Source: Escherichia phage AV118
Sequence record: OR352948.1
Reading direction: 5' to 3' (one strand)
Length of the DNA stretch: 64,000 nt
Part shown: piece after piece, positions 1 to 64,000 of the stretch
Layout: the number at the start of each line of letters is the position of its first letter
Position numbering within the stretch: position 1 is the stretch's first letter
Translations under genes and position numbers: made by a program
The notes under the pieces: generated by a model
Seen by the model: only the letters and a program-made list of their open reading frames with translations
The model's database searches: none
What the model was told of the DNA's origin: nothing

Positions 1-8
1 TCTGAAGA

Positions 9-395
9 TTATGACTCATATTGTTCCTTATAACTATCAATATAGTCCTGTATGTCGAAGAACGATATTTCATATTCTAGGGCATTAAGAGCCTGTTCTT
101 CGGTGTAGTCAGAACCAAATACAATAGTGATTTCACCTGGTTTAGAATGACTGAAATCAACACTAAACTCAATTCTAGAGCAGACTTCATCTTCCATATC
201 TATGATAACACTACGATACACTTCTCGGTTAACCTGATAAAGCTCTGCAAGTTCTTCACAACGAATAACAAGTTCAGTGGCAGGATTTTCTTTGATTTTA
301 GTAAGCATAGTCTTTACCCTTATGTTTTTGTTTACGTTTAGATTGAAGTTCTGATTTCTTTTTGTCCTTATGGACGGAAGCCTTATTGAAATCAT
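9..395 (-). CDS. hypothetical protein (128 aa)
   Basis: Minus-strand ORF; start codon overlaps stop of upstream gene (ATGA coupling). Alternative internal ATG at 308 with AGGG Shine-Dalgarno. Confidence 0.4.
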   Translation of the reverse strand: MISIRLPSIRTKRNQNFNLNVNKNIRVKTMLTKIKENPATELVIRCEELAELYQVNREVYRSVIIDMEDEVCSRIEFSVDFSHSKPGEITIVFGSDYTEEQALNALEYEISFFDIQDYIDSYKEQYES

Positions 396-610
396 GTTTT
401 GCTACAAGATTGTTCATAATGCTTTATAACCTCGTTTAAACATTTATCGGTAAAAGAAAACTTTTTAGCCACAGAACATTCGATAATGTGCTCTTTCAAA
501 TCTTTAGAGTCGGTATATCCCATCTCAGTAATAAAGTGGCGAATTAAAGCTTTATTCTTATCATTAACAGAATTAAAATAATCTGCTTTAGAATCAATTA
601 TTCTCATCAT
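392..610 (-). CDS. hypothetical protein (72 aa)
   Basis: Minus-strand ORF in packed early-gene array. Confidence 0.4.
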   Translation of the reverse strand: MMRIIDSKADYFNSVNDKNKALIRHFITEMGYTDSKDLKEHIIECSVAKKFSFTDKCLNEVIKHYEQSCSKT

Positions 611-875
611 CTAATTTCCTTAATTGATATTGCAACGAGCTAATAATTTCTTCGTTCATTTTAATATACATGTCACGCAAGAAAGGTTTTAACCCATCAC
701 GAATAATTGCTAACGTATCACCTTTACATAAATTAACCAAATAAGGATGGTCTAAAGCGTCCCAACCAGGCTGATTAGCATACATACCATAGTTTTCTTC
801 CATCATATGATTAAGACGTTTGATATCTTGGATACGTGATTCAATAGCATCTTTCTGGAGTTGTTTAATATTCAT
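594..875 (-). CDS. hypothetical protein (93 aa)
   Basis: Minus-strand ORF in packed early-gene array. Confidence 0.4.
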   Translation of the reverse strand: MNIKQLQKDAIESRIQDIKRLNHMMEENYGMYANQPGWDALDHPYLVNLCKGDTLAIIRDGLKPFLRDMYIKMNEEIISSLQYQLRKLDDENN

Positions 876-1336
876 TAATAAAGGTCCTCTGAATAAAGTT
901 CTTTCTCACTTCCACCACGTTCAATACGTACCTGTCCAGCATACGTTGCAATAATCATTGCTTCTTCACGCGTCCAGTAATTAGAGTATTGGTCAATAAA
1001 GCCTTGGTCGTCACCACAAACTTGTTGCGAGACTAATTGAGGACCAACTATATCAAGTACTTCAGCCATATCTTTAGAGTAATGACGAACTCCAGGAATA
1101 ACTAGAGTTCCACCACTCTTCAATTTAAACCTATTAGCCGCACATACTATAACACGTTGAACTTTTTGGTCATTATTCCAATAGCACGTTTGCCAACAGA
1201 TTTCAGGAACTTCATTCATTATATCATCAGCAGAATAATTATAACCGTAGGACTGGAATTTTTCTGCTAGACTTTCAGGAGTCTCACGAGACAAGGCCAA
1301 ATCTAATAGCTCTAAACGTTCTTTAAATGATTTCAT
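875..1336 (-). CDS. hypothetical protein (153 aa)
   Basis: Minus-strand ORF; stop/start overlap with neighbours. Confidence 0.45.
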
Positions 1337-1662
1337 TTAAACCATTCCTTAATACGTTGCCAAATAGATTTTTGTGCTTGTTTATTTACACCAATCGAAC
1401 GAATAATCGGTTGTGACTGCTGATATTCTTTATAATCTTCTTTATAGATTTCGTAAGCGGCATCAACAAATGAACTGATCGCTGCCATGTAGTTTTTACG
1501 AAGGCCAAATGGAGCGTCATTATTTTCACGAATAACCGTATATTGGCCTGCTTTAATCTTTACAATTGTCCCTAAATAAGCCCCGTGGTACCAAATATCC
1601 CATCCTTCCTGAGTAGGTTCTGCACATTTACGAAGTTCGTTAATAATATTCAGCTTATTCAT
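1333..1662 (-). CDS. hypothetical protein (109 aa)
   Basis: Minus-strand ORF immediately downstream of motA. Confidence 0.45.
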
Positions 1663-1672
1663 TATGTATTCC

Positions 1673-2305
1673 TCACAGTACGTTAGTTACAAGGGTAATG
1701 ATTTCTTTGGACACATTAGGGAAGTCAATGTAAGTATATTTACCACCGATCTTAATCTTAACATCATTTTCAAGAGAAGTAAACAGCTTTGATTCAGTTT
1801 CTGACATGTTGTATGCAAAGATTCTAAGAGAACCATCTCGACGAATTTCGATCTGACGAATACCTAGAACTCGTTTTGCAAATCGAACTTCCAAGTTACT
1901 ACGGTTTTCACCGATTTCTTTAACTTCAACTTTATCTTTAATATTTTCAAAAACAAAGTTTGCTAGTTCATGCATTTCAGGAGTAACTCCACGTGCTTTT
2001 CTGGTGTTACGTTTCTGAAGAAGTTCTGGAGCATTTTCTTGAGCAAATAGGTCTGCAGCTTTTTGGATAATATCCATTGCTTCGCCTGTTGCTATAAGTC
2101 CATCACCAGATTTTTCGACTAAACCTTTCTTAATCAATACACCAATGTTAGAGTTAACAACCGATGCATTGTATTCTGCTTCCAGAGCTTCACGGACATT
2201 GGCAGCAGTGGTGAAGTTGTTCTTAATGATATAAACCATTATTGCAGCAGTTTTTTCATTCAGAGCGTTTTCAGAAGCTTTGATGATGTAAGTAACTTTA
2301 GACAT
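1673..2305 (-). CDS. motA: MotA-like activator of middle transcription (210 aa)
   Basis: Size, N-terminal MSKVTYIIKAS and NSNIGVLIKKGLVEKSGDGLI segment typical of T4 MotA; position downstream of gene 52; preceded by early-type promoter. Confidence 0.7.
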   Translation of the reverse strand: MSKVTYIIKASENALNEKTAAIMVYIIKNNFTTAANVREALEAEYNASVVNSNIGVLIKKGLVEKSGDGLIATGEAMDIIQKAADLFAQENAPELLQKRNTRKARGVTPEMHELANFVFENIKDKVEVKEIGENRSNLEVRFAKRVLGIRQIEIRRDGSLRIFAYNMSETESKLFTSLENDVKIKIGGKYTYIDFPNVSKEIITLVTNVL

Positions 2306-2344
2306 TTTATTTCTCCAATTTGGTTGTTTTGTTTTGATAGGTCT

Positions 2345-2373
2345 ATAATATCATGTTTGAAGCATATGTAAAC
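2345..2373 (-). promoter_or_regulatory. T4-early-type promoter (-35 GTTTAC, 17-nt spacer, -10 TATTAT) upstream of motA
   Basis: Minus-strand GTTTAC-N17-TATTAT read directly from sequence. Confidence 0.5.
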
Positions 2374-2392
2374 TGTTTTGTGAGAAAAATGC

Positions 2393-2414
2393 ACAAAAGG
2401 GAGCCGAAGCTCCC
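2393..2414 (-). terminator. C(UUCG)G hairpin followed by U-run on minus transcript, downstream of gene 52
   Basis: Plus-strand gggagc-cgaa-gctccc preceded by A-run (U-run on minus transcript). Confidence 0.5.
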
Positions 2415-2490
2415 TAATCATGTTTGTCCAACCAATACAGCCAAATCACTAGTGCAGCTATTGCGCCGAGAAATCCTAAGGCTATGGCAC

Positions 2491-3816
2491 TCAAAGTGCC
2501 TCCAAGTCTTTAGTGTACTCTGTCACAACATCAGTAGACTTCCAATACTCATTTTCTTCTTTCTTAGCTTTAGCTTCTTCTGCTAGTTTACGTGCTTCAT
2601 CGGAAGTGATATGGAAGATGTTAAGACCTACCAGTTTATCGACATGTTCTTTATACATTTCGATTTGTGCGAGCTCTTCAGTCAAAGCTTTACGAGTCTT
2701 GCCCTGAATCACAATTTCGCCGTTGATAACTTTTTTGATGAAGTGTGCCTTAGCAAAAGCCAGTTTAAATGCTTTTTCAGATTCAAGGATTTTGTTGTCA
2801 ATACGTTTCTGAACGTAAGTCTTACGGACTTCAACAAAATCTTTGATTAAGTCCACTACGTTATCGTAGACAGCTAATTTACCCTTTTCATTAATCACTG
2901 TGATGTTTTGTGAACGACGTTCGATGAGACTAAAATCTTTCATGATTTTTTCATGACGTAGCTCTTCATCATCAGGAAGCGAGTACTCTTTACGGAACTT
3001 CACCTTAAACCCAAAGCCGTGTTCACCGCAATCATCTTCCCATGAGATTAGACCTTTGTCTTCCAACGGGTCAAGAACCTTACTCACATACGTTTCACGG
3101 TCGAATTTATATGGGATTTCAGTTATCTGCATTTGAGTGCGAGATGTGAACTTATATGTTCCGTGAATCTCATAGCGCCCATCAACTTCATGTACTTCAC
3201 CACGGAATTCCGGGAATTCAACTTTTGGCTTAGTGACATTTTTACCTTGAAGAGCTTGTAATACAGCCTTTTTGACTGATTTAAAACTATGAGGCAGAAT
3301 ATTTGTTGCGTAACCGGTTGCAATACCAGAGACACCATTCAAAAGAACTGTCGGAATAATAGGAAGATAGAATTTTGGTGGAATGTGTTCTTTATCTTCA
3401 TGAGCTGGAGCATATTCAGTATCTTTATATACGTTATAGAAATTTTTACTTACACGAGCAAAAATATAACGAGATGCTGCAGCTTTTTGGACTGTTCGAG
3501 AACCAAAGTTGCCTTGACCATCTAACAGTGGATAGTTGTTGTTCCATGTGTTAGCCATCAATGCACCTGCATCTTGTGCAGAAGATTCACCATGGTGATA
3601 ACCTAAATCGGCAACACCACCCGCAATTGACGCAAGTTTATGAAATTTTTCTTTATTACCACGAGCCAAATCTAACGCACGATGGACCACAAAACGTTGA
3701 ACCGGCTTAAATCCATCAATCATGTTTGGGATTGCACGGTTTTCAACGGTGTACATCGCATATGCTAAGGCTTCGTTATCAATAATACTTTTTAGATTAC
3801 GAGAATTCAATTGCAT
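2491..3816 (-). CDS. 52: DNA topoisomerase II medium subunit gp52 (GyrA-like N-terminal domain, 441 aa)
   Basis: Type IIA topoisomerase A-subunit motifs (PNMIDGFKPVQRFVVHRAL; active-site region ARVSKNFY); size matches T4 gp52. Confidence 0.9.
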   Translation of the reverse strand: MQLNSRNLKSIIDNEALAYAMYTVENRAIPNMIDGFKPVQRFVVHRALDLARGNKEKFHKLASIAGGVADLGYHHGESSAQDAGALMANTWNNNYPLLDGQGNFGSRTVQKAAASRYIFARVSKNFYNVYKDTEYAPAHEDKEHIPPKFYLPIIPTVLLNGVSGIATGYATNILPHSFKSVKKAVLQALQGKNVTKPKVEFPEFRGEVHEVDGRYEIHGTYKFTSRTQMQITEIPYKFDRETYVSKVLDPLEDKGLISWEDDCGEHGFGFKVKFRKEYSLPDDEELRHEKIMKDFSLIERRSQNITVINEKGKLAVYDNVVDLIKDFVEVRKTYVQKRIDNKILESEKAFKLAFAKAHFIKKVINGEIVIQGKTRKALTEELAQIEMYKEHVDKLVGLNIFHITSDEARKLAEEAKAKKEENEYWKSTDVVTEYTKDLEAL

Positions 3817-3820
3817 ATTT

Positions 3821-3961
3821 TCACCATATTAATGAACGAATAACCATTATAACATCTGAAATGAAAAGCACTACTTGGATTAGTCCAAACATCACACTGT
3901 AGTACAGAACCGTAAGCAACAACAAGAGCCCGAAGGCTCCTGCTAAGATTTTCTTAATCAT
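3821..3961 (-). CDS. small hydrophobic protein (46 aa), below ORF-track threshold
   Basis: ATG at 3961 shares TAATG overlap with upstream ORF; translation MIKKILAGAFGLLLLLTVLYYSVMFGLIQVVLFISDVIMVIRSLIW; contains an internal UUCG hairpin, so may be non-coding. Confidence 0.3.
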   Translation of the reverse strand: MIKKILAGAFGLLLLLTVLYYSVMFGLIQVVLFISDVIMVIRSLIW

Positions 3962-4107
3962 TACTCGCCTTTTAACACGTTAAGAAGAGCTAAGACCACT
4001 AAGGTACCTTGTGATACGGCCTGTTGAAATACTGTTGTTTCGCCTGTAACTAAAGTGTTAACGAATAAAAACGACCAACACAACAATGCAATAATCCATG
4101 CTACCAT
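3961..4107 (-). CDS. small membrane protein (48 aa), positional analogue of T4 ac/stp region
   Basis: ATG at 4107 with GAGG Shine-Dalgarno; translation MVAWIIALLCWSFLFVNTLVTGETTVFQQAVSQGTLVVLALLNVLKGE. Confidence 0.35.
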   Translation of the reverse strand: MVAWIIALLCWSFLFVNTLVTGETTVFQQAVSQGTLVVLALLNVLKGE

Positions 4108-4159
4108 TTTAATTACCTCAAAAATAAATTAAAGGCCCAACTTAATAGGCCCGTATAAA

Positions 4160-4606
4160 TTAATAACTCTGCAGAATGAATTTAAAGTTATCAGCCAGAA
4201 GACGGTTCATTTCAGTGAGTGTTTGATATTCTGATGTATGGTTGCGAGTGAATGCCAGAGCCAATTGACCTTTACCGTAACCAGTGGTCAGTGGTTTCAT
4301 GTTCTTAGCTGCAACAAAGATTACATCATATTCAATATTGTTAGTGCCCATGGTACGGGCTAGTTGCGAACGGCCTTGACGAATGTGAGAAAGAATTGCA
4401 TCCAACCCTTGTTTAGAACGTTGACGTCCTACAAAGAATCGTGCTGCAACTTGACGCCAGTCGGATGAACCTTTAACAAAGAAGTAAAAACCTTCACGAG
4501 AACGAAACTCTTTAGAAACTTCAGAACCGTATTCACCATTACGAACTACTGCAACAACTTCACCGCCAACTGCCAGAAGGTCTTTACGAGTTAAATATTT
4601 GGACAT
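4160..4606 (-). CDS. ndd: Ndd-like nucleoid disruption protein (148 aa)
   Basis: Size and position between rIIB/denB region and gene 52; C-terminal LALAFTRNH...[12 protein letters not shown] segment resembles T4 Ndd from memory. Confidence 0.5.
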
Positions 4607-4650
4607 GCTAATTTCCTCAATTGATTAATGTTTTTGTAATCCATGAGAGC

Positions 4651-4680
4651 ATTATACTCTGCTCTCAAGAGTTTGTACAA
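4651..4680 (-). promoter_or_regulatory. Early-type promoter (-10 TATAAT inside 7-bp inverted repeat) upstream of ndd; part of a 35-nt sequence repeated at 51517-51551
   Basis: Minus-strand TGTACA-N18-TATAAT; gagagca/tgctctc inverted repeat flanks the -10. Confidence 0.4.
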
Positions 4681-4682
4681 TT

Positions 4683-4883
4683 TTATTCGGCTATATCAGA
4701 ACGTTCAAAAAGCTCTTCAACAGTTAAACATTCAGTGTCATCTTCAATAAAGAATCGAGTCCAACACGTTGGGGCGATACAGTTATGAGTTTGTCCGGCG
4801 ATAGAAGCTACACGAATAAGCTGCTGACCATTATTCAGAACAAATTTTTCACCAATTTCAACATCTTTAAAAAGCTTAGCCAT
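4683..4883 (-). CDS. hypothetical protein (66 aa)
   Basis: Minus-strand ORF downstream of promoter at 4912-4941. Confidence 0.4.
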   Translation of the reverse strand: MAKLFKDVEIGEKFVLNNGQQLIRVASIAGQTHNCIAPTCWTRFFIEDDTECLTVEELFERSDIAE

Positions 4884-4911
4884 TTTGTGTTCCTCATGTT
4901 TCAGTAGAACT

Positions 4912-4941
4912 ACTATACCATAATCCTACCTTGTTGTAAAC
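4912..4941 (-). promoter_or_regulatory. T4-early-type promoter (GTTTAC-N18-TATAGT)
   Basis: Read on minus strand. Confidence 0.45.
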
Positions 4942-5133
4942 AATTAAATTACATTAAAATATGTTAAAGCCAACCATGTTCCAGTGAACGAACATGCAAT
5001 GTAAAAACCAGTATCACAAATTGTTTTTAGTACAATAAGAAGTGCATTTTTCATAAGTACCTCAATGCAATTGAAAATATTATACAAATCATAGGGATAC
5101 TAAGCAACCATATTCCGATCCACATTTTAGAGC

Positions 5134-5397
5134 TCATATCTCAACTTCCGCGAGTTCCATATATCCTTTGTTGATAACCTCTTTAAGGTCTTTAGAAAGA
5201 ATAACACCAAAATGGTCGTTCATATGTCCATTAACTAAACGAGTTATTTCGGCTTCAGATGACATATAAGGCACGTCTGAGTCCCAATGAGATAGTCCCA
5301 AATGGGTATAAATCATCCCTTCGTCATCTGCAGTGTTGTACATTGAAACAAATTCGCCTGTTACTTTATGTTTTGCGTAGAAAAATTTAAATTTCAT
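5134..5397 (-). CDS. hypothetical protein (87 aa)
   Basis: Minus-strand ORF with AGAGGA Shine-Dalgarno; promoter 5424-5453 upstream. Confidence 0.45.
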   Translation of the reverse strand: MKFKFFYAKHKVTGEFVSMYNTADDEGMIYTHLGLSHWDSDVPYMSSEAEITRLVNGHMNDHFGVILSKDLKEVINKGYMELAEVEI

Positions 5398-5423
5398 GAT
5401 GTTATCCTCTTTTAGATAGGACT

Positions 5424-5453
5424 ACTATATCATAGTCCTACTTAGTTGTAAAC
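5424..5453 (-). promoter_or_regulatory. T4-early-type promoter (GTTTAC-N18-TATAGT)
   Basis: Read on minus strand; -10 flanked by aggacta/tagtcct inverted repeat. Confidence 0.45.
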
Positions 5454-5465
5454 ACTTTTATGAAA

Positions 5466-6023
5466 TTAAAGATGAAGATACCACCCGTTGTAGTTGCTCT
5501 TGCGGACGATTTTCTTTAGGTCTTCATGGTCTCCCACGAACTTTATAGAATAAGAGAAGACGTCAGGTGAGGTTTCTTTGACATCTAATATAATAATGCA
5601 ATCTGCGACTCGATGGTTCAAGAAGGGCCCTATATTGATTCCATTACCACCAGGATAATCACCACTGTATCCTGTGGTAACCGAAATCCATTTAGAATCT
5701 ATCTGGTGCGTCTTGACTTCGACACGCAACCCGCAGTATTTAGGATGAGCTAACACGTCCCATGCATACGTGTACGGGTCTTCTACGTCTTCATTACCTT
5801 TATTAACATATCCGTCTAGCCAATTTGCTACTACATACTCTGCAAAGACTGCAACCTTACAACGTCGAACAACGTCTTCTTTTATTTGACCTGGATCTTG
5901 TTTCAACGAGTACCGAGCAGTGTCAGCAATCTTCACCTTCATTTCACTAGTCAAAAACTCATTCGACAGGATAAATGTCGGAAGATTCTTCAGCCTCAAC
6001 AGCCCCAAGTTCGTCTTTACCAT
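5466..6023 (-). CDS. hypothetical protein (185 aa from ATG at 6023); positional candidate for DenB (endonuclease IV)
   Basis: Internal ATG at 6023 has GAGG Shine-Dalgarno and gives 185 aa (T4 DenB length); the ORF-track start at 6086 would overlap the upstream ORF. Confidence 0.4.
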   Translation of the reverse strand: MVKTNLGLLRLKNLPTFILSNEFLTSEMKVKIADTARYSLKQDPGQIKEDVVRRCKVAVFAEYVVANWLDGYVNKGNEDVEDPYTYAWDVLAHPKYCGLRVEVKTHQIDSKWISVTTGYSGDYPGGNGINIGPFLNHRVADCIIILDVKETSPDVFSYSIKFVGDHEDLKKIVRKSNYNGWYLHL

Positions 6024-6246
6024 AGATACCTCTGATGTGTAGTTCGCCAAAATAAATGCGGTCACCTTCTTCAAGATATTCTGCATCTACAGGCGGAATT
6101 TCAATAACAACTTCGTCGCATTCTAACCAGCCGTAGTGTGCATCGCCCGGGTGTTTTACCAATTTAGCACAATAAACTGATTTACACTTATGATGACCAC
6201 GAAGATTAGCAATTTTGGATTCTGATACGTCAAATGGATGAATCAT
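5959..6246 (-). CDS. hypothetical His/Cys-containing protein (95 aa)
   Basis: ATG at 6246 with AGGGG Shine-Dalgarno, directly after the rIIB terminator. Confidence 0.4.
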   Translation of the reverse strand: MIHPFDVSESKIANLRGHHKCKSVYCAKLVKHPGDAHYGWLECDEVVIEIPPVDAEYLEEGDRIYFGELHIRGIYGKDELGAVEAEESSDIYPVE

Positions 6247-6257
6247 AATTACCCCTA

Positions 6258-6282
6258 AAGAAAAAAGGGGACCGAAGTCCCC
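6258..6282 (-). terminator. C(UUCG)G hairpin + U6 intrinsic terminator immediately after rIIB
   Basis: Plus aaaaaa-ggggac-cgaa-gtcccc; on minus transcript GGGGAC-UUCG-GUCCCC-UUUUUU. Confidence 0.6.
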
Positions 6283-6287
6283 AATTA

Positions 6288-7214
6288 TTATTCTGCAAAT
6301 AATTCAGTAACGTCTGAAATTACTTCGTAACGACAAGTACGCATCTTAGCATCGCCATAGTCAACTGGGATAGATACAACATCACGTGGATGAACTTTAA
6401 CCTTAACAACTTTATCTGAGCTAGAACCGAAGTAACGAATATATGATTTAGCACAAACATGTAGACCACGGGAGCAGGTTTGAGTATCATCATCGTTAAC
6501 ACGAGTACGAGGCATTGAAACAACTTTACCAGGCGAGTTATCAAATGTGCCGCTATAGCAATCTAAATAGTCTTTACGAACTACTTTCCATGCATAGAAA
6601 TGCCCGTCTTCAGTGATTTCAATATCATTTGCAACCAAGAAGTCGAATAAACGTTGTACAGCTTTTTCGCTCGGGTTTTCTAACAGGTTTTCAAGGAACG
6701 GTAGATAGAATTTAAAGTCTTCGCCTTTTTCCATAGAATCAATAATACGATTAACAAGGCCAGAACGAATCTCTATACCTTGATAAAATAAACTACCACC
6801 TTCAATAACAACATTACCGTCAACAAACTTACTAATAGCTTTCTTGATGTTAATAAGTTCGACAGCTTTACTAAGGTTTCCTGCGACCAGATTAGCTTTA
6901 ATTTCTTCAAAATTTGCATGACTTGATGGAGTCGCATTGTATGCTACGCGTCCTTCAATAATTGAAATAAATTTAGATGACGCGTTCCATACGATTTCAG
7001 GACGATGGCCGCCGATAATAGGTTCATCATTTTCTGGAACTTCTTCAACTTTCGAAGTCTCATCTTCGGCTTTAAAATTCTTAACAATCTTACGAAGAGT
7101 ATCTGTTGAAATGTCGAAGTAATCAGCAATTTCCCGACGGGTCCATTGACCTGATTCAACCAGTCTGTAAGCTTCTAACTGTTCTTCTTTGGACAAGCAT
7201 TTGATATTGTACAT
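6288..7214 (-). CDS. rIIB: rIIB protein (308 aa)
   Basis: Immediately downstream of rIIA; size close to T4 rIIB (312 aa); N-terminal HTH-like segment. Confidence 0.7.
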   Translation of the reverse strand: MYNIKCLSKEEQLEAYRLVESGQWTRREIADYFDISTDTLRKIVKNFKAEDETSKVEEVPENDEPIIGGHRPEIVWNASSKFISIIEGRVAYNATPSSHANFEEIKANLVAGNLSKAVELINIKKAISKFVDGNVVIEGGSLFYQGIEIRSGLVNRIIDSMEKGEDFKFYLPFLENLLENPSEKAVQRLFDFLVANDIEITEDGHFYAWKVVRKDYLDCYSGTFDNSPGKVVSMPRTRVNDDDTQTCSRGLHVCAKSYIRYFGSSSDKVVKVKVHPRDVVSIPVDYGDAKMRTCRYEVISDVTELFAE

Positions 7215-7223
7215 AATGTTTCC

Positions 7224-9437
7224 TTATTTGGCCGCTTCCACGGCCTTCATGAATTTAACGATTTGAGCGACCTGTTCTTTGGAAAGAGTACCACGTCGTC
7301 CCATGTAGTCTGACACAATATGATAATTGGTTTCGAATTCAATAACCATTTTATCATCATTATCGTAAGCATTATCTTTAAGCTTATCGAAAATTTTAGC
7401 ACACAATTCTAACTTCTTATTCAGGTCTGTATTAGTAGCACCTGCGAATCGATTCCATCCCCAACGATTATTTACTGTTGAGAGTTTTGCAAAGTCTTTA
7501 CTGATTTCTTTGTTCTTAGAGCTAAAATACTTACTAAGGAAGTTAAGCTCTTCATTACGAGTAATATGATTCAAATAAGGCTGTGCTCTACGACTTGGTG
7601 ATACATACTCATCATAATCCACTTTATCGATTAGCGTAATATAGTCATTAATTGATTTTTCGAACAAGCATTCTACTTCACCAAGTTTACGAACTTTCTT
7701 AGCAATCTGTGGACGAACTACAGTGAACTCTTTAATACCTGACAAATCAGCAATACGGGTCAAGAAATTAGAGTCGTAGTTCAACCAACCTTTATCTGCG
7801 TCAAGACATTCAGCATTAGAACGATTACGAACTATAGCATAACCTTGGATTTCATCTGCTTCACTTGCCGGAATAAAGAGGTCTTCTGATACCCAAACAT
7901 CGTTTTCATTCTTAAAGAATCGATGAGCACTTGGCGATTTAGGACGAGGCTCATTAGTCCGTTTCTTGACTTCAATCCATGGCTTAACGATTTGTAAAAG
8001 CTCTGAAGTCTTGTACATGTTAATGTTGTCGCCATCAAAGATAACTTTAAGGCGTTCCAAAAGTTTCATTGCATCTTCGTCTGTAGGGTCAACGAATAGT
8101 ATGCTTTTACCAAAACCGCGCGGAACTTTACCAGTTAATTTAACATCGTCTTTAGACATTTCAATTGAATTAAGAGCTCGCATTAATGGAACGCGTCCCT
8201 TAACGTCGTCAATAACAATTTCAACATTTTTAATGTTAATGCCAATCAGACTGTTAATTGAAATAGTCGCCGATGAGCTACCACTTTCACGAATACGACG
8301 AAGACGAGGGGATTCAACTATATCGTATACTACGCCAAGATTACACCACTCAGGCCCCATTTTAAAACGTTTGTACAACTCAGAATAAGTTAGTTGTTCT
8401 TTAGAGTATTTCAGTGATTCAATATTAGACCCGGCCTTTTCCATGTATTTACGAGCGGTATAGCCAAGAGAATCAATTTCACGGAACACATGACGTGGGT
8501 ATTTACAATCAATCCATTTCTTAGAATCTTCAGCGAACAATTTAGCATCGATTTCTGCAACGCGTTTATGGATATTTGCTACTGTACGTTTATCAAATGA
8601 CAATGCTTCACGAGACGGGGCTACATCTAGTTCACCCATAGGGAATTTAATATAAGCTGTAGTGCATCGCGTCATCATCCATGTTTGTTCTTTAATAACA
8701 CTTCCGATTGGATATACAATACCACCATAAACAGCCATGATATTACCACGTTCACCCCATGGAGCTTCCTTGGCCAAATATACATCATCAAATTCAGGAA
8801 AGTATTTAATATCTTTAACACCACGAACTTCTGCAATATCACCTAGAGGACGCATAACATATGCAATTTCGGATGCGAACTTTTCAAAATCTTCTGGGTT
8901 AACCGGTACAACTACTTCTACACCCGTACGGTCATCAGGGCCCATCTTATCTACAAAGGTTGGCTTAATTTGTGGACCCGTGTCATCTTGGTAGATTACG
9001 TAACCACGAACTTCACCGTTGTGATAAGACGTAAGGTTAAACGTATCGGTATATGCTAATGGAGCTTTAGAACCGAGTCCGAATCCACCAATGAAATCGT
9101 TACTCGATGTTTTAGTTGAAGCAAAATATGAGTTATAAATTCCTGGCTCTTTGTCATTACCTCGAATGGTGAAATCACTCATACCCGGTCCAAAATCACG
9201 AACTACAAAACGTGGGTCTAAACGACCTGGAGCCTGAACAATAAACTTATCAGTGCAACCATTAAGAATTTGCCCATCAATACAGTTTGTGATTAATTCA
9301 CGTACACAAGCCAATTCTTTGTTTGTATAAAGGTCATTAGACAAAATCTTATAAACTTTGCTATTGCCTTGAATAGTAAATGCTGTGCTCTTACCGCCTG
9401 AACCAATAATCGTTTCTTTAGCCGTTTCGATAATCAT
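7224..9437 (-). CDS. rIIA: rIIA protein with N-terminal GHKL (Bergerat-fold) ATPase domain (737 aa)
   Basis: GHKL N-box ELITNCID and G1 box DFGPGM; size near T4 rIIA (725 aa); synteny 39-rIIA-rIIB. Confidence 0.8.
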   Translation of the reverse strand: MIIETAKETIIGSGGKSTAFTIQGNSKVYKILSNDLYTNKELACVRELITNCIDGQILNGCTDKFIVQAPGRLDPRFVVRDFGPGMSDFTIRGNDKEPGIYNSYFASTKTSSNDFIGGFGLGSKAPLAYTDTFNLTSYHNGEVRGYVIYQDDTGPQIKPTFVDKMGPDDRTGVEVVVPVNPEDFEKFASEIAYVMRPLGDIAEVRGVKDIKYFPEFDDVYLAKEAPWGERGNIMAVYGGIVYPIGSVIKEQTWMMTRCTTAYIKFPMGELDVAPSREALSFDKRTVANIHKRVAEIDAKLFAEDSKKWIDCKYPRHVFREIDSLGYTARKYMEKAGSNIESLKYSKEQLTYSELYKRFKMGPEWCNLGVVYDIVESPRLRRIRESGSSSATISINSLIGINIKNVEIVIDDVKGRVPLMRALNSIEMSKDDVKLTGKVPRGFGKSILFVDPTDEDAMKLLERLKVIFDGDNINMYKTSELLQIVKPWIEVKKRTNEPRPKSPSAHRFFKNENDVWVSEDLFIPASEADEIQGYAIVRNRSNAECLDADKGWLNYDSNFLTRIADLSGIKEFTVVRPQIAKKVRKLGEVECLFEKSINDYITLIDKVDYDEYVSPSRRAQPYLNHITRNEELNFLSKYFSSKNKEISKDFAKLSTVNNRWGWNRFAGATNTDLNKKLELCAKIFDKLKDNAYDNDDKMVIEFETNYHIVSDYMGRRGTLSKEQVAQIVKFMKAVEAAK

Positions 9438-9449
9438 GTTTTTCTCTCA

Positions 9450-9650
9450 TCACAAGTTACGTTTAAAAATTTCTGCCACTTCGAGAAGTTCTTCTTTAGT
9501 AGCTGTGTCGGTTTGTATTTTATATCGAATTTCCTTAAAGCCTTCTTTAAAGGCTTCAGCTGATTCGATATCAAAAAATCTTTGGATAAGCCGGAATTCC
9601 CGGAGCACTGCTTTATCAAAAAGTTCCAAGTCCACGTTATATGTTCTCAT
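9450..9650 (-). CDS. hypothetical protein (66 aa from ATG at 9650)
   Basis: ATG at 9650 with GAAGAG Shine-Dalgarno; the ORF-track start at 9680 lies inside the inverted-repeat arm. Confidence 0.4.
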   Translation of the reverse strand: MRTYNVDLELFDKAVLREFRLIQRFFDIESAEAFKEGFKEIRYKIQTDTATKEELLEVAEIFKRNL

Positions 9651-9670
9651 AATATTCTCTTCAGTAGATT

Positions 9671-9731
9671 CCTGAGGCACTATTACTAAAGACCATATAA
9701 TCTATCATCTTATGTGTAATAGTGCCTCAGG
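9671..9731. repeat. Perfect 16-bp inverted repeat (cctgaggcactattac / gtaatagtgcctcagg) with 29-nt loop
   Basis: Read directly; arms at 9671-9686 and 9716-9731. Confidence 0.8.
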
Positions 9732-9742
9732 CGATTCAGGAT

Positions 9743-10843
9743 TTACGCTGTGAAGATTTTATCCCACATCGCAACAACTGCATCTCGATTATACTTCTTC
9801 CATACTGCTTCAGCACGTTTAACTCGAGCTTCGTATGTGTCAGTGAATTCTAATACAGCTTTTGTGTAAAGCGCAACTACTTCTTTCTTAGGAGTAGAGG
9901 AATCAATTTCTACACGCACAGTATCTGGGTCGTATTCGAATGTCGCATGAGGATAATCCTTAAAAACTAACTGGATTACAGGGACACCTTTAGAGATGGC
10001 TTCAATAGAACTATTCTCTACCGTACCTGTGTCAGGACACGTATTAATAAGTGCTTTAGCTGTTTTAAGACGTTCCATGATTTCACTGTGTGGAGCATCA
10101 ATAATAACAGGATATTTAGCTGGTGGTGCCCATTTACTAGGACAGTATCCTACACCATTTTCGCCTAGTGCTTTAATCGCTTCAAGAGCAACATCAGTAC
10201 GACGCATTTTAGTGTCATAACGTTGGGCACTAATAATCAAATCAGTTGCTGGGAGAACTTCTGGCTTTTCGGTCAAACAAATAACCGGGTAGTCATCATG
10301 TTCAAATAATGGATTTTCACGCCAGTAATCATAATCAATGCTATCAGTAAGAGCTGAAGTCATATGGCAATATTTACGTTCAAATTCACGGAATGCTTTA
10401 GTAGGAGCATAGCTCTTACCACCGTATTTGTGGGTAAGAATAGTTTGTTTCCAAATTTCTACAATACCGCGAGATACAGGCTCAAATGGAGTTGCCATAA
10501 AATTTCTATGAACACTGGATAAACCGGCATCTTTAATTGCGTTAACAGTTAGTTTAGTCGGTTCCATAGTAACAACAAAATCGTATTCATGGATGCCGGC
10601 TAGTTCAACAATCTTACGAGCCATAGTATAACTCATACCTAGACTGAATTTAGTCAGATGACCAACAGGATGATGATTAACTTTCCAGTCACCAAACGTG
10701 TCATTATCAAAGCCGATATAATCAATATCAGCACCGATGGACACAAGATATTTCAACACATTTAAATGTACTGCTTCAAGGCCACCTTGTACACGGTCAG
10801 GATTAAATGGGACTGCACGAGATGGGATAAACATAACTTTCAT
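9743..10843 (-). CDS. GT-B fold glycosyltransferase (GT4-like, 366 aa); candidate DNA hydroxymethylcytosine glycosyltransferase
   Basis: N-terminal MKVMFIPSRAVPFNP..GGLE and C-terminal ENSSIEAISKGVPVI motifs typical of GT-B/GT4 enzymes; AAGG Shine-Dalgarno; sits between rIIA and 39. Confidence 0.6.
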   Translation of the reverse strand: MKVMFIPSRAVPFNPDRVQGGLEAVHLNVLKYLVSIGADIDYIGFDNDTFGDWKVNHHPVGHLTKFSLGMSYTMARKIVELAGIHEYDFVVTMEPTKLTVNAIKDAGLSSVHRNFMATPFEPVSRGIVEIWKQTILTHKYGGKSYAPTKAFREFERKYCHMTSALTDSIDYDYWRENPLFEHDDYPVICLTEKPEVLPATDLIISAQRYDTKMRRTDVALEAIKALGENGVGYCPSKWAPPAKYPVIIDAPHSEIMERLKTAKALINTCPDTGTVENSSIEAISKGVPVIQLVFKDYPHATFEYDPDTVRVEIDSSTPKKEVVALYTKAVLEFTDTYEARVKRAEAVWKKYNRDAVVAMWDKIFTA

Positions 10844-10860
10844 AATTAAGCCTTATTAAA

Positions 10861-10887
10861 ATTAAAATGAAGCTCCCGAAGGAGCTT
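10861..10887 (-). terminator. C(UUCG)G hairpin terminator overlapping stop of the HNH gene
   Basis: Plus aagctcc-cgaa-ggagctt. Confidence 0.45.
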
Positions 10888-11684
10888 AGGACATCCAACA
10901 CATTTTATAACCTTTGCAGGTTCTGTTAGGATTATTTAATGCTTTCAATATATTAGAAGACCCTATATCTAAATACTCCCTTAATTCATAAAGATAGTTA
11001 AAATCAATAGTTTCACCTGTTTTTACACTTGTGATTCTTATAGGCCTTCTTTCATATTTAGATTTATACAACTCTCTAGTCTTAGCTTTAGTTTCTTCTG
11101 ACCTAGGAGTGTATGGTTTAAATCCTTTTGTTTTAAATGTTTCCATTCTTGATTTAGTTATTTTATCCTGGTGTTCTTTTGTTTTTACAGGTGCTTTTCG
11201 CCCATTCTCCCAAGATAACTTGTTGGCCTGTATTATTTTATCTATTGCTTCTTGCGTATGAGTTTTACCATAAAATGGATTTAATTCGCCTATACGTTGT
11301 GAAGCAATATGTGACATTAATTCTCTTGTTGCTTTAGTATGTTTTTTTACCTTTAAATGGATTGCCATTTTTAGCAATCCATTCTTTCATAAATCTAGAG
11401 TGCTCTTTAGAGAATTCTTGTTTAAGCCAATCATAATCTCTAGAATTTCTAGCTCCCATGTAAAAAGCTCTAATAGCCATAAGCATAGAACGGTTCTTAT
11501 GAATTTTATAAAGCAATAAATGGGCGATAAAATGCTCTCTAGGGGTCATTTTAACTAGATTTGATTTAGCATTACTCCCACCCATAGATTTAGGCAAAAT
11601 ATGGTGAGTTTCAGTATAATTAGGAATAGTGCTGCGGTTTTTAGCCGCAGCGATAAGTTTATCATAAATTTTACGATAATTCAT
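10886..11684 (-). pseudogene. HNH homing endonuclease (HNH N-terminal domain + NUMOD3 C-terminal repeats) disrupted by +1 frameshift in an A7 run (plus-strand T-run 11342-11348)
   Basis: ORFs 11334-11684 (HNH motif ETHHILPKSMGGSN...REHFIAH) and 10886-11377 (NPFYGKTH NUMOD3 repeats) are in frames offset by 1; removing one A restores a continuous NPFKGKKHTKATREL reading; ATG at 11684 shares TAATG with gene 39 stop. Confidence 0.55.
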
Positions 11685-13522
11685 TATCCTAGCATCCAAT
11701 CTTTACGGAGTTCAGGGTCGTTACCCATGAGCATTTCAAATAGTTCTTTCCAATTTTCAGGAAGTTTAACTACGTCGTACACAGGGTTTTGAATCATTTC
11801 TTTATATTCATCCCGCTGAAGTGAGCCCAATCCCTTGATGTATCGAATACTATGCTTAGGCAGTGTATCTTTAACTTCTTCATACTCAGCTACAGTATAA
11901 AACCATTTTTGAGTTTTGCCAATTTGTGCAATAATTACAGGCGTTTTAACAAAGCGAATACGTCCTTGTTCAAACAATTCAGGCCAATTACTAAAGAAAG
12001 CAAGCAAAGCCGGATAAATACTTCCAAGGCCGTCATGATCGGCATCGGTCATAATTGCAATATTACGGTAGTTCGTATTCTCTGCCTTTTCACCAAGAAT
12101 AAGACCCGTGATAGCACAGATATCAAAGAGCTCTTTGTTCTTCATCATATCGACATATGACATACCCCAGCTATTCATCACCTTACCACGTAATGGGAAT
12201 CCGCCGTGTAGTTCACGGTCACGAACATCAATGAGATAACCAATTGCCGAATCACCTTCTGTTAAAAACAATGTCGTATCTGCATCTTTACCACATTGGT
12301 TAGCTTTAATATGCTTATGAACCTTAGCTTTAGTTGCCTTTTTAGCTGCTTTAGTTTCTGCAGCCTTTTCTGCTGCCAATTTACGAGCTAATGCGGCTTC
12401 AATTATAGGCATTAAAACTGCTTCAGAATTCAAAATATTTTTTGCCAATTTTTTTGTATCTAATTTAATATGCGTCCGAATTTCGCCATAAGGACTTGTT
12501 AAACGCTCTTTGGTTTGGGAATCAAAACGAAGGTTCTTCATTCCACGAACGAACATTAAGAGAGTGAGACATTCCTTGATGCGCGCTTTAGTCACGTCGA
12601 TTTTATATTTGCGTTTAATAGCCGGAATTAATTCTTCGCAAATGTCGTCCATCACACATTCAATGTGATGACCACCGTTTTTGGTATGGATGTTATTCAC
12701 ATAAGTTAAATGACGGAAGCCATCTGGTGACCGTCCAATGGCAATAGAGCATCCGTCTTGTTCTTGAATGATGGTCTCTTCATCAAATTGTTTAGCAAAC
12801 TTCTTAAAGTTACCTTGAATCTTTTTGCCATTAAATTTAAATTCAATACCAGGATAAACGACCGCCAATGTTTGGAGCCGGTCTATAGTAATATCTTGGT
12901 ATATTTTTTCAAATTGATTCATTTCAAAATGTGAGAAATCAGGAATAAACTCGACCTTAGTACCGTTGTTTTTAGACGGCTTAGATTTCCAAGAAATATT
13001 ATCAGCGTTATTAGAACAATTAACGGTCAATTCATTTTTACCATCTGAAGTAGTGCCAACAAAAGAGACAGAAAAAATATTTGTTAATGAAGAACCGACA
13101 CCGTTTTGTCCACCCGTAACACGTTCTTTGTCGTCACCAAAGTTGCCACCGGCTTTTGTACGTGTCCACGCCGCAACTGGTCCTGGAATTTCTTCTCCTT
13201 CAGGAGTAATAACTGTTTCTTGAGGAATACCTCGACCATTATCTTCAACAGTCACTTTATTAGAATTTAAATCAATACTAACGGAAATTTTATTAGCATA
13301 TTTGAAATTGGTTCGAATAGCTTCGTCTACTGAGTTGTCAATAATTTCATCAATTAATTTGAGAACACCTGCAACATATTTAACCTTTTTAAATTCACCG
13401 AATAGGAAACGTTCTTGTTCTTCATTGGCAACACTTCCAATATACATGCCAGGACGCTTCAAACAATGCTCTTTATCAGATAGCATTTCAATTTTATTAT
13501 CAATCATTAGATTTTCTCTCAA
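11684..13522 (-). CDS. 39: DNA topoisomerase II large subunit gp39 (GyrB-like ATPase + TOPRIM; contiguous 39+60 equivalent, 612 aa)
   Basis: GHKL ATPase and TOPRIM motifs (PGMYIG, EDNGRGIP, LTEGDSA, DADHDG). Confidence 0.9.
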   Translation of the reverse strand: MRENLMIDNKIEMLSDKEHCLKRPGMYIGSVANEEQERFLFGEFKKVKYVAGVLKLIDEIIDNSVDEAIRTNFKYANKISVSIDLNSNKVTVEDNGRGIPQETVITPEGEEIPGPVAAWTRTKAGGNFGDDKERVTGGQNGVGSSLTNIFSVSFVGTTSDGKNELTVNCSNNADNISWKSKPSKNNGTKVEFIPDFSHFEMNQFEKIYQDITIDRLQTLAVVYPGIEFKFNGKKIQGNFKKFAKQFDEETIIQEQDGCSIAIGRSPDGFRHLTYVNNIHTKNGGHHIECVMDDICEELIPAIKRKYKIDVTKARIKECLTLLMFVRGMKNLRFDSQTKERLTSPYGEIRTHIKLDTKKLAKNILNSEAVLMPIIEAALARKLAAEKAAETKAAKKATKAKVHKHIKANQCGKDADTTLFLTEGDSAIGYLIDVRDRELHGGFPLRGKVMNSWGMSYVDMMKNKELFDICAITGLILGEKAENTNYRNIAIMTDADHDGLGSIYPALLAFFSNWPELFEQGRIRFVKTPVIIAQIGKTQKWFYTVAEYEEVKDTLPKHSIRYIKGLGSLQRDEYKEMIQNPVYDVVKLPENWKELFEMLMGNDPELRKDWMLG

Positions 13523-14182
13523 ATTGCATGACTATATTTTTGTATGAACCTTCCGGAAATCCACGTTTAATGCTTTCTTTAGCAAATTTCCCAACCTTTG
13601 GTTTATCCAATTCTAACCATAATTTATATAAAGCAGATTCATATTCCCATACAGGACTTTTACGATTTTTAAGCCCACACTTTATAAGCACTTCCTTTGT
13701 ATGTTTCTTATTATAAAATGGATTGTTTTTGCCACTCATTGCTTTAGAATGTTCCGGGCGCTTAATTCCATACATCGGATTAAGATCGCCTTTCTTGATA
13801 ACGGATTGTAGTTCAATAGTTTCTTCAGAGTGATTGTGTCCATAAAATGGATTTAACTCTTTTGAAACATCCATACCAAAGCACCCATCGACTGTGGCAT
13901 AAGACATGTTGAAAAATTTTTCAGATTTAACCACATTATGCAATTTCTGGTAATACAACTCACAAAACGTCGCTTCTTCCCGTGTATCAAATTCGCCAAT
14001 AATACATGAATCAAATAAATGAGGATTATCTTTTATCTCTTTATCATAAATTTGTTTATATTTTTCGACTTTACCGTACCATGATAGTGATTGTTTGTAT
14101 GTTTATTAAGATAAGTAGACCCTATATAAAACGGTGGCAACTTATCGCCTGTGTATATTGTTAAGTATGTTATGTATTTCAT
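13500..14182 (-). pseudogene. GIY-YIG (Seg-like) homing endonuclease disrupted by -1 frameshift in an A5 run (plus-strand T-run 14061-14065)
   Basis: ATG at 14182 encodes MKYITYLTIYTGDKLPPFYIGST... (near-identical to N-terminus of intact Seg-like gene at 48570-49373) then stops after about 44 codons; downstream frame continues ...KYKQIYDKEIKDNPHLFDSC... into the NUMOD3-repeat ORF 13500-13958; restoring one A rejoins the frames. Confidence 0.55.
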
Positions 14183-14210
14183 AAAGGTATTCTATCATCC
14201 GAAATCTAAA

Positions 14211-14230
14211 GCAAAAAGGGCCGAAGCCCT
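14211..14230 (-). terminator. C(UUCG)G hairpin + U-run
   Basis: Plus caaaaa-agggc-cgaa-gccct. Confidence 0.45.
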
Positions 14231-14652
14231 TATTTAAATTTAATTTTCTGAAGTGCATCAATTGCAGCCAAACGCCCTTGTTCACTTTTAACTGTAATGA
14301 CCACATCACCTGATACGATCACCGAACCATCAACAAATTCTATAGAGCCTTTTTTGAAATCGACGGCTGTATCTGATTCAGGAACTTCTTCAAAGAATTT
14401 AAATTCTGCACCATAAAGCAGAATATCACCTTGCATACTAATGATTGTACGTCCAGGTCCATCGGTTTCAGCGGCAATCATTGAAACACCATAACCAATC
14501 ATCTCTTCTACAATAAAATCTCTTGATAATAAAACTGTATGCAGAGTAGTGTTAAGACGTTTACCAGTCGTATTAAGAATTCTCAAGAAATTATCTTCTT
14601 GTCCTTTGATAATACGATATTTCTTACCAACTTCAAAACCTTTAAAAGCCAT
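14230..14652 (-). CDS. hypothetical protein (140 aa)
   Basis: Minus-strand ORF. Confidence 0.45.
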   Translation of the reverse strand: MAFKGFEVGKKYRIIKGQEDNFLRILNTTGKRLNTTLHTVLLSRDFIVEEMIGYGVSMIAAETDGPGRTIISMQGDILLYGAEFKFFEEVPESDTAVDFKKGSIEFVDGSVIVSGDVVITVKSEQGRLAAIDALQKIKFK

Positions 14653-14654
14653 AA

Positions 14655-14834
14655 TTAACCCTTCTTAAGTAAGTCGTAAAAACCACCGTTCACATGTTTA
14701 GGAGCAGAAACCCGACGAGTAGACAGACGATGACATTCAGGGCAAACATCGTTTTCTCGTTCAGAAATTCTTTTAATTTTTTCATATTCATGACCACAAT
14801 CTTCAGATTGACATTTATAGTCGTATAACGGCAT
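14655..14834 (-). CDS. Zinc-ribbon protein (59 aa; Cx4C...CxxC), below ORF-track threshold
   Basis: ATG at 14834 shares TAATG overlap with upstream ORF stop; translation [37 protein letters not shown]...; fills an otherwise empty gap. Confidence 0.45.
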   Translation of the reverse strand: MPLYDYKCQSEDCGHEYEKIKRISERENDVCPECHRLSTRRVSAPKHVNGGFYDLLKKG

Positions 14835-15247
14835 TATTGTTCCTTAAAGTGAGCTTTCAACATTTGATACAAAGACCATGCCTGGTCGTTATTTTCGATA
14901 GTAATCGTCATCACCGGAAATTCAGACAATTCATCAAGTTCACCAGAATCTTGCTCTTCGGACGCTTGATATGGATTTCCAACTTCGTCAAAGAATTCTG
15001 CTTCATTCGTGGAGAGCCAGATAAAGTTTTCATCAAGGATATCACCGCCTGTTGCGTATCCAACCGTGCCGGTAGATGTCACAATTTTAGTAGGACGACC
15101 AAGATGGTCAACATCTAATACTTTAAATGGTTCCATGCCAAGACGTCGTGCATAAATCCCATTATCAGTGTGGTCTTTAATAAACTCTTCTTGGACACGT
15201 TTATCTTTAAATTGATACCACGAGTTAACGCAGAATTTATTAGCCAT
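14834..15247 (-). CDS. hypothetical acidic protein (137 aa from ATG at 15247)
   Basis: ATG at 15247 overlaps upstream stop (TAATG); ORF-track start at 15265 is upstream of it. Confidence 0.45.
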
Positions 15248-15474
15248 TAGTAAGTTTCCTTCCAATAAGTTGTACCATTTTCAGTGATTTCACGGAAGAT
15301 ACCATAGATAGGCATTTCATCGCCTAGTTTTTCGTAAACGTAAACCACTTCAGTGTAGCATAAAAATTCAGTCCAGTTTTTCTGTACAACAACTAAATCA
15401 GGATTAAACAGAACATCTTCAAACTCATCGATGTTTGAATCAGTAGTTACGTTTTTAATGATTTGACGTTTCAT
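15247..15474 (-). CDS. hypothetical protein (75 aa from ATG at 15474)
   Basis: ATG at 15474 with AAGAGGAG Shine-Dalgarno; the longer ORF-track form runs into the promoter. Confidence 0.45.
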
Positions 15475-15502
15475 AATATTCTCCTCTTGTTTTGATAGGT
15501 CT

Positions 15503-15532
15503 ATAGTATCATAGACCATAGTTGTTGTACAT
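15503..15532 (-). promoter_or_regulatory. Early-type promoter (-10 TACTAT, weak -35)
   Basis: Shares the gataggtctata -10-proximal motif with other promoters in window; approximate coordinates. Confidence 0.35.
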
Positions 15533-16056
15533 CATTTTAGCAAAATAAAATCAACTTGTTCTGCCAATGAACGTCTAAACATTAATTGACAACTTCCGAG
15601 GATGAAATCAGGTGCTTCATAGACCGCGATGTAGTATCCTTTAGCTTTCAAGAGTTCAACATCCACCTGGTCATCAAACCATGCATAAACCGCGTCAACA
15701 CTTTCAAATCCAAAATAGAACCCTTGAGCCCAATCTTCACTCAATTCAAATGTGTTCTCAATTCTATAATATCTTAAGATATTTTGTTCAAGGAGTTTGT
15801 CTTCATTTATTGTAGGACGATTAGGGACATTATAGTTGTCGCCGTGATGGTAGAAGTTACCCGAGATTATTCCATGCTTATCAAGGAACTCCCATGTTTC
15901 TTCAGAGTTGTCGGTGCCCGACCAACCGTATGGCGAACGAGGTTCTTTATTCCAAGAGGTTTCCCAAATTCTGACGGCTTTACCGTCTTCGATAGCAATT
16001 CCTGGTAATGATTCACGTTGAGTACAAAAACTACGTTCTACGCGGTAAACTAACAT
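15532..16056 (-). CDS. hypothetical protein (174 aa)
   Basis: Minus-strand ORF, ATG at 16056. Confidence 0.45.
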   Translation of the reverse strand: MLVYRVERSFCTQRESLPGIAIEDGKAVRIWETSWNKEPRSPYGWSGTDNSEETWEFLDKHGIISGNFYHHGDNYNVPNRPTINEDKLLEQNILRYYRIENTFELSEDWAQGFYFGFESVDAVYAWFDDQVDVELLKAKGYYIAVYEAPDFILGSCQLMFRRSLAEQVDFILLK

Positions 16057-16082
16057 ATTATTCTCCTCTGGTTGATATGGTT

Positions 16083-16111
16083 ATAATATCAAAACCAGAG
16101 GAGAAGTAAAC
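16083..16111 (-). promoter_or_regulatory. T4-early-type promoter (GTTTAC-N17-TATTAT) with -10 inside an 11-bp perfect inverted repeat (16063-16073 / 16093-16103)
   Basis: Read on minus strand. Confidence 0.5.
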
Positions 16112-16115
16112 AACT

Positions 16116-16535
16116 TTATGCAAAAGATGCTGGACAATATTTTTTGATTTGGAACTCAGGAACTACCATGAACTGTCCAGCAAAAACAATGTTATAAAGC
16201 TTGACGCCATCTTCAACCCATTGGTCCGAAATAAAACCAGCAACTTGATTCGTTGTCCATGGAGACCCATCAGTTGCGGCAGCAATAGTAAATTCATGGT
16301 CTTTTACAACTAAAACTGACCTGCACAGTTTCCATTTGAACGCTTTTTCTTCTGGTTCAATGAACTGGCTTGAGACGTAACCAATGTTACCATTAACATC
16401 TCGAACTTTAACTTCGTTACGTCCAAAAACCGGATCACTCACAGAAAGAACTTCAACCAACTTCCCGGCAACTTTAGAGCGAGAAGCAACAGATACATAT
16501 ACGTAATCACCTGTAGAGAGATTCACAATATTCAT
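16116..16535 (-). CDS. hypothetical protein, tandem paralogue A (139 aa)
   Basis: Shares RSK.AG.LVEV...FKW.LC...GFISDQWVEDG.KLYNIVF pattern with adjacent gene; AAGGA Shine-Dalgarno. Confidence 0.5.
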   Translation of the reverse strand: MNIVNLSTGDYVYVSVASRSKVAGKLVEVLSVSDPVFGRNEVKVRDVNGNIGYVSSQFIEPEEKAFKWKLCRSVLVVKDHEFTIAAATDGSPWTTNQVAGFISDQWVEDGVKLYNIVFAGQFMVVPEFQIKKYCPASFA

Positions 16536-16544
16536 AATAATTCC

Positions 16545-17000
16545 TTAAGCTTTACGAGGAGACACATAGCGAGTGATTTCAGATTCTTTAACAACTCGGA
16601 AGTCACCTAAGAATACAATATTGTATAACTTTTCACCATCTTCAACCCATTGGTCGCTAATGAAGCCACACATAGTATCAGTTTTGCTTGGATAACCGTA
16701 TTCATCGATGAAGTCAAATTCTTTATCAGTCTGGAATTCAACACCTTTACACAAGGCCCATTTGAACTGTACATTAGGTTCAGTAGAAGCAGATGGAGTG
16801 CTCACACGAGTTTCCAGGAATTTAGGACTTACGTAAGCGTACTGAGTATCCTGACGTCCAAAACTAGGAATGATTCGAACTTTAACTTCTTTAATACGTC
16901 CCATGCCATTTGTGCGAAGTCCGACAACTTCAACCAGACGACCTGCAGCTTTAGAACGAGAAGCTGTCGATACACGTTTAATTTCACCAATATTAATCAT
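16545..17000 (-). CDS. hypothetical protein, tandem paralogue B (151 aa from ATG at 17000)
   Basis: ATG at 17000; paralogous to 16116-16535. Confidence 0.5.
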   Translation of the reverse strand: MINIGEIKRVSTASRSKAAGRLVEVVGLRTNGMGRIKEVKVRIIPSFGRQDTQYAYVSPKFLETRVSTPSASTEPNVQFKWALCKGVEFQTDKEFDFIDEYGYPSKTDTMCGFISDQWVEDGEKLYNIVFLGDFRVVKESEITRYVSPRKA

Positions 17001-17030
17001 ATTTTTTCTCTCTTTGTTTAAGTTGAATTC

Positions 17031-17060
17031 ATTATACTCCAACCATCCTTGGTTGTAAAC
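17031..17060 (-). promoter_or_regulatory. T4-early-type promoter (GTTTAC-N18-TATAAT) with caacca/tggttg inverted repeat in spacer; 27-nt core repeated at 60056-60082
   Basis: Read on minus strand. Confidence 0.5.
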
Positions 17061-17065
17061 TGGTT

Positions 17066-17743
17066 TTATCGCTGTTTTACACTTAACGGGTCAGGATTCT
17101 CAGGGACATCTTCAAGGCCAAGCGCATAACGCTGAGCATATTTTAACATCAAAATATCTTTAGCACAATCATGAATACTATCATGGGCAACGAATCCTTT
17201 TAGCGTACCCATCGGTAATGGACACATACTTAATCCTCGTGTCAACGAGTAAGCTTCGATTGCTGTACGAATATCGCGTTGTGCCCAGAATTTAACCGGT
17301 TCTAATTTATCGGTATCAATCTCTGGTTCAAGAACACCTTCATCACGATAGAGGTCACGAATCAAATCGACCAATATCGGGAAGTCAAAGCTCATACCAC
17401 GGCACCACATCTGTGATTTCCATTGGTCAACTTTATTAGCTCGGCAATAGTCTAAAAAGATTTTAATGCCTTCAAGCGTAGTGACATCGTCTTCAGACGG
17501 GGCCAAGTTTTTACGTGCTTCAGCTGATTGTTCTTTCCACCATTTCATAGTGGATTTAGCGAAAACTCGCTTCCCTTTCTGAGAAGCTAAATTAAATTTA
17601 ATTCGCTTACCTCGTTGAACAAGTTCTTCAAATGATTCAACAACTTCAGGGTCGGAATTATATGCAATAACCGCAAGGTCAATAACAGCCGCTTTTGATG
17701 TATTGCCGAATGTTTCAAAATCTATAATAACATCAGTGCTCAT
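17066..17743 (-). CDS. dexA: Exonuclease A DexA (DEDD-type 3'-5' exonuclease, 225 aa)
   Basis: N-terminal IIDFET motif, size and position next to dda. Confidence 0.75.
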   Translation of the reverse strand: MSTDVIIDFETFGNTSKAAVIDLAVIAYNSDPEVVESFEELVQRGKRIKFNLASQKGKRVFAKSTMKWWKEQSAEARKNLAPSEDDVTTLEGIKIFLDYCRANKVDQWKSQMWCRGMSFDFPILVDLIRDLYRDEGVLEPEIDTDKLEPVKFWAQRDIRTAIEAYSLTRGLSMCPLPMGTLKGFVAHDSIHDCAKDILMLKYAQRYALGLEDVPENPDPLSVKQR

Positions 17744-17752
17744 AATTTTCTC

Positions 17753-19066
17753 TCAAATAAAATGGACGTCAAACCGACCACGAGTCGTGCCGACATACAA
17801 TAACTGTTTAGCTAATTCTGAATCAGCATAATGGATACACGGTGTATAAACAAAGGCCGTGTCAACAGACATACCCTGGGCCTTATGGAAGGTTGATACA
17901 GGTAGTGCCTTCACCTTAGTGAACATGCGTTTAGCATCCCAGAATTCGCTCCATGGGGCTTTACCATCTTTATTCCAAAATTTGTATGTTTCTGCGGTCT
18001 TAGCCAAAAACAAATTGAATTTATAAAGCTCTTCTTCAGAAGAAATAACCTTTATATCTTCGCGGATGTATTCTTCATCATCCCCATATGTTTCTACTGT
18101 AAGATTCCAGTATCGTATCATATATTCGCCCGAAACACCACGTGCTTTAACGAATGTAGACGTTTCTACAGCATCTCGAATACGAACGAATTGCCCATTA
18201 TTGAAAAGCATTTCGGTCATATTTTTACCATCTAGCTTATATGTCTTAGTAAATGGCTCTTGTAGAACAATGACTTCGTCTTTAATAAATGGTTTTTCTG
18301 TTTCAAGAAGTTTTCGGCGAATAATTGAATTTAACTTGTCCACCGACTTATTTGTGAATGCCATCATTCGATTTTCGAAAAGGTCTTCAGGAGTTTTAAC
18401 GACGTTAAAATAGTTCATCATATACGATTTAAGGTCTGTGTATCCATGAACACCGTGCCCATCAACTACTTTATCGTAAATCCATTTGCCATTACGAATA
18501 TCAGTCGCAACATCAATAATTGGTGCATTGCTACGTTTAACTTCTGTAAGGTTGCATTGCACGAAGTCTTTGTGAGTGAAGAAAGGACTTAGATACGCAG
18601 TTGATTCGCCTGGGTCTACCGGTCGAATCTGGCATCGGTCACCAATTCCAATTACTGTACACCATTTAGGGATACTAGCTAACATTATTTTAAACAGAGA
18701 ACGGTCGCACATTGACGCTTCATCAAATAACAGTACACGACACAAGGCTAAGTCGGGAACCTTTTTCTGTTCAAACAATACGTTTTCTTCGTATGTAGTT
18801 GGGTTGATTTTAAGAATGCTATGAATAGTCGATGCTTCTTGACCAGCAAGTTTGCTTAGAACCTTTTTAGCGGCATGTGTTGGTGCTGCTAAAATAATAC
18901 CTGATTCTCCAGAAGAAATAAGAGCTTCAACGATAAATCTAGTAAGGGTTGTTTTACCTGTACCGGCAGGCCCATTAATAGTTACGTGATGTTTCTTTTC
19001 TTTAATAGCTTTCATAACAACGTTGAAGGCGTTTTTCTGGCCTTCAGTCAAATCATCAAATGTCAT
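17753..19066 (-). CDS. dda: Dda DNA helicase (SF1, 437 aa)
   Basis: Walker A GPAGTGKTT, Walker B LLFDEASM; size as T4 Dda. Confidence 0.85.
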   Translation of the reverse strand: MTFDDLTEGQKNAFNVVMKAIKEKKHHVTINGPAGTGKTTLTRFIVEALISSGESGIILAAPTHAAKKVLSKLAGQEASTIHSILKINPTTYEENVLFEQKKVPDLALCRVLLFDEASMCDRSLFKIMLASIPKWCTVIGIGDRCQIRPVDPGESTAYLSPFFTHKDFVQCNLTEVKRSNAPIIDVATDIRNGKWIYDKVVDGHGVHGYTDLKSYMMNYFNVVKTPEDLFENRMMAFTNKSVDKLNSIIRRKLLETEKPFIKDEVIVLQEPFTKTYKLDGKNMTEMLFNNGQFVRIRDAVETSTFVKARGVSGEYMIRYWNLTVETYGDDEEYIREDIKVISSEEELYKFNLFLAKTAETYKFWNKDGKAPWSEFWDAKRMFTKVKALPVSTFHKAQGMSVDTAFVYTPCIHYADSELAKQLLYVGTTRGRFDVHFI

Positions 19067-19374
19067 CGTAAAGTCCCTGCAATTGGAATACTAACAATAC
19101 GGCCTGTGTCCAGGATTCGTTGATACAATCTTTGTGTCTCCGCATCTAGTTTAACGTGTTTCATTTCAAGCTTATTAAACCAGAACTTACGCGGAGTTTC
19201 GACCATTCTTAGAACTCCCATTTTTAAATCTGTTTTATACTGTGTTTTCAAAGTATCGAAAACTTTATCTGCAATATCCTTTCTAAAAAATACTGCAGGA
19301 CGATGCTCATCAAGTGGAACCGGGACAGTAAATCCTTCCATATCTCGATAAACTATTGCATATACATAAACCAT
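19063..19374 (-). CDS. hypothetical protein (103 aa)
   Basis: ATGA overlap with dda stop. Confidence 0.45.
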   Translation of the reverse strand: MVYVYAIVYRDMEGFTVPVPLDEHRPAVFFRKDIADKVFDTLKTQYKTDLKMGVLRMVETPRKFWFNKLEMKHVKLDAETQRLYQRILDTGRIVSIPIAGTLR

Positions 19375-19376
19375 AA

Positions 19377-20123
19377 TTAACCTTTAATCAGTTGGAATAA
19401 TGATGCGCTAAGTGGTAAGCCACGTTTCAATTTTAATTTACCAATGAAACCAATCTTTTCAAAACGTTGCAGACCTTGGATAACTTTATCATATGTATCG
19501 AAAAGCGATTCAGCGTCAGTTAATTTAGTTTTAGTTTTCCAGTCAGAGCCTTTAAGAAGAACGTTGAGTTTAGTAAGTTCATGGCCTTCTGCTTGATGTG
19601 AGCCATTAATGCGTGCTTTCAAAGCAACAATTCTAAGTTTAGACTCATTAGATAAAGGTTGATTTTTCATCATGTTCGCCATATGCTTAACACGGTTTTC
19701 ACGTTTTGCTCGGATTTTTAAAATAGTACCATAAACCTTTTTAATTTGGGCCCATTTCTTCTCGTCGAGATTAAGTTTCTCTACTTTACGAGCAGAAGGA
19801 TTAGCGATACGTCTTGCAATAGCATCACGTTTCTCAATAAGTTCTTCTAATGTTAAATCAGAACGAGCCGTGTTATATTTTTTCTTAACTGGGATAACAT
19901 TACCTTTAATGTAGCCTATATCATTATTAAAACGTTCTAAGGATAATTTCTCACCTTCAACAGAGTTATTAAAAGATTCACCTGAGTAAGCGCAGACCTT
20001 TTGATCAAGAATGTTTTTAAGGTAATTAAAGTCTAAGTTAAAATCCTTAGAGCGTCTCTTCGCAGAAGCTCTGGTGTGGTCAAGACGACGATTGATTTTG
20101 TTAATTTTATTATTTGATAACAT
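19377..20123 (-). CDS. hypothetical basic protein (248 aa); positional analogue of T4 Srd
   Basis: Size/position between dda and modA; GAGGA Shine-Dalgarno. Confidence 0.4.
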   Translation of the reverse strand: MLSNNKINKINRRLDHTRASAKRRSKDFNLDFNYLKNILDQKVCAYSGESFNNSVEGEKLSLERFNNDIGYIKGNVIPVKKKYNTARSDLTLEELIEKRDAIARRIANPSARKVEKLNLDEKKWAQIKKVYGTILKIRAKRENRVKHMANMMKNQPLSNESKLRIVALKARINGSHQAEGHELTKLNVLLKGSDWKTKTKLTDAESLFDTYDKVIQGLQRFEKIGFIGKLKLKRGLPLSASLFQLIKG

Positions 20124-20276
20124 AATATTTTCCTCTGTCTTACGGACGTTAAGGTCATTTAGCTGATAAGCTTATAATATCATGCCCTCAGGTAGTGTAC
20201 ACTCTTTTTTCGTAAAATGCTTTAATTTTTTATGTGTTATAATGGTTCTGAGTTCCATCCGGTTATTCCAATTCAG

Positions 20277-20885
20277 TCAGTAACTGACAATAGACAGATT
20301 CCAGATTGTATAACGTCCATCTTGAATAATAGAATCTACACGCAGTGTAGTCCCTATAGGGAGCATAAATTCACATTCGTCAGATATAAGTCTAGCATTA
20401 GACCGTCTTGTCGCTTCAGGGAAAGCTCCATTGAACTCACAAGATGGCGCAGCCAGAATCATGTTAAGCATATGTTCACGGAAGTTGAAAGCAAATGGTG
20501 CATCTTTGATGCAGAACATATTAAATGTTCCGTAAAAATTATACGAAGCAAAGTTACGTGCTACACCGAACACTGGACTGAAGCTCATTACTCTGTCAAA
20601 TTTAATAATACTACCAATGCCTTTATCATCAAGTGTGGCCATAGTTTTCTTAGAGATTCCACGATACATTGTCTCAGGAACAGAAGACGTCCAATTTCTA
20701 CGAACGATTGAACTTAACTCCTGTTGAATACAGTCTGGCTTGTTTTCCATACACTGCCAAAGGATGCTTTGTTCATTATCGTTGAATTGACTATCAATTT
20801 CGTACTGCAATACATCTTGATATTCGGGGTTTTGAGCACGACGAACCATTTCTTCAATTTCACACTCGTTATACGGCATAAACAT
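20277..20885 (-). CDS. modA: ADP-ribosyltransferase, ModA-like (202 aa)
   Basis: Arg (YRG) and Glu-x-Glu elements of ADP-ribosyltransferase fold; tandem with paralogue; position as T4 modA. Confidence 0.55.
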   Translation of the reverse strand: MFMPYNECEIEEMVRRAQNPEYQDVLQYEIDSQFNDNEQSILWQCMENKPDCIQQELSSIVRRNWTSSVPETMYRGISKKTMATLDDKGIGSIIKFDRVMSFSPVFGVARNFASYNFYGTFNMFCIKDAPFAFNFREHMLNMILAAPSCEFNGAFPEATRRSNARLISDECEFMLPIGTTLRVDSIIQDGRYTIWNLSIVSY

Positions 20886-20942
20886 TTAGGTTTCTCCTGT
20901 GGTTGATAAAGGTATAATATCATCATCGGAAGAGTTTGTACA

Positions 20943-21524
20943 CTAAAAATTCAACATTTTCAAATGAATGATTTTGTATAATCGAGATAAAGGGTCATAT
21001 TCTAAGTCTTCAATTTCCACAATCTCAAATCTAGAGATACCTGAGACCATGTACTCTTGTTCAGATTCAATCATATCTAGGACGTCAACACGCGTTTCTT
21101 CCATAACATGCTTAGGGTTCTTTCCGGCGAGTACAATGTTAACCATGTTTTGGTAGTAATCAAAAATGAATGGAGCATTCCTGAGACTAAGAATAGTGTA
21201 CGTCTGATACTCCCAACTCCCAGAGAATTGACGAGCTGTACTGAAATCAGTTGTGAACGATGTTACTCGTCCAGGAGACCAATGGCATCCAACAGAAAGA
21301 AGTGAAAGACGTTCTACTTCTTCTGGAGTTACACCACGGTAGAGTTCTACCGGTACTGTAGAAGTCATATGCTTACGAACAAGATGGTCTAATTCATAGT
21401 GGAAATCCGGGTCTTCCTTAGAATCAGTGCAAGCCCAGAGAATGTTTTGTTCTTGGCGGGTGAATTTGCTATCAATCAGATTTGTTAGGTATTCGCGTTC
21501 TTGAAGTTCAGATTGACATGTCAT
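20943..21524 (-). CDS. modB: ADP-ribosyltransferase, ModB-like (193 aa)
   Basis: Paralogue of adjacent ART gene; GGAGG Shine-Dalgarno. Confidence 0.55.
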   Translation of the reverse strand: MTCQSELQEREYLTNLIDSKFTRQEQNILWACTDSKEDPDFHYELDHLVRKHMTSTVPVELYRGVTPEEVERLSLLSVGCHWSPGRVTSFTTDFSTARQFSGSWEYQTYTILSLRNAPFIFDYYQNMVNIVLAGKNPKHVMEETRVDVLDMIESEQEYMVSGISRFEIVEIEDLEYDPLSRLYKIIHLKMLNF

Positions 21525-21740
21525 GATAGACCTCCGTTTAAAGATAAGCCTATCATAACACGAGAGGAGGGAATGTAAACTACTTTTTAAGCTTTCCTAC
21601 TAAAGGACCATCAGGACCAGGTTGTTCTAACATGAATAAGGATGCTTTAAAAAGCAATGTCAACCCTTTCACCATTCGATACCATGTCTCAAAGTCTTTT
21701 TCCTTGATTTCTAGTAAGAATTTCTCTTTCAATTTATCTT

Positions 21741-21920
21741 TCATTTCCAAGGACTCCATGGTGGAGGGTCGTCATAATAAGAGGCAAGGTCTTTCAGGGC
21801 TTCAACAGGTAAACTAAAGCCATGTCGTTGTATAATACTATCTAGTTCATCAACAAGTTCACTACGATGCACTTTAGGAGCCTCAACTTCAGGCTCGTCA
21901 AACATACTCATAAGGTCCAT
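21741..21920 (-). CDS. hypothetical acidic protein (59 aa from ATG at 21920)
   Basis: ATG with AGGTGA Shine-Dalgarno. Confidence 0.35.
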   Translation of the reverse strand: MDLMSMFDEPEVEAPKVHRSELVDELDSIIQRHGFSLPVEALKDLASYYDDPPPWSPWK

Positions 21921-21921
21921 A

Positions 21922-22386
21922 TTATTCACCTAAATAAAAACTAGGCTGCTCGGAGAATGTTTCTAGCGCTACACCTTTTGTCTTAAAAAATTTCCAAATA
22001 GCTCGTTGCAAATGGATTAAATCTGCTAATGATGTAATAAAGTATTTTTTGGCAAAATACTTATGGTCTCGCTTTTCAAACAAGTCTAAACGCTTTTCAG
22101 GATTCACATAAACTGCATTTTCCGTAGATTCATAACCTAAGTCCTTTATGCCTTCTTCAAGACTAAACGGAGAATTTTTAGAACGAGTAATAGCTCCAAC
22201 TCGCTCTACACGAATTTTGTAACCTTTAGGAATCTGCAATTTGCAGAATTCTTCTACGATATATTGCGGATTATTTAGACTTTTGTTAATGAGAATAGCT
22301 ATTTCTAGTGGAGTCTTATCTTCTACTGGTATATGTTTAAACGACTTGGCTTCAAGCAAATACATTTTAAATAACATAGCATCCAT
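21922..22386 (-). CDS. hypothetical protein (154 aa); positional analogue of T4 mrh
   Basis: Minus-strand ORF, TAATG overlap. Confidence 0.45.
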   Translation of the reverse strand: MDAMLFKMYLLEAKSFKHIPVEDKTPLEIAILINKSLNNPQYIVEEFCKLQIPKGYKIRVERVGAITRSKNSPFSLEEGIKDLGYESTENAVYVNPEKRLDLFEKRDHKYFAKKYFITSLADLIHLQRAIWKFFKTKGVALETFSEQPSFYLGE

Positions 22387-22565
22387 TATAATTTCCTCGG
22401 TGGTTCACCCATATAAAGTTTTACGATACGTTCGCCTTCATCTTCGACGAGCTTCTCTTCGTGTTTCTGGAATTCTTTAGCCATATTCTCTTCAAGAACA
22501 TCCAGCCAATCTTCCGGACCGACACCATCGTCCCAGCTTTTAAACCATCTTACCACTCTGTTCAT
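22386..22565 (-). CDS. hypothetical protein (59 aa from ATG at 22565)
   Basis: ATGA overlap with upstream gene. Confidence 0.35.
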   Translation of the reverse strand: MNRVVRWFKSWDDGVGPEDWLDVLEENMAKEFQKHEEKLVEDEGERIVKLYMGEPPRKL

Positions 22566-22810
22566 TCGCAGCTCCCTGAGCTTGAACCACAATCAGAATA
22601 ACTTGACCCAGAATCACCAGACCAAGACGGTACGTATGAATGATTATAACTTGAAGAGCTTGAAGCATTAACCTGTTTTGTTTTTGGACGAACAACTTCT
22701 TCCATCATCCCGTCACAGATATATTCCCAACTTTTTTCGTGTGTATCAGGAATAGGCATCATACCTTCGCCTGGTTTAACAGCAAATAACTTCTTCAGCG
22801 TCGTAAGCAT
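22562..22810 (-). CDS. hypothetical protein with Ser/Gly/Cys-rich C-terminal tail (82 aa from ATG at 22810)
   Basis: ATG at 22810 with GAGGA Shine-Dalgarno; overlaps 3' end of upstream gene out of frame. Confidence 0.35.
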   Translation of the reverse strand: MLTTLKKLFAVKPGEGMMPIPDTHEKSWEYICDGMMEEVVRPKTKQVNASSSSSYNHSYVPSWSGDSGSSYSDCGSSSGSCE

Positions 22811-23003
22811 TAATTGTTCCTCGAACAAAACGAACACCACCATCGCCCAAACGGATTTCGGCATTAAATTTGACGTCTTCACCATCCATCATGAATGAGT
22901 GTACGACTACATCATCGTAATATCCAAGACCGTATTTCAACGAAACTTCTTGAGCAATCAAAGCACCTAATGTGTTATTAGGTTTAATCCAACGATTTAA
23001 CAT
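22776..23003 (-). CDS. hypothetical protein (75 aa from ATG at 23003)
   Basis: ATG at 23003 with AAGAGGAG Shine-Dalgarno, downstream of promoter 23032-23061. Confidence 0.4.
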   Translation of the reverse strand: MLNRWIKPNNTLGALIAQEVSLKYGLGYYDDVVVHSFMMDGEDVKFNAEIRLGDGGVRFVRGTINAYDAEEVICC

Positions 23004-23031
23004 ATTGTTCTCCTCTTGAGTAAGTAAGAAT

Positions 23032-23061
23032 ATCTTAACACAGTTTTTAGTGGTTGTAAAC
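23032..23061 (-). promoter_or_regulatory. T4-early-type promoter (GTTTAC-N18-TAAGAT)
   Basis: Read on minus strand. Confidence 0.45.
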
Positions 23062-23069
23062 TGTAGAAA

Positions 23070-23098
23070 CAAAAAAAGGAATCCCGAAGGATTCCTTA
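23070..23098 (-). terminator. Strong intrinsic terminator after soc: 8-bp stem, UUCG loop, U7
   Basis: Plus aaaaaaa-aggaatcc-cgaa-ggattcct. Confidence 0.7.
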
Positions 23099-23104
23099 AA
23101 TTAT

Positions 23105-23341
23105 TTAACCACTTACTGATGTAGGGGTAAACATTGCAGCGTTCTTAGTTTTCCAAGTTGCTGCATCAGAAACGACATCAGAATAAGCTGCCTTTTCTGA
23201 CGGAAAGATTTGGTAATGAGAATCTGCAATCCGATGTTCGTTTGAATAAATCTCAAACGGTACAGAAACTTCCATACCTTTGACTTCTTTGCCTTCACCA
23301 GCCGGACGTGTAAAGGTTTTGATATTAACGTAACCACCCAT
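23105..23341 (-). CDS. soc: Small outer capsid protein Soc (78 aa)
   Basis: GYVNIKTF...HYQIFPSEKAAYS matches T4 Soc pattern; AAAGGAG Shine-Dalgarno; late promoter upstream. Confidence 0.85.
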   Translation of the reverse strand: MGGYVNIKTFTRPAGEGKEVKGMEVSVPFEIYSNEHRIADSHYQIFPSEKAAYSDVVSDAATWKTKNAAMFTPTSVSG

Positions 23342-23372
23342 AATTAACTCCTTTGTTGTTTAATTACAGGTG

Positions 23373-23380
23373 TATTTATA
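23373..23380 (-). promoter_or_regulatory. T4 late promoter TATAAATA upstream of soc
   Basis: Exact TATAAATA on minus strand about 30 nt upstream of soc ATG. Confidence 0.5.
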
Positions 23381-23386
23381 ACTTAA

Positions 23387-23908
23387 TCAGTAACCATTAT
23401 CCTGACGTTCAAAGTTGTGTTGGTTTTTCAAGTAGTAAAGTTTAAAGATTTCTTCAGCGGAAAGACCCAAACCTTGGAACATATTCAGAACAAAGTGGAG
23501 AATATCAATCATCTCGAATTTAATTTCAAGCTGGTCTTCAGGAGACAGTTCATCGATACGACGATTACGATATTCAGCATGTTGTGCTTTCCATGGCTTC
23601 CACACAGAGCTGGCAGCTTTTTCACCGTTGGACATACCACCGAGTGAAGTCAGCAGTTCACGGAATTCATCATCAATATAATCTTTCTGATTACGCAGCC
23701 AATCAACAACATCACCGGCAGTAGCCAATTCATCAGGATGTTTGTTATGTTCAGGCTTGTCATTTGCCAGACGAACCTGTAAAGATTTCTGCATATCAAG
23801 CATTACCTGCAGTGGGTCTTTATCTTCGTGAATCAGAGCATTAAAATAAGCTTCTTCTGCTTTATCAACACCAGAAATAAGTTGTGAACATTCGTTAAAG
23901 TGTGCCAT
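23387..23908 (-). CDS. 56: dCTP pyrophosphatase gp56 (MazG-like dCTPase/dUTPase, 173 aa from ATG at 23908)
   Basis: MAHFNEC N-terminus and overall pattern of T4 gp56; position between soc and 61. Confidence 0.7.
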   Translation of the reverse strand: MAHFNECSQLISGVDKAEEAYFNALIHEDKDPLQVMLDMQKSLQVRLANDKPEHNKHPDELATAGDVVDWLRNQKDYIDDEFRELLTSLGGMSNGEKAASSVWKPWKAQHAEYRNRRIDELSPEDQLEIKFEMIDILHFVLNMFQGLGLSAEEIFKLYYLKNQHNFERQDNGY

Positions 23909-23997
23909 TATTTTTCCTTTCAATTCAGTATAAGAGAGTTAATTCTAACATTAATTTTATAAAGCGTAATAAATAATAAGGTAACTAAGGAGATATT

Positions 23998-24195
23998 ATG
24001 TTTAAACTTCCATCGTTAATCAACGCTATTAAAGGCAATAAAAAGAAAACTGCTATCGCTGCAATAGTTGTAGGTGGCATTATTTCATGGAACTTCGGGA
24101 TTGCACCATTGTTAGTTGCCAATGGTATTATAGTTCCTTCTGTTCCATTGGATACTGTAGTTGATTTGGCCTTTGCTATTATAGGGCTTGTTTAA
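23998..24195 (+). CDS. Small membrane protein (65 aa); only convincing plus-strand gene in window
   Basis: Strong Shine-Dalgarno TAAGGAG 7 nt upstream of ATG; fills the 268-bp gap between genes 56 and 61; hydrophobic; AATAAATA late-promoter-like motif upstream. Confidence 0.5.
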   Translation: MFKLPSLINAIKGNKKKTAIAAIVVGGIISWNFGIAPLLVANGIIVPSVPLDTVVDLAFAIIGLV

Positions 24196-25214
24196 ATCTT
24201 CGAATAACGAGATAATCTCATTTTAGCATGCAACCCACTTGAAATATTCTGTTTCATATATTCTAAAATTTCTTGTGGTGTTGCATTTTCTTTCATTACC
24301 ATATCATTCACATCCTTTGATCTCCATGGAGCTCGGTCCCAGAACATGACACGTTCGCCTGCATCAACTAATCGCTTCATGCGAGCTATAGTATCCGGAT
24401 GCCTAGGTTCATTATCCATTACCCATACCCGACGTTCTTTAAATGGTACCACATCTAAATCTATCGAGCCGCCTGTAATAGCGATTGCATTGGGTATGAA
24501 TAAACTATCAATAGGGCCTTCCATTACCCAGACGTCCCCTTCCTTAACACGTTCAACACCATAAATTTTTGTTGCAGACTCAAACGCTTTAATAGTGATA
24601 TATTTCTGAGGAGCATCTTTACGAAGTGCACGTCCTTGGAATGACTCGGCCTTCCCATCTTTATTAAAAATAGGAATAACTAAACGTGGTTCGGGAATCT
24701 CTTTCTTATACGTACCAGGTTGAATCTTGTTGACCAATTTGGGCCATTCTAATGTGAACCATAATCTGTTCCATGATTCTTTAGGAATACACCGAGACTT
24801 AACATATTTCACAATAGGATGCTCTTCAGGCAACTTGTCTAGACGAGAACAAGACGGCAAAGAATTTATAGTCTTTTTCTCCGGTTCTGGTTTATGTTCA
24901 GGAACCTTTTCAATCTTTGGTTCCATTCTAGCTTTTTCTTTACGAACTTCCATTAGATATTCGCGATAAAGCTCTTCATCATACTCTTTTAAGTATCCGG
25001 AAATTGTATTGTGGTATTGACAGTTATAGCAATGTACATTACCAGGAGTACCGCCATAATACCAACCGCGAGCTTTCATTGCATCTGTCTGAGAGTCGCC
25101 ACAAACTGGACATCGAAATGTTAATTTAAATGTGCTTGAATTATTGATTTGTCTAAAACGAGGTAGGTGAGAAAACGCACGATAAGCAAATTCATTATCT
25201 ATCCATTCAGCCAT
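24192..25214 (-). CDS. 61: DNA primase gp61 (340 aa)
   Basis: N-terminal zinc-binding CPVCGDS...CYNC, TOPRIM core; size as T4 gp61. Confidence 0.85.
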   Translation of the reverse strand: MAEWIDNEFAYRAFSHLPRFRQINNSSTFKLTFRCPVCGDSQTDAMKARGWYYGGTPGNVHCYNCQYHNTISGYLKEYDEELYREYLMEVRKEKARMEPKIEKVPEHKPEPEKKTINSLPSCSRLDKLPEEHPIVKYVKSRCIPKESWNRLWFTLEWPKLVNKIQPGTYKKEIPEPRLVIPIFNKDGKAESFQGRALRKDAPQKYITIKAFESATKIYGVERVKEGDVWVMEGPIDSLFIPNAIAITGGSIDLDVVPFKERRVWVMDNEPRHPDTIARMKRLVDAGERVMFWDRAPWRSKDVNDMVMKENATPQEILEYMKQNISSGLHAKMRLSRYSKI

Positions 25215-25253
25215 AGTATTCTCCAGAGGCCTTAAATTAATAAGGCCATCTTA

Positions 25254-25721
25254 TCACAACTTATTAATATTTACTTTAATTCGCTTTCTTTTCTTGGAAG
25301 GAATTTGTTCGGGACCTTTATTTACGACTGCACCTGTAGTTGTTCCTGATGCAATAGCTTGAGGGCTGCCACCTGAATAACCAGCAACCATATCCTCAAA
25401 TAAAGGGAGTTCTTTAAATATTTCTTTCTGTTGTTCTTCAGTAATGTTATAGCGTGAAGCTACAGCACTCCAAGCAGACATCATTGAGGCCATTCCATTA
25501 AGACCCGGAACAGTGCTCATCATTCGCTTCATTGAACGAACTGAAGCATGAAAAGGTGTATAAGCCGCTTTCTCTTCAGGAGTAGAAGGACGTTTAAGAA
25601 CACTTCCACGTTCATCGATGATTTTGGCTTCGTATGCTTTCCATTCGGTAAAAGGTTTTTGCATTAGTCGAATAAACTTATATGCATAAACAGAATCTAT
25701 TGCAGTGTTAATAATACCCAT
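25254..25721 (-). CDS. hypothetical protein (155 aa from ATG at 25721)
   Basis: ATG at 25721 with CAGGAGG Shine-Dalgarno. Confidence 0.45.
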   Translation of the reverse strand: MGIINTAIDSVYAYKFIRLMQKPFTEWKAYEAKIIDERGSVLKRPSTPEEKAAYTPFHASVRSMKRMMSTVPGLNGMASMMSAWSAVASRYNITEEQQKEIFKELPLFEDMVAGYSGGSPQAIASGTTTGAVVNKGPEQIPSKKRKRIKVNINKL

Positions 25722-25740
25722 AGGTACCTCCTGAGTATAT

Positions 25741-25938
25741 TTAATCAATTACAAAGATTGCTTTGTCACCATTTATATCTGTGACTTCATATGTAGTGCC
25801 TTCATACTGTGGAATATTCCAAATTACACCGTCATTAGCTTTTACGCTAATATGGCATTGGTGTTTTGAAACAACTTCATAATCTTCAAAACTTGTAAAA
25901 ACACTAATTTTAGAACCAGTGCAAATTGCAGTAGTCAT
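25741..25938 (-). CDS. hypothetical protein (65 aa)
   Basis: GAGG Shine-Dalgarno. Confidence 0.4.
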   Translation of the reverse strand: MTTAICTGSKISVFTSFEDYEVVSKHQCHISVKANDGVIWNIPQYEGTTYEVTDINGDKAIFVID

Positions 25939-25939
25939 T

Positions 25940-26599
25940 TTAACCTCGATTCATAAATGCATTAAATATTTGGTCATCAACAGAAATTTCTAATTCGACT
26001 TCAATTGCTTCAGCCTTTTCTTCAGGTGGTAATTCGTATCCACACACTACAATTTTTTCATCGATATCAAAATATACAGAAGCAATACGATTAATGTTAT
26101 TTTCAGTTAAGTCTAAATCAACATCAACATCTTTTTGATCTACACTTAAAGGATAACTAATACGGGTTATTTTATTATCTTTAACAAAGAGTCCACCAAC
26201 ATACTCTGTACTACGTTTGAAGTTTACACGTTTCCGAATTGAAAGATATGATACATCTTTACCGTGAGCTCGGCTCATAGGACATAATGAATAGCTAGAA
26301 TAAGAGATGTCAAATCCTACACCTTCAATATGAGCCAACGTGTCATGATTAAACCAATTATAATCATATGCCAAATCCATTATATTGTAATATGTGAAAG
26401 GCACTGGATTAACATCATATGTTGTACCTTTAAAATCTGCCCAGGCAACGATTTCGTTATCTTTAACAATTACAAAAATTACACCAATATGGTATCCGTT
26501 ATTATTTTCATTCGGCGTTATATTATAACATTGTGCATTAGGAAATTTACCATATTTAAATGGCGCATTTTTGTGCATATAATAAATCATATTATTCAC
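25940..26599 (-). CDS. hypothetical protein (219 aa)
   Basis: Minus-strand ORF. Confidence 0.45.
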   Translation of the reverse strand: MNNMIYYMHKNAPFKYGKFPNAQCYNITPNENNNGYHIGVIFVIVKDNEIVAWADFKGTTYDVNPVPFTYYNIMDLAYDYNWFNHDTLAHIEGVGFDISYSSYSLCPMSRAHGKDVSYLSIRKRVNFKRSTEYVGGLFVKDNKITRISYPLSVDQKDVDVDLDLTENNINRIASVYFDIDEKIVVCGYELPPEEKAEAIEVELEISVDDQIFNAFMNRG

Positions 26600-26885
26600 C
26601 TGTGATTTCGGTTACGATATCTTTGTTATCGAAATTAGGGTCACAATACAAAACATAGTTGTACTGCATGATACCGCCAGACTTAAGTTGTTCAACAACT
26701 TTATTAACCATATTAGGACGGTCTCGTTTAGTGATGTTCATGATATCAGAGAAGATTTGTTGTTCAACATCTTCTTGATTTGCAGTCATTGACCACTCAC
26801 AGAGGTCTTTATCATAACCTGCCGTAACTGGAGCCGGTGCACATGATACTGCAAGTAAGATTGCTGCCAATGATAACTTTTTCAT
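26592..26885 (-). CDS. Secreted/lipoprotein-like periplasmic protein (97 aa), Sp (spackle)-like by size and position
   Basis: N-terminal signal peptide MKKLSLAAILLAVSC; T4 Sp is a 97-aa periplasmic protein in this neighbourhood. Confidence 0.45.
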   Translation of the reverse strand: MKKLSLAAILLAVSCAPAPVTAGYDKDLCEWSMTANQEDVEQQIFSDIMNITKRDRPNMVNKVVEQLKSGGIMQYNYVLYCDPNFDNKDIVTEITGE

Positions 26886-26948
26886 TTTAACTCCTTAGTT
26901 GATTTGATAGGACTACTATACTATAGTCCATCTATAATGTAAACAAGT

Positions 26949-27197
26949 TTATTCTTTTTCGCGAATAATAATTACTTGTTGAGGCTGCTGAGCAGATTTC
27001 TTTTCGGCAACGATAGACCAAATTAAAGTTCCAATCCAACCAATCATCGTCCAGTTAAAGAGTAAAGATACAAAGAAGATTGCTGTTGTGCTTTTTGTGC
27101 CACGAATAAGTGCGATTACCCAAGGCAACATGTAAATGATGATTGAACCAATACCTGCGATTAAAACTGCTACTGAACTAGCTACGAATAATTCCAT
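26949..27197 (-). CDS. Small inner-membrane protein with two predicted TM helices (82 aa)
   Basis: Hydrophobic segments; size similar to T4 Imm (83 aa), which is missing from its usual 42-43 slot. Confidence 0.45.
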   Translation of the reverse strand: MELFVASSVAVLIAGIGSIIIYMLPWVIALIRGTKSTTAIFFVSLLFNWTMIGWIGTLIWSIVAEKKSAQQPQQVIIIREKE

Positions 27198-27258
27198 GTT
27201 AATTTCCTCTTGATTTGTTATGTTTATAGTATCTTATTTTAACTTTGGCGTAAACCAA

Positions 27259-27627
27259 TTAATTAAATTTGTTTAAACGTTCAATACACTGGACGTAGTT
27301 ATTCGCGATTTGTTTCTGGATAGGCTCTTTACCAGTTGTTTCAACATAGCGAATGAATGCGATTTCAGTAGCCTGTAAGCAATGTTCTTTAACGCGCTGT
27401 TCTTTTGACATAGCTACAGTATCAGAATCACGATAACGTTGAGCATGGGCATCAGCTTGAATCATTCGATTACCTACAGTAACCGGGTCTTCCACTTCAA
27501 CTTTAGGTTGGTCGTACTGTTTAACATTCGGATTGTAAATCAATTGGCCGACGTTATTAGGGATAAAGCCATGGGCACCACATCCGGTTAATCCAAATAC
27601 CATTGCTAAAGCGATTAATTTTTTCAT
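27259..27627 (-). CDS. Lipoprotein (122 aa)
   Basis: Signal peptide with lipobox LTGC. Confidence 0.5.
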   Translation of the reverse strand: MKKLIALAMVFGLTGCGAHGFIPNNVGQLIYNPNVKQYDQPKVEVEDPVTVGNRMIQADAHAQRYRDSDTVAMSKEQRVKEHCLQATEIAFIRYVETTGKEPIQKQIANNYVQCIERLNKFN

Positions 27628-27698
27628 TTCAATTTCCTCTGTAGTTGATAGAAAGATAGTAACACAGTATGTGGTGCTTGTAAACAGTTATTTTAAAA

Positions 27699-27887
27699 TT
27701 ATCGAAAATCTGCTTCGAAAACTTTCTCGTCATTAACAAATGCTTTAACTAATGCTTTGTTCACTTCAGCAAGTTGTACCGTAACCCACTCGATTTCTTC
27801 GCGATCACCTGATAACATGATATCTTTAGTGAACATCTCACCGCTTTTAAACCAACCGATAAAAGTAACTTTAGTTAATTTGCTCAT
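27699..27887 (-). CDS. dmd: Dmd-like antitoxin (62 aa from ATG at 27887)
   Basis: F.GWFK...MFTKDI...AEVNKALVKAF pattern and about 60-aa size as T4 Dmd; located upstream of gene 41 region. Confidence 0.55.
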   Translation of the reverse strand: MSKLTKVTFIGWFKSGEMFTKDIMLSGDREEIEWVTVQLAEVNKALVKAFVNDEKVFEADFR

Positions 27888-28201
27888 ATTTCCTCGCAAA
27901 ATGCCCATTCAGCGTGATAAACTGTAGCGCCTTTAGTATCATTCATTTGAACTACATCTACCGGAGAAATTACTCGATAGAGACGTGGTTCACCTCCATA
28001 AGAGCGTGCTGCTCGTCCTGCATAAATCTTTGCTAAACCGATATCTTCAGTAAAGAATACACGATCCAAGTTTTTCTTACGTCCAGTTTCAGACAGAACT
28101 CCTGTTTCTTCAGGAGGACAAAGCATGTTTTCGATGTTAGCTGAACTACTTGAACCGTGATAAAAAATCTTAAATTCTACTTTACAATCGATGGTTTTCA
28201 T
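27884..28201 (-). CDS. hypothetical protein (105 aa)
   Basis: ATGA overlap with dmd; promoter with 14-bp inverted repeat upstream (about 28206-28255). Confidence 0.45.
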   Translation of the reverse strand: MKTIDCKVEFKIFYHGSSSSANIENMLCPPEETGVLSETGRKKNLDRVFFTEDIGLAKIYAGRAARSYGGEPRLYRVISPVDVVQMNDTKGATVYHAEWAFCEEI

Positions 28202-28256
28202 TTTGTTCTCCAGTAGTTGATAGGTCTATAATAACACAACTACTGGAGAAGTAAAC

Positions 28257-28631
28257 TTAAAAACGTAATTTAGATACATCTGCGTTGATTTCGGTTTGGT
28301 TTGCGTCGTATGCAATTAAACGAACCGCTTTAGATGGGTCATTCAATGCATAGAAATGATGGAACATTGCTCGAACGATATCACCATTTACGAGTTCTAC
28401 CTGGATAGGAGAACCTTTTTCGAGTTGGAAATGTTCATAAGCTTTGATGGTTCGCAGATAATCAAGTTTTTGATTTCCGGCTCCAACAATTTGTACGATA
28501 CGTTTGCCCATGTTTTCCATACGAGATACAATAGTTTTAGGAGCAAGAATAACGTAGGTTGCCAGCGGAGAAACTACTTCAACAGTTGTGTTTTCGGTGA
28601 TTGCAGTAAAAATTGCTTGAGACATATTCAT
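28257..28631 (-). CDS. hypothetical protein (124 aa)
   Basis: Minus-strand ORF downstream of promoter 28661-28690. Confidence 0.45.
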   Translation of the reverse strand: MNMSQAIFTAITENTTVEVVSPLATYVILAPKTIVSRMENMGKRIVQIVGAGNQKLDYLRTIKAYEHFQLEKGSPIQVELVNGDIVRAMFHHFYALNDPSKAVRLIAYDANQTEINADVSKLRF

Positions 28632-28660
28632 AATGTTTTCCTCTTGGTTGGTGTAAGTAC

Positions 28661-28690
28661 ATCATATCATGCCTAGAGGAAGATGTAAAC
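28661..28690 (-). promoter_or_regulatory. T4-early-type promoter (GTTTAC-N18-TATGAT)
   Basis: Read on minus strand. Confidence 0.45.
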
Positions 28691-28697
28691 CCCGAAA

Positions 28698-28718
28698 GGA
28701 GACCGAAGTCTCCTTTTT
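28698..28718. terminator. C(UUCG)G hairpin just downstream of gene 41; T-run on plus side, weaker U-run on minus side
   Basis: Plus ggagac-cgaa-gtctcc-ttttt. Confidence 0.45.
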
Positions 28719-28719
28719 A

Positions 28720-30162
28720 TTAAAATTTTAACTCATTGGCTAAGCTATCTAGGTCAGCACGTGTTGCTTTGGCTTTACCTACGCGTTCCGTACGATTCAC
28801 CTCTGCCTGACGCATCTGAGCACCTGCGTTTTCATTTACTGTGTTAGGTGTGTTCATGCCTTCTTGCTCAATCTCAACCCATTTCTGATTGCCTTTACGT
28901 ACACCCATCAGGAATTTATTCCACTTATTCTTATCGCCGTATCGTGATTTGATTTGTTTGATAAGTTGTTGTTCAGCTTGGGCAAGTTCTTCGGTTTCAA
29001 TTACAGCCAACATGAAATCTGCCGTTGCTGGTAAACCTGCTGATTCTGCGATATCACTCATGTTCATGTCTGAAGCATCCCATGCTGCACGTCCTACTTG
29101 AGCTGCAGTCCATAGAACTGTTTCAGATTCTACTGCTAATGCACGAAGTTCTTCTGCGATAGCTTTAACTAATGTGTAGCTATTTTCAGTGTAAACTCTG
29201 ATACGACAAGACCCACAAATACCTAAGTAATCAACCATGATTACAGATGGCACAAAGTTCTTCTTAAGTTTTAACTCATTAAGCAATGCACGGAATGTAT
29301 TAGCATTAGCTCCGCCAGTAGGATACTGTTTAACTACTAAACGTCCTAATGTTGTTTTTGAACGCCATTTTTCCATCTTGGCTTTATATTCAGCATAAGA
29401 TACGTTACCATCATCGATATCATCGAGTGATACGTCAAGCATGTTTGCATCTATACGCTTAGCACAAACTTCTTCAGCCATTTCCATGGAAATATAAAGA
29501 ACATTATGACCTGTTTGAAGATAATCTGCAGCAAGTGAACAAAGGCCTAAAGATTTACCGACGTTAACACCAGCCATTAAAACGTTTAGTGTACCTGTTT
29601 CTGCGCCGCCTTTGGTGATTTTATTCAAAATGTTTAATTTGAACGGGACCTTACGTGCTTTATTTAGATAAGAAAGCCAGCGTGCTTCGTAGTCTTCCAT
29701 CCAGTCATGTCCAACATAACTATCGAACGAAATTGAAAGTGCTTGACGCATAATATCAGGAATAGCTCCTACGTCAGGCATTTTCTTGTTACGTTGTTCT
29801 GGAGGTAGTTCAGCATTAGACTGAATCTCAATGATTTTGGATGTAGCATTATACATCGCTTTTTGCTGGACATATTTCTCAGTTTCTTTAACCAACCATT
29901 CATGGTCTTCAGGAGTATCAGCCAATTTTTCAATTAGGTCTGAAGTTCCTTTATATTCGGCTTCAGTTAAAGAACTGTTATCTAAAGCCACCTTTAACGC
30001 ATTGATAGATGGCATTGCATTATATTCGTTAACGTGGCTCTTTATAATTTTAAAGACATTTTTTGCCGGTCCACGCTCAAAATACTCAGAATCCATATAA
30101 GGCCAGACCTTAGAAAAATAAGCCTGGTCATATACGAGATGAGACAAAATAATTTCTACCAC
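28720..30162 (-). CDS. 41: Replicative DNA helicase gp41 (DnaB-like, 480 aa; GTG start)
   Basis: Walker A GVNVGKS, DnaB-family motifs; AAGGAG Shine-Dalgarno. Confidence 0.9.
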   Translation of the reverse strand: MVEIILSHLVYDQAYFSKVWPYMDSEYFERGPAKNVFKIIKSHVNEYNAMPSINALKVALDNSSLTEAEYKGTSDLIEKLADTPEDHEWLVKETEKYVQQKAMYNATSKIIEIQSNAELPPEQRNKKMPDVGAIPDIMRQALSISFDSYVGHDWMEDYEARWLSYLNKARKVPFKLNILNKITKGGAETGTLNVLMAGVNVGKSLGLCSLAADYLQTGHNVLYISMEMAEEVCAKRIDANMLDVSLDDIDDGNVSYAEYKAKMEKWRSKTTLGRLVVKQYPTGGANANTFRALLNELKLKKNFVPSVIMVDYLGICGSCRIRVYTENSYTLVKAIAEELRALAVESETVLWTAAQVGRAAWDASDMNMSDIAESAGLPATADFMLAVIETEELAQAEQQLIKQIKSRYGDKNKWNKFLMGVRKGNQKWVEIEQEGMNTPNTVNENAGAQMRQAEVNRTERVGKAKATRADLDSLANELKF

Positions 30163-30171
30163 GATAACTCC

Positions 30172-30513
30172 TTAAAAGAATTTAAATTTTTTCTTGGTTC
30201 GTTCATTAAAAGCTTGTTGTACTTGCATTGTAACACATTTTTCAACATGTGGTGCAAGTTCTGCTTTTCTGTCCTGGTCAAGAACTGCAAAGTCCATTAC
30301 GATTTTACCATCAACCCAGTCTAGTTTTGTAATATAGACTATATGATGAGAACCGTCTTCAAGTGTAATCAGAATCTCTTGAATGACATTTTCCATTGCT
30401 GAACGGATAATTTTAAGAGATTCATTAAACACTCGTTCTTTGCGAATGTCTTCCCCTTCCAAAGAAGGGGATTCATCAACGATTTCTAGATTTAAATCAT
30501 CGAGATTATTCAT
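30172..30513 (-). CDS. hypothetical protein (113 aa from ATG at 30513); positional analogue of T4 gp40
   Basis: Between 41 and uvsX as in T4. Confidence 0.4.
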   Translation of the reverse strand: MNNLDDLNLEIVDESPSLEGEDIRKERVFNESLKIIRSAMENVIQEILITLEDGSHHIVYITKLDWVDGKIVMDFAVLDQDRKAELAPHVEKCVTMQVQQAFNERTKKKFKFF

Positions 30514-31678
30514 CGAAATCTTCCATTTCGTCAAGGTCGTTTTCTATATCTGCTGCAGATGGAGCATCAGAAGTTTTAACCGGAACTTTAGTTGTTGCTT
30601 TGCAATTAATAAGGTCATTAACAGCGTCATCAACTTCTTTAATAGAAGAGATAGCACCTAGTTTATATTTAGTTTCAATTGCATCTCGGAAAGGTTTGTG
30701 TTTAAACAAAGGTCCCCAGAATTCTACACAATCAGTAGCTTTAGCACGCCATGATTTCTCTTCACGAATCATTTCACCTGTTTCTTCGTCAAGGAATTCA
30801 CGAGCATACCAACCAGCTTTAGGCTTAACCACAAAACCAATTTCAGTTGCCATTTCTAGCAAGCCGCTGAATGGGTCGATACCACCATCAAAATTAACCG
30901 TGATTGGGAAAGTAGATTTTTCTTTAACGGTGCGAGATTTTTCTGCTTTCAACGTGAAGTCATAACCGGTCAATTCTGTACCTTCTTTAACCTGACGTTT
31001 AGAGATAAAGAATACAGTGTTAGCAGAATAAAGAATACCTGTACCACCACCCATAATCTCTTTAGGATACAATCCGCCGATTTCCATTGCTGTATGGTTG
31101 ATTGCAACACACGGAATATCTTTAATAGTCAGATAAGGAGTCACAATACGGAAAAGAGATTTAAGTGCCTTAGCACGAGACATATCACCTACAACTTTCT
31201 CGTTCAATGCATCTTCAGTTTCTTTCTTAGATGCAGTATTACCGATTGAATCGATAAAGATAATAACTTTATCACCCCGTTCAATCGCGTCAAGCTGATT
31301 AGTCATATCAACTTTAAGTTGTTCGACGGATTGAATCGGAGTATGAACTACACGGTCTAAATCAACACCCATTGAACGAAAATAAGATTCTGAAGCACCA
31401 AATTCTGAATCATAGAACAAACAAATTGCATCTTTATATTTCTTCATATATGCTGCAACCATGGTCAGTCCAAACAACGTTTTAAAGTGTTTAGAAGGAG
31501 CAGCAAAAATAGTCAAGCCTGATTGCAATCCTGCATTCAGAGCACCACCTAGTGCAATATTCAACATTGGAATACGAGTAGGGACTTCATCACGATTATT
31601 AAACAGCTTAGACTTAGTCAAGTCTGCAGTCATTTTAGAAGTAGAAGCTTTAATCAGACGAGATTTTAAATCAGACAT
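30506..31678 (-). CDS. uvsX: UvsX recombinase (RecA/Rad51 family, 390 aa)
   Basis: RecA-fold Walker A region and overall T4 UvsX-like sequence. Confidence 0.9.
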   Translation of the reverse strand: MSDLKSRLIKASTSKMTADLTKSKLFNNRDEVPTRIPMLNIALGGALNAGLQSGLTIFAAPSKHFKTLFGLTMVAAYMKKYKDAICLFYDSEFGASESYFRSMGVDLDRVVHTPIQSVEQLKVDMTNQLDAIERGDKVIIFIDSIGNTASKKETEDALNEKVVGDMSRAKALKSLFRIVTPYLTIKDIPCVAINHTAMEIGGLYPKEIMGGGTGILYSANTVFFISKRQVKEGTELTGYDFTLKAEKSRTVKEKSTFPITVNFDGGIDPFSGLLEMATEIGFVVKPKAGWYAREFLDEETGEMIREEKSWRAKATDCVEFWGPLFKHKPFRDAIETKYKLGAISSIKEVDDAVNDLINCKATTKVPVKTSDAPSAADIENDLDEMEDFDE

Positions 31679-31731
31679 TGTATTTTTCCATAGGCATCAT
31701 TATATTTTACTCATGTTTAAAAGATAAGATG

Positions 31732-31756
31732 ATTATATACTAAGGGTTATACAGCA
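31732..31756 (-). promoter_or_regulatory. Candidate MotA-dependent middle promoter for uvsX (TGCTGTA box, 12 nt, TATAAT)
   Basis: MotA-box-like element with typical spacing to -10. Confidence 0.3.
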
Positions 31757-31776
31757 TTTAAAACTTTAAATGGCTC

Positions 31777-32325
31777 TTAACGAGCCCATTTGATGATTTC
31801 TGTAATCAAATCATTACGTTCGCTTGCATTAAATCCTATAACTTTGTTAGCACCATCATGATTAAGTAATTGATACGTTTGGATTTCGTTATGAATTGCA
31901 AACTCTTCAAAATGTGAAATGACTGTATTAAAACCGAATGAAGACAAAGTAATAAGGTCGTCTTCAAAACTTTCAGTCATTTCGTTACGTGTTAAAATAA
32001 TTGTGAACACATCATGGTTTTGGCAAAGACGAATATAATCCTGTTCATAAACGTCAAGAACCGAGTCCGCATCTTGTCGAATACGTCCGTAAACCCAGTT
32101 ACTAATATATCCACGGTCTAACAGATAAATCTTAGTAGGGTCTAAATAATTCAACATCGTTTCGAAACAGCCAACTTCATTTCGAGACTTAACATCGAAA
32201 CGTCCATCAACTGTTCGTTTAGGGAAATCAATCTTTACATATCTTTCACTAATTTCCATTATGTCATTAATGAAAGTTGTTTTACCAGCATTATCCGGTC
32301 CATCTACTAAAATAATTTTAGCCAT
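31777..32325 (-). CDS. P-loop NTPase, nucleoside/nucleotide-kinase-like (182 aa), in the beta-glucosyltransferase slot
   Basis: Walker A VDGPDNAGKTT near N-terminus; TAATG coupled to upstream 299-aa gene. Confidence 0.5.
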   Translation of the reverse strand: MAKIILVDGPDNAGKTTFINDIMEISERYVKIDFPKRTVDGRFDVKSRNEVGCFETMLNYLDPTKIYLLDRGYISNWVYGRIRQDADSVLDVYEQDYIRLCQNHDVFTIILTRNEMTESFEDDLITLSSFGFNTVISHFEEFAIHNEIQTYQLLNHDGANKVIGFNASERNDLITEIIKWAR

Positions 32326-32326
32326 T

Positions 32327-33226
32327 TTATTCCTCGATTACGACATCTTCATATTTAGGTATATTATATGGTGAAGAAATTAAAGCATTAAAGTAGATGA
32401 ACTCACCAAGACCTGGATGAAATACTTCTTCAGGATTTTCGAAATATTGAATCTTCGGACGTCCTTTAAGAATTTGATAGTACTCGGTTTTAGTTGGTTT
32501 AAAAATTCGAATCAACGCTTCTTCAGGATACTTATTTCTGTCAAAGCTATTATTTGGATCTGTTATATAAAGCGGTTGACCTAATTGAATTGCGCATTCA
32601 ACAACTTGTTCAAAACGATAGCATGGGTCACTAATTCGAAATGGATGAAAAATACCATCTAGATTAATAGGAGCCAAATCACCTACAAGACGCTGCATGA
32701 TGGAAGGACGTATAACTTTCTGCGTTACGATAATCTTATTACCATCTGCACCTGCGTTAACCAGCACTTCTTTTTGACGTTCATTCAACACAGTTGTTTG
32801 GATTGAACGATTAACCGACAATATGTCGGTTTTTAAGAATTCGTCAATATAAAAACGTGGTTTATTAGGGTCTGCGGTGATATTGAAATTGAATTCTACA
32901 TCAAAAGCGCCGTCATATCCAGTGATATCTGTGATTAGAAAATCACAATCATAATAAGCAATTAATGAATCAACCACAAATTCATTTTCAGACCAGAAAT
33001 ATTTACGAGTGTTATACGCGTTATCTTTATACCATAATGGAACAAACTTAAATTCTGGAAAAAGACGTTCGCATTCTTTAATATCAGATGCATTACGTGG
33101 ATATGTAATCACATCACCCGGATTAGCACGGTGCAAATGAAGTTGGAAGTTGCCATCCTTAAGGATAGCATACTGTCCAGTTTCATAAGACCGCATACTC
33201 AAGATAGGTACGCGGAAAATAGCCAT
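32327..33226 (-). CDS. Unknown protein (299 aa) in the beta-glucosyltransferase slot; candidate hmC-modifying transferase
   Basis: Translationally coupled to gene 42 (TAATG); no motif recognised by eye. Confidence 0.4.
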   Translation of the reverse strand: MAIFRVPILSMRSYETGQYAILKDGNFQLHLHRANPGDVITYPRNASDIKECERLFPEFKFVPLWYKDNAYNTRKYFWSENEFVVDSLIAYYDCDFLITDITGYDGAFDVEFNFNITADPNKPRFYIDEFLKTDILSVNRSIQTTVLNERQKEVLVNAGADGNKIIVTQKVIRPSIMQRLVGDLAPINLDGIFHPFRISDPCYRFEQVVECAIQLGQPLYITDPNNSFDRNKYPEEALIRIFKPTKTEYYQILKGRPKIQYFENPEEVFHPGLGEFIYFNALISSPYNIPKYEDVVIEE

Positions 33227-33942
33227 TAGTCAAGGAATCCTTTAACATAATCAAAATCACGTTCAAACACATGGGCACTTACCATGGTATGAGTATAATC
33301 ACCAACTTCTACACCACATTCGTTAGCGATATAATGAAGTAATTTTCCTTGGAGATAAAAATCCAACTGCATAACAACAGCACAGTTCTGAGAACGCATA
33401 TGACAGTGGGTATAAAGCTTACCATCACGAATATAATAAGTCACTGAGTCAGTACATGGATATTCAAGCGTTTCGTCTGAATCAAGCAAAGCCTGATCAG
33501 AACTTTCTAGAATTTGGAACACAACTCTTCGGGAGTTAGGCTTCTCTTTAAGTTCTTTTAGAAGAGCTGGTAATTGAGCCGCAATGCGAGGACCATAGAA
33601 AGTGTTGAAGTTCGCCGGCAAAACATCTGATTTTGGTTTAGAAATAAATTTAGCGACATTAGGATATGCCTTAAACGCTTCTTCTGCATTGGTACCACCA
33701 GAAATCATAAACTTCCAGAAGTCTTCGGCATATTCATAAGAGATGCGGTTAATACGTGGGTCGGTCATTTTGAATGTCGATGGAGTGTCAACAACTACTG
33801 TCATAGACCCAATTTCATTACAACGTCCAATACGAGAATCAGTTACGAATTCCGGGTTTTCTAAAATTTCACGATTGACTGCTTTAAATGCGGCTTGAAA
33901 ATCTGCGGCTTTGATATATTTCATTGTGTTATGTTTTCCCAT
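33226..33942 (-). CDS. 42: dCMP hydroxymethylase gp42 (thymidylate synthase fold, 238 aa)
   Basis: Catalytic Cys in YPCTD; MRSQN...D with Asp at the position that is Asn in thymidylate synthase (cytosine-specific). Confidence 0.8.
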   Translation of the reverse strand: MGKHNTMKYIKAADFQAAFKAVNREILENPEFVTDSRIGRCNEIGSMTVVVDTPSTFKMTDPRINRISYEYAEDFWKFMISGGTNAEEAFKAYPNVAKFISKPKSDVLPANFNTFYGPRIAAQLPALLKELKEKPNSRRVVFQILESSDQALLDSDETLEYPCTDSVTYYIRDGKLYTHCHMRSQNCAVVMQLDFYLQGKLLHYIANECGVEVGDYTHTMVSAHVFERDFDYVKGFLD

Positions 33943-33961
33943 GTTTACCTCAATACAATTT

Positions 33962-33985
33962 ATTATATACTCAATTTGTAAAGCT
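33962..33985 (-). promoter_or_regulatory. Candidate MotA-dependent middle promoter for gene 42 (AGCTTTA box, 11 nt, TATAAT)
   Basis: Box/spacing resembles T4 middle promoters. Confidence 0.3.
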
Positions 33986-34124
33986 TATTTGAATTTCTTG
34001 ACAATGTTGATATAACGTAAAGCTTCAGCATCGATACTTCCAAGAACACTATGAAGAAATGCGTCAGCGTAGTATTCCAATTGAACAGGTTTCTTTAATC
34101 ACTTTAGCCGCTTTAGTTTTAAAC

Positions 34125-34144
34125 AGGCCCATCAGGGCCTTTTT
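34125..34144. terminator. Hairpin aggccc-atca-gggcct followed by T5 on plus strand (terminator-like)
   Basis: Read directly; orientation ambiguous. Confidence 0.3.
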
Positions 34145-34221
34145 AAGAATTTGTTCGTTAGTGTTCAGTTTAATAGTCAAAATCTCTTCGTTAAGTTTAT
34201 AATTAAAAGTTTTTCTAGAAA

Positions 34222-35382
34222 TCATTCCGGGTACCTCAAAGCGTCATCAGAGTTAGTTATATCAATAATAGATATAGAGTTTTCTGCTAACCCGTTTTTA
34301 GATAATTGACGTTTATAATATCTTTCACAATATGTACACGTCGTCCCGCAGATTTCATTAGCACAATCGAAATCTGGATGTCTGAACCACCTTTTTTCTA
34401 AAAAGCCATCTAACAAAGAGGTTTCAATATTTACTGTATGTGAAAACTCAGTTTCGTTTTCAAGAGTGAAAATGGTCTCTAAAGGCTTCCACAGTTCTAA
34501 CAAATTACCTTCAAACTTTTCAGAAGCGTATGCTTCAAGAACTTTCAAAATGTAGTCTGTGCTACCTGTACGTCCTGAAACTTTGAATTGAGTGATACCA
34601 ATATCATTATAAAGTTTCAAATCTTGAGGACGAACAAAACGAGTTCTCAACCAGTTAAATGGGTCTGTATCACGAGCTTTAATACAGTGCTGCATAGGAT
34701 ATCCGTTTAAGGATTTAGCATCATCAGCTGTAACATCAGTACTATGGAAAATATAGCAAGAGTCACGATAGCTACAATGTGTTGTATACCCTTTACCAGC
34801 ATTAGAACAGAACTCATTTACAAGAACTTCAAATATTATATTGTTCTTATTGCAAAACTCTGCTGCACGCTTCAGGAAAGAAACTGAACGGTTCTTATGA
34901 ATTCCACAGCAGACCTTTTTGATATTATATTGGTCATGCAAGTATTTGATTTGAGTTACAGCATCGACATGTAGAATTGTTGAAACTTCAATCTCAATGT
35001 CTTTATTGACTTCACGAACAATTTCCATAACAACAGGGTTAGCGATAGTAATACGCCATACGCCTATTGACCAAAGATACTGAACATAATCCTGAATAGC
35101 TTTCTTCTTCCACTCAACTAGTTCTCTTTTTGAACCAGGATTTATCGTGTTGAGTGTATAGTTAAAGCAAATACCTAATTCGTTACAACGTTTAACGTAA
35201 TCTTCTAACATCTTTTTGTCAACGTCAGGAAGCCTAAAATCAGGTCTGGCTGCTACAAAAGCCATTTCTCTTGTAGAGCCGTATACTTCGTTTATCAAGC
35301 TATTAGGATAAGTTTTATTGAGCTCTACGATTTTATCAAGAAGAGCTAAATCAAAATTCGTTCCAATTTTAAAAGTATTCAT
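34222..35382 (-). CDS. Cys-rich enzyme of unknown function (386 aa from ATG at 35382; ORF track GTG start 35397), possible Fe-S / U32-peptidase-like TIM-barrel protein
   Basis: C-terminal CxxxCxxC (CGTTCTYC) plus further Cys pairs; N-terminal VYGS...ARPDF...ELGI.F.YTLNT pattern reminiscent of U32 family. Confidence 0.45.
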   Translation of the reverse strand: MNTFKIGTNFDLALLDKIVELNKTYPNSLINEVYGSTREMAFVAARPDFRLPDVDKKMLEDYVKRCNELGICFNYTLNTINPGSKRELVEWKKKAIQDYVQYLWSIGVWRITIANPVVMEIVREVNKDIEIEVSTILHVDAVTQIKYLHDQYNIKKVCCGIHKNRSVSFLKRAAEFCNKNNIIFEVLVNEFCSNAGKGYTTHCSYRDSCYIFHSTDVTADDAKSLNGYPMQHCIKARDTDPFNWLRTRFVRPQDLKLYNDIGITQFKVSGRTGSTDYILKVLEAYASEKFEGNLLELWKPLETIFTLENETEFSHTVNIETSLLDGFLEKRWFRHPDFDCANEICGTTCTYCERYYKRQLSKNGLAENSISIIDITNSDDALRYPE

Positions 35383-35438
35383 TTTTTTGCATCTCACGTT
35401 AATTGATGCGATGGTTTTTGCAGGTCTTACTTAAATTA

Positions 35439-35840
35439 TTATAGATTCGGTTTATATGATTTAAATGTTTCGAATTCGCCTTTATTCATAAGAGCTTTGA
35501 ATTCGTCAGGACGCATAGCTTTGTCGTCGATAATCCAATCATATACTGGTTTATGTGTTAGCAAATTATGGTACTTCAAACCAATGTTTTCCAAGTTCTG
35601 AATCAGACTTGGGAGAATGTCAATTGCTATACGTCCAGGACCTACTGACTTCATACCGCGAGCAGTGTAAAGCGTTATGGTATGCCCTGCATCATACAGG
35701 GCATTAATGGCAGACACCATTTCGACGTCTGGTTTGAAGTTCACGTAATCACGATTGTTATTCCACTCTGTTATACAATCATCGACATCAAAACAAAGAT
35801 TAAGCATGTTTTCTACACGGTGCATTAGATTCGTTCCCAT
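35439..35840 (-). CDS. HAD-superfamily phosphatase (133 aa), KdsC-like candidate sugar-phosphate phosphatase
   Basis: HAD motif I FDVDD, motif II TARG, Lys, and DD motif (WIIDD). Confidence 0.55.
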   Translation of the reverse strand: MGTNLMHRVENMLNLCFDVDDCITEWNNNRDYVNFKPDVEMVSAINALYDAGHTITLYTARGMKSVGPGRIAIDILPSLIQNLENIGLKYHNLLTHKPVYDWIIDDKAMRPDEFKALMNKGEFETFKSYKPNL

Positions 35841-37510
35841 TGATGAGTGATATCGCCACCGATTGGACGATAGGAAACACCAGTTTCTTTATCAGTTAGT
35901 ACCCATTTACCAGGATTTTTTGTAATCAGAGTAGCCGTTACAGGTTCTGCTACGTCATAACTAATAGAGCCGTCTTGAAGTACACGGCCCATATTACGTA
36001 ATTGCTTAGTCAGAAGTTCCATACCTTTATAATATGCGGCTACCGCTTTAAGTGGATTATTCTTGAAATAACCACCTAATGCAATCCAGATAATTGCCAC
36101 TGCCAAATGATGATACTCGTTAAACGAACTCATCTTTCCATATTTGTAAACTAATGGATTGATGTTAATAGTCACATTACAAGTTGTTTCATCAATAGTA
36201 AACTGTCCCCAGGTCGGATTAGCATTGAATTCATCATAACCTGAAACAGCATAAAGCACTTTAGCTTCATCATACAATTTTGGCCCGTAAATCTTGGTTT
36301 CGCCAAAATATCCACGAGGGTCGATAAACTTGACTTCGCCGTTATCAGTAATCATAGTATTACTGAAGTTCGGGTCACCATGAATAACAGAGTACTGTCC
36401 CTGAGAACGGTTATGATAACGAATAAGGTGTTCTAAAGCTTGTTTCAGCATTGGCTTCAGACGTCCAATCTTAGTGTAGTTCACATGTGTGATTTTACCA
36501 AATGAATCAATCAATGGTTGAATGCTTTCACAACGATCAATAACTTTCGTATAGAATTCTTTAGTGAAATCACGACGAACAGTTTCAGGACTTACAAAAT
36601 AAGTGTCTGTGCTGAATTTCAGTGCATCTAAAATTGCATCAACAATTTGTGGACGAGCAAGACTTGATTTGGATTTAATATATTCAAATGCCGGCTTACC
36701 TTTAATGCGTTCCATTTCAAAGTTATTTTCATTAACAGAAACTAACTGAGGAACTGAATCTGATTTCACTTTCAAATACCACGAAATCTCATCTTTCTGA
36801 AGAGCTCGACCCTGTTCGGTTAATGCGAATTTAGTTACAGTTTCTTCACCAATTTCAACTGCATTAAAACTACGATTAAGTTCACGAACTTCATGAGCCT
36901 TTTCAAGTTTAGGCATATCACCAAGGTCGATGATATTCATAAGCTCTGATTTATTGAATGCGCCACTGTAAAGGAATTCTACGAAATCACGTCCTTTGCA
37001 GTATTCATGAATTTCCTCATCAGTAGAACCCATATAGAATTCCCAGTCTTTGAACTGATAAATTCCTACAACATTACCACCTGTTGAACCTACGTTAGTG
37101 ATATTTTCACCGTCGAAATTATATCGACATTCGTCACCCTTAACATAGATTGCATTAACATTCCAAGACCATGAACCAAAATCGGGAATAATATCACACC
37201 AGTTAACAATTACGTTATGGCCGTCTAAATCTTTGTGTAATTTAGCAAGAGCATAAGCAGAACCATACGCTTCATCAACTGTACGAATAGTCACATTGAA
37301 CCCTTCTTGCTCACAATAAGCTCGAACAGTTTCAGCAAATTTTGAATGAACTACTACAATAATTTCATCTGCGCCAAGGTCAGAATAAATTGTATACAAA
37401 TTGCTCAGAATAGTGTCTTGTTTATAGTTAACAAGCACCTTAGGAATATGATGCGTTATTGGATACAAACGAGTTGCCAGTCCAGCACCAAGAATAACAG
37501 CTTTTTTCAT
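35825..37510 (-). CDS. Bifunctional sugar-1-kinase (APH/choline-kinase fold) / sugar-1-phosphate nucleotidyltransferase (561 aa)
   Basis: N-terminal nucleotidyltransferase motif AVILGAGLATRL; C-terminal kinase Brenner motif HGDPNFSN and FIDPRG; GAGGA Shine-Dalgarno. Confidence 0.65.
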   Translation of the reverse strand: MKKAVILGAGLATRLYPITHHIPKVLVNYKQDTILSNLYTIYSDLGADEIIVVVHSKFAETVRAYCEQEGFNVTIRTVDEAYGSAYALAKLHKDLDGHNVIVNWCDIIPDFGSWSWNVNAIYVKGDECRYNFDGENITNVGSTGGNVVGIYQFKDWEFYMGSTDEEIHEYCKGRDFVEFLYSGAFNKSELMNIIDLGDMPKLEKAHEVRELNRSFNAVEIGEETVTKFALTEQGRALQKDEISWYLKVKSDSVPQLVSVNENNFEMERIKGKPAFEYIKSKSSLARPQIVDAILDALKFSTDTYFVSPETVRRDFTKEFYTKVIDRCESIQPLIDSFGKITHVNYTKIGRLKPMLKQALEHLIRYHNRSQGQYSVIHGDPNFSNTMITDNGEVKFIDPRGYFGETKIYGPKLYDEAKVLYAVSGYDEFNANPTWGQFTIDETTCNVTININPLVYKYGKMSSFNEYHHLAVAIIWIALGGYFKNNPLKAVAAYYKGMELLTKQLRNMGRVLQDGSISYDVAEPVTATLITKNPGKWVLTDKETGVSYRPIGGDITHQWERI

Positions 37511-37551
37511 GTTGAAGTCCTCATTGGTAAGTAGGAGTATTGTACACTATT

Positions 37552-37695
37552 CTAGTTAAAGCATTCATACTTTGCTTGTAGTCCAATCATAATCCATCCA
37601 ATTACAAGTGTTGGAATCATTACCGGAGCCGTTAAGCTCCAGTAGATAGTCATGACAAGCATCAATAGTAAAAGTCCTATTGTTATTGCTTTCAT
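37552..37695 (-). CDS. Small membrane protein (47 aa), below ORF-track threshold
   Basis: ATG at 37695 overlaps stop of SIS gene (ATGA); translation MKAITIGLLLLMLVMTIYWSLTAPVMIPTLVIGWIMIGLQAKYECFN. Confidence 0.35.
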   Translation of the reverse strand: MKAITIGLLLLMLVMTIYWSLTAPVMIPTLVIGWIMIGLQAKYECFN

Positions 37696-38327
37696 TGTTC
37701 GCCTCGTAACATGGCACCTAGTGCACCGCCTGGATGGAACTTAAGGAAATCATTAGAGGTAAATCCACGTTCAGACGAAAGGTTGATAGCAAACGTATCG
37801 ATAAGCGCTAACAACAATGTAGTGGACATTGTCGGAGCTAAAGAGTTCTCGTCAACTTCTACCGCGATACCAGTACAGAACGTATAATCAAAAAGAGCTT
37901 CGTATTCTTGTGGAATGTCAGGGTTACAATGTAACAGAATCTGTTTAACCTGAGGACGAATCATACGAAGATGTTTAGCAACACCTATCATTTCTTCAGT
38001 CTTACCAGAACGACTGATGTGAACTAATACATCATTAGGTGCAATAAATCCTGCGTCACCATGAGAATAATGCCCAGTGTTCAAGTACATACTTGGGATA
38101 CCGAGTGAAGCAAAAGTCTCGGAAGCTTTAGTTGCGATATTAGCGTTCTTACCAACACCTGTAATAATTACCCGGCTTTCATAATTACTAAGTCCAGGGC
38201 GTCGAAGAGTTTCTAGAATAGCGTTATAACGAGCAGGGTTTTGACTAATTACTTTAGCCATAGTGGCAAGAGATGAAGCTTGTTTTACGATTGCGTCAAT
38301 AGCGATAGTGATTGGTGTAGTTTTCAT
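37692..38327 (-). CDS. SIS-domain sugar-phosphate isomerase, arabinose-5-phosphate isomerase (KdsD/GutQ/KpsF)-like (211 aa)
   Basis: SIS motifs GVGKNANIATKASETFASLGIPS...HGDAGF...HISRSGKTEE closely follow the KdsD pattern. Confidence 0.7.
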   Translation of the reverse strand: MKTTPITIAIDAIVKQASSLATMAKVISQNPARYNAILETLRRPGLSNYESRVIITGVGKNANIATKASETFASLGIPSMYLNTGHYSHGDAGFIAPNDVLVHISRSGKTEEMIGVAKHLRMIRPQVKQILLHCNPDIPQEYEALFDYTFCTGIAVEVDENSLAPTMSTTLLLALIDTFAINLSSERGFTSNDFLKFHPGGALGAMLRGEQ

Positions 38328-38367
38328 ATTTCTCTCATTTAATTAGTTGGCCGTCCTTGGCATTATA

Positions 38368-41079
38368 TCAAAAATCAAACATATCGAACAGAGATGCTTT
38401 CTTCTCGTAATCGAGTTTAGCTGCTGATGTGAATCCTTCAAGTGGTTTAATAAATGTCTTCTCAAGGAGAACAGTGTAGTCCATCCAATGAAGTACATCG
38501 TCTTTAATTAAATCTGTGATTTCAGTACCAGAAGGCCATGCGATACATTTATCACCGAATGGGTTTCCTTCACGTAAAGGCAGAACATATACTTTTTCAC
38601 CTTCTACAACTTGCGGTGCATCGATATTACCTTTGATAGCCCGGTTATACGTCAGAATTCCACGAATATGGAACGGGCATTTAGGACCAGGGAATCCACC
38701 GACATCATATTTAGCAATGTTATTCGCAGAAGATACCGACGCGATGCTAATATAATTCAATTGACGGAATTCTTTTTCAAACTCTTTAAAATATTCTTGT
38801 AATGATTCTTCACCTTCTTGAAGCATACGACGAATACATTCTTTAAGAGCTTTCTGTACTGCTTTAGGGGTCGAAGATTTCTGAGTCTCTAGACCCATGA
38901 TTTTGAGTTTAGGCTCAGCGTAACGAGTGCCTTCCATATCCCACACGTTTAATGCATAACGTTTCTTACCAGTCCAGAATCCACCAATACCTTTAGAACC
39001 GAGCGGAGGACCAGCGATAGCTTCTCGGTCCATGAACATTAAGTGTTGTTTATTGTTCATGTATTCACACATTTCACGGAAACCTCTATCAATAGCTGGT
39101 TCCATACGTTCACGTGCAAACTTATCTAAGAAGTCTACCCAATGGTTGGTATCACGGAATTTAGATTCACCAACCTTATCGATAATTTTATCAGCAGATA
39201 CGTAAATAGAGTCTGTATCACCATAAAGAACGAAAGCTTTACCTTCTGTACCACAAACTTCATTCAGATATTCATTAACTTTACGTTCAATCCACTGTAA
39301 AGCCATTTGCCCGAATGTTGTGATTGCAGTAGCATTACGCAAATCATAATAACGGAACCAAACGTTGCCAAGTGCACCATAAAGTGAGTTGATAAGCAAT
39401 TTACGGTTAATTTGTGCAGTCATACCTGCAACTTCAGTACGTTGAGCTCTAAACAACATTTCATTAAGAGATTTAGCAGACAACTTTTTAATCTTTTCTT
39501 TAATCTCATCACTGAAGTCGAAACGATAATCAACATCTAATGGTTCGTCAATAGAAAGATTAGGATTATGCAATGCCTCTTTAATTATTTCACCATTACG
39601 TTGAGCTGCAAGCATGTAACCTTTATGTTCTTTACGTTGATTAAAGACCTTAGTGATTTCAGTTGGAACTACACCATCACGGTCTTTATAATACATCATG
39701 CCGTTAGGAGAGCAACTGTACACATCTGAAGGACGTTCAGCGATTGCGTTAATATAATCATGCAATGGAGCTACTTTAAACGTTCCTGCTATTGTTTCCG
39801 GGCTAATATTCACTTGGCGAATAATACTTGGATACAGAGATGTAAGGTCGAAACTCATTACATATTTGTATCGATTTGGAATAGGTTCCTTAACAAAAGC
39901 GCCAGGATAAGGTTGAACCGGGTGAGAACGACCTTGTGGAATCACCTTGTTTTGTTCTTTAAGGCTATTAAAAATAATAGCATCCCAAGTTTTAATTGGA
40001 CTGAACACAGATTGAATCTGAATTTTAGCATAATAACCCATGTCCAAGCTCAAGTTGATGAACTGACGCTTAGAATCAATTTGCAATACACGATACACGT
40101 CGATAATGTTATAAGAAATATATCGTTGGTGATTGCTTTCACGAAGCTTAGAAATAGGGCCGTCATATTTCAGTTTACCAACGTTCAATTCAAATTCTGA
40201 AATGTAATCCAGAGAATACGACGGTTGATTGGTAAAAGAGAATTTTTTGTAAAGGTCAATGTAATCAAGAACAGAGATACCGAACAATGTAATGATTTCA
40301 CGAGAACCATACATGTTTTCGATAACTTTAACACGAGTTTTACGATGTGGCGATAAACGTTTCGCAGTAGATTCGCCAAAAATATTCTTGATTCGGTTAT
40401 ACACATATGGAATATCAAATGACTCAACGTTCCATCCGGTTAAAATGACAGGAGTTTTCTGTTGCCAGAAATTGAGATATTCCATCAATAATTCTTTTTC
40501 ATTATCAAACGGCATATAAACAATTTTGTCGATAATTTCGGATGGAACTTCATCACCACCTTGTTCTTGAAGCTTAGCCGCAATTTCGATAGACCATTCT
40601 TCTACATTGCCGTATGGAGAATTCAAAAGGTCAAATACGTAGAACCTGTCGTCAATTGAGTCATAATGGGTGATAGCATCAATCGGATGTTTTGCTTGTG
40701 ACGGCTCAGGGAACCCGTCCGGAGATGTTACTTCGATGTCGAAGTTAGCCACACGAATTTTTGTATGGTCGTATTTGATTTCATAGTTATAAGTGTCAGA
40801 CAAATACGCCAATTTGAAATCGTCCATGCCAAGTGCTTCAAGTCCGATATCTTCCATGCGTTTAATCCATTGGGAGGCATCACGCATATTAGCGAACAAC
40901 TTACGAGTACACGGCTTACCGTAGATATCGAAATATTTCGTAGCCTGACTTTCCGGACAATGAGCAAACAGTGATGGTTTATATTCTACTTCACGAGTAC
41001 GTTCACGGCCATTAGAATCGATGTAACGTTCAAAAATTGAATCACCAATCTGTTCAACCGTTAAGTAAAATTCTTTCAT
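38368..41079 (-). CDS. 43: DNA polymerase gp43 (family B, 903 aa)
   Basis: Exo motifs (FDIE), Pol motifs (DxxSLYPS, YGDTDS); size as T4 gp43. Confidence 0.95.
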   Translation of the reverse strand: MKEFYLTVEQIGDSIFERYIDSNGRERTREVEYKPSLFAHCPESQATKYFDIYGKPCTRKLFANMRDASQWIKRMEDIGLEALGMDDFKLAYLSDTYNYEIKYDHTKIRVANFDIEVTSPDGFPEPSQAKHPIDAITHYDSIDDRFYVFDLLNSPYGNVEEWSIEIAAKLQEQGGDEVPSEIIDKIVYMPFDNEKELLMEYLNFWQQKTPVILTGWNVESFDIPYVYNRIKNIFGESTAKRLSPHRKTRVKVIENMYGSREIITLFGISVLDYIDLYKKFSFTNQPSYSLDYISEFELNVGKLKYDGPISKLRESNHQRYISYNIIDVYRVLQIDSKRQFINLSLDMGYYAKIQIQSVFSPIKTWDAIIFNSLKEQNKVIPQGRSHPVQPYPGAFVKEPIPNRYKYVMSFDLTSLYPSIIRQVNISPETIAGTFKVAPLHDYINAIAERPSDVYSCSPNGMMYYKDRDGVVPTEITKVFNQRKEHKGYMLAAQRNGEIIKEALHNPNLSIDEPLDVDYRFDFSDEIKEKIKKLSAKSLNEMLFRAQRTEVAGMTAQINRKLLINSLYGALGNVWFRYYDLRNATAITTFGQMALQWIERKVNEYLNEVCGTEGKAFVLYGDTDSIYVSADKIIDKVGESKFRDTNHWVDFLDKFARERMEPAIDRGFREMCEYMNNKQHLMFMDREAIAGPPLGSKGIGGFWTGKKRYALNVWDMEGTRYAEPKLKIMGLETQKSSTPKAVQKALKECIRRMLQEGEESLQEYFKEFEKEFRQLNYISIASVSSANNIAKYDVGGFPGPKCPFHIRGILTYNRAIKGNIDAPQVVEGEKVYVLPLREGNPFGDKCIAWPSGTEITDLIKDDVLHWMDYTVLLEKTFIKPLEGFTSAAKLDYEKKASLFDMFDF

Positions 41080-41137
41080 TTAATTTCCTTTAGACGAGTT
41101 ATTGTCTTTTGTTTGTTGATGAACTTATTATACTCCA

Positions 41138-41157
41138 AATGGGACCGAAGTCCCATT
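41138..41157 (-). terminator. C(UUCG)G hairpin between regA and gene 43 (terminator or mRNA-stabilising stem-loop)
   Basis: Plus aatgggac-cgaa-gtcccatt. Confidence 0.4.
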
Positions 41158-41160
41158 GCT

Positions 41161-41538
41161 TTAATTACCAATTGTATATTTTGCTTTCAAAGTCCAGTCA
41201 TCTTTCTGTTTAAAAGAGATAACACGGAAGTTATTAGTAAGGCCAAATAGATCTTCACGAGCAGAGTCTTCAATAACAATCAATCCCCAGTCTTCAAGCA
41301 ACTGGGCAATCGAATCACGTCGCTGATAGTCTTCACCGTCAATATCAACCTGACGTCCATCCATACGCAGCATTTCTTTAAAGTGGACGATGTAGTATTT
41401 ACCTTGCTTTTGGAGGATATGACAGGACTGATAAAGGACTTTATCCTTGTTATTAGCGATGCCCATACGGGTCAGAGTCTCTTTGACTTTCAGAAAATCT
41501 TCAGGGTTCTTCAATTTAATTTCAATCATTTTTACCAT
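41161..41538 (-). CDS. regA: Translational repressor RegA (125 aa)
   Basis: [41 protein letters not shown] matches T4 RegA pattern. Confidence 0.85.
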
Positions 41539-42095
41539 TCCAATGCTAATTTTTTAAATTGTTTTTGTTCTTTCACATTTTTTGTAACTTCTTTGAGAAA
41601 CTCATCAGTGACCATGGCCTTCAGTTCTTTAAGGACTATTGGCAGCTTGTTATTTTTTTCAAGGAGCCGTTTATACTCGGTGGCATCATTCATGTTGATT
41701 GTGTAATGTTTCATCAACAATTTGATAACTAGTAACTCTGAAGTGTCTTCGACTAGTTTAGCCCATTTAGAGAATCGTCGGCCACGTGGAATTGCCGCCA
41801 TCATATAGTTGAAGTGCGCTTCATCACTTAATTCAGAACCGACTAAGTTCATCATGTAAACAGCTGGCATACATTCCTGGAACTGGGATAATGAGTTCTC
41901 AACCATAAATTTTGAGTAGTCGACCTGAGCAATTGACATAGATTTCTTTTCATTAATAGCATTAATGATTTTAAAGAATTCGTTCTCAGGTTTTTCTTTA
42001 AACATGTCAGCACATTTTTGAATCGCATCAGCGTCATTAGACTTCCATGCAATTTGGTGCTCGTTAAGTTGGACGTCATCATCAAATAAGTTCAT
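41532..42095 (-). CDS. 62: Clamp-loader small subunit gp62 (187 aa)
   Basis: Size and position between regA and 44. Confidence 0.75.
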
Positions 42096-42096
42096 A

Positions 42097-43059
42097 TTAT
42101 TTCCAAGTCAGTTCGCAGGTCAGTTGAAGAAGCATATACATAACATGTAATTCAATATTACTTGCTAATCCATGAAACTTATTATTTTCGCCTGCAATTT
42201 CATAAAGCGAAATAATACTTTTACCTGGTGCAACTTGGTCATAACATTCTGAAACTAATTTATCGATGAACCATGAATAATCTGCAGCATATTTTGGAGC
42301 TAATGCACGAAGTTGTTTGATATCTTTGTTCTTCATTGCTTCTATGACATCATCTACCGTGCCACGGTCATTAGTTACGATAGACAAAATACCCGCATCA
42401 AGAACACCTTTAGACGAGTACTGGTCTAATTGACCAATTGTACGACGAAAGTCCGGGAAGTTCTTTTTAACCAGAGCTGCAACAACTTTCATATCAGCGA
42501 TTTCGATATTTTCGTTCTTACAGATTTCAACCATACGATGAATCATTTTCTTCATCATCGAGATTTTATCTTCTTCGGTTGGACGTCCGAATTCGATAAC
42601 TCGACAACGACTACGTAACGGTTCGATAATTCCATCGATGTTGTTAGCAGTAATAATAATAGAACAGTTACTAGAGAATTCTTCCATAAACGTACGAAGG
42701 TGACGTTGTGATTCGGCGAGGCCACTACGGTCAAATTCATCGATAACGATAACTTTCGGCTTGCCTTCCATTGAGACTGAACGAGCGAATGCAGTTAATG
42801 GACCACGCACAAAATCAATCTTACAATCAGAACCGTTGACGAACATCATTTCGGCATTAATATCATTACATAATGCTTTTGCTACGGTTGTTTTACCTGT
42901 ACCAGGAGAAGGAGAGTGTAAAATAATATGAGGAAGTTTTCCTTTAGATACTAAAGACTTGAATGTTTCATGGTCATACGCAGGCAGAATACATTCGTCA
43001 ATGGAAGAAGGACGATATTTCTGTTCTAGAATGTGTTCTTTGGAATTGATAGTAATCAT
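42097..43059 (-). CDS. 44: Clamp-loader large subunit gp44 (AAA+, 320 aa)
   Basis: Walker [11 protein letters not shown], Walker [12 protein letters not shown] motif. Confidence 0.9.
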
Positions 43060-43104
43060 GTAATTTTCCTCATTATCATTAAACTGGAGGATTTCTCCTC
43101 CATA

Positions 43105-43129
43105 ATCGTATCACAATAAACGTAAAGCT
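43105..43129 (-). promoter_or_regulatory. Candidate MotA-dependent middle promoter for gene 44 (AGCTTTA box, 12 nt, TACGAT); adjacent GGAGGA/TCCTCC hairpin at 43086-43101
   Basis: Read on minus strand. Confidence 0.3.
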
Positions 43130-43134
43130 TTGAC

Positions 43135-43821
43135 TTAGAAGTCGTGAGTAGAATCGGCTTCCATCGCAATAACATAACTTACTTGAGAGCTTTCAAACTT
43201 GGCTGCAACTTTATCACCAGCTCCCCACAACATTACTTTATAGTTACCTGGCTGGATTTTCATATTAGCCATATTGATTACGAAGTTAAAGTTGTTAGAA
43301 CCATCATAATCGGTAAGAGTCAAAGAATACTTAGGACGAGTTAGTCCTGAATCTTCAACTTTATTATAGCCATTGATAACAATTTTACCATCTTTATTTG
43401 TAATAGCAATTGTATCAATCTGAAGACCACGTGAAACTCGAAGCAATTGTTGAAGGTCTTCAGCTTTAATTTCAGTAATCACAGAAGCTACTGGGAATTG
43501 AATTGGCTTATTAGGAAAAACAATTGTGCTCTTGTCAGCGGCAGGCCAATAAACTGTGGAACGTGTATCTGCAATTTTAATATTGCCATCAGTGTGCATT
43601 GAAATTTCAGCATCATCAGACACTAGACTCAAAATGCTTAAGAAGCTATTCAAATCATAAAGTGCTACGTCAAAATCAATTTCATCAGAGATATTTGCTT
43701 CCGCATAAGTGGTGCCATTAACTGCACGAGTCATAATAAATTTACCTTGACTCAGCAGAATGCCAGAGTTAATAGAAGCGAAGTTTTTCAGAATATTTAC
43801 GGTTTCACGGCTAAGTTTCAT
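43135..43821 (-). CDS. 45: Sliding clamp gp45 (228 aa)
   Basis: Size identical to T4 gp45; MKLS...NFASINSGILL N-terminus. Confidence 0.85.
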   Translation of the reverse strand: MKLSRETVNILKNFASINSGILLSQGKFIMTRAVNGTTYAEANISDEIDFDVALYDLNSFLSILSLVSDDAEISMHTDGNIKIADTRSTVYWPAADKSTIVFPNKPIQFPVASVITEIKAEDLQQLLRVSRGLQIDTIAITNKDGKIVINGYNKVEDSGLTRPKYSLTLTDYDGSNNFNFVINMANMKIQPGNYKVMLWGAGDKVAAKFESSQVSYVIAMEADSTHDF

Positions 43822-44708
43822 TTAGGTTTCCTATTAGCATAATAATTTGTCCAAGACCGGATAGCACCTTGGTATGATTCATCATTAAAACCATGCTGAA
43901 TTGCATGTTTTCTAAATGTAATATAACTTGGTTTTCCTAAAGCAATCCACAATTCCTTTAATTTTTGTTCATGAAATATCCATGTACCTCTAGCTTTAGA
44001 TTTTCTGAATTTATCCTTAAATTCTTTGGTTGCATTTCTTTTCGAAGCTGCGATAGAGGCCTTTGCTCTATTTTCAGGTTTAGACCAATACAATGTTTTA
44101 GATATTTTTATTTTATCTTTAACATTAGGAGAATTCATTATATCTTTAAATTTTAAAGCAAAATCTCTATCGCTAAACATTTTTTTAGAAAGAATAGAAA
44201 CTTTCTCTCTTCGTTCTTTGGTCCAATATGTTTTTTGAAATTCTCTAATTGCGTTTAAATGATTCTCCGACAATTTGCAATTTTTTCTAACACCGACGTA
44301 ATCTTCGTTTATTTCGTTTTTAGAAAGTTTTACTATTTTGCCTGTTTTTAAATTTTTATACGGTGCATATCCTTTAGCTGATATTCTAGACTTCTCGTTA
44401 GCATAAGCCTTATTAAAATATTTTTCATTTGAAACGGCTTTAACATTGAGTTGGAATAGTCTTTCTATTCTTCTAGGGTCTAATGTGGTTTCGCCTAAAA
44501 TTTTTACAGAATATTCGCCTTGGTCTATTAATCTGGTATATAAAGGAGAATACGAGGAATTAACACTACCGGTATATATTTTACCGGTAGAATCTTCAAT
44601 AATATCCTTTCCATTAAAATGACACGAAACTTTAGAACCTATATAATAACACGGGTATTCATTTTTAATCTCACGATTATAAAAGGTTATAAGATATATT
44701 AAATTCAT
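43818..44708 (-). CDS. GIY-YIG (Seg-like) homing endonuclease (296 aa from ATG at 44708)
   Basis: N-terminal LIYLITFYN...YYIGSK GIY-YIG motif; basic C-terminal DNA-binding region; inserted between rpbA and 45; weak Shine-Dalgarno. Confidence 0.55.
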   Translation of the reverse strand: MNLIYLITFYNREIKNEYPCYYIGSKVSCHFNGKDIIEDSTGKIYTGSVNSSYSPLYTRLIDQGEYSVKILGETTLDPRRIERLFQLNVKAVSNEKYFNKAYANEKSRISAKGYAPYKNLKTGKIVKLSKNEINEDYVGVRKNCKLSENHLNAIREFQKTYWTKERREKVSILSKKMFSDRDFALKFKDIMNSPNVKDKIKISKTLYWSKPENRAKASIAASKRNATKEFKDKFRKSKARGTWIFHEQKLKELWIALGKPSYITFRKHAIQHGFNDESYQGAIRSWTNYYANRKPK

Positions 44709-44713
44709 AATTA

Positions 44714-45130
44714 TCAAGCAGCAACCATCTGCTTTTTAATAGTTTCAGGCAGTGATTCAATATATTCTGGAATTTTAGAAGCAACAATTTCGCCAGCTGC
44801 AATTAGTTGTTCGTCGGCATCAACACAGTAGGAATCTTCCAGACGCTCAGAACCGTCTTTATCAAGAACGATTTTTGCGCCAGCTTCAATAGAATCGTTA
44901 TAGTGCTTACGCATCAGATGAATCCACATATCAGATACATCGTTATCAATAAAACCATAAATCATAAAACGAGTTTCTTGTGGCAAAGATTGGAGTTTTT
45001 TAGCACTTGCGTCATCACAATGCAGGACCCATGCTTTACGAACACGATTATGGTTATGTGGGTTAGCGTCAGTACGGATAGAAGTAACTTTCAGATCAGC
45101 AGCAGTGAAACCTTTAGCAGTAGTAAACAT
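44714..45130 (-). CDS. RpbA-like RNA polymerase binding protein (138 aa)
   Basis: Position between 46 and 45 as in T4; size near T4 RpbA. Confidence 0.45.
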   Translation of the reverse strand: MFTTAKGFTAADLKVTSIRTDANPHNHNRVRKAWVLHCDDASAKKLQSLPQETRFMIYGFIDNDVSDMWIHLMRKHYNDSIEAGAKIVLDKDGSERLEDSYCVDADEQLIAAGEIVASKIPEYIESLPETIKKQMVAA

Positions 45131-45142
45131 ATTATTTCTCTC

Positions 45143-45343
45143 TTATTCGTAGAAGTCGGTAACTGTCCATGCAGAATTGCGATTAGACATTATTTTATTA
45201 TACTCGTCTTTAAAAGCAGATTTGAGCATTTGTTCAGTAACAATATGTTCTTCACCTGAAAACGTATTGGTCAGAACATATTTTTTAATTTCAGGGACAA
45301 CAAGAAGATGTTGTCCGGTTGAATACTCCATGTTGTTCTCCAT
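45143..45343 (-). CDS. hypothetical protein (66 aa)
   Basis: Minus-strand ORF. Confidence 0.4.
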   Translation of the reverse strand: MENNMEYSTGQHLLVVPEIKKYVLTNTFSGEEHIVTEQMLKSAFKDEYNKIMSNRNSAWTVTDFYE

Positions 45344-45385
45344 TTAATTTGATGTGGTCATTATAACCACATCGTGTTAAAGCGT

Positions 45386-47074
45386 TTATGAAACAGTCAT
45401 TACCGTAAATCGTCCAACTTTGCTCATTTGAAGATGTTGTCCATAAGCTTGTGGGTCATGGTCTCTGTGACTAATTATAAACACGTTTGCATCGGTTAGA
45501 GAGTTAAGAATTGTTGAAATAGCTTTAATACCTTCAGAATCAGTCGCGGAATCCATGACTTCGTCCATAATTAATGTATTGATTCTAACACCAGAGACCT
45601 TTTCAGCAATATCTCGCCATGTAAACAACAACGCGATATCGATACGTGCTTTTTCACCTTGACTAAATGAAGCATAACTGAACTCTTCACGACCACGTGA
45701 TTTTATAGATTCATTGAATTCTTCGTCAATAGAAAACACGTAATCAGCTTCCATGATTTTAAGATAATGGTTAATCTGCTTGTTGAACAGAGGCACATAT
45801 TTTTTAATGATAGCACCTTTAATACCAGAATCTTTTAACATATCTGTGATAATACCACGATGGTATTTTTCAAGAACGATATCCGATTTTGTTTTAATGA
45901 TTTTATCAAGTTCTTTTTGAAGCAAAGCTATCTCATCGGCATGGTCGATAAATTCCGCTGAGGCTTGTTCTATTGCAGCTTTAACTTTCTTAGCTTTATC
46001 AATAGTGGCAATCATTGCTTGTTTCTTGGTACGAATATCAGATGCAAGGTCCTGTTTAGTCTTAACATTAGCTCTATATTCGTCCACTAGGACACTCAGA
46101 TTATCTCTGTGGCAGGTAAGTTGCTCGAATGAGTGATTACATTCATGAAGCTTATCGGTAATCTTAGAGACAATAGGATCACCCTGGTGCAACTGTGATG
46201 CGCAAGTAGGACATGTACCGCCATCATGATACATCTTAATAACTTTGTTGTATGAGTCAATTTTAGATTTAATCAAGAATGCTTCTTGTCCTATCTTGTT
46301 GAATGCCTCAGTAGGGTCTTCATCAAGAACGATATTAAGTAGTCGCTCATTAGCTTCTTCGATTTCTGCTTTTAATGAACGAGCTTCTTTAGCTAGGTCG
46401 TCATACATATTCTGTAGACGCGCTACATTATCACCAGATAATTTCTTTTGACGTTCGATATTCTCGTTATAAATCTTAATTTGTTGGATAACACCATCTT
46501 TCTTGGCATCGAGAACTTGTCCCTGGGAATTAAGTTCTCGAACTTGAGACTTATTGATTTTATCCATTTCAGCGAGTGTGCCGACTTCTAAAAGGTCTTC
46601 GACAAGTTTTCTACGAGCAGGGGTGCTAAGAGCCATGAAAGGGGTATACCCTGCCGTCCCAAGCACAACGATCTGTTTAAAAGACGCGTATGACATTCCG
46701 ATGCTACGTTCAAATTCTTCTTGGAAGTCACGACTGCTGGCAGATTCATCAAGACGAACACCGTCAACGGAGATTTCGAAAATATTGGGCTTTTGGCCAC
46801 GTTTAATGAAGTATTTTTTATCATCGAATTCCATCCAAAGCTCAACTAAGAGCTCTTTCTTGTTCGTGCTATTAATGATTTGTCCTTTCTTAACATCACG
46901 AAATGGTTTACCGAAAAGTCCGAAAGTAATGGCTTCTAACATCGTAGATTTACCACCGCCATTTTTACCAGTGATTAATGTCTTTTGAACTTTATCTAAT
47001 TGGATATCAATAGGATTCCCACCTACCGACATGATGTTTTGATAACGAACACGATTTAATTTAAATGATTTCAT
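45386..47074 (-). CDS. 46: Recombination endonuclease subunit gp46 (Rad50/SbcC-like ATPase, 562 aa)
   Basis: Walker A GKNGGGKST, coiled-coil middle, signature/Walker B region LIMDEV. Confidence 0.9.
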   Translation of the reverse strand: MKSFKLNRVRYQNIMSVGGNPIDIQLDKVQKTLITGKNGGGKSTMLEAITFGLFGKPFRDVKKGQIINSTNKKELLVELWMEFDDKKYFIKRGQKPNIFEISVDGVRLDESASSRDFQEEFERSIGMSYASFKQIVVLGTAGYTPFMALSTPARRKLVEDLLEVGTLAEMDKINKSQVRELNSQGQVLDAKKDGVIQQIKIYNENIERQKKLSGDNVARLQNMYDDLAKEARSLKAEIEEANERLLNIVLDEDPTEAFNKIGQEAFLIKSKIDSYNKVIKMYHDGGTCPTCASQLHQGDPIVSKITDKLHECNHSFEQLTCHRDNLSVLVDEYRANVKTKQDLASDIRTKKQAMIATIDKAKKVKAAIEQASAEFIDHADEIALLQKELDKIIKTKSDIVLEKYHRGIITDMLKDSGIKGAIIKKYVPLFNKQINHYLKIMEADYVFSIDEEFNESIKSRGREEFSYASFSQGEKARIDIALLFTWRDIAEKVSGVRINTLIMDEVMDSATDSEGIKAISTILNSLTDANVFIISHRDHDPQAYGQHLQMSKVGRFTVMTVS

Positions 47075-47310
47075 ATGTATTCTCTTCGAATGAAGTCCTC
47101 TACATATTTTAACATGTCATCCCTATCAGCAAAATATTCATCTAGTTCTGCATACATAACAACACCTGGTGCATACTCACAGGTAACATACATTGTTCCA
47201 AAGAAACGAGGAGTTGATTCCTCGTAATTCTCAGTCCATTCAACGATACCAATATAACCGTCACCAATACTAAATTCATGACGATGGATTTCATAATCAG
47301 TCTTCGTCAT
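47071..47310 (-). CDS. hypothetical protein (79 aa from ATG at 47310)
   Basis: ATG with GAGGA Shine-Dalgarno. Confidence 0.4.
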   Translation of the reverse strand: MTKTDYEIHRHEFSIGDGYIGIVEWTENYEESTPRFFGTMYVTCEYAPGVVMYAELDEYFADRDDMLKYVEDFIRREYI

Positions 47311-47554
47311 TATACGCATCCTCAATACACGCTTCAGCCATTTTAAGAATAGAGCCAGGAGTATCGTTGTCCATTATATTAAAGCTAAATTCAATAGCCC
47401 AGTCAGTGCAGACATGAACTGCTTTAACTTCATTGCCTTCAACGCGTAATGGCTCAATCCAATACTTGATAGTGTTCTCGAATCCATCGTCATCTTTAAC
47501 GTCCATTTCAACTTCAAGCCTGAGTCCAGCATTGTTAAATTCATCTAAAGTCAT
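47297..47554 (-). CDS. hypothetical acidic protein (85 aa)
   Basis: ATGA overlap with gene 47 stop. Confidence 0.4.
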   Translation of the reverse strand: MTLDEFNNAGLRLEVEMDVKDDDGFENTIKYWIEPLRVEGNEVKAVHVCTDWAIEFSFNIMDNDTPGSILKMAEACIEDAYNDED

Positions 47555-48573
47555 TGTGTTGCCTCAATATAAAGTTCGTTGGAATATTTGACCAGCGCTT
47601 CTCTGTCTTCATCTGAGATATCTGGAATCGCGTCAATATATTCTTTAATGATATCTTGAAGTGATTTAATCTCGATTTCCTGGTCGTCATCAGATTCAAC
47701 ACTGTTATCAACTTTAGAAACCATACGAAGAGAGTGAACTACTTTTTCAAGTTCAGATTCAAACTTAGTCAACTCTGAATCAATTTCTGATACTATAACA
47801 CGTACGGCTAGATTAGTATAATCAGAATAATTGATTTTGCCTTTAAATGGATAAGTGATTCGTCGATGCCATGTTGTTTCATTAGGAATAAATTCCATAC
47901 GTTCAACATCAGTGTCAAATACCCAGAATCCGCGAGGGTCGTTCTCATCACCTGCAGTAAGGGTCCATGGTGTCCCAATATATTTGACGTTAGCAGCTTC
48001 AGAGATTGTGTGGAAGTGGCCAGACCAGACTTGTTTATAGGTCTTTAAGAAATCAGGTTCAAGCCCATGAGACTTCATTCCTTTATAGAAATAGAAGCCA
48101 TTTAATTCCCAGTGCCCAACACAATACGCTGCAGAAGAAGTCTTGATGTGCTCTAAGATTTCACCTGTATTTTCTTCACACATCCATGGAATCAAATCAA
48201 TCAAGCACCCATCAAAATCTACTGTAGTTGGCTTATCATAAATTATTACGTTTTTACGATGGCTCAATAATTCTTGAACAGTGTTAGGATATAAGGTTGT
48301 TTTATAAAAGAGATCATGATTCCCAAGTATTGTATGGACTGTTATACCAGCGGCTTCCACCAAATCAAACATTTCACGCGTGAATTCCATACAACGTTGT
48401 GTGGTGTGGGCTCTGACATCAAATGTATCACCATATTGAATCCATGTTGTTATTCCATTTGCGACGGAATAGTCGATCATTTGTCTGAAACCGTCACGTT
48501 GTATAGCTTGAATCCAATCGTCGTCTTTTTTGACGCCTAGATGCAAATCGCCTATATTAAGTATTTTCATCAC
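47551..48573 (-). CDS. 47: Recombination endonuclease subunit gp47 (Mre11/SbcD-like phosphoesterase, 340 aa)
   Basis: Calcineurin-like motifs DLHLG, GDTFD, GNHD, GHFH. Confidence 0.9.
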   Translation of the reverse strand: MMKILNIGDLHLGVKKDDDWIQAIQRDGFRQMIDYSVANGITTWIQYGDTFDVRAHTTQRCMEFTREMFDLVEAAGITVHTILGNHDLFYKTTLYPNTVQELLSHRKNVIIYDKPTTVDFDGCLIDLIPWMCEENTGEILEHIKTSSAAYCVGHWELNGFYFYKGMKSHGLEPDFLKTYKQVWSGHFHTISEAANVKYIGTPWTLTAGDENDPRGFWVFDTDVERMEFIPNETTWHRRITYPFKGKINYSDYTNLAVRVIVSEIDSELTKFESELEKVVHSLRMVSKVDNSVESDDDQEIEIKSLQDIIKEYIDAIPDISDEDREALVKYSNELYIEATQ

Positions 48574-49373
48574 ATACCTTTAAATTTGGAGTAAATTATA
48601 TTGTGGTACGATATATCAGGAAACCCTTTATCGACCGCAATTTTTCTAAACTTATTAGGACTTATTTTACCACACTCCATCCATAATGCAAACAACTCGT
48701 CAAAATGCTCATATGCTGGACCTCGACGAGCTTTTGACACAGCAGCACTTATGCGAGCCTTTTTCTCAGAATCAAGGTTTTTAAGAGAATTACTTATTTT
48801 ATTTTTTTGCTCTTCTGAATTGAAGGTGCCTTTTTCCCAGCCTAAAGGTTGGCTTCCTTCATGGAACATTTTTCTTGAAGTTCCATTGGTATACCATATT
48901 TTACCTTTATTGTGCCCTGATGCTTTATATTTTGGTGAGCGTCCTTTTATAAATCCTTCAGGTATAGTAGGAGCAAATGTTTGTTCAAGGGTTTCTGGGT
49001 TATACGAATGTATGTTATTTTTGGCGTTATGAGACCCATATAATGGGTGATTTTTACCAGAAACATCACGCCCAAAGAAACCAGTTGGTGATGCCAAAGA
49101 CATATTCATATACAAAGGATTTTTATGAGCTTGAACTCTAATTTGATAGTCCTTTTCCACCTTTAAAGCTTCTTCTCGTGTTGGATGTTCGCTCAAAATA
49201 CAAGAATCAAACAACGTAGGATTTTCTAAAAGTTCTTTGTTATAAATTTTACGATAGGCTTTAGATAGAATAGTACCATGATACCCGTTTAAATGTTTTT
49301 CTAAGCTAGTCGAACCTATGTAAAAAGGTGGTAGCTTATCTCCAGAATAAATTGTCAAATAGACTATAAACAT
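48570..49373 (-). CDS. GIY-YIG (Seg-like) homing endonuclease with NUMOD3-type repeats (267 aa from ATG at 49373)
   Basis: YLTIYSGDKLPPFYIGST GIY-YIG motif; AAAGGAG Shine-Dalgarno; own promoter 49398-49427. Confidence 0.6.
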   Translation of the reverse strand: MFIVYLTIYSGDKLPPFYIGSTSLEKHLNGYHGTILSKAYRKIYNKELLENPTLFDSCILSEHPTREEALKVEKDYQIRVQAHKNPLYMNMSLASPTGFFGRDVSGKNHPLYGSHNAKNNIHSYNPETLEQTFAPTIPEGFIKGRSPKYKASGHNKGKIWYTNGTSRKMFHEGSQPLGWEKGTFNSEEQKNKISNSLKNLDSEKKARISAAVSKARRGPAYEHFDELFALWMECGKISPNKFRKIAVDKGFPDISYHNIIYSKFKGM

Positions 49374-49397
49374 ATATTTCTCCTTTGATTTAAGGAG

Positions 49398-49427
49398 ATT
49401 ATAACACGCCTTTAATGAAGCGTAAAC
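49398..49427 (-). promoter_or_regulatory. T4-early-type promoter (GTTTAC-N18-TATAAT) driving the Seg-like gene
   Basis: Read on minus strand. Confidence 0.45.
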
Positions 49428-49452
49428 AAAAAAAGGAAGCACTAGGCTTCCT
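49428..49452. terminator. Bidirectional hairpin terminator (aggaagc-actag-gcttcct) flanked by A7 and T4 runs
   Basis: Read directly. Confidence 0.45.
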
Positions 49453-49518
49453 TTTGATATCGCCTAAGGCTTATAGGTCCTTAGAAATCTGGATGTTCAT
49501 CTTCAACAAAGCTAGTAT

Positions 49519-49719
49519 TCATCGCTGCCACCATTTTTTAAGTTGATGTGAATCTACCCATACCTTCGCTACAGGCTCAATATTAAAAATACCATCGGAC
49601 GTACGTCCAATCATTTTGTATTCGGTTTCAGATTGCTTGATACAAATATCACCATAAGAGCGAAGTCTAAAAGCGGCTCCTACTAGAAGCCGTTTAAACT
49701 TTGTTTGAACTAGCGCCAT
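49519..49719 (-). CDS. hypothetical protein (66 aa from ATG at 49719)
   Basis: GAGGA Shine-Dalgarno. Confidence 0.35.
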   Translation of the reverse strand: MALVQTKFKRLLVGAAFRLRSYGDICIKQSETEYKMIGRTSDGIFNIEPVAKVWVDSHQLKKWWQR

Positions 49720-50017
49720 TAATGATGTCCTCAATAGCCTGACGAGTAGTAACCCACTGGATTTTAATTAACTTGTCATTATATGGTTGTCTTAGAATAT
49801 CCCGAGATTTCTTAATAGCATATTCGTAAGCTTCGAAGTTGTTTTGAATTGCTGCTTCTTGAGCATGAGCATAAAGACGGTTTAGTTCAAAACGATTCTT
49901 TTTAAGAATCTTTTCGGATTTTTTACGTGCTTCAGCTTCATTTTTCTTTTGGATTTCTTGTAGCATTTTAGCTACTGCATCTTCTGCTTCTTTATTTTCA
50001 ATAATCTCGGTAGTCAT
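49694..50017 (-). CDS. hypothetical coiled-coil protein (107 aa)
   Basis: Minus-strand ORF. Confidence 0.4.
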   Translation of the reverse strand: MTTEIIENKEAEDAVAKMLQEIQKKNEAEARKKSEKILKKNRFELNRLYAHAQEAAIQNNFEAYEYAIKKSRDILRQPYNDKLIKIQWVTTRQAIEDIINGASSNKV

Positions 50018-50018
50018 A

Positions 50019-50234
50019 TTATCTCATTAAATTAAAATAAAAACGTCCGTCCTCTTCAATACAGAACTCATACTCAACCGGAGTCCCATTTATCGAAAAT
50101 AACACGTCATGTGGGTTCAAAGGGTCGATGTCAAAATTAATTTTAAATTCACGACCCAACAGTTTTACCAAATAAGGGATTGCTTCGTCAAAAGGTTCTT
50201 CTAAGTAGTTAGAGATGTCAATTGTCATCCTCAT
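50019..50234 (-). CDS. hypothetical protein (about 70 aa); start ambiguous (ATG at 50234 or 50228)
   Basis: Overlaps 3' end of gene 55. Confidence 0.3.
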
Positions 50235-50775
50235 ATAAAAAATCCAAACTAGGCGAATCGCTAACAACTTCCTTCTTTTCAGCCCCAGGAGCTTTATAAG
50301 CGGATTCTTCATAATGCGTCATTTTATCGTAGATGTCTTGAATAAACGTTTCATCTACCAACGCTACCATATCATCGTCATGACTGTCGTAGACATTATG
50401 AACGAAGTAACTATATTTCTTTGCAACTTCCTTACGTTCTTTTTTGATACGTTGGACAAAAGCATTAAAACAAGCTCGAGTTATGTATGCATGTGGGTTA
50501 TTGTACTTAGTTTCGTCGAAATTATGAAGTCCCTTAATAGAGGCTTCAATCCCATCTGCAATCATCTCCTGCTTCCAAGACTGGGTATATCCTGAAAAGT
50601 TGAAACGTTTGGACAGGCCTTCGGCGATAAGCATAATTGCTAAACCGATGGTATCATTCTGACGAATAATTTTGTTTGGGTCTTTATTATTTAAGAGCTC
50701 CTTTTTCCACTCGATTATAGCGGCGAGAAGCTCTTTATTATTCACATAGTTATTTTTAGGTTTTTGTTCAGTCAT
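50218..50775 (-). CDS. 55: Late sigma factor gp55 (185 aa from ATG at 50775)
   Basis: [17 protein letters not shown]...[37 protein letters not shown] matches T4 gp55; ATG at 50775 with AAGAGG Shine-Dalgarno gives the T4 length. Confidence 0.85.
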
Positions 50776-50930
50776 AAGTACCTCTTGGCTCAATTCATAG
50801 GTCTATTATATCATAATATTTAGAGACCTATCTTAAAGCACGAGATACTATCAAAGATACGTAACTTTCATAAAGTTGTCGACTTAAAATTCACCAAACT
50901 TTTCTTCGGTTATAGCGATTCAAGATAGTT

Positions 50931-51158
50931 TCATTCTATTTCCTTTGCTGCAAATAAGGCAGCATCCAACGAATCAAATTGGTCAACAAAATCAATATTT
51001 AACGCATCGTCAACCGTAGCATATAACCACCATTGTTTGAATTCATATTCAAGAATAAATCCAGGCCCTTCAATCTGAGGAAGACCTAGGCTATTTGTAC
51101 CAACTTCGTAACCAGCTAGACGGAGGTCATTAATCAAAGTTTCTGTTAATACGCTCAT
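50931..51158 (-). CDS. hypothetical acidic protein (75 aa)
   Basis: ATGA overlap. Confidence 0.4.
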   Translation of the reverse strand: MSVLTETLINDLRLAGYEVGTNSLGLPQIEGPGFILEYEFKQWWLYATVDDALNIDFVDQFDSLDAALFAAKEIE

Positions 51159-51487
51159 TTTACCGCCTTAACAATTTTCAAGTCAACGAATTTTTTCTTA
51201 CGTTGATTTTTCATACGACGGATAGTCTTTTCAGAGATTTCATGTTTCTGATAAGCTTTAGATTCAACACCAAATGCAGCAACGTCAAATTCAGAAAGAA
51301 TATATTGTACTAGAATTTCACGAATAGAATTACGTCCAATTTTCTGGTCGTGTTTTTGCATGATTTCATAAAGACGGAATTCCCACGCGTCAAGAACTTG
51401 AGGAGTAACAATATTGCCGGATTCCAGAAGAGCAACAACTTTATCGAAAGCGAAAGAATTAACTACGTTTTTGATTTTAGTAGACAT
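51155..51487 (-). CDS. hypothetical protein (110 aa from ATG at 51487)
   Basis: ATG with GAGGAAA Shine-Dalgarno downstream of promoter 51525-51554. Confidence 0.4.
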   Translation of the reverse strand: MSTKIKNVVNSFAFDKVVALLESGNIVTPQVLDAWEFRLYEIMQKHDQKIGRNSIREILVQYILSEFDVAAFGVESKAYQKHEISEKTIRRMKNQRKKKFVDLKIVKAVK

Positions 51488-51524
51488 ATTATTTTCCTCG
51501 GTTATTTTATTATCCAATGAGAGC

Positions 51525-51554
51525 ATTATACTCTGCTCTCAAGAGTTTGTAAAT
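51525..51554 (-). promoter_or_regulatory. Early-type promoter (-10 TATAAT inside gagagca/tgctctc inverted repeat); second copy of the 35-nt repeat
   Basis: 35 nt identical to 4643-4677. Confidence 0.4.
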
Positions 51555-51556
51555 CG

Positions 51557-51757
51557 TTATCCGAACTTTTTAGCGCCTTTCCAGCCTTCGTACATAACTG
51601 CACAAGTCAGTAGTACAGCATGCTGGCATTCTTTGTATTTGTAAATCCAGAACCAGCGTAAGAAGTCTTCATCCTCAACGCCGTTGAGTTTCATATTGGC
51701 AAAGAATTCGGCACGTTCTTCACGAAGCTTTTGCGATAACATAGATTCAGGATTCAT
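51557..51757 (-). CDS. hypothetical protein (66 aa)
   Basis: ATGA overlap. Confidence 0.4.
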   Translation of the reverse strand: MNPESMLSQKLREERAEFFANMKLNGVEDEDFLRWFWIYKYKECQHAVLLTCAVMYEGWKGAKKFG

Positions 51758-51888
51758 TTTGTGTTCCAGGCCCCATTTTCATCGATGAACTTAATCCAGT
51801 CATTTACAGACCATTTAGTTGTATCGCCCTTTGGATTAACATTTAAAGTATATAATCCCTGCTTAAAAAGCATTCGTTTGATATTCAT
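51754..51888 (-). CDS. hypothetical protein (44 aa from ATG at 51888)
   Basis: ATG with GAGGAAA Shine-Dalgarno; longer ORF-track form overlaps the upstream gene. Confidence 0.3.
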   Translation of the reverse strand: MNIKRMLFKQGLYTLNVNPKGDTTKWSVNDWIKFIDENGAWNTK

Positions 51889-51895
51889 AATTTCC

Positions 51896-52189
51896 TCAAC
51901 TGTAACGATAACATTCGTTAGCTTTACGTTTGGCTTCAGTATGAGAAGTATTATAATCATAATCTTCTTTACTGTAAACATCTTTTTTCAACTTACGAAC
52001 TTCTTTGCGGAGTTGTCGATTCATTTCATTCTTGACTTCAGAATCAACGCCTTTCATACGTTTCCATTTATCTGAGCGGAAGATGTTTTCAACCATGTCT
52101 TTGTGGCTAACACCGTCAGGAGCTTTACGCTTACCAAAATAGTCGTAATCGCGAACTTTCAAATCTTTACGACGATATGTTTTACCCAT
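51896..52189 (-). CDS. hypothetical basic protein (97 aa from ATG at 52189)
   Basis: GAGG Shine-Dalgarno. Confidence 0.4.
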   Translation of the reverse strand: MGKTYRRKDLKVRDYDYFGKRKAPDGVSHKDMVENIFRSDKWKRMKGVDSEVKNEMNRQLRKEVRKLKKDVYSKEDYDYNTSHTEAKRKANECYRYS

Positions 52190-52196
52190 AAGTACC

Positions 52197-52484
52197 TCAG
52201 AGGTTGATTGATACAATGCGTTTGATAAAATTCACTTCACTTACTGAAAGGTCTTTAAGACCGATTGATTCTAAACGCTGAGTAAGCGTCAACATCGTGA
52301 TATAGTCCCATTGTGTTTTAGACGTTTGATAAGTACGGACGCCATTAGCAATTTCAACATGCAAATCGGAAATGGTAACGAATACCGGTCGCTCGTCATT
52401 AACTTTAAGGGTTAGAACAACTTTCTTTGAATCTAAACTAATCATTTTATTTTCCTCTGTGGTAGATGGTGTTAATCTTAACAT
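52197..52484 (-). CDS. hypothetical protein (95 aa)
   Basis: Downstream of GTTTAC-N17-TAAGAT promoter (about 52490-52520). Confidence 0.4.
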   Translation of the reverse strand: MLRLTPSTTEENKMISLDSKKVVLTLKVNDERPVFVTISDLHVEIANGVRTYQTSKTQWDYITMLTLTQRLESIGLKDLSVSEVNFIKRIVSINL

Positions 52485-52612
52485 ATCTATCGAGGATGTA
52501 AACTGTTTTATGAAAATATTTTTTGATTTGAGAGGGGCACAAGGAGATAGTGAAGTGAAGATTCCAATGGATTATATTAGAAATGAGATAAAGAAGACCA
52601 GGCGGCACCTGG

Positions 52613-52921
52613 TCAATCTTCTATGATATCAGAGTCATATCCTAATGAAATCAAGGACTTTTTAAACTCTGCAATATTCTTTTGTTTCTTATCATTTAAA
52701 AATATGACAGGATAACGAATATTAAGTGAAGTGAATCCTGCACGTTTAGCAAGAGATACGATTAAAGGACGGTCATATTCAATCTTACCATTATTAGTGA
52801 GGACTTTATAAAATGTATAAGGAGCATTGAGCTCCTTTAAAAGTTTTGTAACAGTATAACATCCTGGACAACGTCCAACTTCTTCAGGGATGCCATAAAT
52901 TTCAATCTTGTTGTGTTCCAC
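52613..52921 (-). CDS. nrdH: Glutaredoxin-like protein NrdH (102 aa; GTG start)
   Basis: CPGC redox motif near N-terminus; adjacent to nrdG/nrdD. Confidence 0.6.
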   Translation of the reverse strand: MEHNKIEIYGIPEEVGRCPGCYTVTKLLKELNAPYTFYKVLTNNGKIEYDRPLIVSLAKRAGFTSLNIRYPVIFLNDKKQKNIAEFKKSLISLGYDSDIIED

Positions 52922-52923
52922 AA

Positions 52924-53136
52924 TTATTCCTTGCCAAGAACAGAATTCAGTTTATTAGTAATTTTGTCCAAACGTTCATTGAATTCGCTGGAGGATAAAC
53001 CCTTTTCCGGAGAAATTAAACTAATCACGAAAAATACAACAGTAAAAGGAATAAGAAAAATAGCTCCAACTGCCATAAATGAAAAGAACGTTACAGTTGT
53101 AAGAAAATCAGCTAAACCTTTACGAAATTTATACAT
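52924..53136 (-). CDS. Small membrane protein (70 aa)
   Basis: Hydrophobic core; AAGGG Shine-Dalgarno. Confidence 0.45.
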   Translation of the reverse strand: MYKFRKGLADFLTTVTFFSFMAVGAIFLIPFTVVFFVISLISPEKGLSSSEFNERLDKITNKLNSVLGKE

Positions 53137-53246
53137 ATTTGCCCTTAATTAACTAAGCATTGATAAGCACTAAACTATATTGCGAATAAAATTCTGGACC
53201 AAAACGAAAAATCATATCATTTATAGTATCCATAATGTAATTCAAT

Positions 53247-53717
53247 TTAATCATGTTTCCACACCCCATCGGTATTTGACCAAAGTCGCTGATTATCTGA
53301 TCCTCGCCACAGCTTTTTAGTCGGAAGATTTTTCTCATACTTCCCATCAATAATAACATCAACATATTTAAGCATTTCTAGTTGTTTAATATCTTCAAAA
53401 TTATATCCTGTCCACAACCAAATGCTTTTATTGGGATAAAGATTTTTAATAGTTTGAACCACAGAGTGAATCACATCTCTGTTATCAGGATAGAGAGGGT
53501 CACCTCCGGTTATAGTCAATCCTTCTATATAATCATTATTCAAACATTCAATTAATTGTTCTAGTGTTTCACCAGTGAATGGAATACCATTTCTAGCATT
53601 CCATGTTGATTTATTATAACACCCTTCGCATTTATGCAAACAACCCGTAACGAAAAGAACGACCCTGCAACCAGGGCCATTCACAAAATCGCAAGGATAA
53701 AATCTATCATAATTCAT
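53247..53717 (-). CDS. nrdG: Anaerobic ribonucleotide reductase activating protein NrdG (radical SAM, 156 aa)
   Basis: N-terminal CxxxCxxC (GCLHKCEGC); ATGA coupled to nrdD. Confidence 0.85.
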   Translation of the reverse strand: MNYDRFYPCDFVNGPGCRVVLFVTGCLHKCEGCYNKSTWNARNGIPFTGETLEQLIECLNNDYIEGLTITGGDPLYPDNRDVIHSVVQTIKNLYPNKSIWLWTGYNFEDIKQLEMLKYVDVIIDGKYEKNLPTKKLWRGSDNQRLWSNTDGVWKHD

Positions 53718-55531
53718 TGGTGTTTAACCCTATGCATGATTTCTTTATTTTTACCGAGATTAAATCCGCGTTCGTTCGGATTTCCCAAATAACCGCATGT
53801 TCTTCTTATGGTGTTCATCTTTTTAGGATCAGTTTCTCCACAGATAGAACAAACAAATCCGTTTTCAGTAGGAGTCATTTCATGGGTACTTCCACATGTA
53901 AAACATTTATCTACTGGCATATTAACACCAAAATAATCTAAATGTTGTGCAGCATAATCCCACACGGCCTCAAGTCCTTTTAAGTTATTTTTCATATCAG
54001 GAAGTTCAACATAAGAAATGTGACCACCTGTCGCAATGAAATGATATGGCGCTTCACGAGAAATCTTTTCAAACGGAGTAATATTTTCTTCTACTGAAAC
54101 GTGGAAACTGTTAGTGTACCAGCCTTTATCGGTAACATCTTTTACACTTCCATATTTTTCTGTATCGAGTTTACAGAAGCGATAACAAAGGTTTTCAGCA
54201 GGAGTCGAATATAAACTAAAAGCAAATCCAGTTCTTTCGGTCCACTGCTTAAGATGAGCATTCATTTTAGTTAAAATTTCTTGCCCAATATCACGACCGA
54301 CAAGAATATTCAATTCGTGAATACCAATGTATCCTAAAGACACTGAACTTCTACCGTTTTTAAATAACTCAATTATGTCGTCATCAGGTTTAAGACGAAC
54401 CCCGAATGCACCTTCTTGGTAAAGAATAGGAGCTACAGTTGCTTTAACACCCTTTAAAGAACTAATTCTACACATCAAGGCTTCAAAACACAGATCCATT
54501 CGTTCATTGAATAATTCAACAAATTTCTGTTCATTGAACTGTGTTCCAATATAAGAATCTAATGCGATACGAGGAAGATTCAGTGTTACAACGCCGAGAT
54601 TATTACGACCGTCAAGAATTTCATTTCCAGTTGAATCTTTCCATACGCTCAAGAAACTACGGCAACCCATCGGAGAAACTGGAACTGAAGAACCGGTAAT
54701 AGCTTTATTATTCTTAACTGAAATAATGTCAGGATACATTCTTTTGCTTGCACATTCTAACGCAAGTTGTTTAATATCATAGTTTGGATCATCTTTATAA
54801 AGATTAACACCTTCTTCAAAAAACATAACAAGCTTAGGGAAAATAGGAGTTATTCCATCACGTCCAAGGCCTTTAATGCGGTTTTTAAGAATTGCCTTCT
54901 GAATCATTCGTTCAGTCCAGTCAGTTCCTGTACCAAATGTAATTGTTACAAAAGGTGTTTGTCCGTTTGAACTAAAGAGAGTATTTACTTCATATTCATA
55001 AGCTTGGAATGCATCGTATACATCTTTTTCTGTTTTAGATTGAGCATAATTCAACGCATCAGCGATTTGCCATTTTTCTGCATCCTCAATATGTTTTGCA
55101 TAGGTGCGTTTAACATAAGGAGAAAGTACTTTATCTACATTAGCAAAAGTCGTTCCGCCGTATTGATGGGAAGCAACCTGTGCAGTAATTTGTGCCATAA
55201 TTGCAGTAGCAACACCGATTGATTTAGGAGTTTCAATCTGTGCATTACCAAGCTTAAATCCATTCTCAAGCATTCCTTTTAAATCTACTAAACAGCAATT
55301 AGTAAAAGGCAATGATATACTGTAATCTAAATCGTGAAAATGAATTAATCCGACATTATGAGCATTTACAATATGGCTCGGAAGAATACTACAAGCGATA
55401 TGTTTAGAAACAATACCGGCCATTAAATCTCTTTTTGTTGGAAAGACACGAGAATCTTTGTTGGCATTTTCGGTATTTAATTCTTTATCTTTATTTGAAA
55501 TAAAATTTAAAACATCTTTCTCTAAAGACAT
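53714..55531 (-). CDS. nrdD: Anaerobic ribonucleoside-triphosphate reductase NrdD (605 aa), uninterrupted
   Basis: C-terminal zinc-ribbon Cys cluster and glycyl-radical region; size as T4 NrdD. Confidence 0.9.
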   Translation of the reverse strand: MSLEKDVLNFISNKDKELNTENANKDSRVFPTKRDLMAGIVSKHIACSILPSHIVNAHNVGLIHFHDLDYSISLPFTNCCLVDLKGMLENGFKLGNAQIETPKSIGVATAIMAQITAQVASHQYGGTTFANVDKVLSPYVKRTYAKHIEDAEKWQIADALNYAQSKTEKDVYDAFQAYEYEVNTLFSSNGQTPFVTITFGTGTDWTERMIQKAILKNRIKGLGRDGITPIFPKLVMFFEEGVNLYKDDPNYDIKQLALECASKRMYPDIISVKNNKAITGSSVPVSPMGCRSFLSVWKDSTGNEILDGRNNLGVVTLNLPRIALDSYIGTQFNEQKFVELFNERMDLCFEALMCRISSLKGVKATVAPILYQEGAFGVRLKPDDDIIELFKNGRSSVSLGYIGIHELNILVGRDIGQEILTKMNAHLKQWTERTGFAFSLYSTPAENLCYRFCKLDTEKYGSVKDVTDKGWYTNSFHVSVEENITPFEKISREAPYHFIATGGHISYVELPDMKNNLKGLEAVWDYAAQHLDYFGVNMPVDKCFTCGSTHEMTPTENGFVCSICGETDPKKMNTIRRTCGYLGNPNERGFNLGKNKEIMHRVKHQ

Positions 55532-56343
55532 AATTCTAATTTATCCTTTTGAAATTCTTCGTCTAAATATGGGTTCCAACCCATTTTAAACCTTTTGATG
55601 AAATTATCAATTCTAAATTTCGGTAAATTTAACTCCGCAAAAATAGATGATTTACTTTTAAAATCTGGACCTAAATAATCATATAAAATTTCTGCGTATT
55701 TTAACCATAATATATAAGTACCAGATTTAATTGCTCTAGGAGTTTTCCAAGGTTTTACGCCGTACATCGGATTTCCACTTCCTTTATGCCTGATAGAAGA
55801 TGAAATTCCAATTTTAATTTTAGCTTCCTTTGTGTGCGAAAATCCATGATGTGGATTTTCTTTCCAGTATTTTTTAGAAGCTTCTGATATTTTCTTTCTG
55901 GCTAAATTAGTATGATGCTTTCCATAAAATCCATGATTTTTACCTTTATTACGATTTCTTTTAATCATGGTTATTGATTGCTTTTCTCTAGTTTCTTTAG
56001 AAGGAGAAACACCGTACGTTGTAAATTGACCATTAGCATATGCTAAATTAAAATACTCTTTATTCCATATATCTTTTTCTATATTCTTTTGAAATTCAGC
56101 TTCAATGCTAGTTATTTGTTCATCTCCGACTAATTGAAAATATAATATTTCAACTTTCGGTGTTTCTTTCAACAGAGCTTTTTGAAATTCGGAAGATGAC
56201 GAAGACGAATAATAAAATTTACCATTTTTATCAATAATATTCGTTCCGTCAAAAGTGCAATTGGTTTTACTTCCAATATAATAATATGGCGGGGTTTTAG
56301 CATTAATTCTACTAATAAATGATAGTTTATATACTACATTCAT
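55522..56343 (-). CDS. GIY-YIG (Seg-like) homing endonuclease (273 aa)
   Basis: VYKLSFIS...PPYYYIGSK GIY-YIG motif; NUMOD-like repeats; ATGA coupled to gene 49. Confidence 0.6.
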   Translation of the reverse strand: MNVVYKLSFISRINAKTPPYYYIGSKTNCTFDGTNIIDKNGKFYYSSSSSSEFQKALLKETPKVEILYFQLVGDEQITSIEAEFQKNIEKDIWNKEYFNLAYANGQFTTYGVSPSKETREKQSITMIKRNRNKGKNHGFYGKHHTNLARKKISEASKKYWKENPHHGFSHTKEAKIKIGISSSIRHKGSGNPMYGVKPWKTPRAIKSGTYILWLKYAEILYDYLGPDFKSKSSIFAELNLPKFRIDNFIKRFKMGWNPYLDEEFQKDKLELCL

Positions 56344-56813
56344 TTTAAACTCTTTCTAAGCTGCTTCTTAAATGAAGCTATTAATTGTGTTTTGGTGTCA
56401 GATTCATTATATTCAAATCCTCTTTGAAGCATCTCGGCCATCATTTCCTCTTTTCCTAAACGAGAAAATTCCTTTGATTTATCTCCAACGAAGTTAGGGT
56501 GAATATTATTTTGGGTGTAATCGGATTTTAAATAAGTAAGTAAATTTTCTAACCATTCAAGATAATCAACGCCTTGTCCCTTTAAACCAGAGCGATTAAA
56601 TTTATGTTTCATTTGACCTTCTGCAGCATTGCAGAGATTACAAAGCAATCCACGTACCTTTCCTGCTTTTGGTCCATTTAATTCATGGTCATGATCGAGG
56701 TGATTAGCTTGAACATCAGGATTTAGTTCTCGTTGGCAAATTAAGCATTTACCGTTTTGTGCATCATAAAATTTCTGTTTTTCTTCTTTATATAATTTGC
56801 CAGTCAATAACAT
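56340..56813 (-). CDS. 49: Endonuclease VII gp49 (Holliday junction resolvase, 157 aa)
   Basis: Zn-binding Cys pairs and His-Me finger (HLDHDHELNG...CNLCN); size as T4 gp49; AATAAATA late-promoter-like motif about 30 nt upstream. Confidence 0.8.
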   Translation of the reverse strand: MLLTGKLYKEEKQKFYDAQNGKCLICQRELNPDVQANHLDHDHELNGPKAGKVRGLLCNLCNAAEGQMKHKFNRSGLKGQGVDYLEWLENLLTYLKSDYTQNNIHPNFVGDKSKEFSRLGKEEMMAEMLQRGFEYNESDTKTQLIASFKKQLRKSLK

Positions 56814-56855
56814 AATAAAACCCTTACCTTAAATAGATAAGGGTATTTATTATTT

Positions 56856-57341
56856 TCAAGTATTGTAAAACATTTGATGCAATCGCTTATATTGCCGAAT
56901 CATTTGGTCAGAAAAAGAAATTTGAGTTTCAAGCCATTCAATGTATTCTGCGGCAGCTTGCATCAGGTTACCTTCATAGCCATCGTTATTTTCTTGTGCA
57001 GCTAATTTAGCTAATGCGTATGAAATACGTTCACCTTGAAAATCGGCTTTAGGCTTCTGAACAACTTGATTAGTTCGCTCTACAACTTCTTCAATTTCGC
57101 CATTTTCGACTGATTCAGTATTCCACAAACACCAATACGTAATTGGCTTATCGTAGATGTTAATAATCTTTCCATCAGAAAGTTCAATTTCAATAATTCC
57201 AGTATCAGGTTCTATATCATCTTCACATTCTTTTGCAAGTTCACGAACTTTAAAGACAGTACCTGCACTAAGTTCCGGCCAGTAATTACACAGCCCTGTA
57301 TCAGCACGATTAATTCTAAACCACTTATCTACTGTAATCAT
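56856..57341 (-). CDS. hypothetical protein (161 aa from ATG at 57341); positional analogue of T4 Pin
   Basis: ATG at 57341 with GGAGATGGG Shine-Dalgarno gives the T4 Pin length. Confidence 0.4.
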   Translation of the reverse strand: MITVDKWFRINRADTGLCNYWPELSAGTVFKVRELAKECEDDIEPDTGIIEIELSDGKIINIYDKPITYWCLWNTESVENGEIEEVVERTNQVVQKPKADFQGERISYALAKLAAQENNDGYEGNLMQAAAEYIEWLETQISFSDQMIRQYKRLHQMFYNT

Positions 57342-57464
57342 GTCCCATCTCCATATCAATTAAGTCATTTATCGTTGGTTCATTATACACCGTTTCTTCA
57401 TCAGTGTAAACCGGTTCTTCCGGCTCTGGCTCTACAGTTTCCCATCTAGCCGCCCACCAAGGTT

Positions 57465-57785
57465 TTATAGCGTAATCCATTCTCTTACTGTCTGAGTTAC
57501 TACACGTTCTCGAAGCTCAACCAGTTCAACGGTAGGAACTGCATAATACCAATCAGAATGGTAAGAACCTGAGCGAGATTCATTTACAGCCACATGTACA
57601 TTATGTTTTGGACTAAAATAAACACACTGACGATATTGGCATTTACCATCTTGCACCCAGTCTTCTATTTCGACAGGTTTAAGATAATCGGAAAAATCGA
57701 AATCATAGTTTTCTGAAAATGCATCATGGTCTTCAATGATTTCACTCAGAACTGCATCAACATCTAATTTATTTTCAATAGTCAT
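57465..57785 (-). CDS. hypothetical protein (106 aa)
   Basis: Minus-strand ORF. Confidence 0.4.
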   Translation of the reverse strand: MTIENKLDVDAVLSEIIEDHDAFSENYDFDFSDYLKPVEIEDWVQDGKCQYRQCVYFSPKHNVHVAVNESRSGSYHSDWYYAVPTVELVELRERVVTQTVREWITL

Positions 57786-57795
57786 TTTTCACCAA

Positions 57796-58005
57796 TTAAT
57801 TTCGCAATTTATTAAGTTCTTCATAATCAATCCAGGATTCTAATCCTGATGGCAAATCAGATTCAATTTCCCAAAGAAGTTCTTCAATTTTATGAAGACG
57901 ATCTAGTTCTTCAGCAGGAATAGTAACCATTGACGGAGCTTTTGCTACATTAATATCGTAAATCATATTTACCCCAGTTTGACCATACAATCGCCGTATT
58001 TCCAC
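57796..58005 (-). CDS. hypothetical protein (69 aa)
   Basis: Minus-strand ORF. Confidence 0.35.
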   Translation of the reverse strand: MEIRRLYGQTGVNMIYDINVAKAPSMVTIPAEELDRLHKIEELLWEIESDLPSGLESWIDYEELNKLRN

Positions 58006-58184
58006 TTAGAAATAGACTTTTCACCGTTAGAATAATAAACTTCAAGTTTAGCACGATTATTTTTAATTTGAATAACCTTTGCTGTCATCAAAGTTCCATA
58101 CCCATAATAAACTGCAACTTCATCACCTACATATACCGCGCTTCCGCGGTAATCGTGAATATAGTCAGTTCCTTCGAGCATCAT
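57969..58184 (-). CDS. hypothetical protein (71 aa)
   Basis: ATGA overlap with nrdC. Confidence 0.35.
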   Translation of the reverse strand: MMLEGTDYIHDYRGSAVYVGDEVAVYYGYGTLMTAKVIQIKNNRAKLEVYYSNGEKSISKWKYGDCMVKLG

Positions 58185-58444
58185 TTAAAATATTCTCGCA
58201 GTTGGTCAAATCCACCAATATGACTTCCATCAGGAGCAAATACTTGTGGCATTGTCAAACCAATTTGAGTATCACGACCTAGTTTAGCCAGAAGCTCAGC
58301 GATTTTCTCATCATCAAAAACACCTTTTTCCGGCATAATGTTGATAAATTCAAACGGCTGTTTCTTCACGGTCAAAAGACGTTTTGCATTATCGCAATAC
58401 ACACATTTATGAATGTTGCTATCATAACCATATACTTTAAACAT
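58181..58444 (-). CDS. nrdC: Glutaredoxin-like thioredoxin NrdC (87 aa)
   Basis: CVYC active site; size as T4 NrdC. Confidence 0.75.
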   Translation of the reverse strand: MFKVYGYDSNIHKCVYCDNAKRLLTVKKQPFEFINIMPEKGVFDDEKIAELLAKLGRDTQIGLTMPQVFAPDGSHIGGFDQLREYFK

Positions 58445-58466
58445 ATTATTCCTTAATTCCTAGTAC

Positions 58467-58688
58467 TCATTTAAAAGTCTCGTCGTAATCAAGACTTTGG
58501 CCCGTTTGTTCTTTATGTTTGTATATAATATCACTTACTTCTGATAGCATATTTTTATATGAACGAGTTAAAGCAGATTTAAGCACGCTGTATCTATCAG
58601 GAAATTTACCATGTTCATTATAATACGCTATTGCTAATTCACGGACTGCCTTTTCAGCAGTCTCCGTATATTCTTTACGCTTTGTCAT
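58467..58688 (-). CDS. hypothetical protein (73 aa)
   Basis: Minus-strand ORF. Confidence 0.4.
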
Positions 58689-58690
58689 TT

Positions 58691-59080
58691 TTAATCCAAA
58701 ATATTATTAGGCATTGGTTGAACACTCACAAGTTCTTTAAAGAACTCAGTAGAATCAGGCAATTTAACCATTTCCGGAGCATGCTTACTGAATTTATGTT
58801 TACATTGACGGCATTTATATTCAAGCTCTGGTTTACGCCAGTTAATCAATTGAACTTGTTCAGTACCGCATTCAGGGCAATTAGGAACGTTTTTAGAAGC
58901 TCTTTCACGTCGTTCAACCATAGCCATAATAGCATCCCATGCTGGAGGTTTAAAATCTAAATCGTCGCAGCCGTGAATCTTTCCACGCATTTCCATATCA
59001 TCTTCCTCACCAGCCATAATAATTTTAATTAAACTGGAATTACTTGAAGCTGCAATGTCTTCTAATAAACGCTTTTTCAT
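58691..59080 (-). CDS. Zinc-ribbon protein (129 aa)
   Basis: CPECG...CRQC Cys pairs. Confidence 0.4.
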
Positions 59081-60027
59081 TTCAATACCTCAATAGCATT
59101 ACGTAAACCATTTGCTTTTGCATTAAGAGCTTTTAACAATTTGGTGTGTTCTGCAATTTGGGCTTCAACTCCAATCAAACGGGCATTGAGATATTCACGT
59201 TCTTCACTCAGATTATCAACCTTTTCTACTTTAGGCTCTTTTACAACTGTCTTATATGTATTAGGGTTCTTCAGTTTAATTAGAATGCGTGAACTGTACA
59301 GCATTGAATCATTATCTTCGGATTCGTCGAACGTTTCAACAACATCCATAGTCTCTAACAATGTAATAAGTTTATAAGACAACGAACGAATAGTTTTGTT
59401 GTGCTTATTAATTTCTTCGGCTTTCATGGTACCGAGATTACGTGAGTAATAATAAGGAACCTGGATATCAATTGATAATGATGCGTTACCATTACCGGTT
59501 GGTTTGAATACTGCAGTAACCCAATCTTTAACATGAACTTTATTTGTACGACCATCACCGCCTGTGAATAATTTACGAGAATGTTTAAAAAGCATATTCA
59601 CTTGTTTATTGAATTCACAAGCAAATTTATCAGCGAATTTAGTTTCAGGAATGGTAGATAACCAATCAGCCAAATGAGTCTTTTTAACATCATTAACAAT
59701 AGTGAATTCAACCAAATCGGTTTTAGATGTCACAGATTTAATAAAGCTCGGCTTCATAAAGTTTTTAATGTTATCGCGAGCTACAGTAGAAGATAATAAA
59801 CGAGAACGTTTGAACCATTGAAGCAGTGTCCCTAATGAATGAGAATACGCATTCTGAGTATCTTTACAGATATGATTTTCTTGGCCTGTATATGTACCAA
59901 AATCTCGAAGAATACCACTTACTACATCTCGGTGTGGAACATCAAATCCTAGTGCACCAGAAGCGCGCTGAGCATGAACGTTAGCGATAAGACCGGCAAA
60001 GTATTCAATGTAATGTGAACGTGTCAT
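59077..60027 (-). CDS. hypothetical protein with C-terminal coiled coil (316 aa)
   Basis: ATG at 60027 with GAGAGGAAA Shine-Dalgarno; promoter 60056-60085. Confidence 0.45.
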   Translation of the reverse strand: MTRSHYIEYFAGLIANVHAQRASGALGFDVPHRDVVSGILRDFGTYTGQENHICKDTQNAYSHSLGTLLQWFKRSRLLSSTVARDNIKNFMKPSFIKSVTSKTDLVEFTIVNDVKKTHLADWLSTIPETKFADKFACEFNKQVNMLFKHSRKLFTGGDGRTNKVHVKDWVTAVFKPTGNGNASLSIDIQVPYYYSRNLGTMKAEEINKHNKTIRSLSYKLITLLETMDVVETFDESEDNDSMLYSSRILIKLKNPNTYKTVVKEPKVEKVDNLSEEREYLNARLIGVEAQIAEHTKLLKALNAKANGLRNAIEVLK

Positions 60028-60055
60028 AATATTTTCCTCTCGTTAAGATAGAAAG

Positions 60056-60085
60056 ATTATACTCCAACCATCCTTGGTTGTACAT
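60056..60085 (-). promoter_or_regulatory. Early-type promoter (-10 TATAAT; caacca/tggttg inverted repeat in spacer); second copy of the 27-nt repeat
   Basis: 27 nt identical to 17031-17057. Confidence 0.4.
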
Positions 60086-61080
60086 CATTCCTTAAGAAGT
60101 TTTACTACCTGAATAAGATTAGCTCGTTCTGTTTTATTTTTACCGTTTAAGCCTGCTAATCGTGAGATTTCATCGTCGGTCTGTTGAATAGTTACATTAA
60201 GTTCGTTAATCAAAGCTTCAAAGTATTTGATTTGCTCAGCATGTTTTGATTCAAATTTCTGAACCGGAATAACGTCTTGGTTTAGTTCATCAATAAGGTC
60301 TTTAAGAGCATCTTCTTGGTTGATATCATATTCAACTTCTTTTATTTCTTCAACAAGCTCGTCTTTATATCTAACGTCTTTTAGTCCTGGGATCGGGCCT
60401 AAAATCTCTTCTTTAAGAGTACAAACATATCCAATACGGTATCCAATGCCGTCTCGCTTGATATCAACTTCGTCGATAAATCCACAATGTTTAAAACCAG
60501 AGCCGATTAGGTCAAAATATCCTTGACGTCGTCCTTCAAACGTTACACGAACTACTAAGATGGTTTTGCCACCAACCTTTTGAAGCTCACATTTATAAAA
60601 GTCTGTTGAACCTGAATAACGTGGATGAGTTTTAAAGTTCATCTGACGATCTAGGCCCATTTGTAAACGTGCTGTTACGGCCAGAAAACGTGTTTGGTTC
60701 TCGTTAAGATGAGCAACAATCCATTTCAAAGGCATTTTACCATGTTCACGACCGAACAAATCAGTACGTCCTAAATTACGCAGGATATTGTTAGAGTTAA
60801 TCATCGACAGAACGTTAAGTTTATTCAGCGCGCTGAAGATTCCATCGGCCATTGATTTTCCGTAACCTTTACATGCTTTAATAAGCGCTCGCGGTAGATT
60901 AGTATAGATTTCAGACGGCATATGAAAATCAAATTTACTAGTCAGTAATTGATGAACTTGGATAGCAATTTGTTCATAATTAAGTGCTCTGCGATCGTTA
61001 TGGTCTTTAAACCACACTTTAATCTGTGAAGCACATAAACCGTTAATTTCATGTTTTACCGCATCAGATGTAATGCTCAT
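60085..61080 (-). CDS. hypothetical protein with C-terminal coiled coil (331 aa)
   Basis: Minus-strand ORF. Confidence 0.45.
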   Translation of the reverse strand: MSITSDAVKHEINGLCASQIKVWFKDHNDRRALNYEQIAIQVHQLLTSKFDFHMPSEIYTNLPRALIKACKGYGKSMADGIFSALNKLNVLSMINSNNILRNLGRTDLFGREHGKMPLKWIVAHLNENQTRFLAVTARLQMGLDRQMNFKTHPRYSGSTDFYKCELQKVGGKTILVVRVTFEGRRQGYFDLIGSGFKHCGFIDEVDIKRDGIGYRIGYVCTLKEEILGPIPGLKDVRYKDELVEEIKEVEYDINQEDALKDLIDELNQDVIPVQKFESKHAEQIKYFEALINELNVTIQQTDDEISRLAGLNGKNKTERANLIQVVKLLKE

Positions 61081-61142
61081 AACTATTTCCTCAGATTGAA
61101 TTGGAATTCAAAACCATTATAACCCGTCCTTGGGTAAAGCGT

Positions 61143-61670
61143 TTATGCGTGAACCGTCTTTAAACGTTCTTCAAATTTCCGAAGAGTACTAATACGTTCT
61201 GCTTTCTGTTTTGTATAGTTTGCAATACGTTCTGAAGTGAGAGCGTATCGTTCGTTTACTGATTCTTTCATGAAGTCAGGGATTTCACGAGAAGCTTTAA
61301 TTTCATCAAACTTATCGAGTACTGCCTGGTCTTCAGCGATTAAATTTTCGTACATCTCGATATCTTTCTTGATAAACTCGATATCTTCCTGGGTTACTTT
61401 GGATAAACGAGATGCTTTATCCTTTTTGTACTGCTCGTTAGTTTCACGAGACCAGAATAATGTACGTTTTTTGTTAGTGTTTTTGTAGACTTCCACAATT
61501 CCAACTGAATCGATGATAACAATCCAATTCCAGCGAGATTTGAAAATCTGACCTCCGTCCACGGTAATCTCGTTACCATAAGCAATGTCATTAAAGAACT
61601 TACTTTGTGCTTCAGATTTAAATTTACCGTCGTTATAATTTACCAGGTTGAAAATATCTTTAGCGTTCAT
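61143..61670 (-). CDS. hypothetical protein (175 aa)
   Basis: GGAGG Shine-Dalgarno; promoter 61698-61726. Confidence 0.45.
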   Translation of the reverse strand: MNAKDIFNLVNYNDGKFKSEAQSKFFNDIAYGNEITVDGGQIFKSRWNWIVIIDSVGIVEVYKNTNKKRTLFWSRETNEQYKKDKASRLSKVTQEDIEFIKKDIEMYENLIAEDQAVLDKFDEIKASREIPDFMKESVNERYALTSERIANYTKQKAERISTLRKFEERLKTVHA

Positions 61671-61697
61671 GTTTTACCTCCAGTAGTTGATAGGTCT

Positions 61698-61726
61698 ATA
61701 ATAACATAACCATAGACCTTGTAAAC
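61698..61726 (-). promoter_or_regulatory. T4-early-type promoter (GTTTAC-N17-TATTAT) with aggtctat/atagacct inverted repeat around -10
   Basis: Read on minus strand. Confidence 0.5.
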
Positions 61727-61728
61727 AA

Positions 61729-62016
61729 CTAAAAGAAACTTTTTTCGGTATTTTTTCCACTGAACCAAACAGACTTCGGGATTTTTTGTAATTTTTCAGA
61801 TTTAAGTTTCTCTTCCTGTTCTTTCTTATATACACCCTTGTCGTACTGGAGCATCTCTATGGCATTCTTTTGCAAACGATCTAAGGTAATTAAGGCTTTA
61901 GTTTTTCCTTTCAAGGAAGAGTCTTGGCGAACCTCCTCGCTATATTGCATCGTAGAACTAACCATACGATGAGCATACAGTTCTACTGCGGCTTTAATTT
62001 TTTGCATAAAATCCAT
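61729..62016 (-). CDS. hypothetical protein (95 aa)
   Basis: Minus-strand ORF. Confidence 0.35.
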   Translation of the reverse strand: MDFMQKIKAAVELYAHRMVSSTMQYSEEVRQDSSLKGKTKALITLDRLQKNAIEMLQYDKGVYKKEQEEKLKSEKLQKIPKSVWFSGKNTEKSFF

Positions 62017-62192
62017 AACATATCCTCTTTGATTTGTACATCATTATTTTTAAATATTTCTATGCCCTCAGTAGGTTCCTGGTGTCCTTCTTTGAGGTAA
62101 GCCATATGATTATTCATCTTTATGGCTTTTGTTACCTCAGAACTTCCTATAAAGCTTATTTCAGTAAAGTAACTTCCGAGATTTCTTCCCAA
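61983..62192 (-). CDS. hypothetical protein (69 aa)
   Basis: Minus-strand ORF overlapping neighbours. Confidence 0.3.
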   Translation of the reverse strand: MGRNLGSYFTEISFIGSSEVTKAIKMNNHMAYLKEGHQEPTEGIEIFKNNDVQIKEDMLWILCKKLKPQ

Positions 62193-63136
62193 CCATCTTT
62201 ATCAGTTGAAATAAAATCTGCTACATAAAGAGCCGTACGTAATGATACATTGCGAAGACGAGATACGTTAGCCTTCATCCAGGACAATGCTTTGTACGTT
62301 TCTGCATCCGTCAGGCCACGTTTCTGCATCATGTCAGTAGATAATATTACATCTTCAACTCGAACCATAATCTCTTCATTAGAGTGTACTCCAAGGTCGA
62401 GATACACTGAACGAGATACTAAAGCTTGAAGGTGTGGAGCAAGTTTCGAACCCCGTTCTAACTCTTTATCGATATCAACGTTTGTAATGAAAACGATAGT
62501 ACCTTCAAACTCAAATTCTTTATCAATACCCTTATCCTCGAGATAAGATGACGCAGTGCTCCAACAAACTTTGCGTTTATCGCCGGTATCTAATGCTGCT
62601 TTAAGAAGGTTCAAGATGTCCATATCTGAGAATACGTCAACGTCGTCGATTAAGAGAACGCTGTCTGCATCACGGTTGAGCCAAAGTTGTTCGTAAAGGC
62701 CAATACCAGAGATTTTACCATTAATGCTTTTGTATTTGATGAAACCATTATCATTAGCGTTATTAAGTGCTTTATCCAGAGAATACGTCTTACCAATACC
62801 GGCTGCACCTGAAATAATGAGTGAACGAATTTTGCCATCGATAATGCCATTCGTCATCATGTTCATTACTTTAAAGCGTTTGTTGATACGAGTTTTCATA
62901 TCTTCAGTGCTTTCAATAACTGCAACTGGTGACGTCCCAACTCCTTCCATTACGATGTCTGATTTGAAGACCCATACTCCACGTTCAGAACCATCAATCA
63001 TAACGAAAATTTTACCATCACCTAAGTGGGAACATTCAGGATTAAGCTTTGCCGGGAACCATGTCTTTGTGGCAACATAAGAACCAGAGATTTCGTTATT
63101 ACGATAGATACCTTTTTTGATTTGAACGTTGAACAT
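62156..63136 (-). CDS. P-loop AAA-type ATPase of unknown function (326 aa from ATG at 63136)
   Basis: Walker A GAAGIGKT, Walker B VLLIDDVD; ATG at 63136 with GGAG Shine-Dalgarno. Confidence 0.5.
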   Translation of the reverse strand: MFNVQIKKGIYRNNEISGSYVATKTWFPAKLNPECSHLGDGKIFVMIDGSERGVWVFKSDIVMEGVGTSPVAVIESTEDMKTRINKRFKVMNMMTNGIIDGKIRSLIISGAAGIGKTYSLDKALNNANDNGFIKYKSINGKISGIGLYEQLWLNRDADSVLLIDDVDVFSDMDILNLLKAALDTGDKRKVCWSTASSYLEDKGIDKEFEFEGTIVFITNVDIDKELERGSKLAPHLQALVSRSVYLDLGVHSNEEIMVRVEDVILSTDMMQKRGLTDAETYKALSWMKANVSRLRNVSLRTALYVADFISTDKDGWEEISEVTLLK

Positions 63137-63174
63137 TTTATTCTCCAATTTACTCATTTCGTTTCGATAGGTCT

Positions 63175-63203
63175 ATAATAACATGTTTAAAGCAAAAGTA
63201 AAC
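63175..63203 (-). promoter_or_regulatory. T4-early-type promoter (GTTTAC-N17-TATTAT)
   Basis: Read on minus strand. Confidence 0.5.
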
Positions 63204-63205
63204 AA

Positions 63206-63424
63206 TTATTTGCGACGAGATTTTTTGGTAAGAGGTTGAAAGAACACTGCTTTACCGGCTGGGGTTAAGGTGACCCGTAATGCATTACCGATTCCTAAGG
63301 ATGCTTTAACTAGACCTTTAGCTTTCAGTTCACCGAATGCTTGACATTGGTCTGCATCACGAGTGTTAACCATAAGACCTTTATCACCGGCTTCACGAAT
63401 CATTTCTAACATTTTGGTTTTCAT
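63206..63424 (-). CDS. hypothetical basic protein (72 aa from ATG at 63424)
   Basis: ATG at 63424; the longer ORF-track form runs into the promoter. Confidence 0.4.
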   Translation of the reverse strand: MKTKMLEMIREAGDKGLMVNTRDADQCQAFGELKAKGLVKASLGIGNALRVTLTPAGKAVFFQPLTKKSRRK

Positions 63425-63453
63425 TTTGTTCTCCTCTTGTTTTGATAGGTCTA

Positions 63454-63482
63454 TAATAACATATCCTAAAAGCATGTACACT
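63454..63482 (-). promoter_or_regulatory. Promoter (-10 TATTAT with upstream TGCTTTT MotA-box-like element)
   Basis: Shares the gataggtctataata motif; approximate. Confidence 0.35.
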
Positions 63483-63529
63483 ACTTTTTAAAAATATTTT
63501 AACCCCCTAAAGGGACCCGAAGGCCCTTA

Positions 63530-64000
63530 TCATTTATAGTATGAATTGTGGTTTTCTAAGTAGACTTGTTCAAGGAAATCATCCCAGAAACTCATATCTA
63601 CTTTTTGTTGCATACCGTTCTTAGCGGCTTGTTCCGATGCTTGTTCAACTTGGTCAACGATATCTTCTAGGAATTCTTGTACAGTTTTAAACGTATGTTT
63701 ACCAAGCTTAACATCGAGAATAAATGGAGCATCCTGAAGTGGGTAAACCAGGTCGCCGGTTTTGTAAATTTCCAATAATTGAAGTCCACCACGACATGCA
63801 TGACTCAATGCTTTCCAGTCAATACCTTCGTTGGCTTCAGCCTTACGAGCACGTTCACCATAGTTCTCTTCCAGTTTAACCAGGATGGCATTGAACTCTT
63901 TGTTAGTTAACGTATCTTGGAATTTACGGTCCAACAGACTATAAAATGTTTGCTTACCTGTTTTCTCGTTTTCGGTTTCAACCCATGAAGCAAATTCACC
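63530..64000 (-). CDS. hypothetical protein, 5' end beyond window (partial)
   Basis: Reading frame stays open to the window edge; ORF-track start at 63934 is a TTG. Confidence 0.4.
   Translation of the reverse strand, partial: GEFASWVETENEKTGKQTFYSLLDRKFQDTLTNKEFNAILVKLEENYGERARKAEANEGIDWKALSHACRGGLQLLEIYKTGDLVYPLQDAPFILDVKLGKHTFKTVQEFLEDIVDQVEQASEQAAKNGMQQKVDMSFWDDFLEQVYLENHNSYYK

Follow-up and report, generated by a model that had tools for sequence, protein, structure and literature searches.

A predicted Seg-like homing endonuclease gene abutting gene 47 in an RB69-like phage that lacks alpha-glucosyltransferase

In T4 the alpha-glucosyltransferase gene (a-gt) lies between genes 55 and 47, whereas the same interval in Escherichia phage AV118 holds several small ORFs and a putative homing endonuclease gene (HEG). 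Have these genes taken the place of a-gt, or does their presence have a different explanation? We analysed a 64,000 nt stretch of this genome (OR352948.1; hereafter the window), which shares approximately 99–100 % identity with Escherichia phage AV109, an RB69-like Mosigvirus, with small differences elsewhere (99.4 % identity). An initial annotation, made from the sequence alone, had assigned the T4 a-gt to the 55–47 interval, in agreement with the annotated T4 order (55, a-gt.5–a-gt.2, mobB, a-gt, 47.1, 47), and had described three small ORFs and a GIY-YIG endonuclease in the window, all of which we recovered. Gene 55, the three small ORFs, a terminator, a promoter, a 267 aa ORF and gene 47 all lie on the minus strand, as follows.

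50218–50775, minus strand: gene 55, encoding the late sigma factor and bounding the interval upstream (phrog_234, E=3.9e-68; agrees with the AV109 CDS annotation)
50019–50228, minus strand: a-gt.5 orthologue of 69 aa, matching Pfam DUF5491 (E=1.8e-12) and T4 a-gt.5 (45 % aa identity, E=2e-16)
49694–50017, minus strand: a-gt.4 orthologue of 107 aa, matching Pfam DUF2654 (E=1e-27) and T4 a-gt.4 (58 % aa identity, E=3e-38)
49519–49719, minus strand: a-gt.3 orthologue, 66 aa (phrog_1648, E=3e-29; 46 % aa identity to T4 a-gt.3)
49471–49500, minus strand: a-gt.2 stub, nine codons (MNIQISKDL*), from alignment and reading of the sequence
49431–49455, minus strand: intrinsic terminator of the 55/a-gt.x unit, AAAAGGAAGC-CUAGU-GCUUCCUUUU then UUUGUUU
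49398–49427, minus strand: sigma-70-type promoter of the HEG–47–46 unit (scan score 10/12 with TG)
49379–49398, minus strand: hairpin pairing the HEG Shine–Dalgarno sequence, UCUCCUU-AAAUCA-AAGGAGA (scan; fold −8.6 kcal/mol, z=−3.4)
48570–49373, minus strand: predicted free-standing Seg-like HEG, 267 aa, stop overlapping the gene 47 ATG
47551–48570, minus strand: gene 47, whole
48196–48570, minus strand: 5′ end of gene 47 (~375 nt), HEG-linked foreign allele and candidate co-conversion tract (identity drop versus PhAPEC2/F2)
47551–48195, minus strand: remainder of gene 47, which encodes the Mre11/SbcD-like nuclease subunit, with the usual backbone sequence of Mosigvirus (PhAPEC2, 98 % nt identity)

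The locus is probably best understood as an ordinary a-gt.x block in a genus that lacks a-gt throughout, into which a Seg-like HEG has inserted and homed, co-converting the 5′ part of gene 47. Measured against this account, the initial annotation was correct in its description and partly supported in its interpretation. The largest ORF between genes 55 and 47 encodes 267 aa (290 aa if started at an upstream GTG), so the interval contains no 400 aa transferase, and tblastn with a-gt found none there, in keeping with the earlier observation that no gene of glucosyltransferase size was present.

The small ORFs had been taken to hold the a-gt slot, but proved to be the orthologues of T4 a-gt.5, a-gt.4 and a-gt.3 (45, 58 and 46 % aa identity, respectively), with T4 order kept downstream of gene 55. 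Pfam scores exceeded the cut-offs for both DUF5491 (47.8 bits; cut-off 27) and DUF2654 (96.6 bits; cut-off 25). T4 carries these same three genes beside a-gt, and they therefore do not occupy its slot. The remainder of a-gt.2 has been deleted relative to PhAPEC2, F2 and LF82-4, as judged by alignment. The a-gt.3 allele is of a Dhakavirus-like type and not the one usual in Mosigvirus: its product has only 51 % aa identity to the canonical Mosigvirus allele (phage F2), and its DNA shares 79–87 % identity with JS10/VR20-type phages and 96.7 % with ESCO47, a Mosigvirus without the HEG. ESCO47 thus displays the a-gt.3 allele swap without a HEG, indicating that part of the mosaicism in this region is not HEG-linked. 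The interval is probably the usual T-even ‘a-gt.x’ block (a-gt.5, a-gt.4, a-gt.3 and a stub of a-gt.2), which closes at a conserved terminator; next comes the promoter, likewise conserved, of the 47–46 recombination-nuclease operon. The small ORFs are conserved T-even genes; the absence of a-gt in RB69-like phages and the chemistry that replaces it were known already.

Neither a-gt nor b-gt nor ba-gt was found by tblastn (best E=1.2, 4.1 and 0.79, respectively) in about 91 % of the genome, comprising AV109 positions 1–50,000 and 120,000–168,548 together with the window (for 65.7–129.7 kb); AV109 50–65.7 kb was judged by its annotation, with gp32, tail-fibre and other genes filling it. No Mosigvirus occurred among about 650 a-gt-bearing records listed. 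A lack of glucosyltransferases in RB69-type phages is an already published, genus-level trait (PMC2993671, PMC6024577). RB69 DNA bears arabinose, not glucose (PMC6024577, PMC13326640), whilst DNA of phage HY126 bears arabinosylated 5-hydroxycytosine, with a fused kinase/nucleotidyl-transferase enzyme reported to make UDP-arabinose (PMC13326640). The whole RB69/HY126 arabinosyl-5-hydroxycytosine system (PMC13326640) has homologues in the window, namely of a ThyA-like 5hodCMP synthase, two GT-B transferases, an arabinose-5-phosphate isomerase, the fused kinase/nucleotidyl-transferase and a U32-like protein. A gene cluster for this modification occupies the b-gt/42 slot of T4, and the second GT-B transferase adjoins rIIA; both sites fall within the window. 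As a genus, Mosigviruses are without alpha-glucosyltransferase and produce arabinosylated 5-hydroxycytosine. A 55–47 interval without a-gt is ordinary because the whole genus is without the transferase and uses arabinose, and we attribute the absence of a-gt to this system, sited outside 48570–50234. Of the earlier proposal that glucosylation had been lost or replaced, replacement holds, given the arabinosylation genes in the window, whereas simple loss does not.

These genes also bear on whether glucosylation might be kept via a divergent homologue of a-gt at another locus, a scenario we find scarcely credible. It draws on ORF 9743–10843 of the window, a 366 aa ORF003c-like GT-B transferase whose HX01 homologue carries the RefSeq label ‘DNA alpha-glucosyltransferase’, and on the HHpred similarity of RB69 ORF003c to T4 a-gt described by Thomas et al. 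(PMC6024577). We rejected this transferase as an a-gt homologue, as comparison with T4 a-gt yielded a BLASTP E of 7 and an hhalign probability of 0.2 % (with shallow profiles). The protein is 96 % identical to the solved glycosyltransferase of HY126 (PDB 9iqz/9ir0), a phage with arabinosylated DNA, and its AF2 model, whilst poor (pLDDT 59.5), still matched 9iqz/9ir0 and GT-B enzymes. The isomerase and the fused enzyme also encoded in the window, the latter matching the HY126 UDP-arabinose enzyme, likewise argue against retained glucosylation. The initial annotation had named an a-gt homologue elsewhere as the finding that would count against it; our genome search, by tblastn over about 91 % and by annotation over the rest, found none at the sequence level, although a distant GT-B glycosyltransferase is present at another site.

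A second alternative, that a-gt was lost through the HEG or its homing, with the HEG taking the place of the glucosyltransferase at this junction, is highly improbable. The HEG does sit at roughly the T4 a-gt position, and a-gt.2 has been deleted here as well. However, the Mosigviruses PhAPEC2, F2 and ESCO47 have neither a-gt nor HEG, and Dhakaviruses lack a-gt irrespective of HEG form. In the Tequatrovirus ECO4, a member of the HEG family has a-gt/47.1 on one side and gene 47 on the other, and a-gt is intact; a HEG and a-gt are thus present together, and the HEG did not displace a-gt. The published absence of glucosyltransferases from RB69-type phages (PMC2993671, PMC6024577) also speaks against such a replacement. 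We hence regard the loss of a-gt as unrelated to the HEG.

The terminator that closes the a-gt.x block folds at −14.1 kcal/mol (z=−4.9), with an equally good fold in 0/200 shuffles, and a homologous hairpin is present at the matching position in ESCO47, PhAPEC2, LF82-4, QL01, SHP1 and T4. It had been called bidirectional; scan and fold confirm a terminator, whilst bidirectionality reflects hairpin symmetry alone, as the scan called no plus-strand terminator, the tail on that strand reads UUUUGAU and no plus-strand gene is nearby. The adjoining promoter comprises GTTTAC (−35-like), a MotA-box-like GCTTCA (49416–49421), a 12 nt spacer, TG and TATAAT (49398–49403). MotA middle promoters have the consensus (a/t)(a/t)(a/t)TGCTT(t/c)A, located 11–13 nt upstream of a TAnnnT −10 element. 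The site here, ACGCTTCA-N12-TATAAT, has one core mismatch against the T4 consensus, and better matches to the MotA box (TGCTTTA or TGCTTTC) were seen at the equivalent place in PhAPEC2, ESCO47, QL01 and SHP1. A module of terminator plus GCTTT(A/C)-N11–12-TA(G/T/A)AAT precedes 47, 47.1 or a HEG in T4, Mosigvirus and Dhakavirus. The scan thus upheld the promoter reported previously, but its designation as early is putative, as by consensus a MotA-dependent middle promoter fits as well as an early one. A T4 late promoter was not found close to the HEG, TATAAATA occurring once in the 64 kb and far off. Downstream, a transcript begun at the adjacent promoter would be without the 5′ arm of the hairpin that pairs the HEG Shine–Dalgarno sequence, and this hairpin may have a regulatory role.

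The 267 aa ORF is, by sequence and fold comparison, a free-standing Seg-like GIY-YIG endonuclease with predicted nuclease activity. Its predicted architecture begins with a GIY-YIG domain (about residues 1–95), continues through a beta-rich linker and ends in a helix-turn-helix domain that resembles the C-terminus of SegA. We made the GIY-YIG assignment from fold comparison only, which displayed a three-stranded sheet with flanking helices bearing the GIY and YIG motifs, because PDB sequence searches gave no relevant match with either the single sequence or a 28-sequence profile, and NCBIfam gave zero matches to any ORF. The Pfam PF01541 score of 17.8 bits (E=0.0042) fell under the gathering threshold of 22.6, and 6 of 28 family members matched PF01541 at E<0.01. 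Residues E73 and N90 are invariant in the 28 homologues and match the positions of I-TevI E75 and N90 in sequence comparison; no Arg equivalent to I-TevI R27 was evident in the alignment, in which R66 is invariant. The protein has been deposited as ‘hypothetical’ or mislabelled ‘HNH endonuclease’, and these results offer a better annotation.

Patchy free-standing GIY-YIG endonucleases are a classic trait of T4-like genomes. The window HEG resembles T4 SegA–SegG in being a free-standing gene between conserved phage genes with a GIY-YIG N-terminal fold, in its sporadic occurrence among close relatives and, for SegA, in the C-terminal helix-turn-helix (E=3e-6), although only the C-terminus of the window ORF aligns. 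It is orthologous to none of the T4 seg genes, T4 having only 47.1 at the gene 47 site, and the start of gene 47 is absent from the T4 insertion sites that PMC2988022 lists. From I-TevI of the T4 td intron it differs in lying outside any intron, in sharing 15–19 % identity, and in having neither an obvious Arg27 equivalent nor a NUMOD3 match. T4 mobB, located between a-gt and a-gt.2, provides a second homing endonuclease in the 55–47 interval. It is an HNH enzyme of an unrelated family with another insertion site; a relationship with the window HEG was rejected, as no similarity was found. The presence of both mobB (PMC2988022) and the window HEG in one interval indicates that it has been repeatedly invaded.

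Within the window, the HEG is flanked by the a-gt.2 stub/terminator and by gene 47, and is not contained in an intron or intein. The insertion site was identical, abutting the start of gene 47, in all nine loci examined (the window, LF82-4, ECO4, QL01, SHP1, L018, L019, L020 and L021), and relatives at this site span Mosigvirus, Dhakavirus, Tequatrovirus and three metagenome contigs. T4 and ECO4 form a precise absence/presence pair, with a clean insertion exactly at the gene 47 ATG. We rejected the idea that T4 47.1 is a HEG remnant, given that ECO4 has an intact 47.1 upstream of the insertion. Occurrence is sporadic, the allele being carried by 4 of ~153 closely related (Mosigvirus-level) records, with LF82-4 harbouring a diverged copy. 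We propose that the Seg-like GIY-YIG HEG inserted downstream of the promoter, just ahead of the start codon of gene 47, and would share a transcript with this gene; as its stop overlaps that start codon (TGATG), translational coupling would be possible.

Gene 47 itself (phrog_100, E=3e-134; Pfam Metallophos) is mosaic. Sliding identity calculated from alignments revealed a sharp switch at about nt 375, from 65 % nt identity (PhAPEC2/F2) to 98 % downstream. The 5′ segment is at least 99 % identical in four AV phages only; outside these no near-identical donor was found, the next best match being HEG-positive LF82-4 at 77 %, and metagenome contigs with the closest HEGs displayed only 62–73 % identity over the segment. 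The window has its 5′-47 allele class in common with the HEG-carrying contigs L020 and L021, whose backbones are unrelated, such that allele class follows HEG variant and not backbone. A mosaic boundary near nt 375 recurs between QL01 and SHP1. The T4/ECO4 pair lacks a long replaced tract and shows no more than 4 substitutions, which fall within the first 21 nt.

The identity switch and its linkage to the HEG leave a co-conversion-like footprint. Co-conversion of flanks has been described for T4 SegG and SegF (PMC2988022), and the flank replaced at the window HEG is a candidate for the same process. In a mixed infection, the enzyme would cut an allele that lacks the HEG, within or close to the 5′ part of gene 47, after which double-strand-break repair would transfer the HEG, along with the ~375 nt that open the donor’s gene 47, to the recipient; both cleavage and the position of the cleavage site are putative elements of this model. 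The replaced patch may otherwise reflect ordinary homologous recombination between co-infecting T-even phages, with the ORF as a passenger that is inactive or in decay and has ceased to home. The breakpoint falls at a sequence that is conserved throughout the T-even phages (ATTCCATGGATGTGTGAAGA), and recombination of the ordinary homologous kind would resolve there too. The HEG-independent a-gt.3 swap in ESCO47, the sub-threshold Pfam match and the short 205–208 aa forms without a C-terminal DNA-binding domain, which are common, all speak for this reading. Yet the window ORF is intact, catalytic-motif residues are invariant across the 28 homologues, the same site is occupied in several genera and the 5′-47 allele class goes with the HEG variant, and we consider ordinary recombination with a passenger ORF unlikely. 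Homing with co-conversion remains our preferred reading, and the turnover at this junction posited by the initial annotation stands in a narrower sense, in that the HEG occurs sporadically, at one specific site, and goes with a replaced 5′ third of gene 47.

In gp47, the metal-binding motifs GDLH, GDxFD and GNHD fall within the first ~125 codons. More tentatively, and with somewhat more doubt than confidence, we suggest an uncharacterised Seg-like lineage with the start of gene 47 as its fixed homing site in at least Mosigvirus, Dhakavirus, Tequatrovirus and metagenomic T4-like phages, which would travel as a module with the first ~125 gp47 codons, such that homing would swap part of an essential recombination nuclease between genera. 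If true, such exchange of gp47 could serve as a weapon in mixed infections. AV109 versus PhAPEC2/ESCO47 and ECO4 versus T4 are natural presence/absence pairs, and offer a cleanly defined system in which to study homing into an essential nuclease gene and the accompanying co-conversion.

Every gene between genes 55 and 47 lies on the minus strand of the window, and the initial annotation had listed the contents and ORF sizes of this interval correctly: the small ORFs matched named families far above chance, and the terminator folded at -14.1 kcal/mol against -4.3 ± 2.0 in shuffled sequence.

Features of the 55-47 interval
50218-50775, minus, gene 55 (late sigma factor)
50019-50228, minus, a-gt.5 homologue (69 aa, Pfam DUF5491)
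49694-50017, minus, a-gt.4 homologue (107 aa, DUF2654)
49519-49719, minus, a-gt.3 homologue (66 aa, phrog_1648)
49471-49500, minus, a-gt.2 stub (nine codons)
49431-49455, minus, terminator hairpin followed by a U-tract
49398-49427, minus, promoter
49379-49398, minus, Shine-Dalgarno hairpin
48570-49373, minus, 267-aa ORF, its stop overlapping the gene 47 ATG (TGATG)
47551-48570, minus, gene 47

The order in T4 is 55, a-gt.5, a-gt.4, a-gt.3, a-gt.2, mobB, a-gt, 47.1, 47. The three small ORFs follow the same order, with 45 % (a-gt.5), 58 % (a-gt.4) and 46 % (a-gt.3) identity to the T4 proteins, and are thus conserved neighbours of the alpha-glucosyltransferase (a-gt) slot, residents rather than replacements. 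The slot proper, between a-gt.2 and gene 47, here contains only the a-gt.2 stub, terminator, promoter and endonuclease gene. It was therefore wrong to read the small ORFs and the homing endonuclease gene (HEG, the 267-aa ORF) as having moved into a slot that a-gt had left; moreover, Tequatrovirus ECO4 carries both a-gt and the HEG, so the HEG is no competitor of a-gt for the slot. The a-gt.3 coding sequence also contains a terminator-like hairpin (49594-49611, minus; AUUGGACGUACGUCCGAU then a U-rich tail), kept in ESCO47 with one change.

Window positions 47500-50900 were 100 % identical in AV109 and AV114 and 99.9 % identical in AV115 and AV116, all of them RB69-like phages of the genus Mosigvirus recovered from pig waste in Denmark; outside this region, identity to AV109 was 99.4 %, so the window derives from AV109 or a very close relative. 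Approximately 150 more records matched the flanks at 95-99 % with only 57-59 % query coverage, a first hint that the central part of the interval is atypical of the genus. The typical Mosigvirus order (PhAPEC2, F2) is 55, a-gt.5, a-gt.4, a-gt.3, a-gt.2, terminator, 47, lacking a-gt and HEG alike; F2 is a Tequatrovirus in its RefSeq record, yet 97.8 % identical to the window flanks. ESCO47 additionally lacks a-gt.2. The slot is filled by a-gt in Tequatrovirus, Klebsiella phages such as Roth79 and Erwinia phage Cronus. An a-gt homologue elsewhere in the genome, the check named initially, was not found at sequence level: tblastn with T4 a-gt, T4 b-gt and RB14 ba-gt gave nothing better than E=0.8 across AV109 1-50,000 and 120,000-168,548 plus the window for 65.7-129.7 kb, and AV109 50-65.7 kb, judged by annotation, is wholly taken up by gp32, gp59, rnh and tail-fibre genes. 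Mosigvirus as a genus lacks a-gt, in agreement with Petrov et al. (PMC2993671), who reported no glucosyltransferases in RB69 and JS98.

The suggestion that glucosylation had been replaced was borne out by arabinosyl-5-hydroxycytosine pathway genes in the window. RB69 DNA carries arabinose, with ORF003c proposed as the transferase (Thomas et al., PMC6024577), and a 2026 study (PMC13326640) defined the base as arabinosylated 5-hydroxycytosine and mapped the pathway to RB69 gp45-55 and gp3. A complete RB69/HY126-type cluster lies at 31777-38327 (minus) between uvsX and gene 43, at the place of T4 b-gt/42.

Arabinosylation genes in the window
Within 31777-38327, minus, kinase-like ORF (182 aa)
32327-33226, minus, phrog_3891 protein, putative transferase (299 aa), at the position of RB69 gp46:47
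33226-33942, minus, ThyA-like gene (hydroxylase)
34222-35397, minus, U32-like gene
35825-37510, minus, nucleotidyl-transferase/kinase fusion
37692-38327, minus, SIS-domain arabinose-5-phosphate isomerase
9743-10843, minus, GT-B glycosyltransferase (366 aa), adjoining rIIA, homologous to RB69 ORF003c

The 366-aa protein shares 96 % identity with the phage HY126 glycosyltransferase of known structure (PDB 9iqz/9ir0). Its HX01 homologue is labelled 'DNA alpha-glucosyltransferase' in RefSeq, despite no detectable sequence homology between the 366-aa protein and T4 a-gt (BLASTP E=7; hhalign probability 0.2 %). Replacement of glucosylation is thus by genes elsewhere, independent of the endonuclease. 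Outside the window, the AV109 record (L006, 35303-36295) has a '2-keto-3-deoxy-D-arabino-heptulosonate-7-phosphate synthase' annotated beside dCMP deaminase, a sugar-phosphate enzyme that may be linked to the arabinose pathway.

The 267-aa ORF is 'hypothetical' in GenBank and belongs to phrog_10820 (E=1.8e-75), mislabelled 'HNH endonuclease'. Its Pfam GIY-YIG match was below threshold (17.8 bits), and many homologues contain NUMOD3 repeats. An AlphaFold model built from 28 homologues (mean pLDDT 83) had the I-TevI catalytic domain as its best three PDB matches in Foldseek (probability 0.97-0.99), the T4 SegA C-terminus aligned with the final ~50 residues (E=3e-6), and Y9, Y18-I-G-S, E73 and N90 were invariant across the 28 homologues; no counterpart of I-TevI Arg27 was evident. 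Given the fold matches, SegA alignment and invariant residues, 'Seg-like GIY-YIG homing endonuclease', as first annotated, is a fair description with predicted cleavage activity, although the ORF is orthologous to none of the T4 seg genes. A paralogous Seg-like endonuclease (296 aa, 43818-44708, minus; phrog_7504) between gene 45 and rpbA is 26 % identical to the 267-aa HEG and matches it in N-terminal motifs and C-terminal domain, and nrdD and gene 49 are separated by another free-standing HEG (273 aa, 55522-56343, minus; phrog_7504, phrog_314). Two further endonuclease ORFs (10886-11699 and 13500-13958, minus) look split or truncated in the window and are intact in AV109 (265 aa, 227 aa) at 99.4 % nucleotide identity, which could reflect frameshifts, decay or sequencing differences and marks the window as distinct from the deposited AV109 sequence.

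Relatives of the HEG (55-66 % amino acid identity) sat directly upstream of gene 47, overlapping its start, in all loci examined (Mosigvirus LF82-4; Tequatrovirus ECO4; Dhakavirus QL01 and SHP1; metagenome contigs L018, L019, L020 and L021). A clean presence/absence comparison is offered by T4 and ECO4, which are identical through 47.1 to GATATATGAAAA, after which ECO4 has ~600 nt of HEG and then gene 47, with four substitutions in its first 21 nt and none in the next hundred. T4 mobB encodes an HNH endonuclease of an unrelated family and lies elsewhere in the same interval (PMC2988022), which makes at least two invasions of the interval. These observations upheld the proposal of HEG traffic at this junction. 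Short forms of 205-208 aa without the SegA-like C-terminal DNA-binding domain were common in Tequatrovirus and Dhakavirus, and may be decaying copies.

Short-form HEGs
L011 (ECO4 locus), 2992-3615
L012 (QL01 locus), 2995-3612

The HEG was also linked to replacement of the first third of gene 47. Identity to the window across nt 1-378 and nt 379-end was 65 and 98 % in PhAPEC2, and 76 and 98 % in HEG-positive LF82-4; two Dhakaviruses with different HEG forms had the same switch point, with 126 of 161 differences before nt 375. The 378-nt segment reached at least 99 % identity in the four AV phages only. In L020 and L021, identity to the window was only 67 % over the 3′ part of gene 47 but 71-73 % over the 5′ part, and their gp47 N-terminus belongs to the allele class (VRAHTTQ..., LFYKTTLYPNT, SHRKN) seen in the window and in LF82-4. 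The metallophosphoesterase motifs of gp47 are intact. By analogy with SegG (PMC2988022), such a footprint would be expected of co-conversion starting at a cleavage site some way from the HEG; alternatively, recombination may simply have resolved in ATTCCATGGATGTGTGAAGA, a stretch conserved universally. The segment linked to the HEG extends from shortly past the terminator (~49430) to ~nt 375 of gene 47 (~48196). The a-gt.3 allele is Dhakavirus-like (79-87 % to JS10/VR20-type phages; protein 51 % to the usual Mosigvirus allele), and HEG-less ESCO47 has the same allele (96.7 %) and terminator; the a-gt.3 swap is thus independent of the HEG. Nothing in the interval departs from known T-even biology; modestly new is a Seg-like lineage, so far uncharacterised, whose fixed site is the start of gene 47 and which is linked to the swapped gene segment.

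A terminator hairpin and T-run followed by GCTTT(A/C)-N11-12-TA(G/T/A)AAT precedes gene 47, 47.1 or the HEG in T4, PhAPEC2, ESCO47, QL01 and SHP1, and this module fits the MotA-box middle-promoter consensus. The window has GCTTCA, a 12 nt spacer and TGnTATAAT, with GTTTAC at the -35 position created by a 6-nt insertion. The window promoter is thus the conserved one of the 47-46 unit, behind which the HEG has been placed. The promoter annotated as early is present, and an early class is plausible, although a MotA-like middle box also fits; according to Edgell et al. (PMC2988022), the seg and mob genes of T4 are served by middle or late promoters and by none of the early class. The hairpin at 49379-49398 pairs the HEG ribosome-binding site, and a transcript that begins ~7 nt past the -10 element would not include the 5′ arm of this hairpin, such that HEG translation may be limited to promoter-proximal transcripts. 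The terminator annotated as bidirectional is a hairpin with a U-tract; 'bidirectional' reflects hairpin symmetry only, the plus-strand tail being weak with no plus-strand gene nearby. The T4 late-promoter motif TATAAATA occurred once in the whole 64 kb against 7.5 expected from shuffles, a scarcity in keeping with a stretch made up of early and middle genes.
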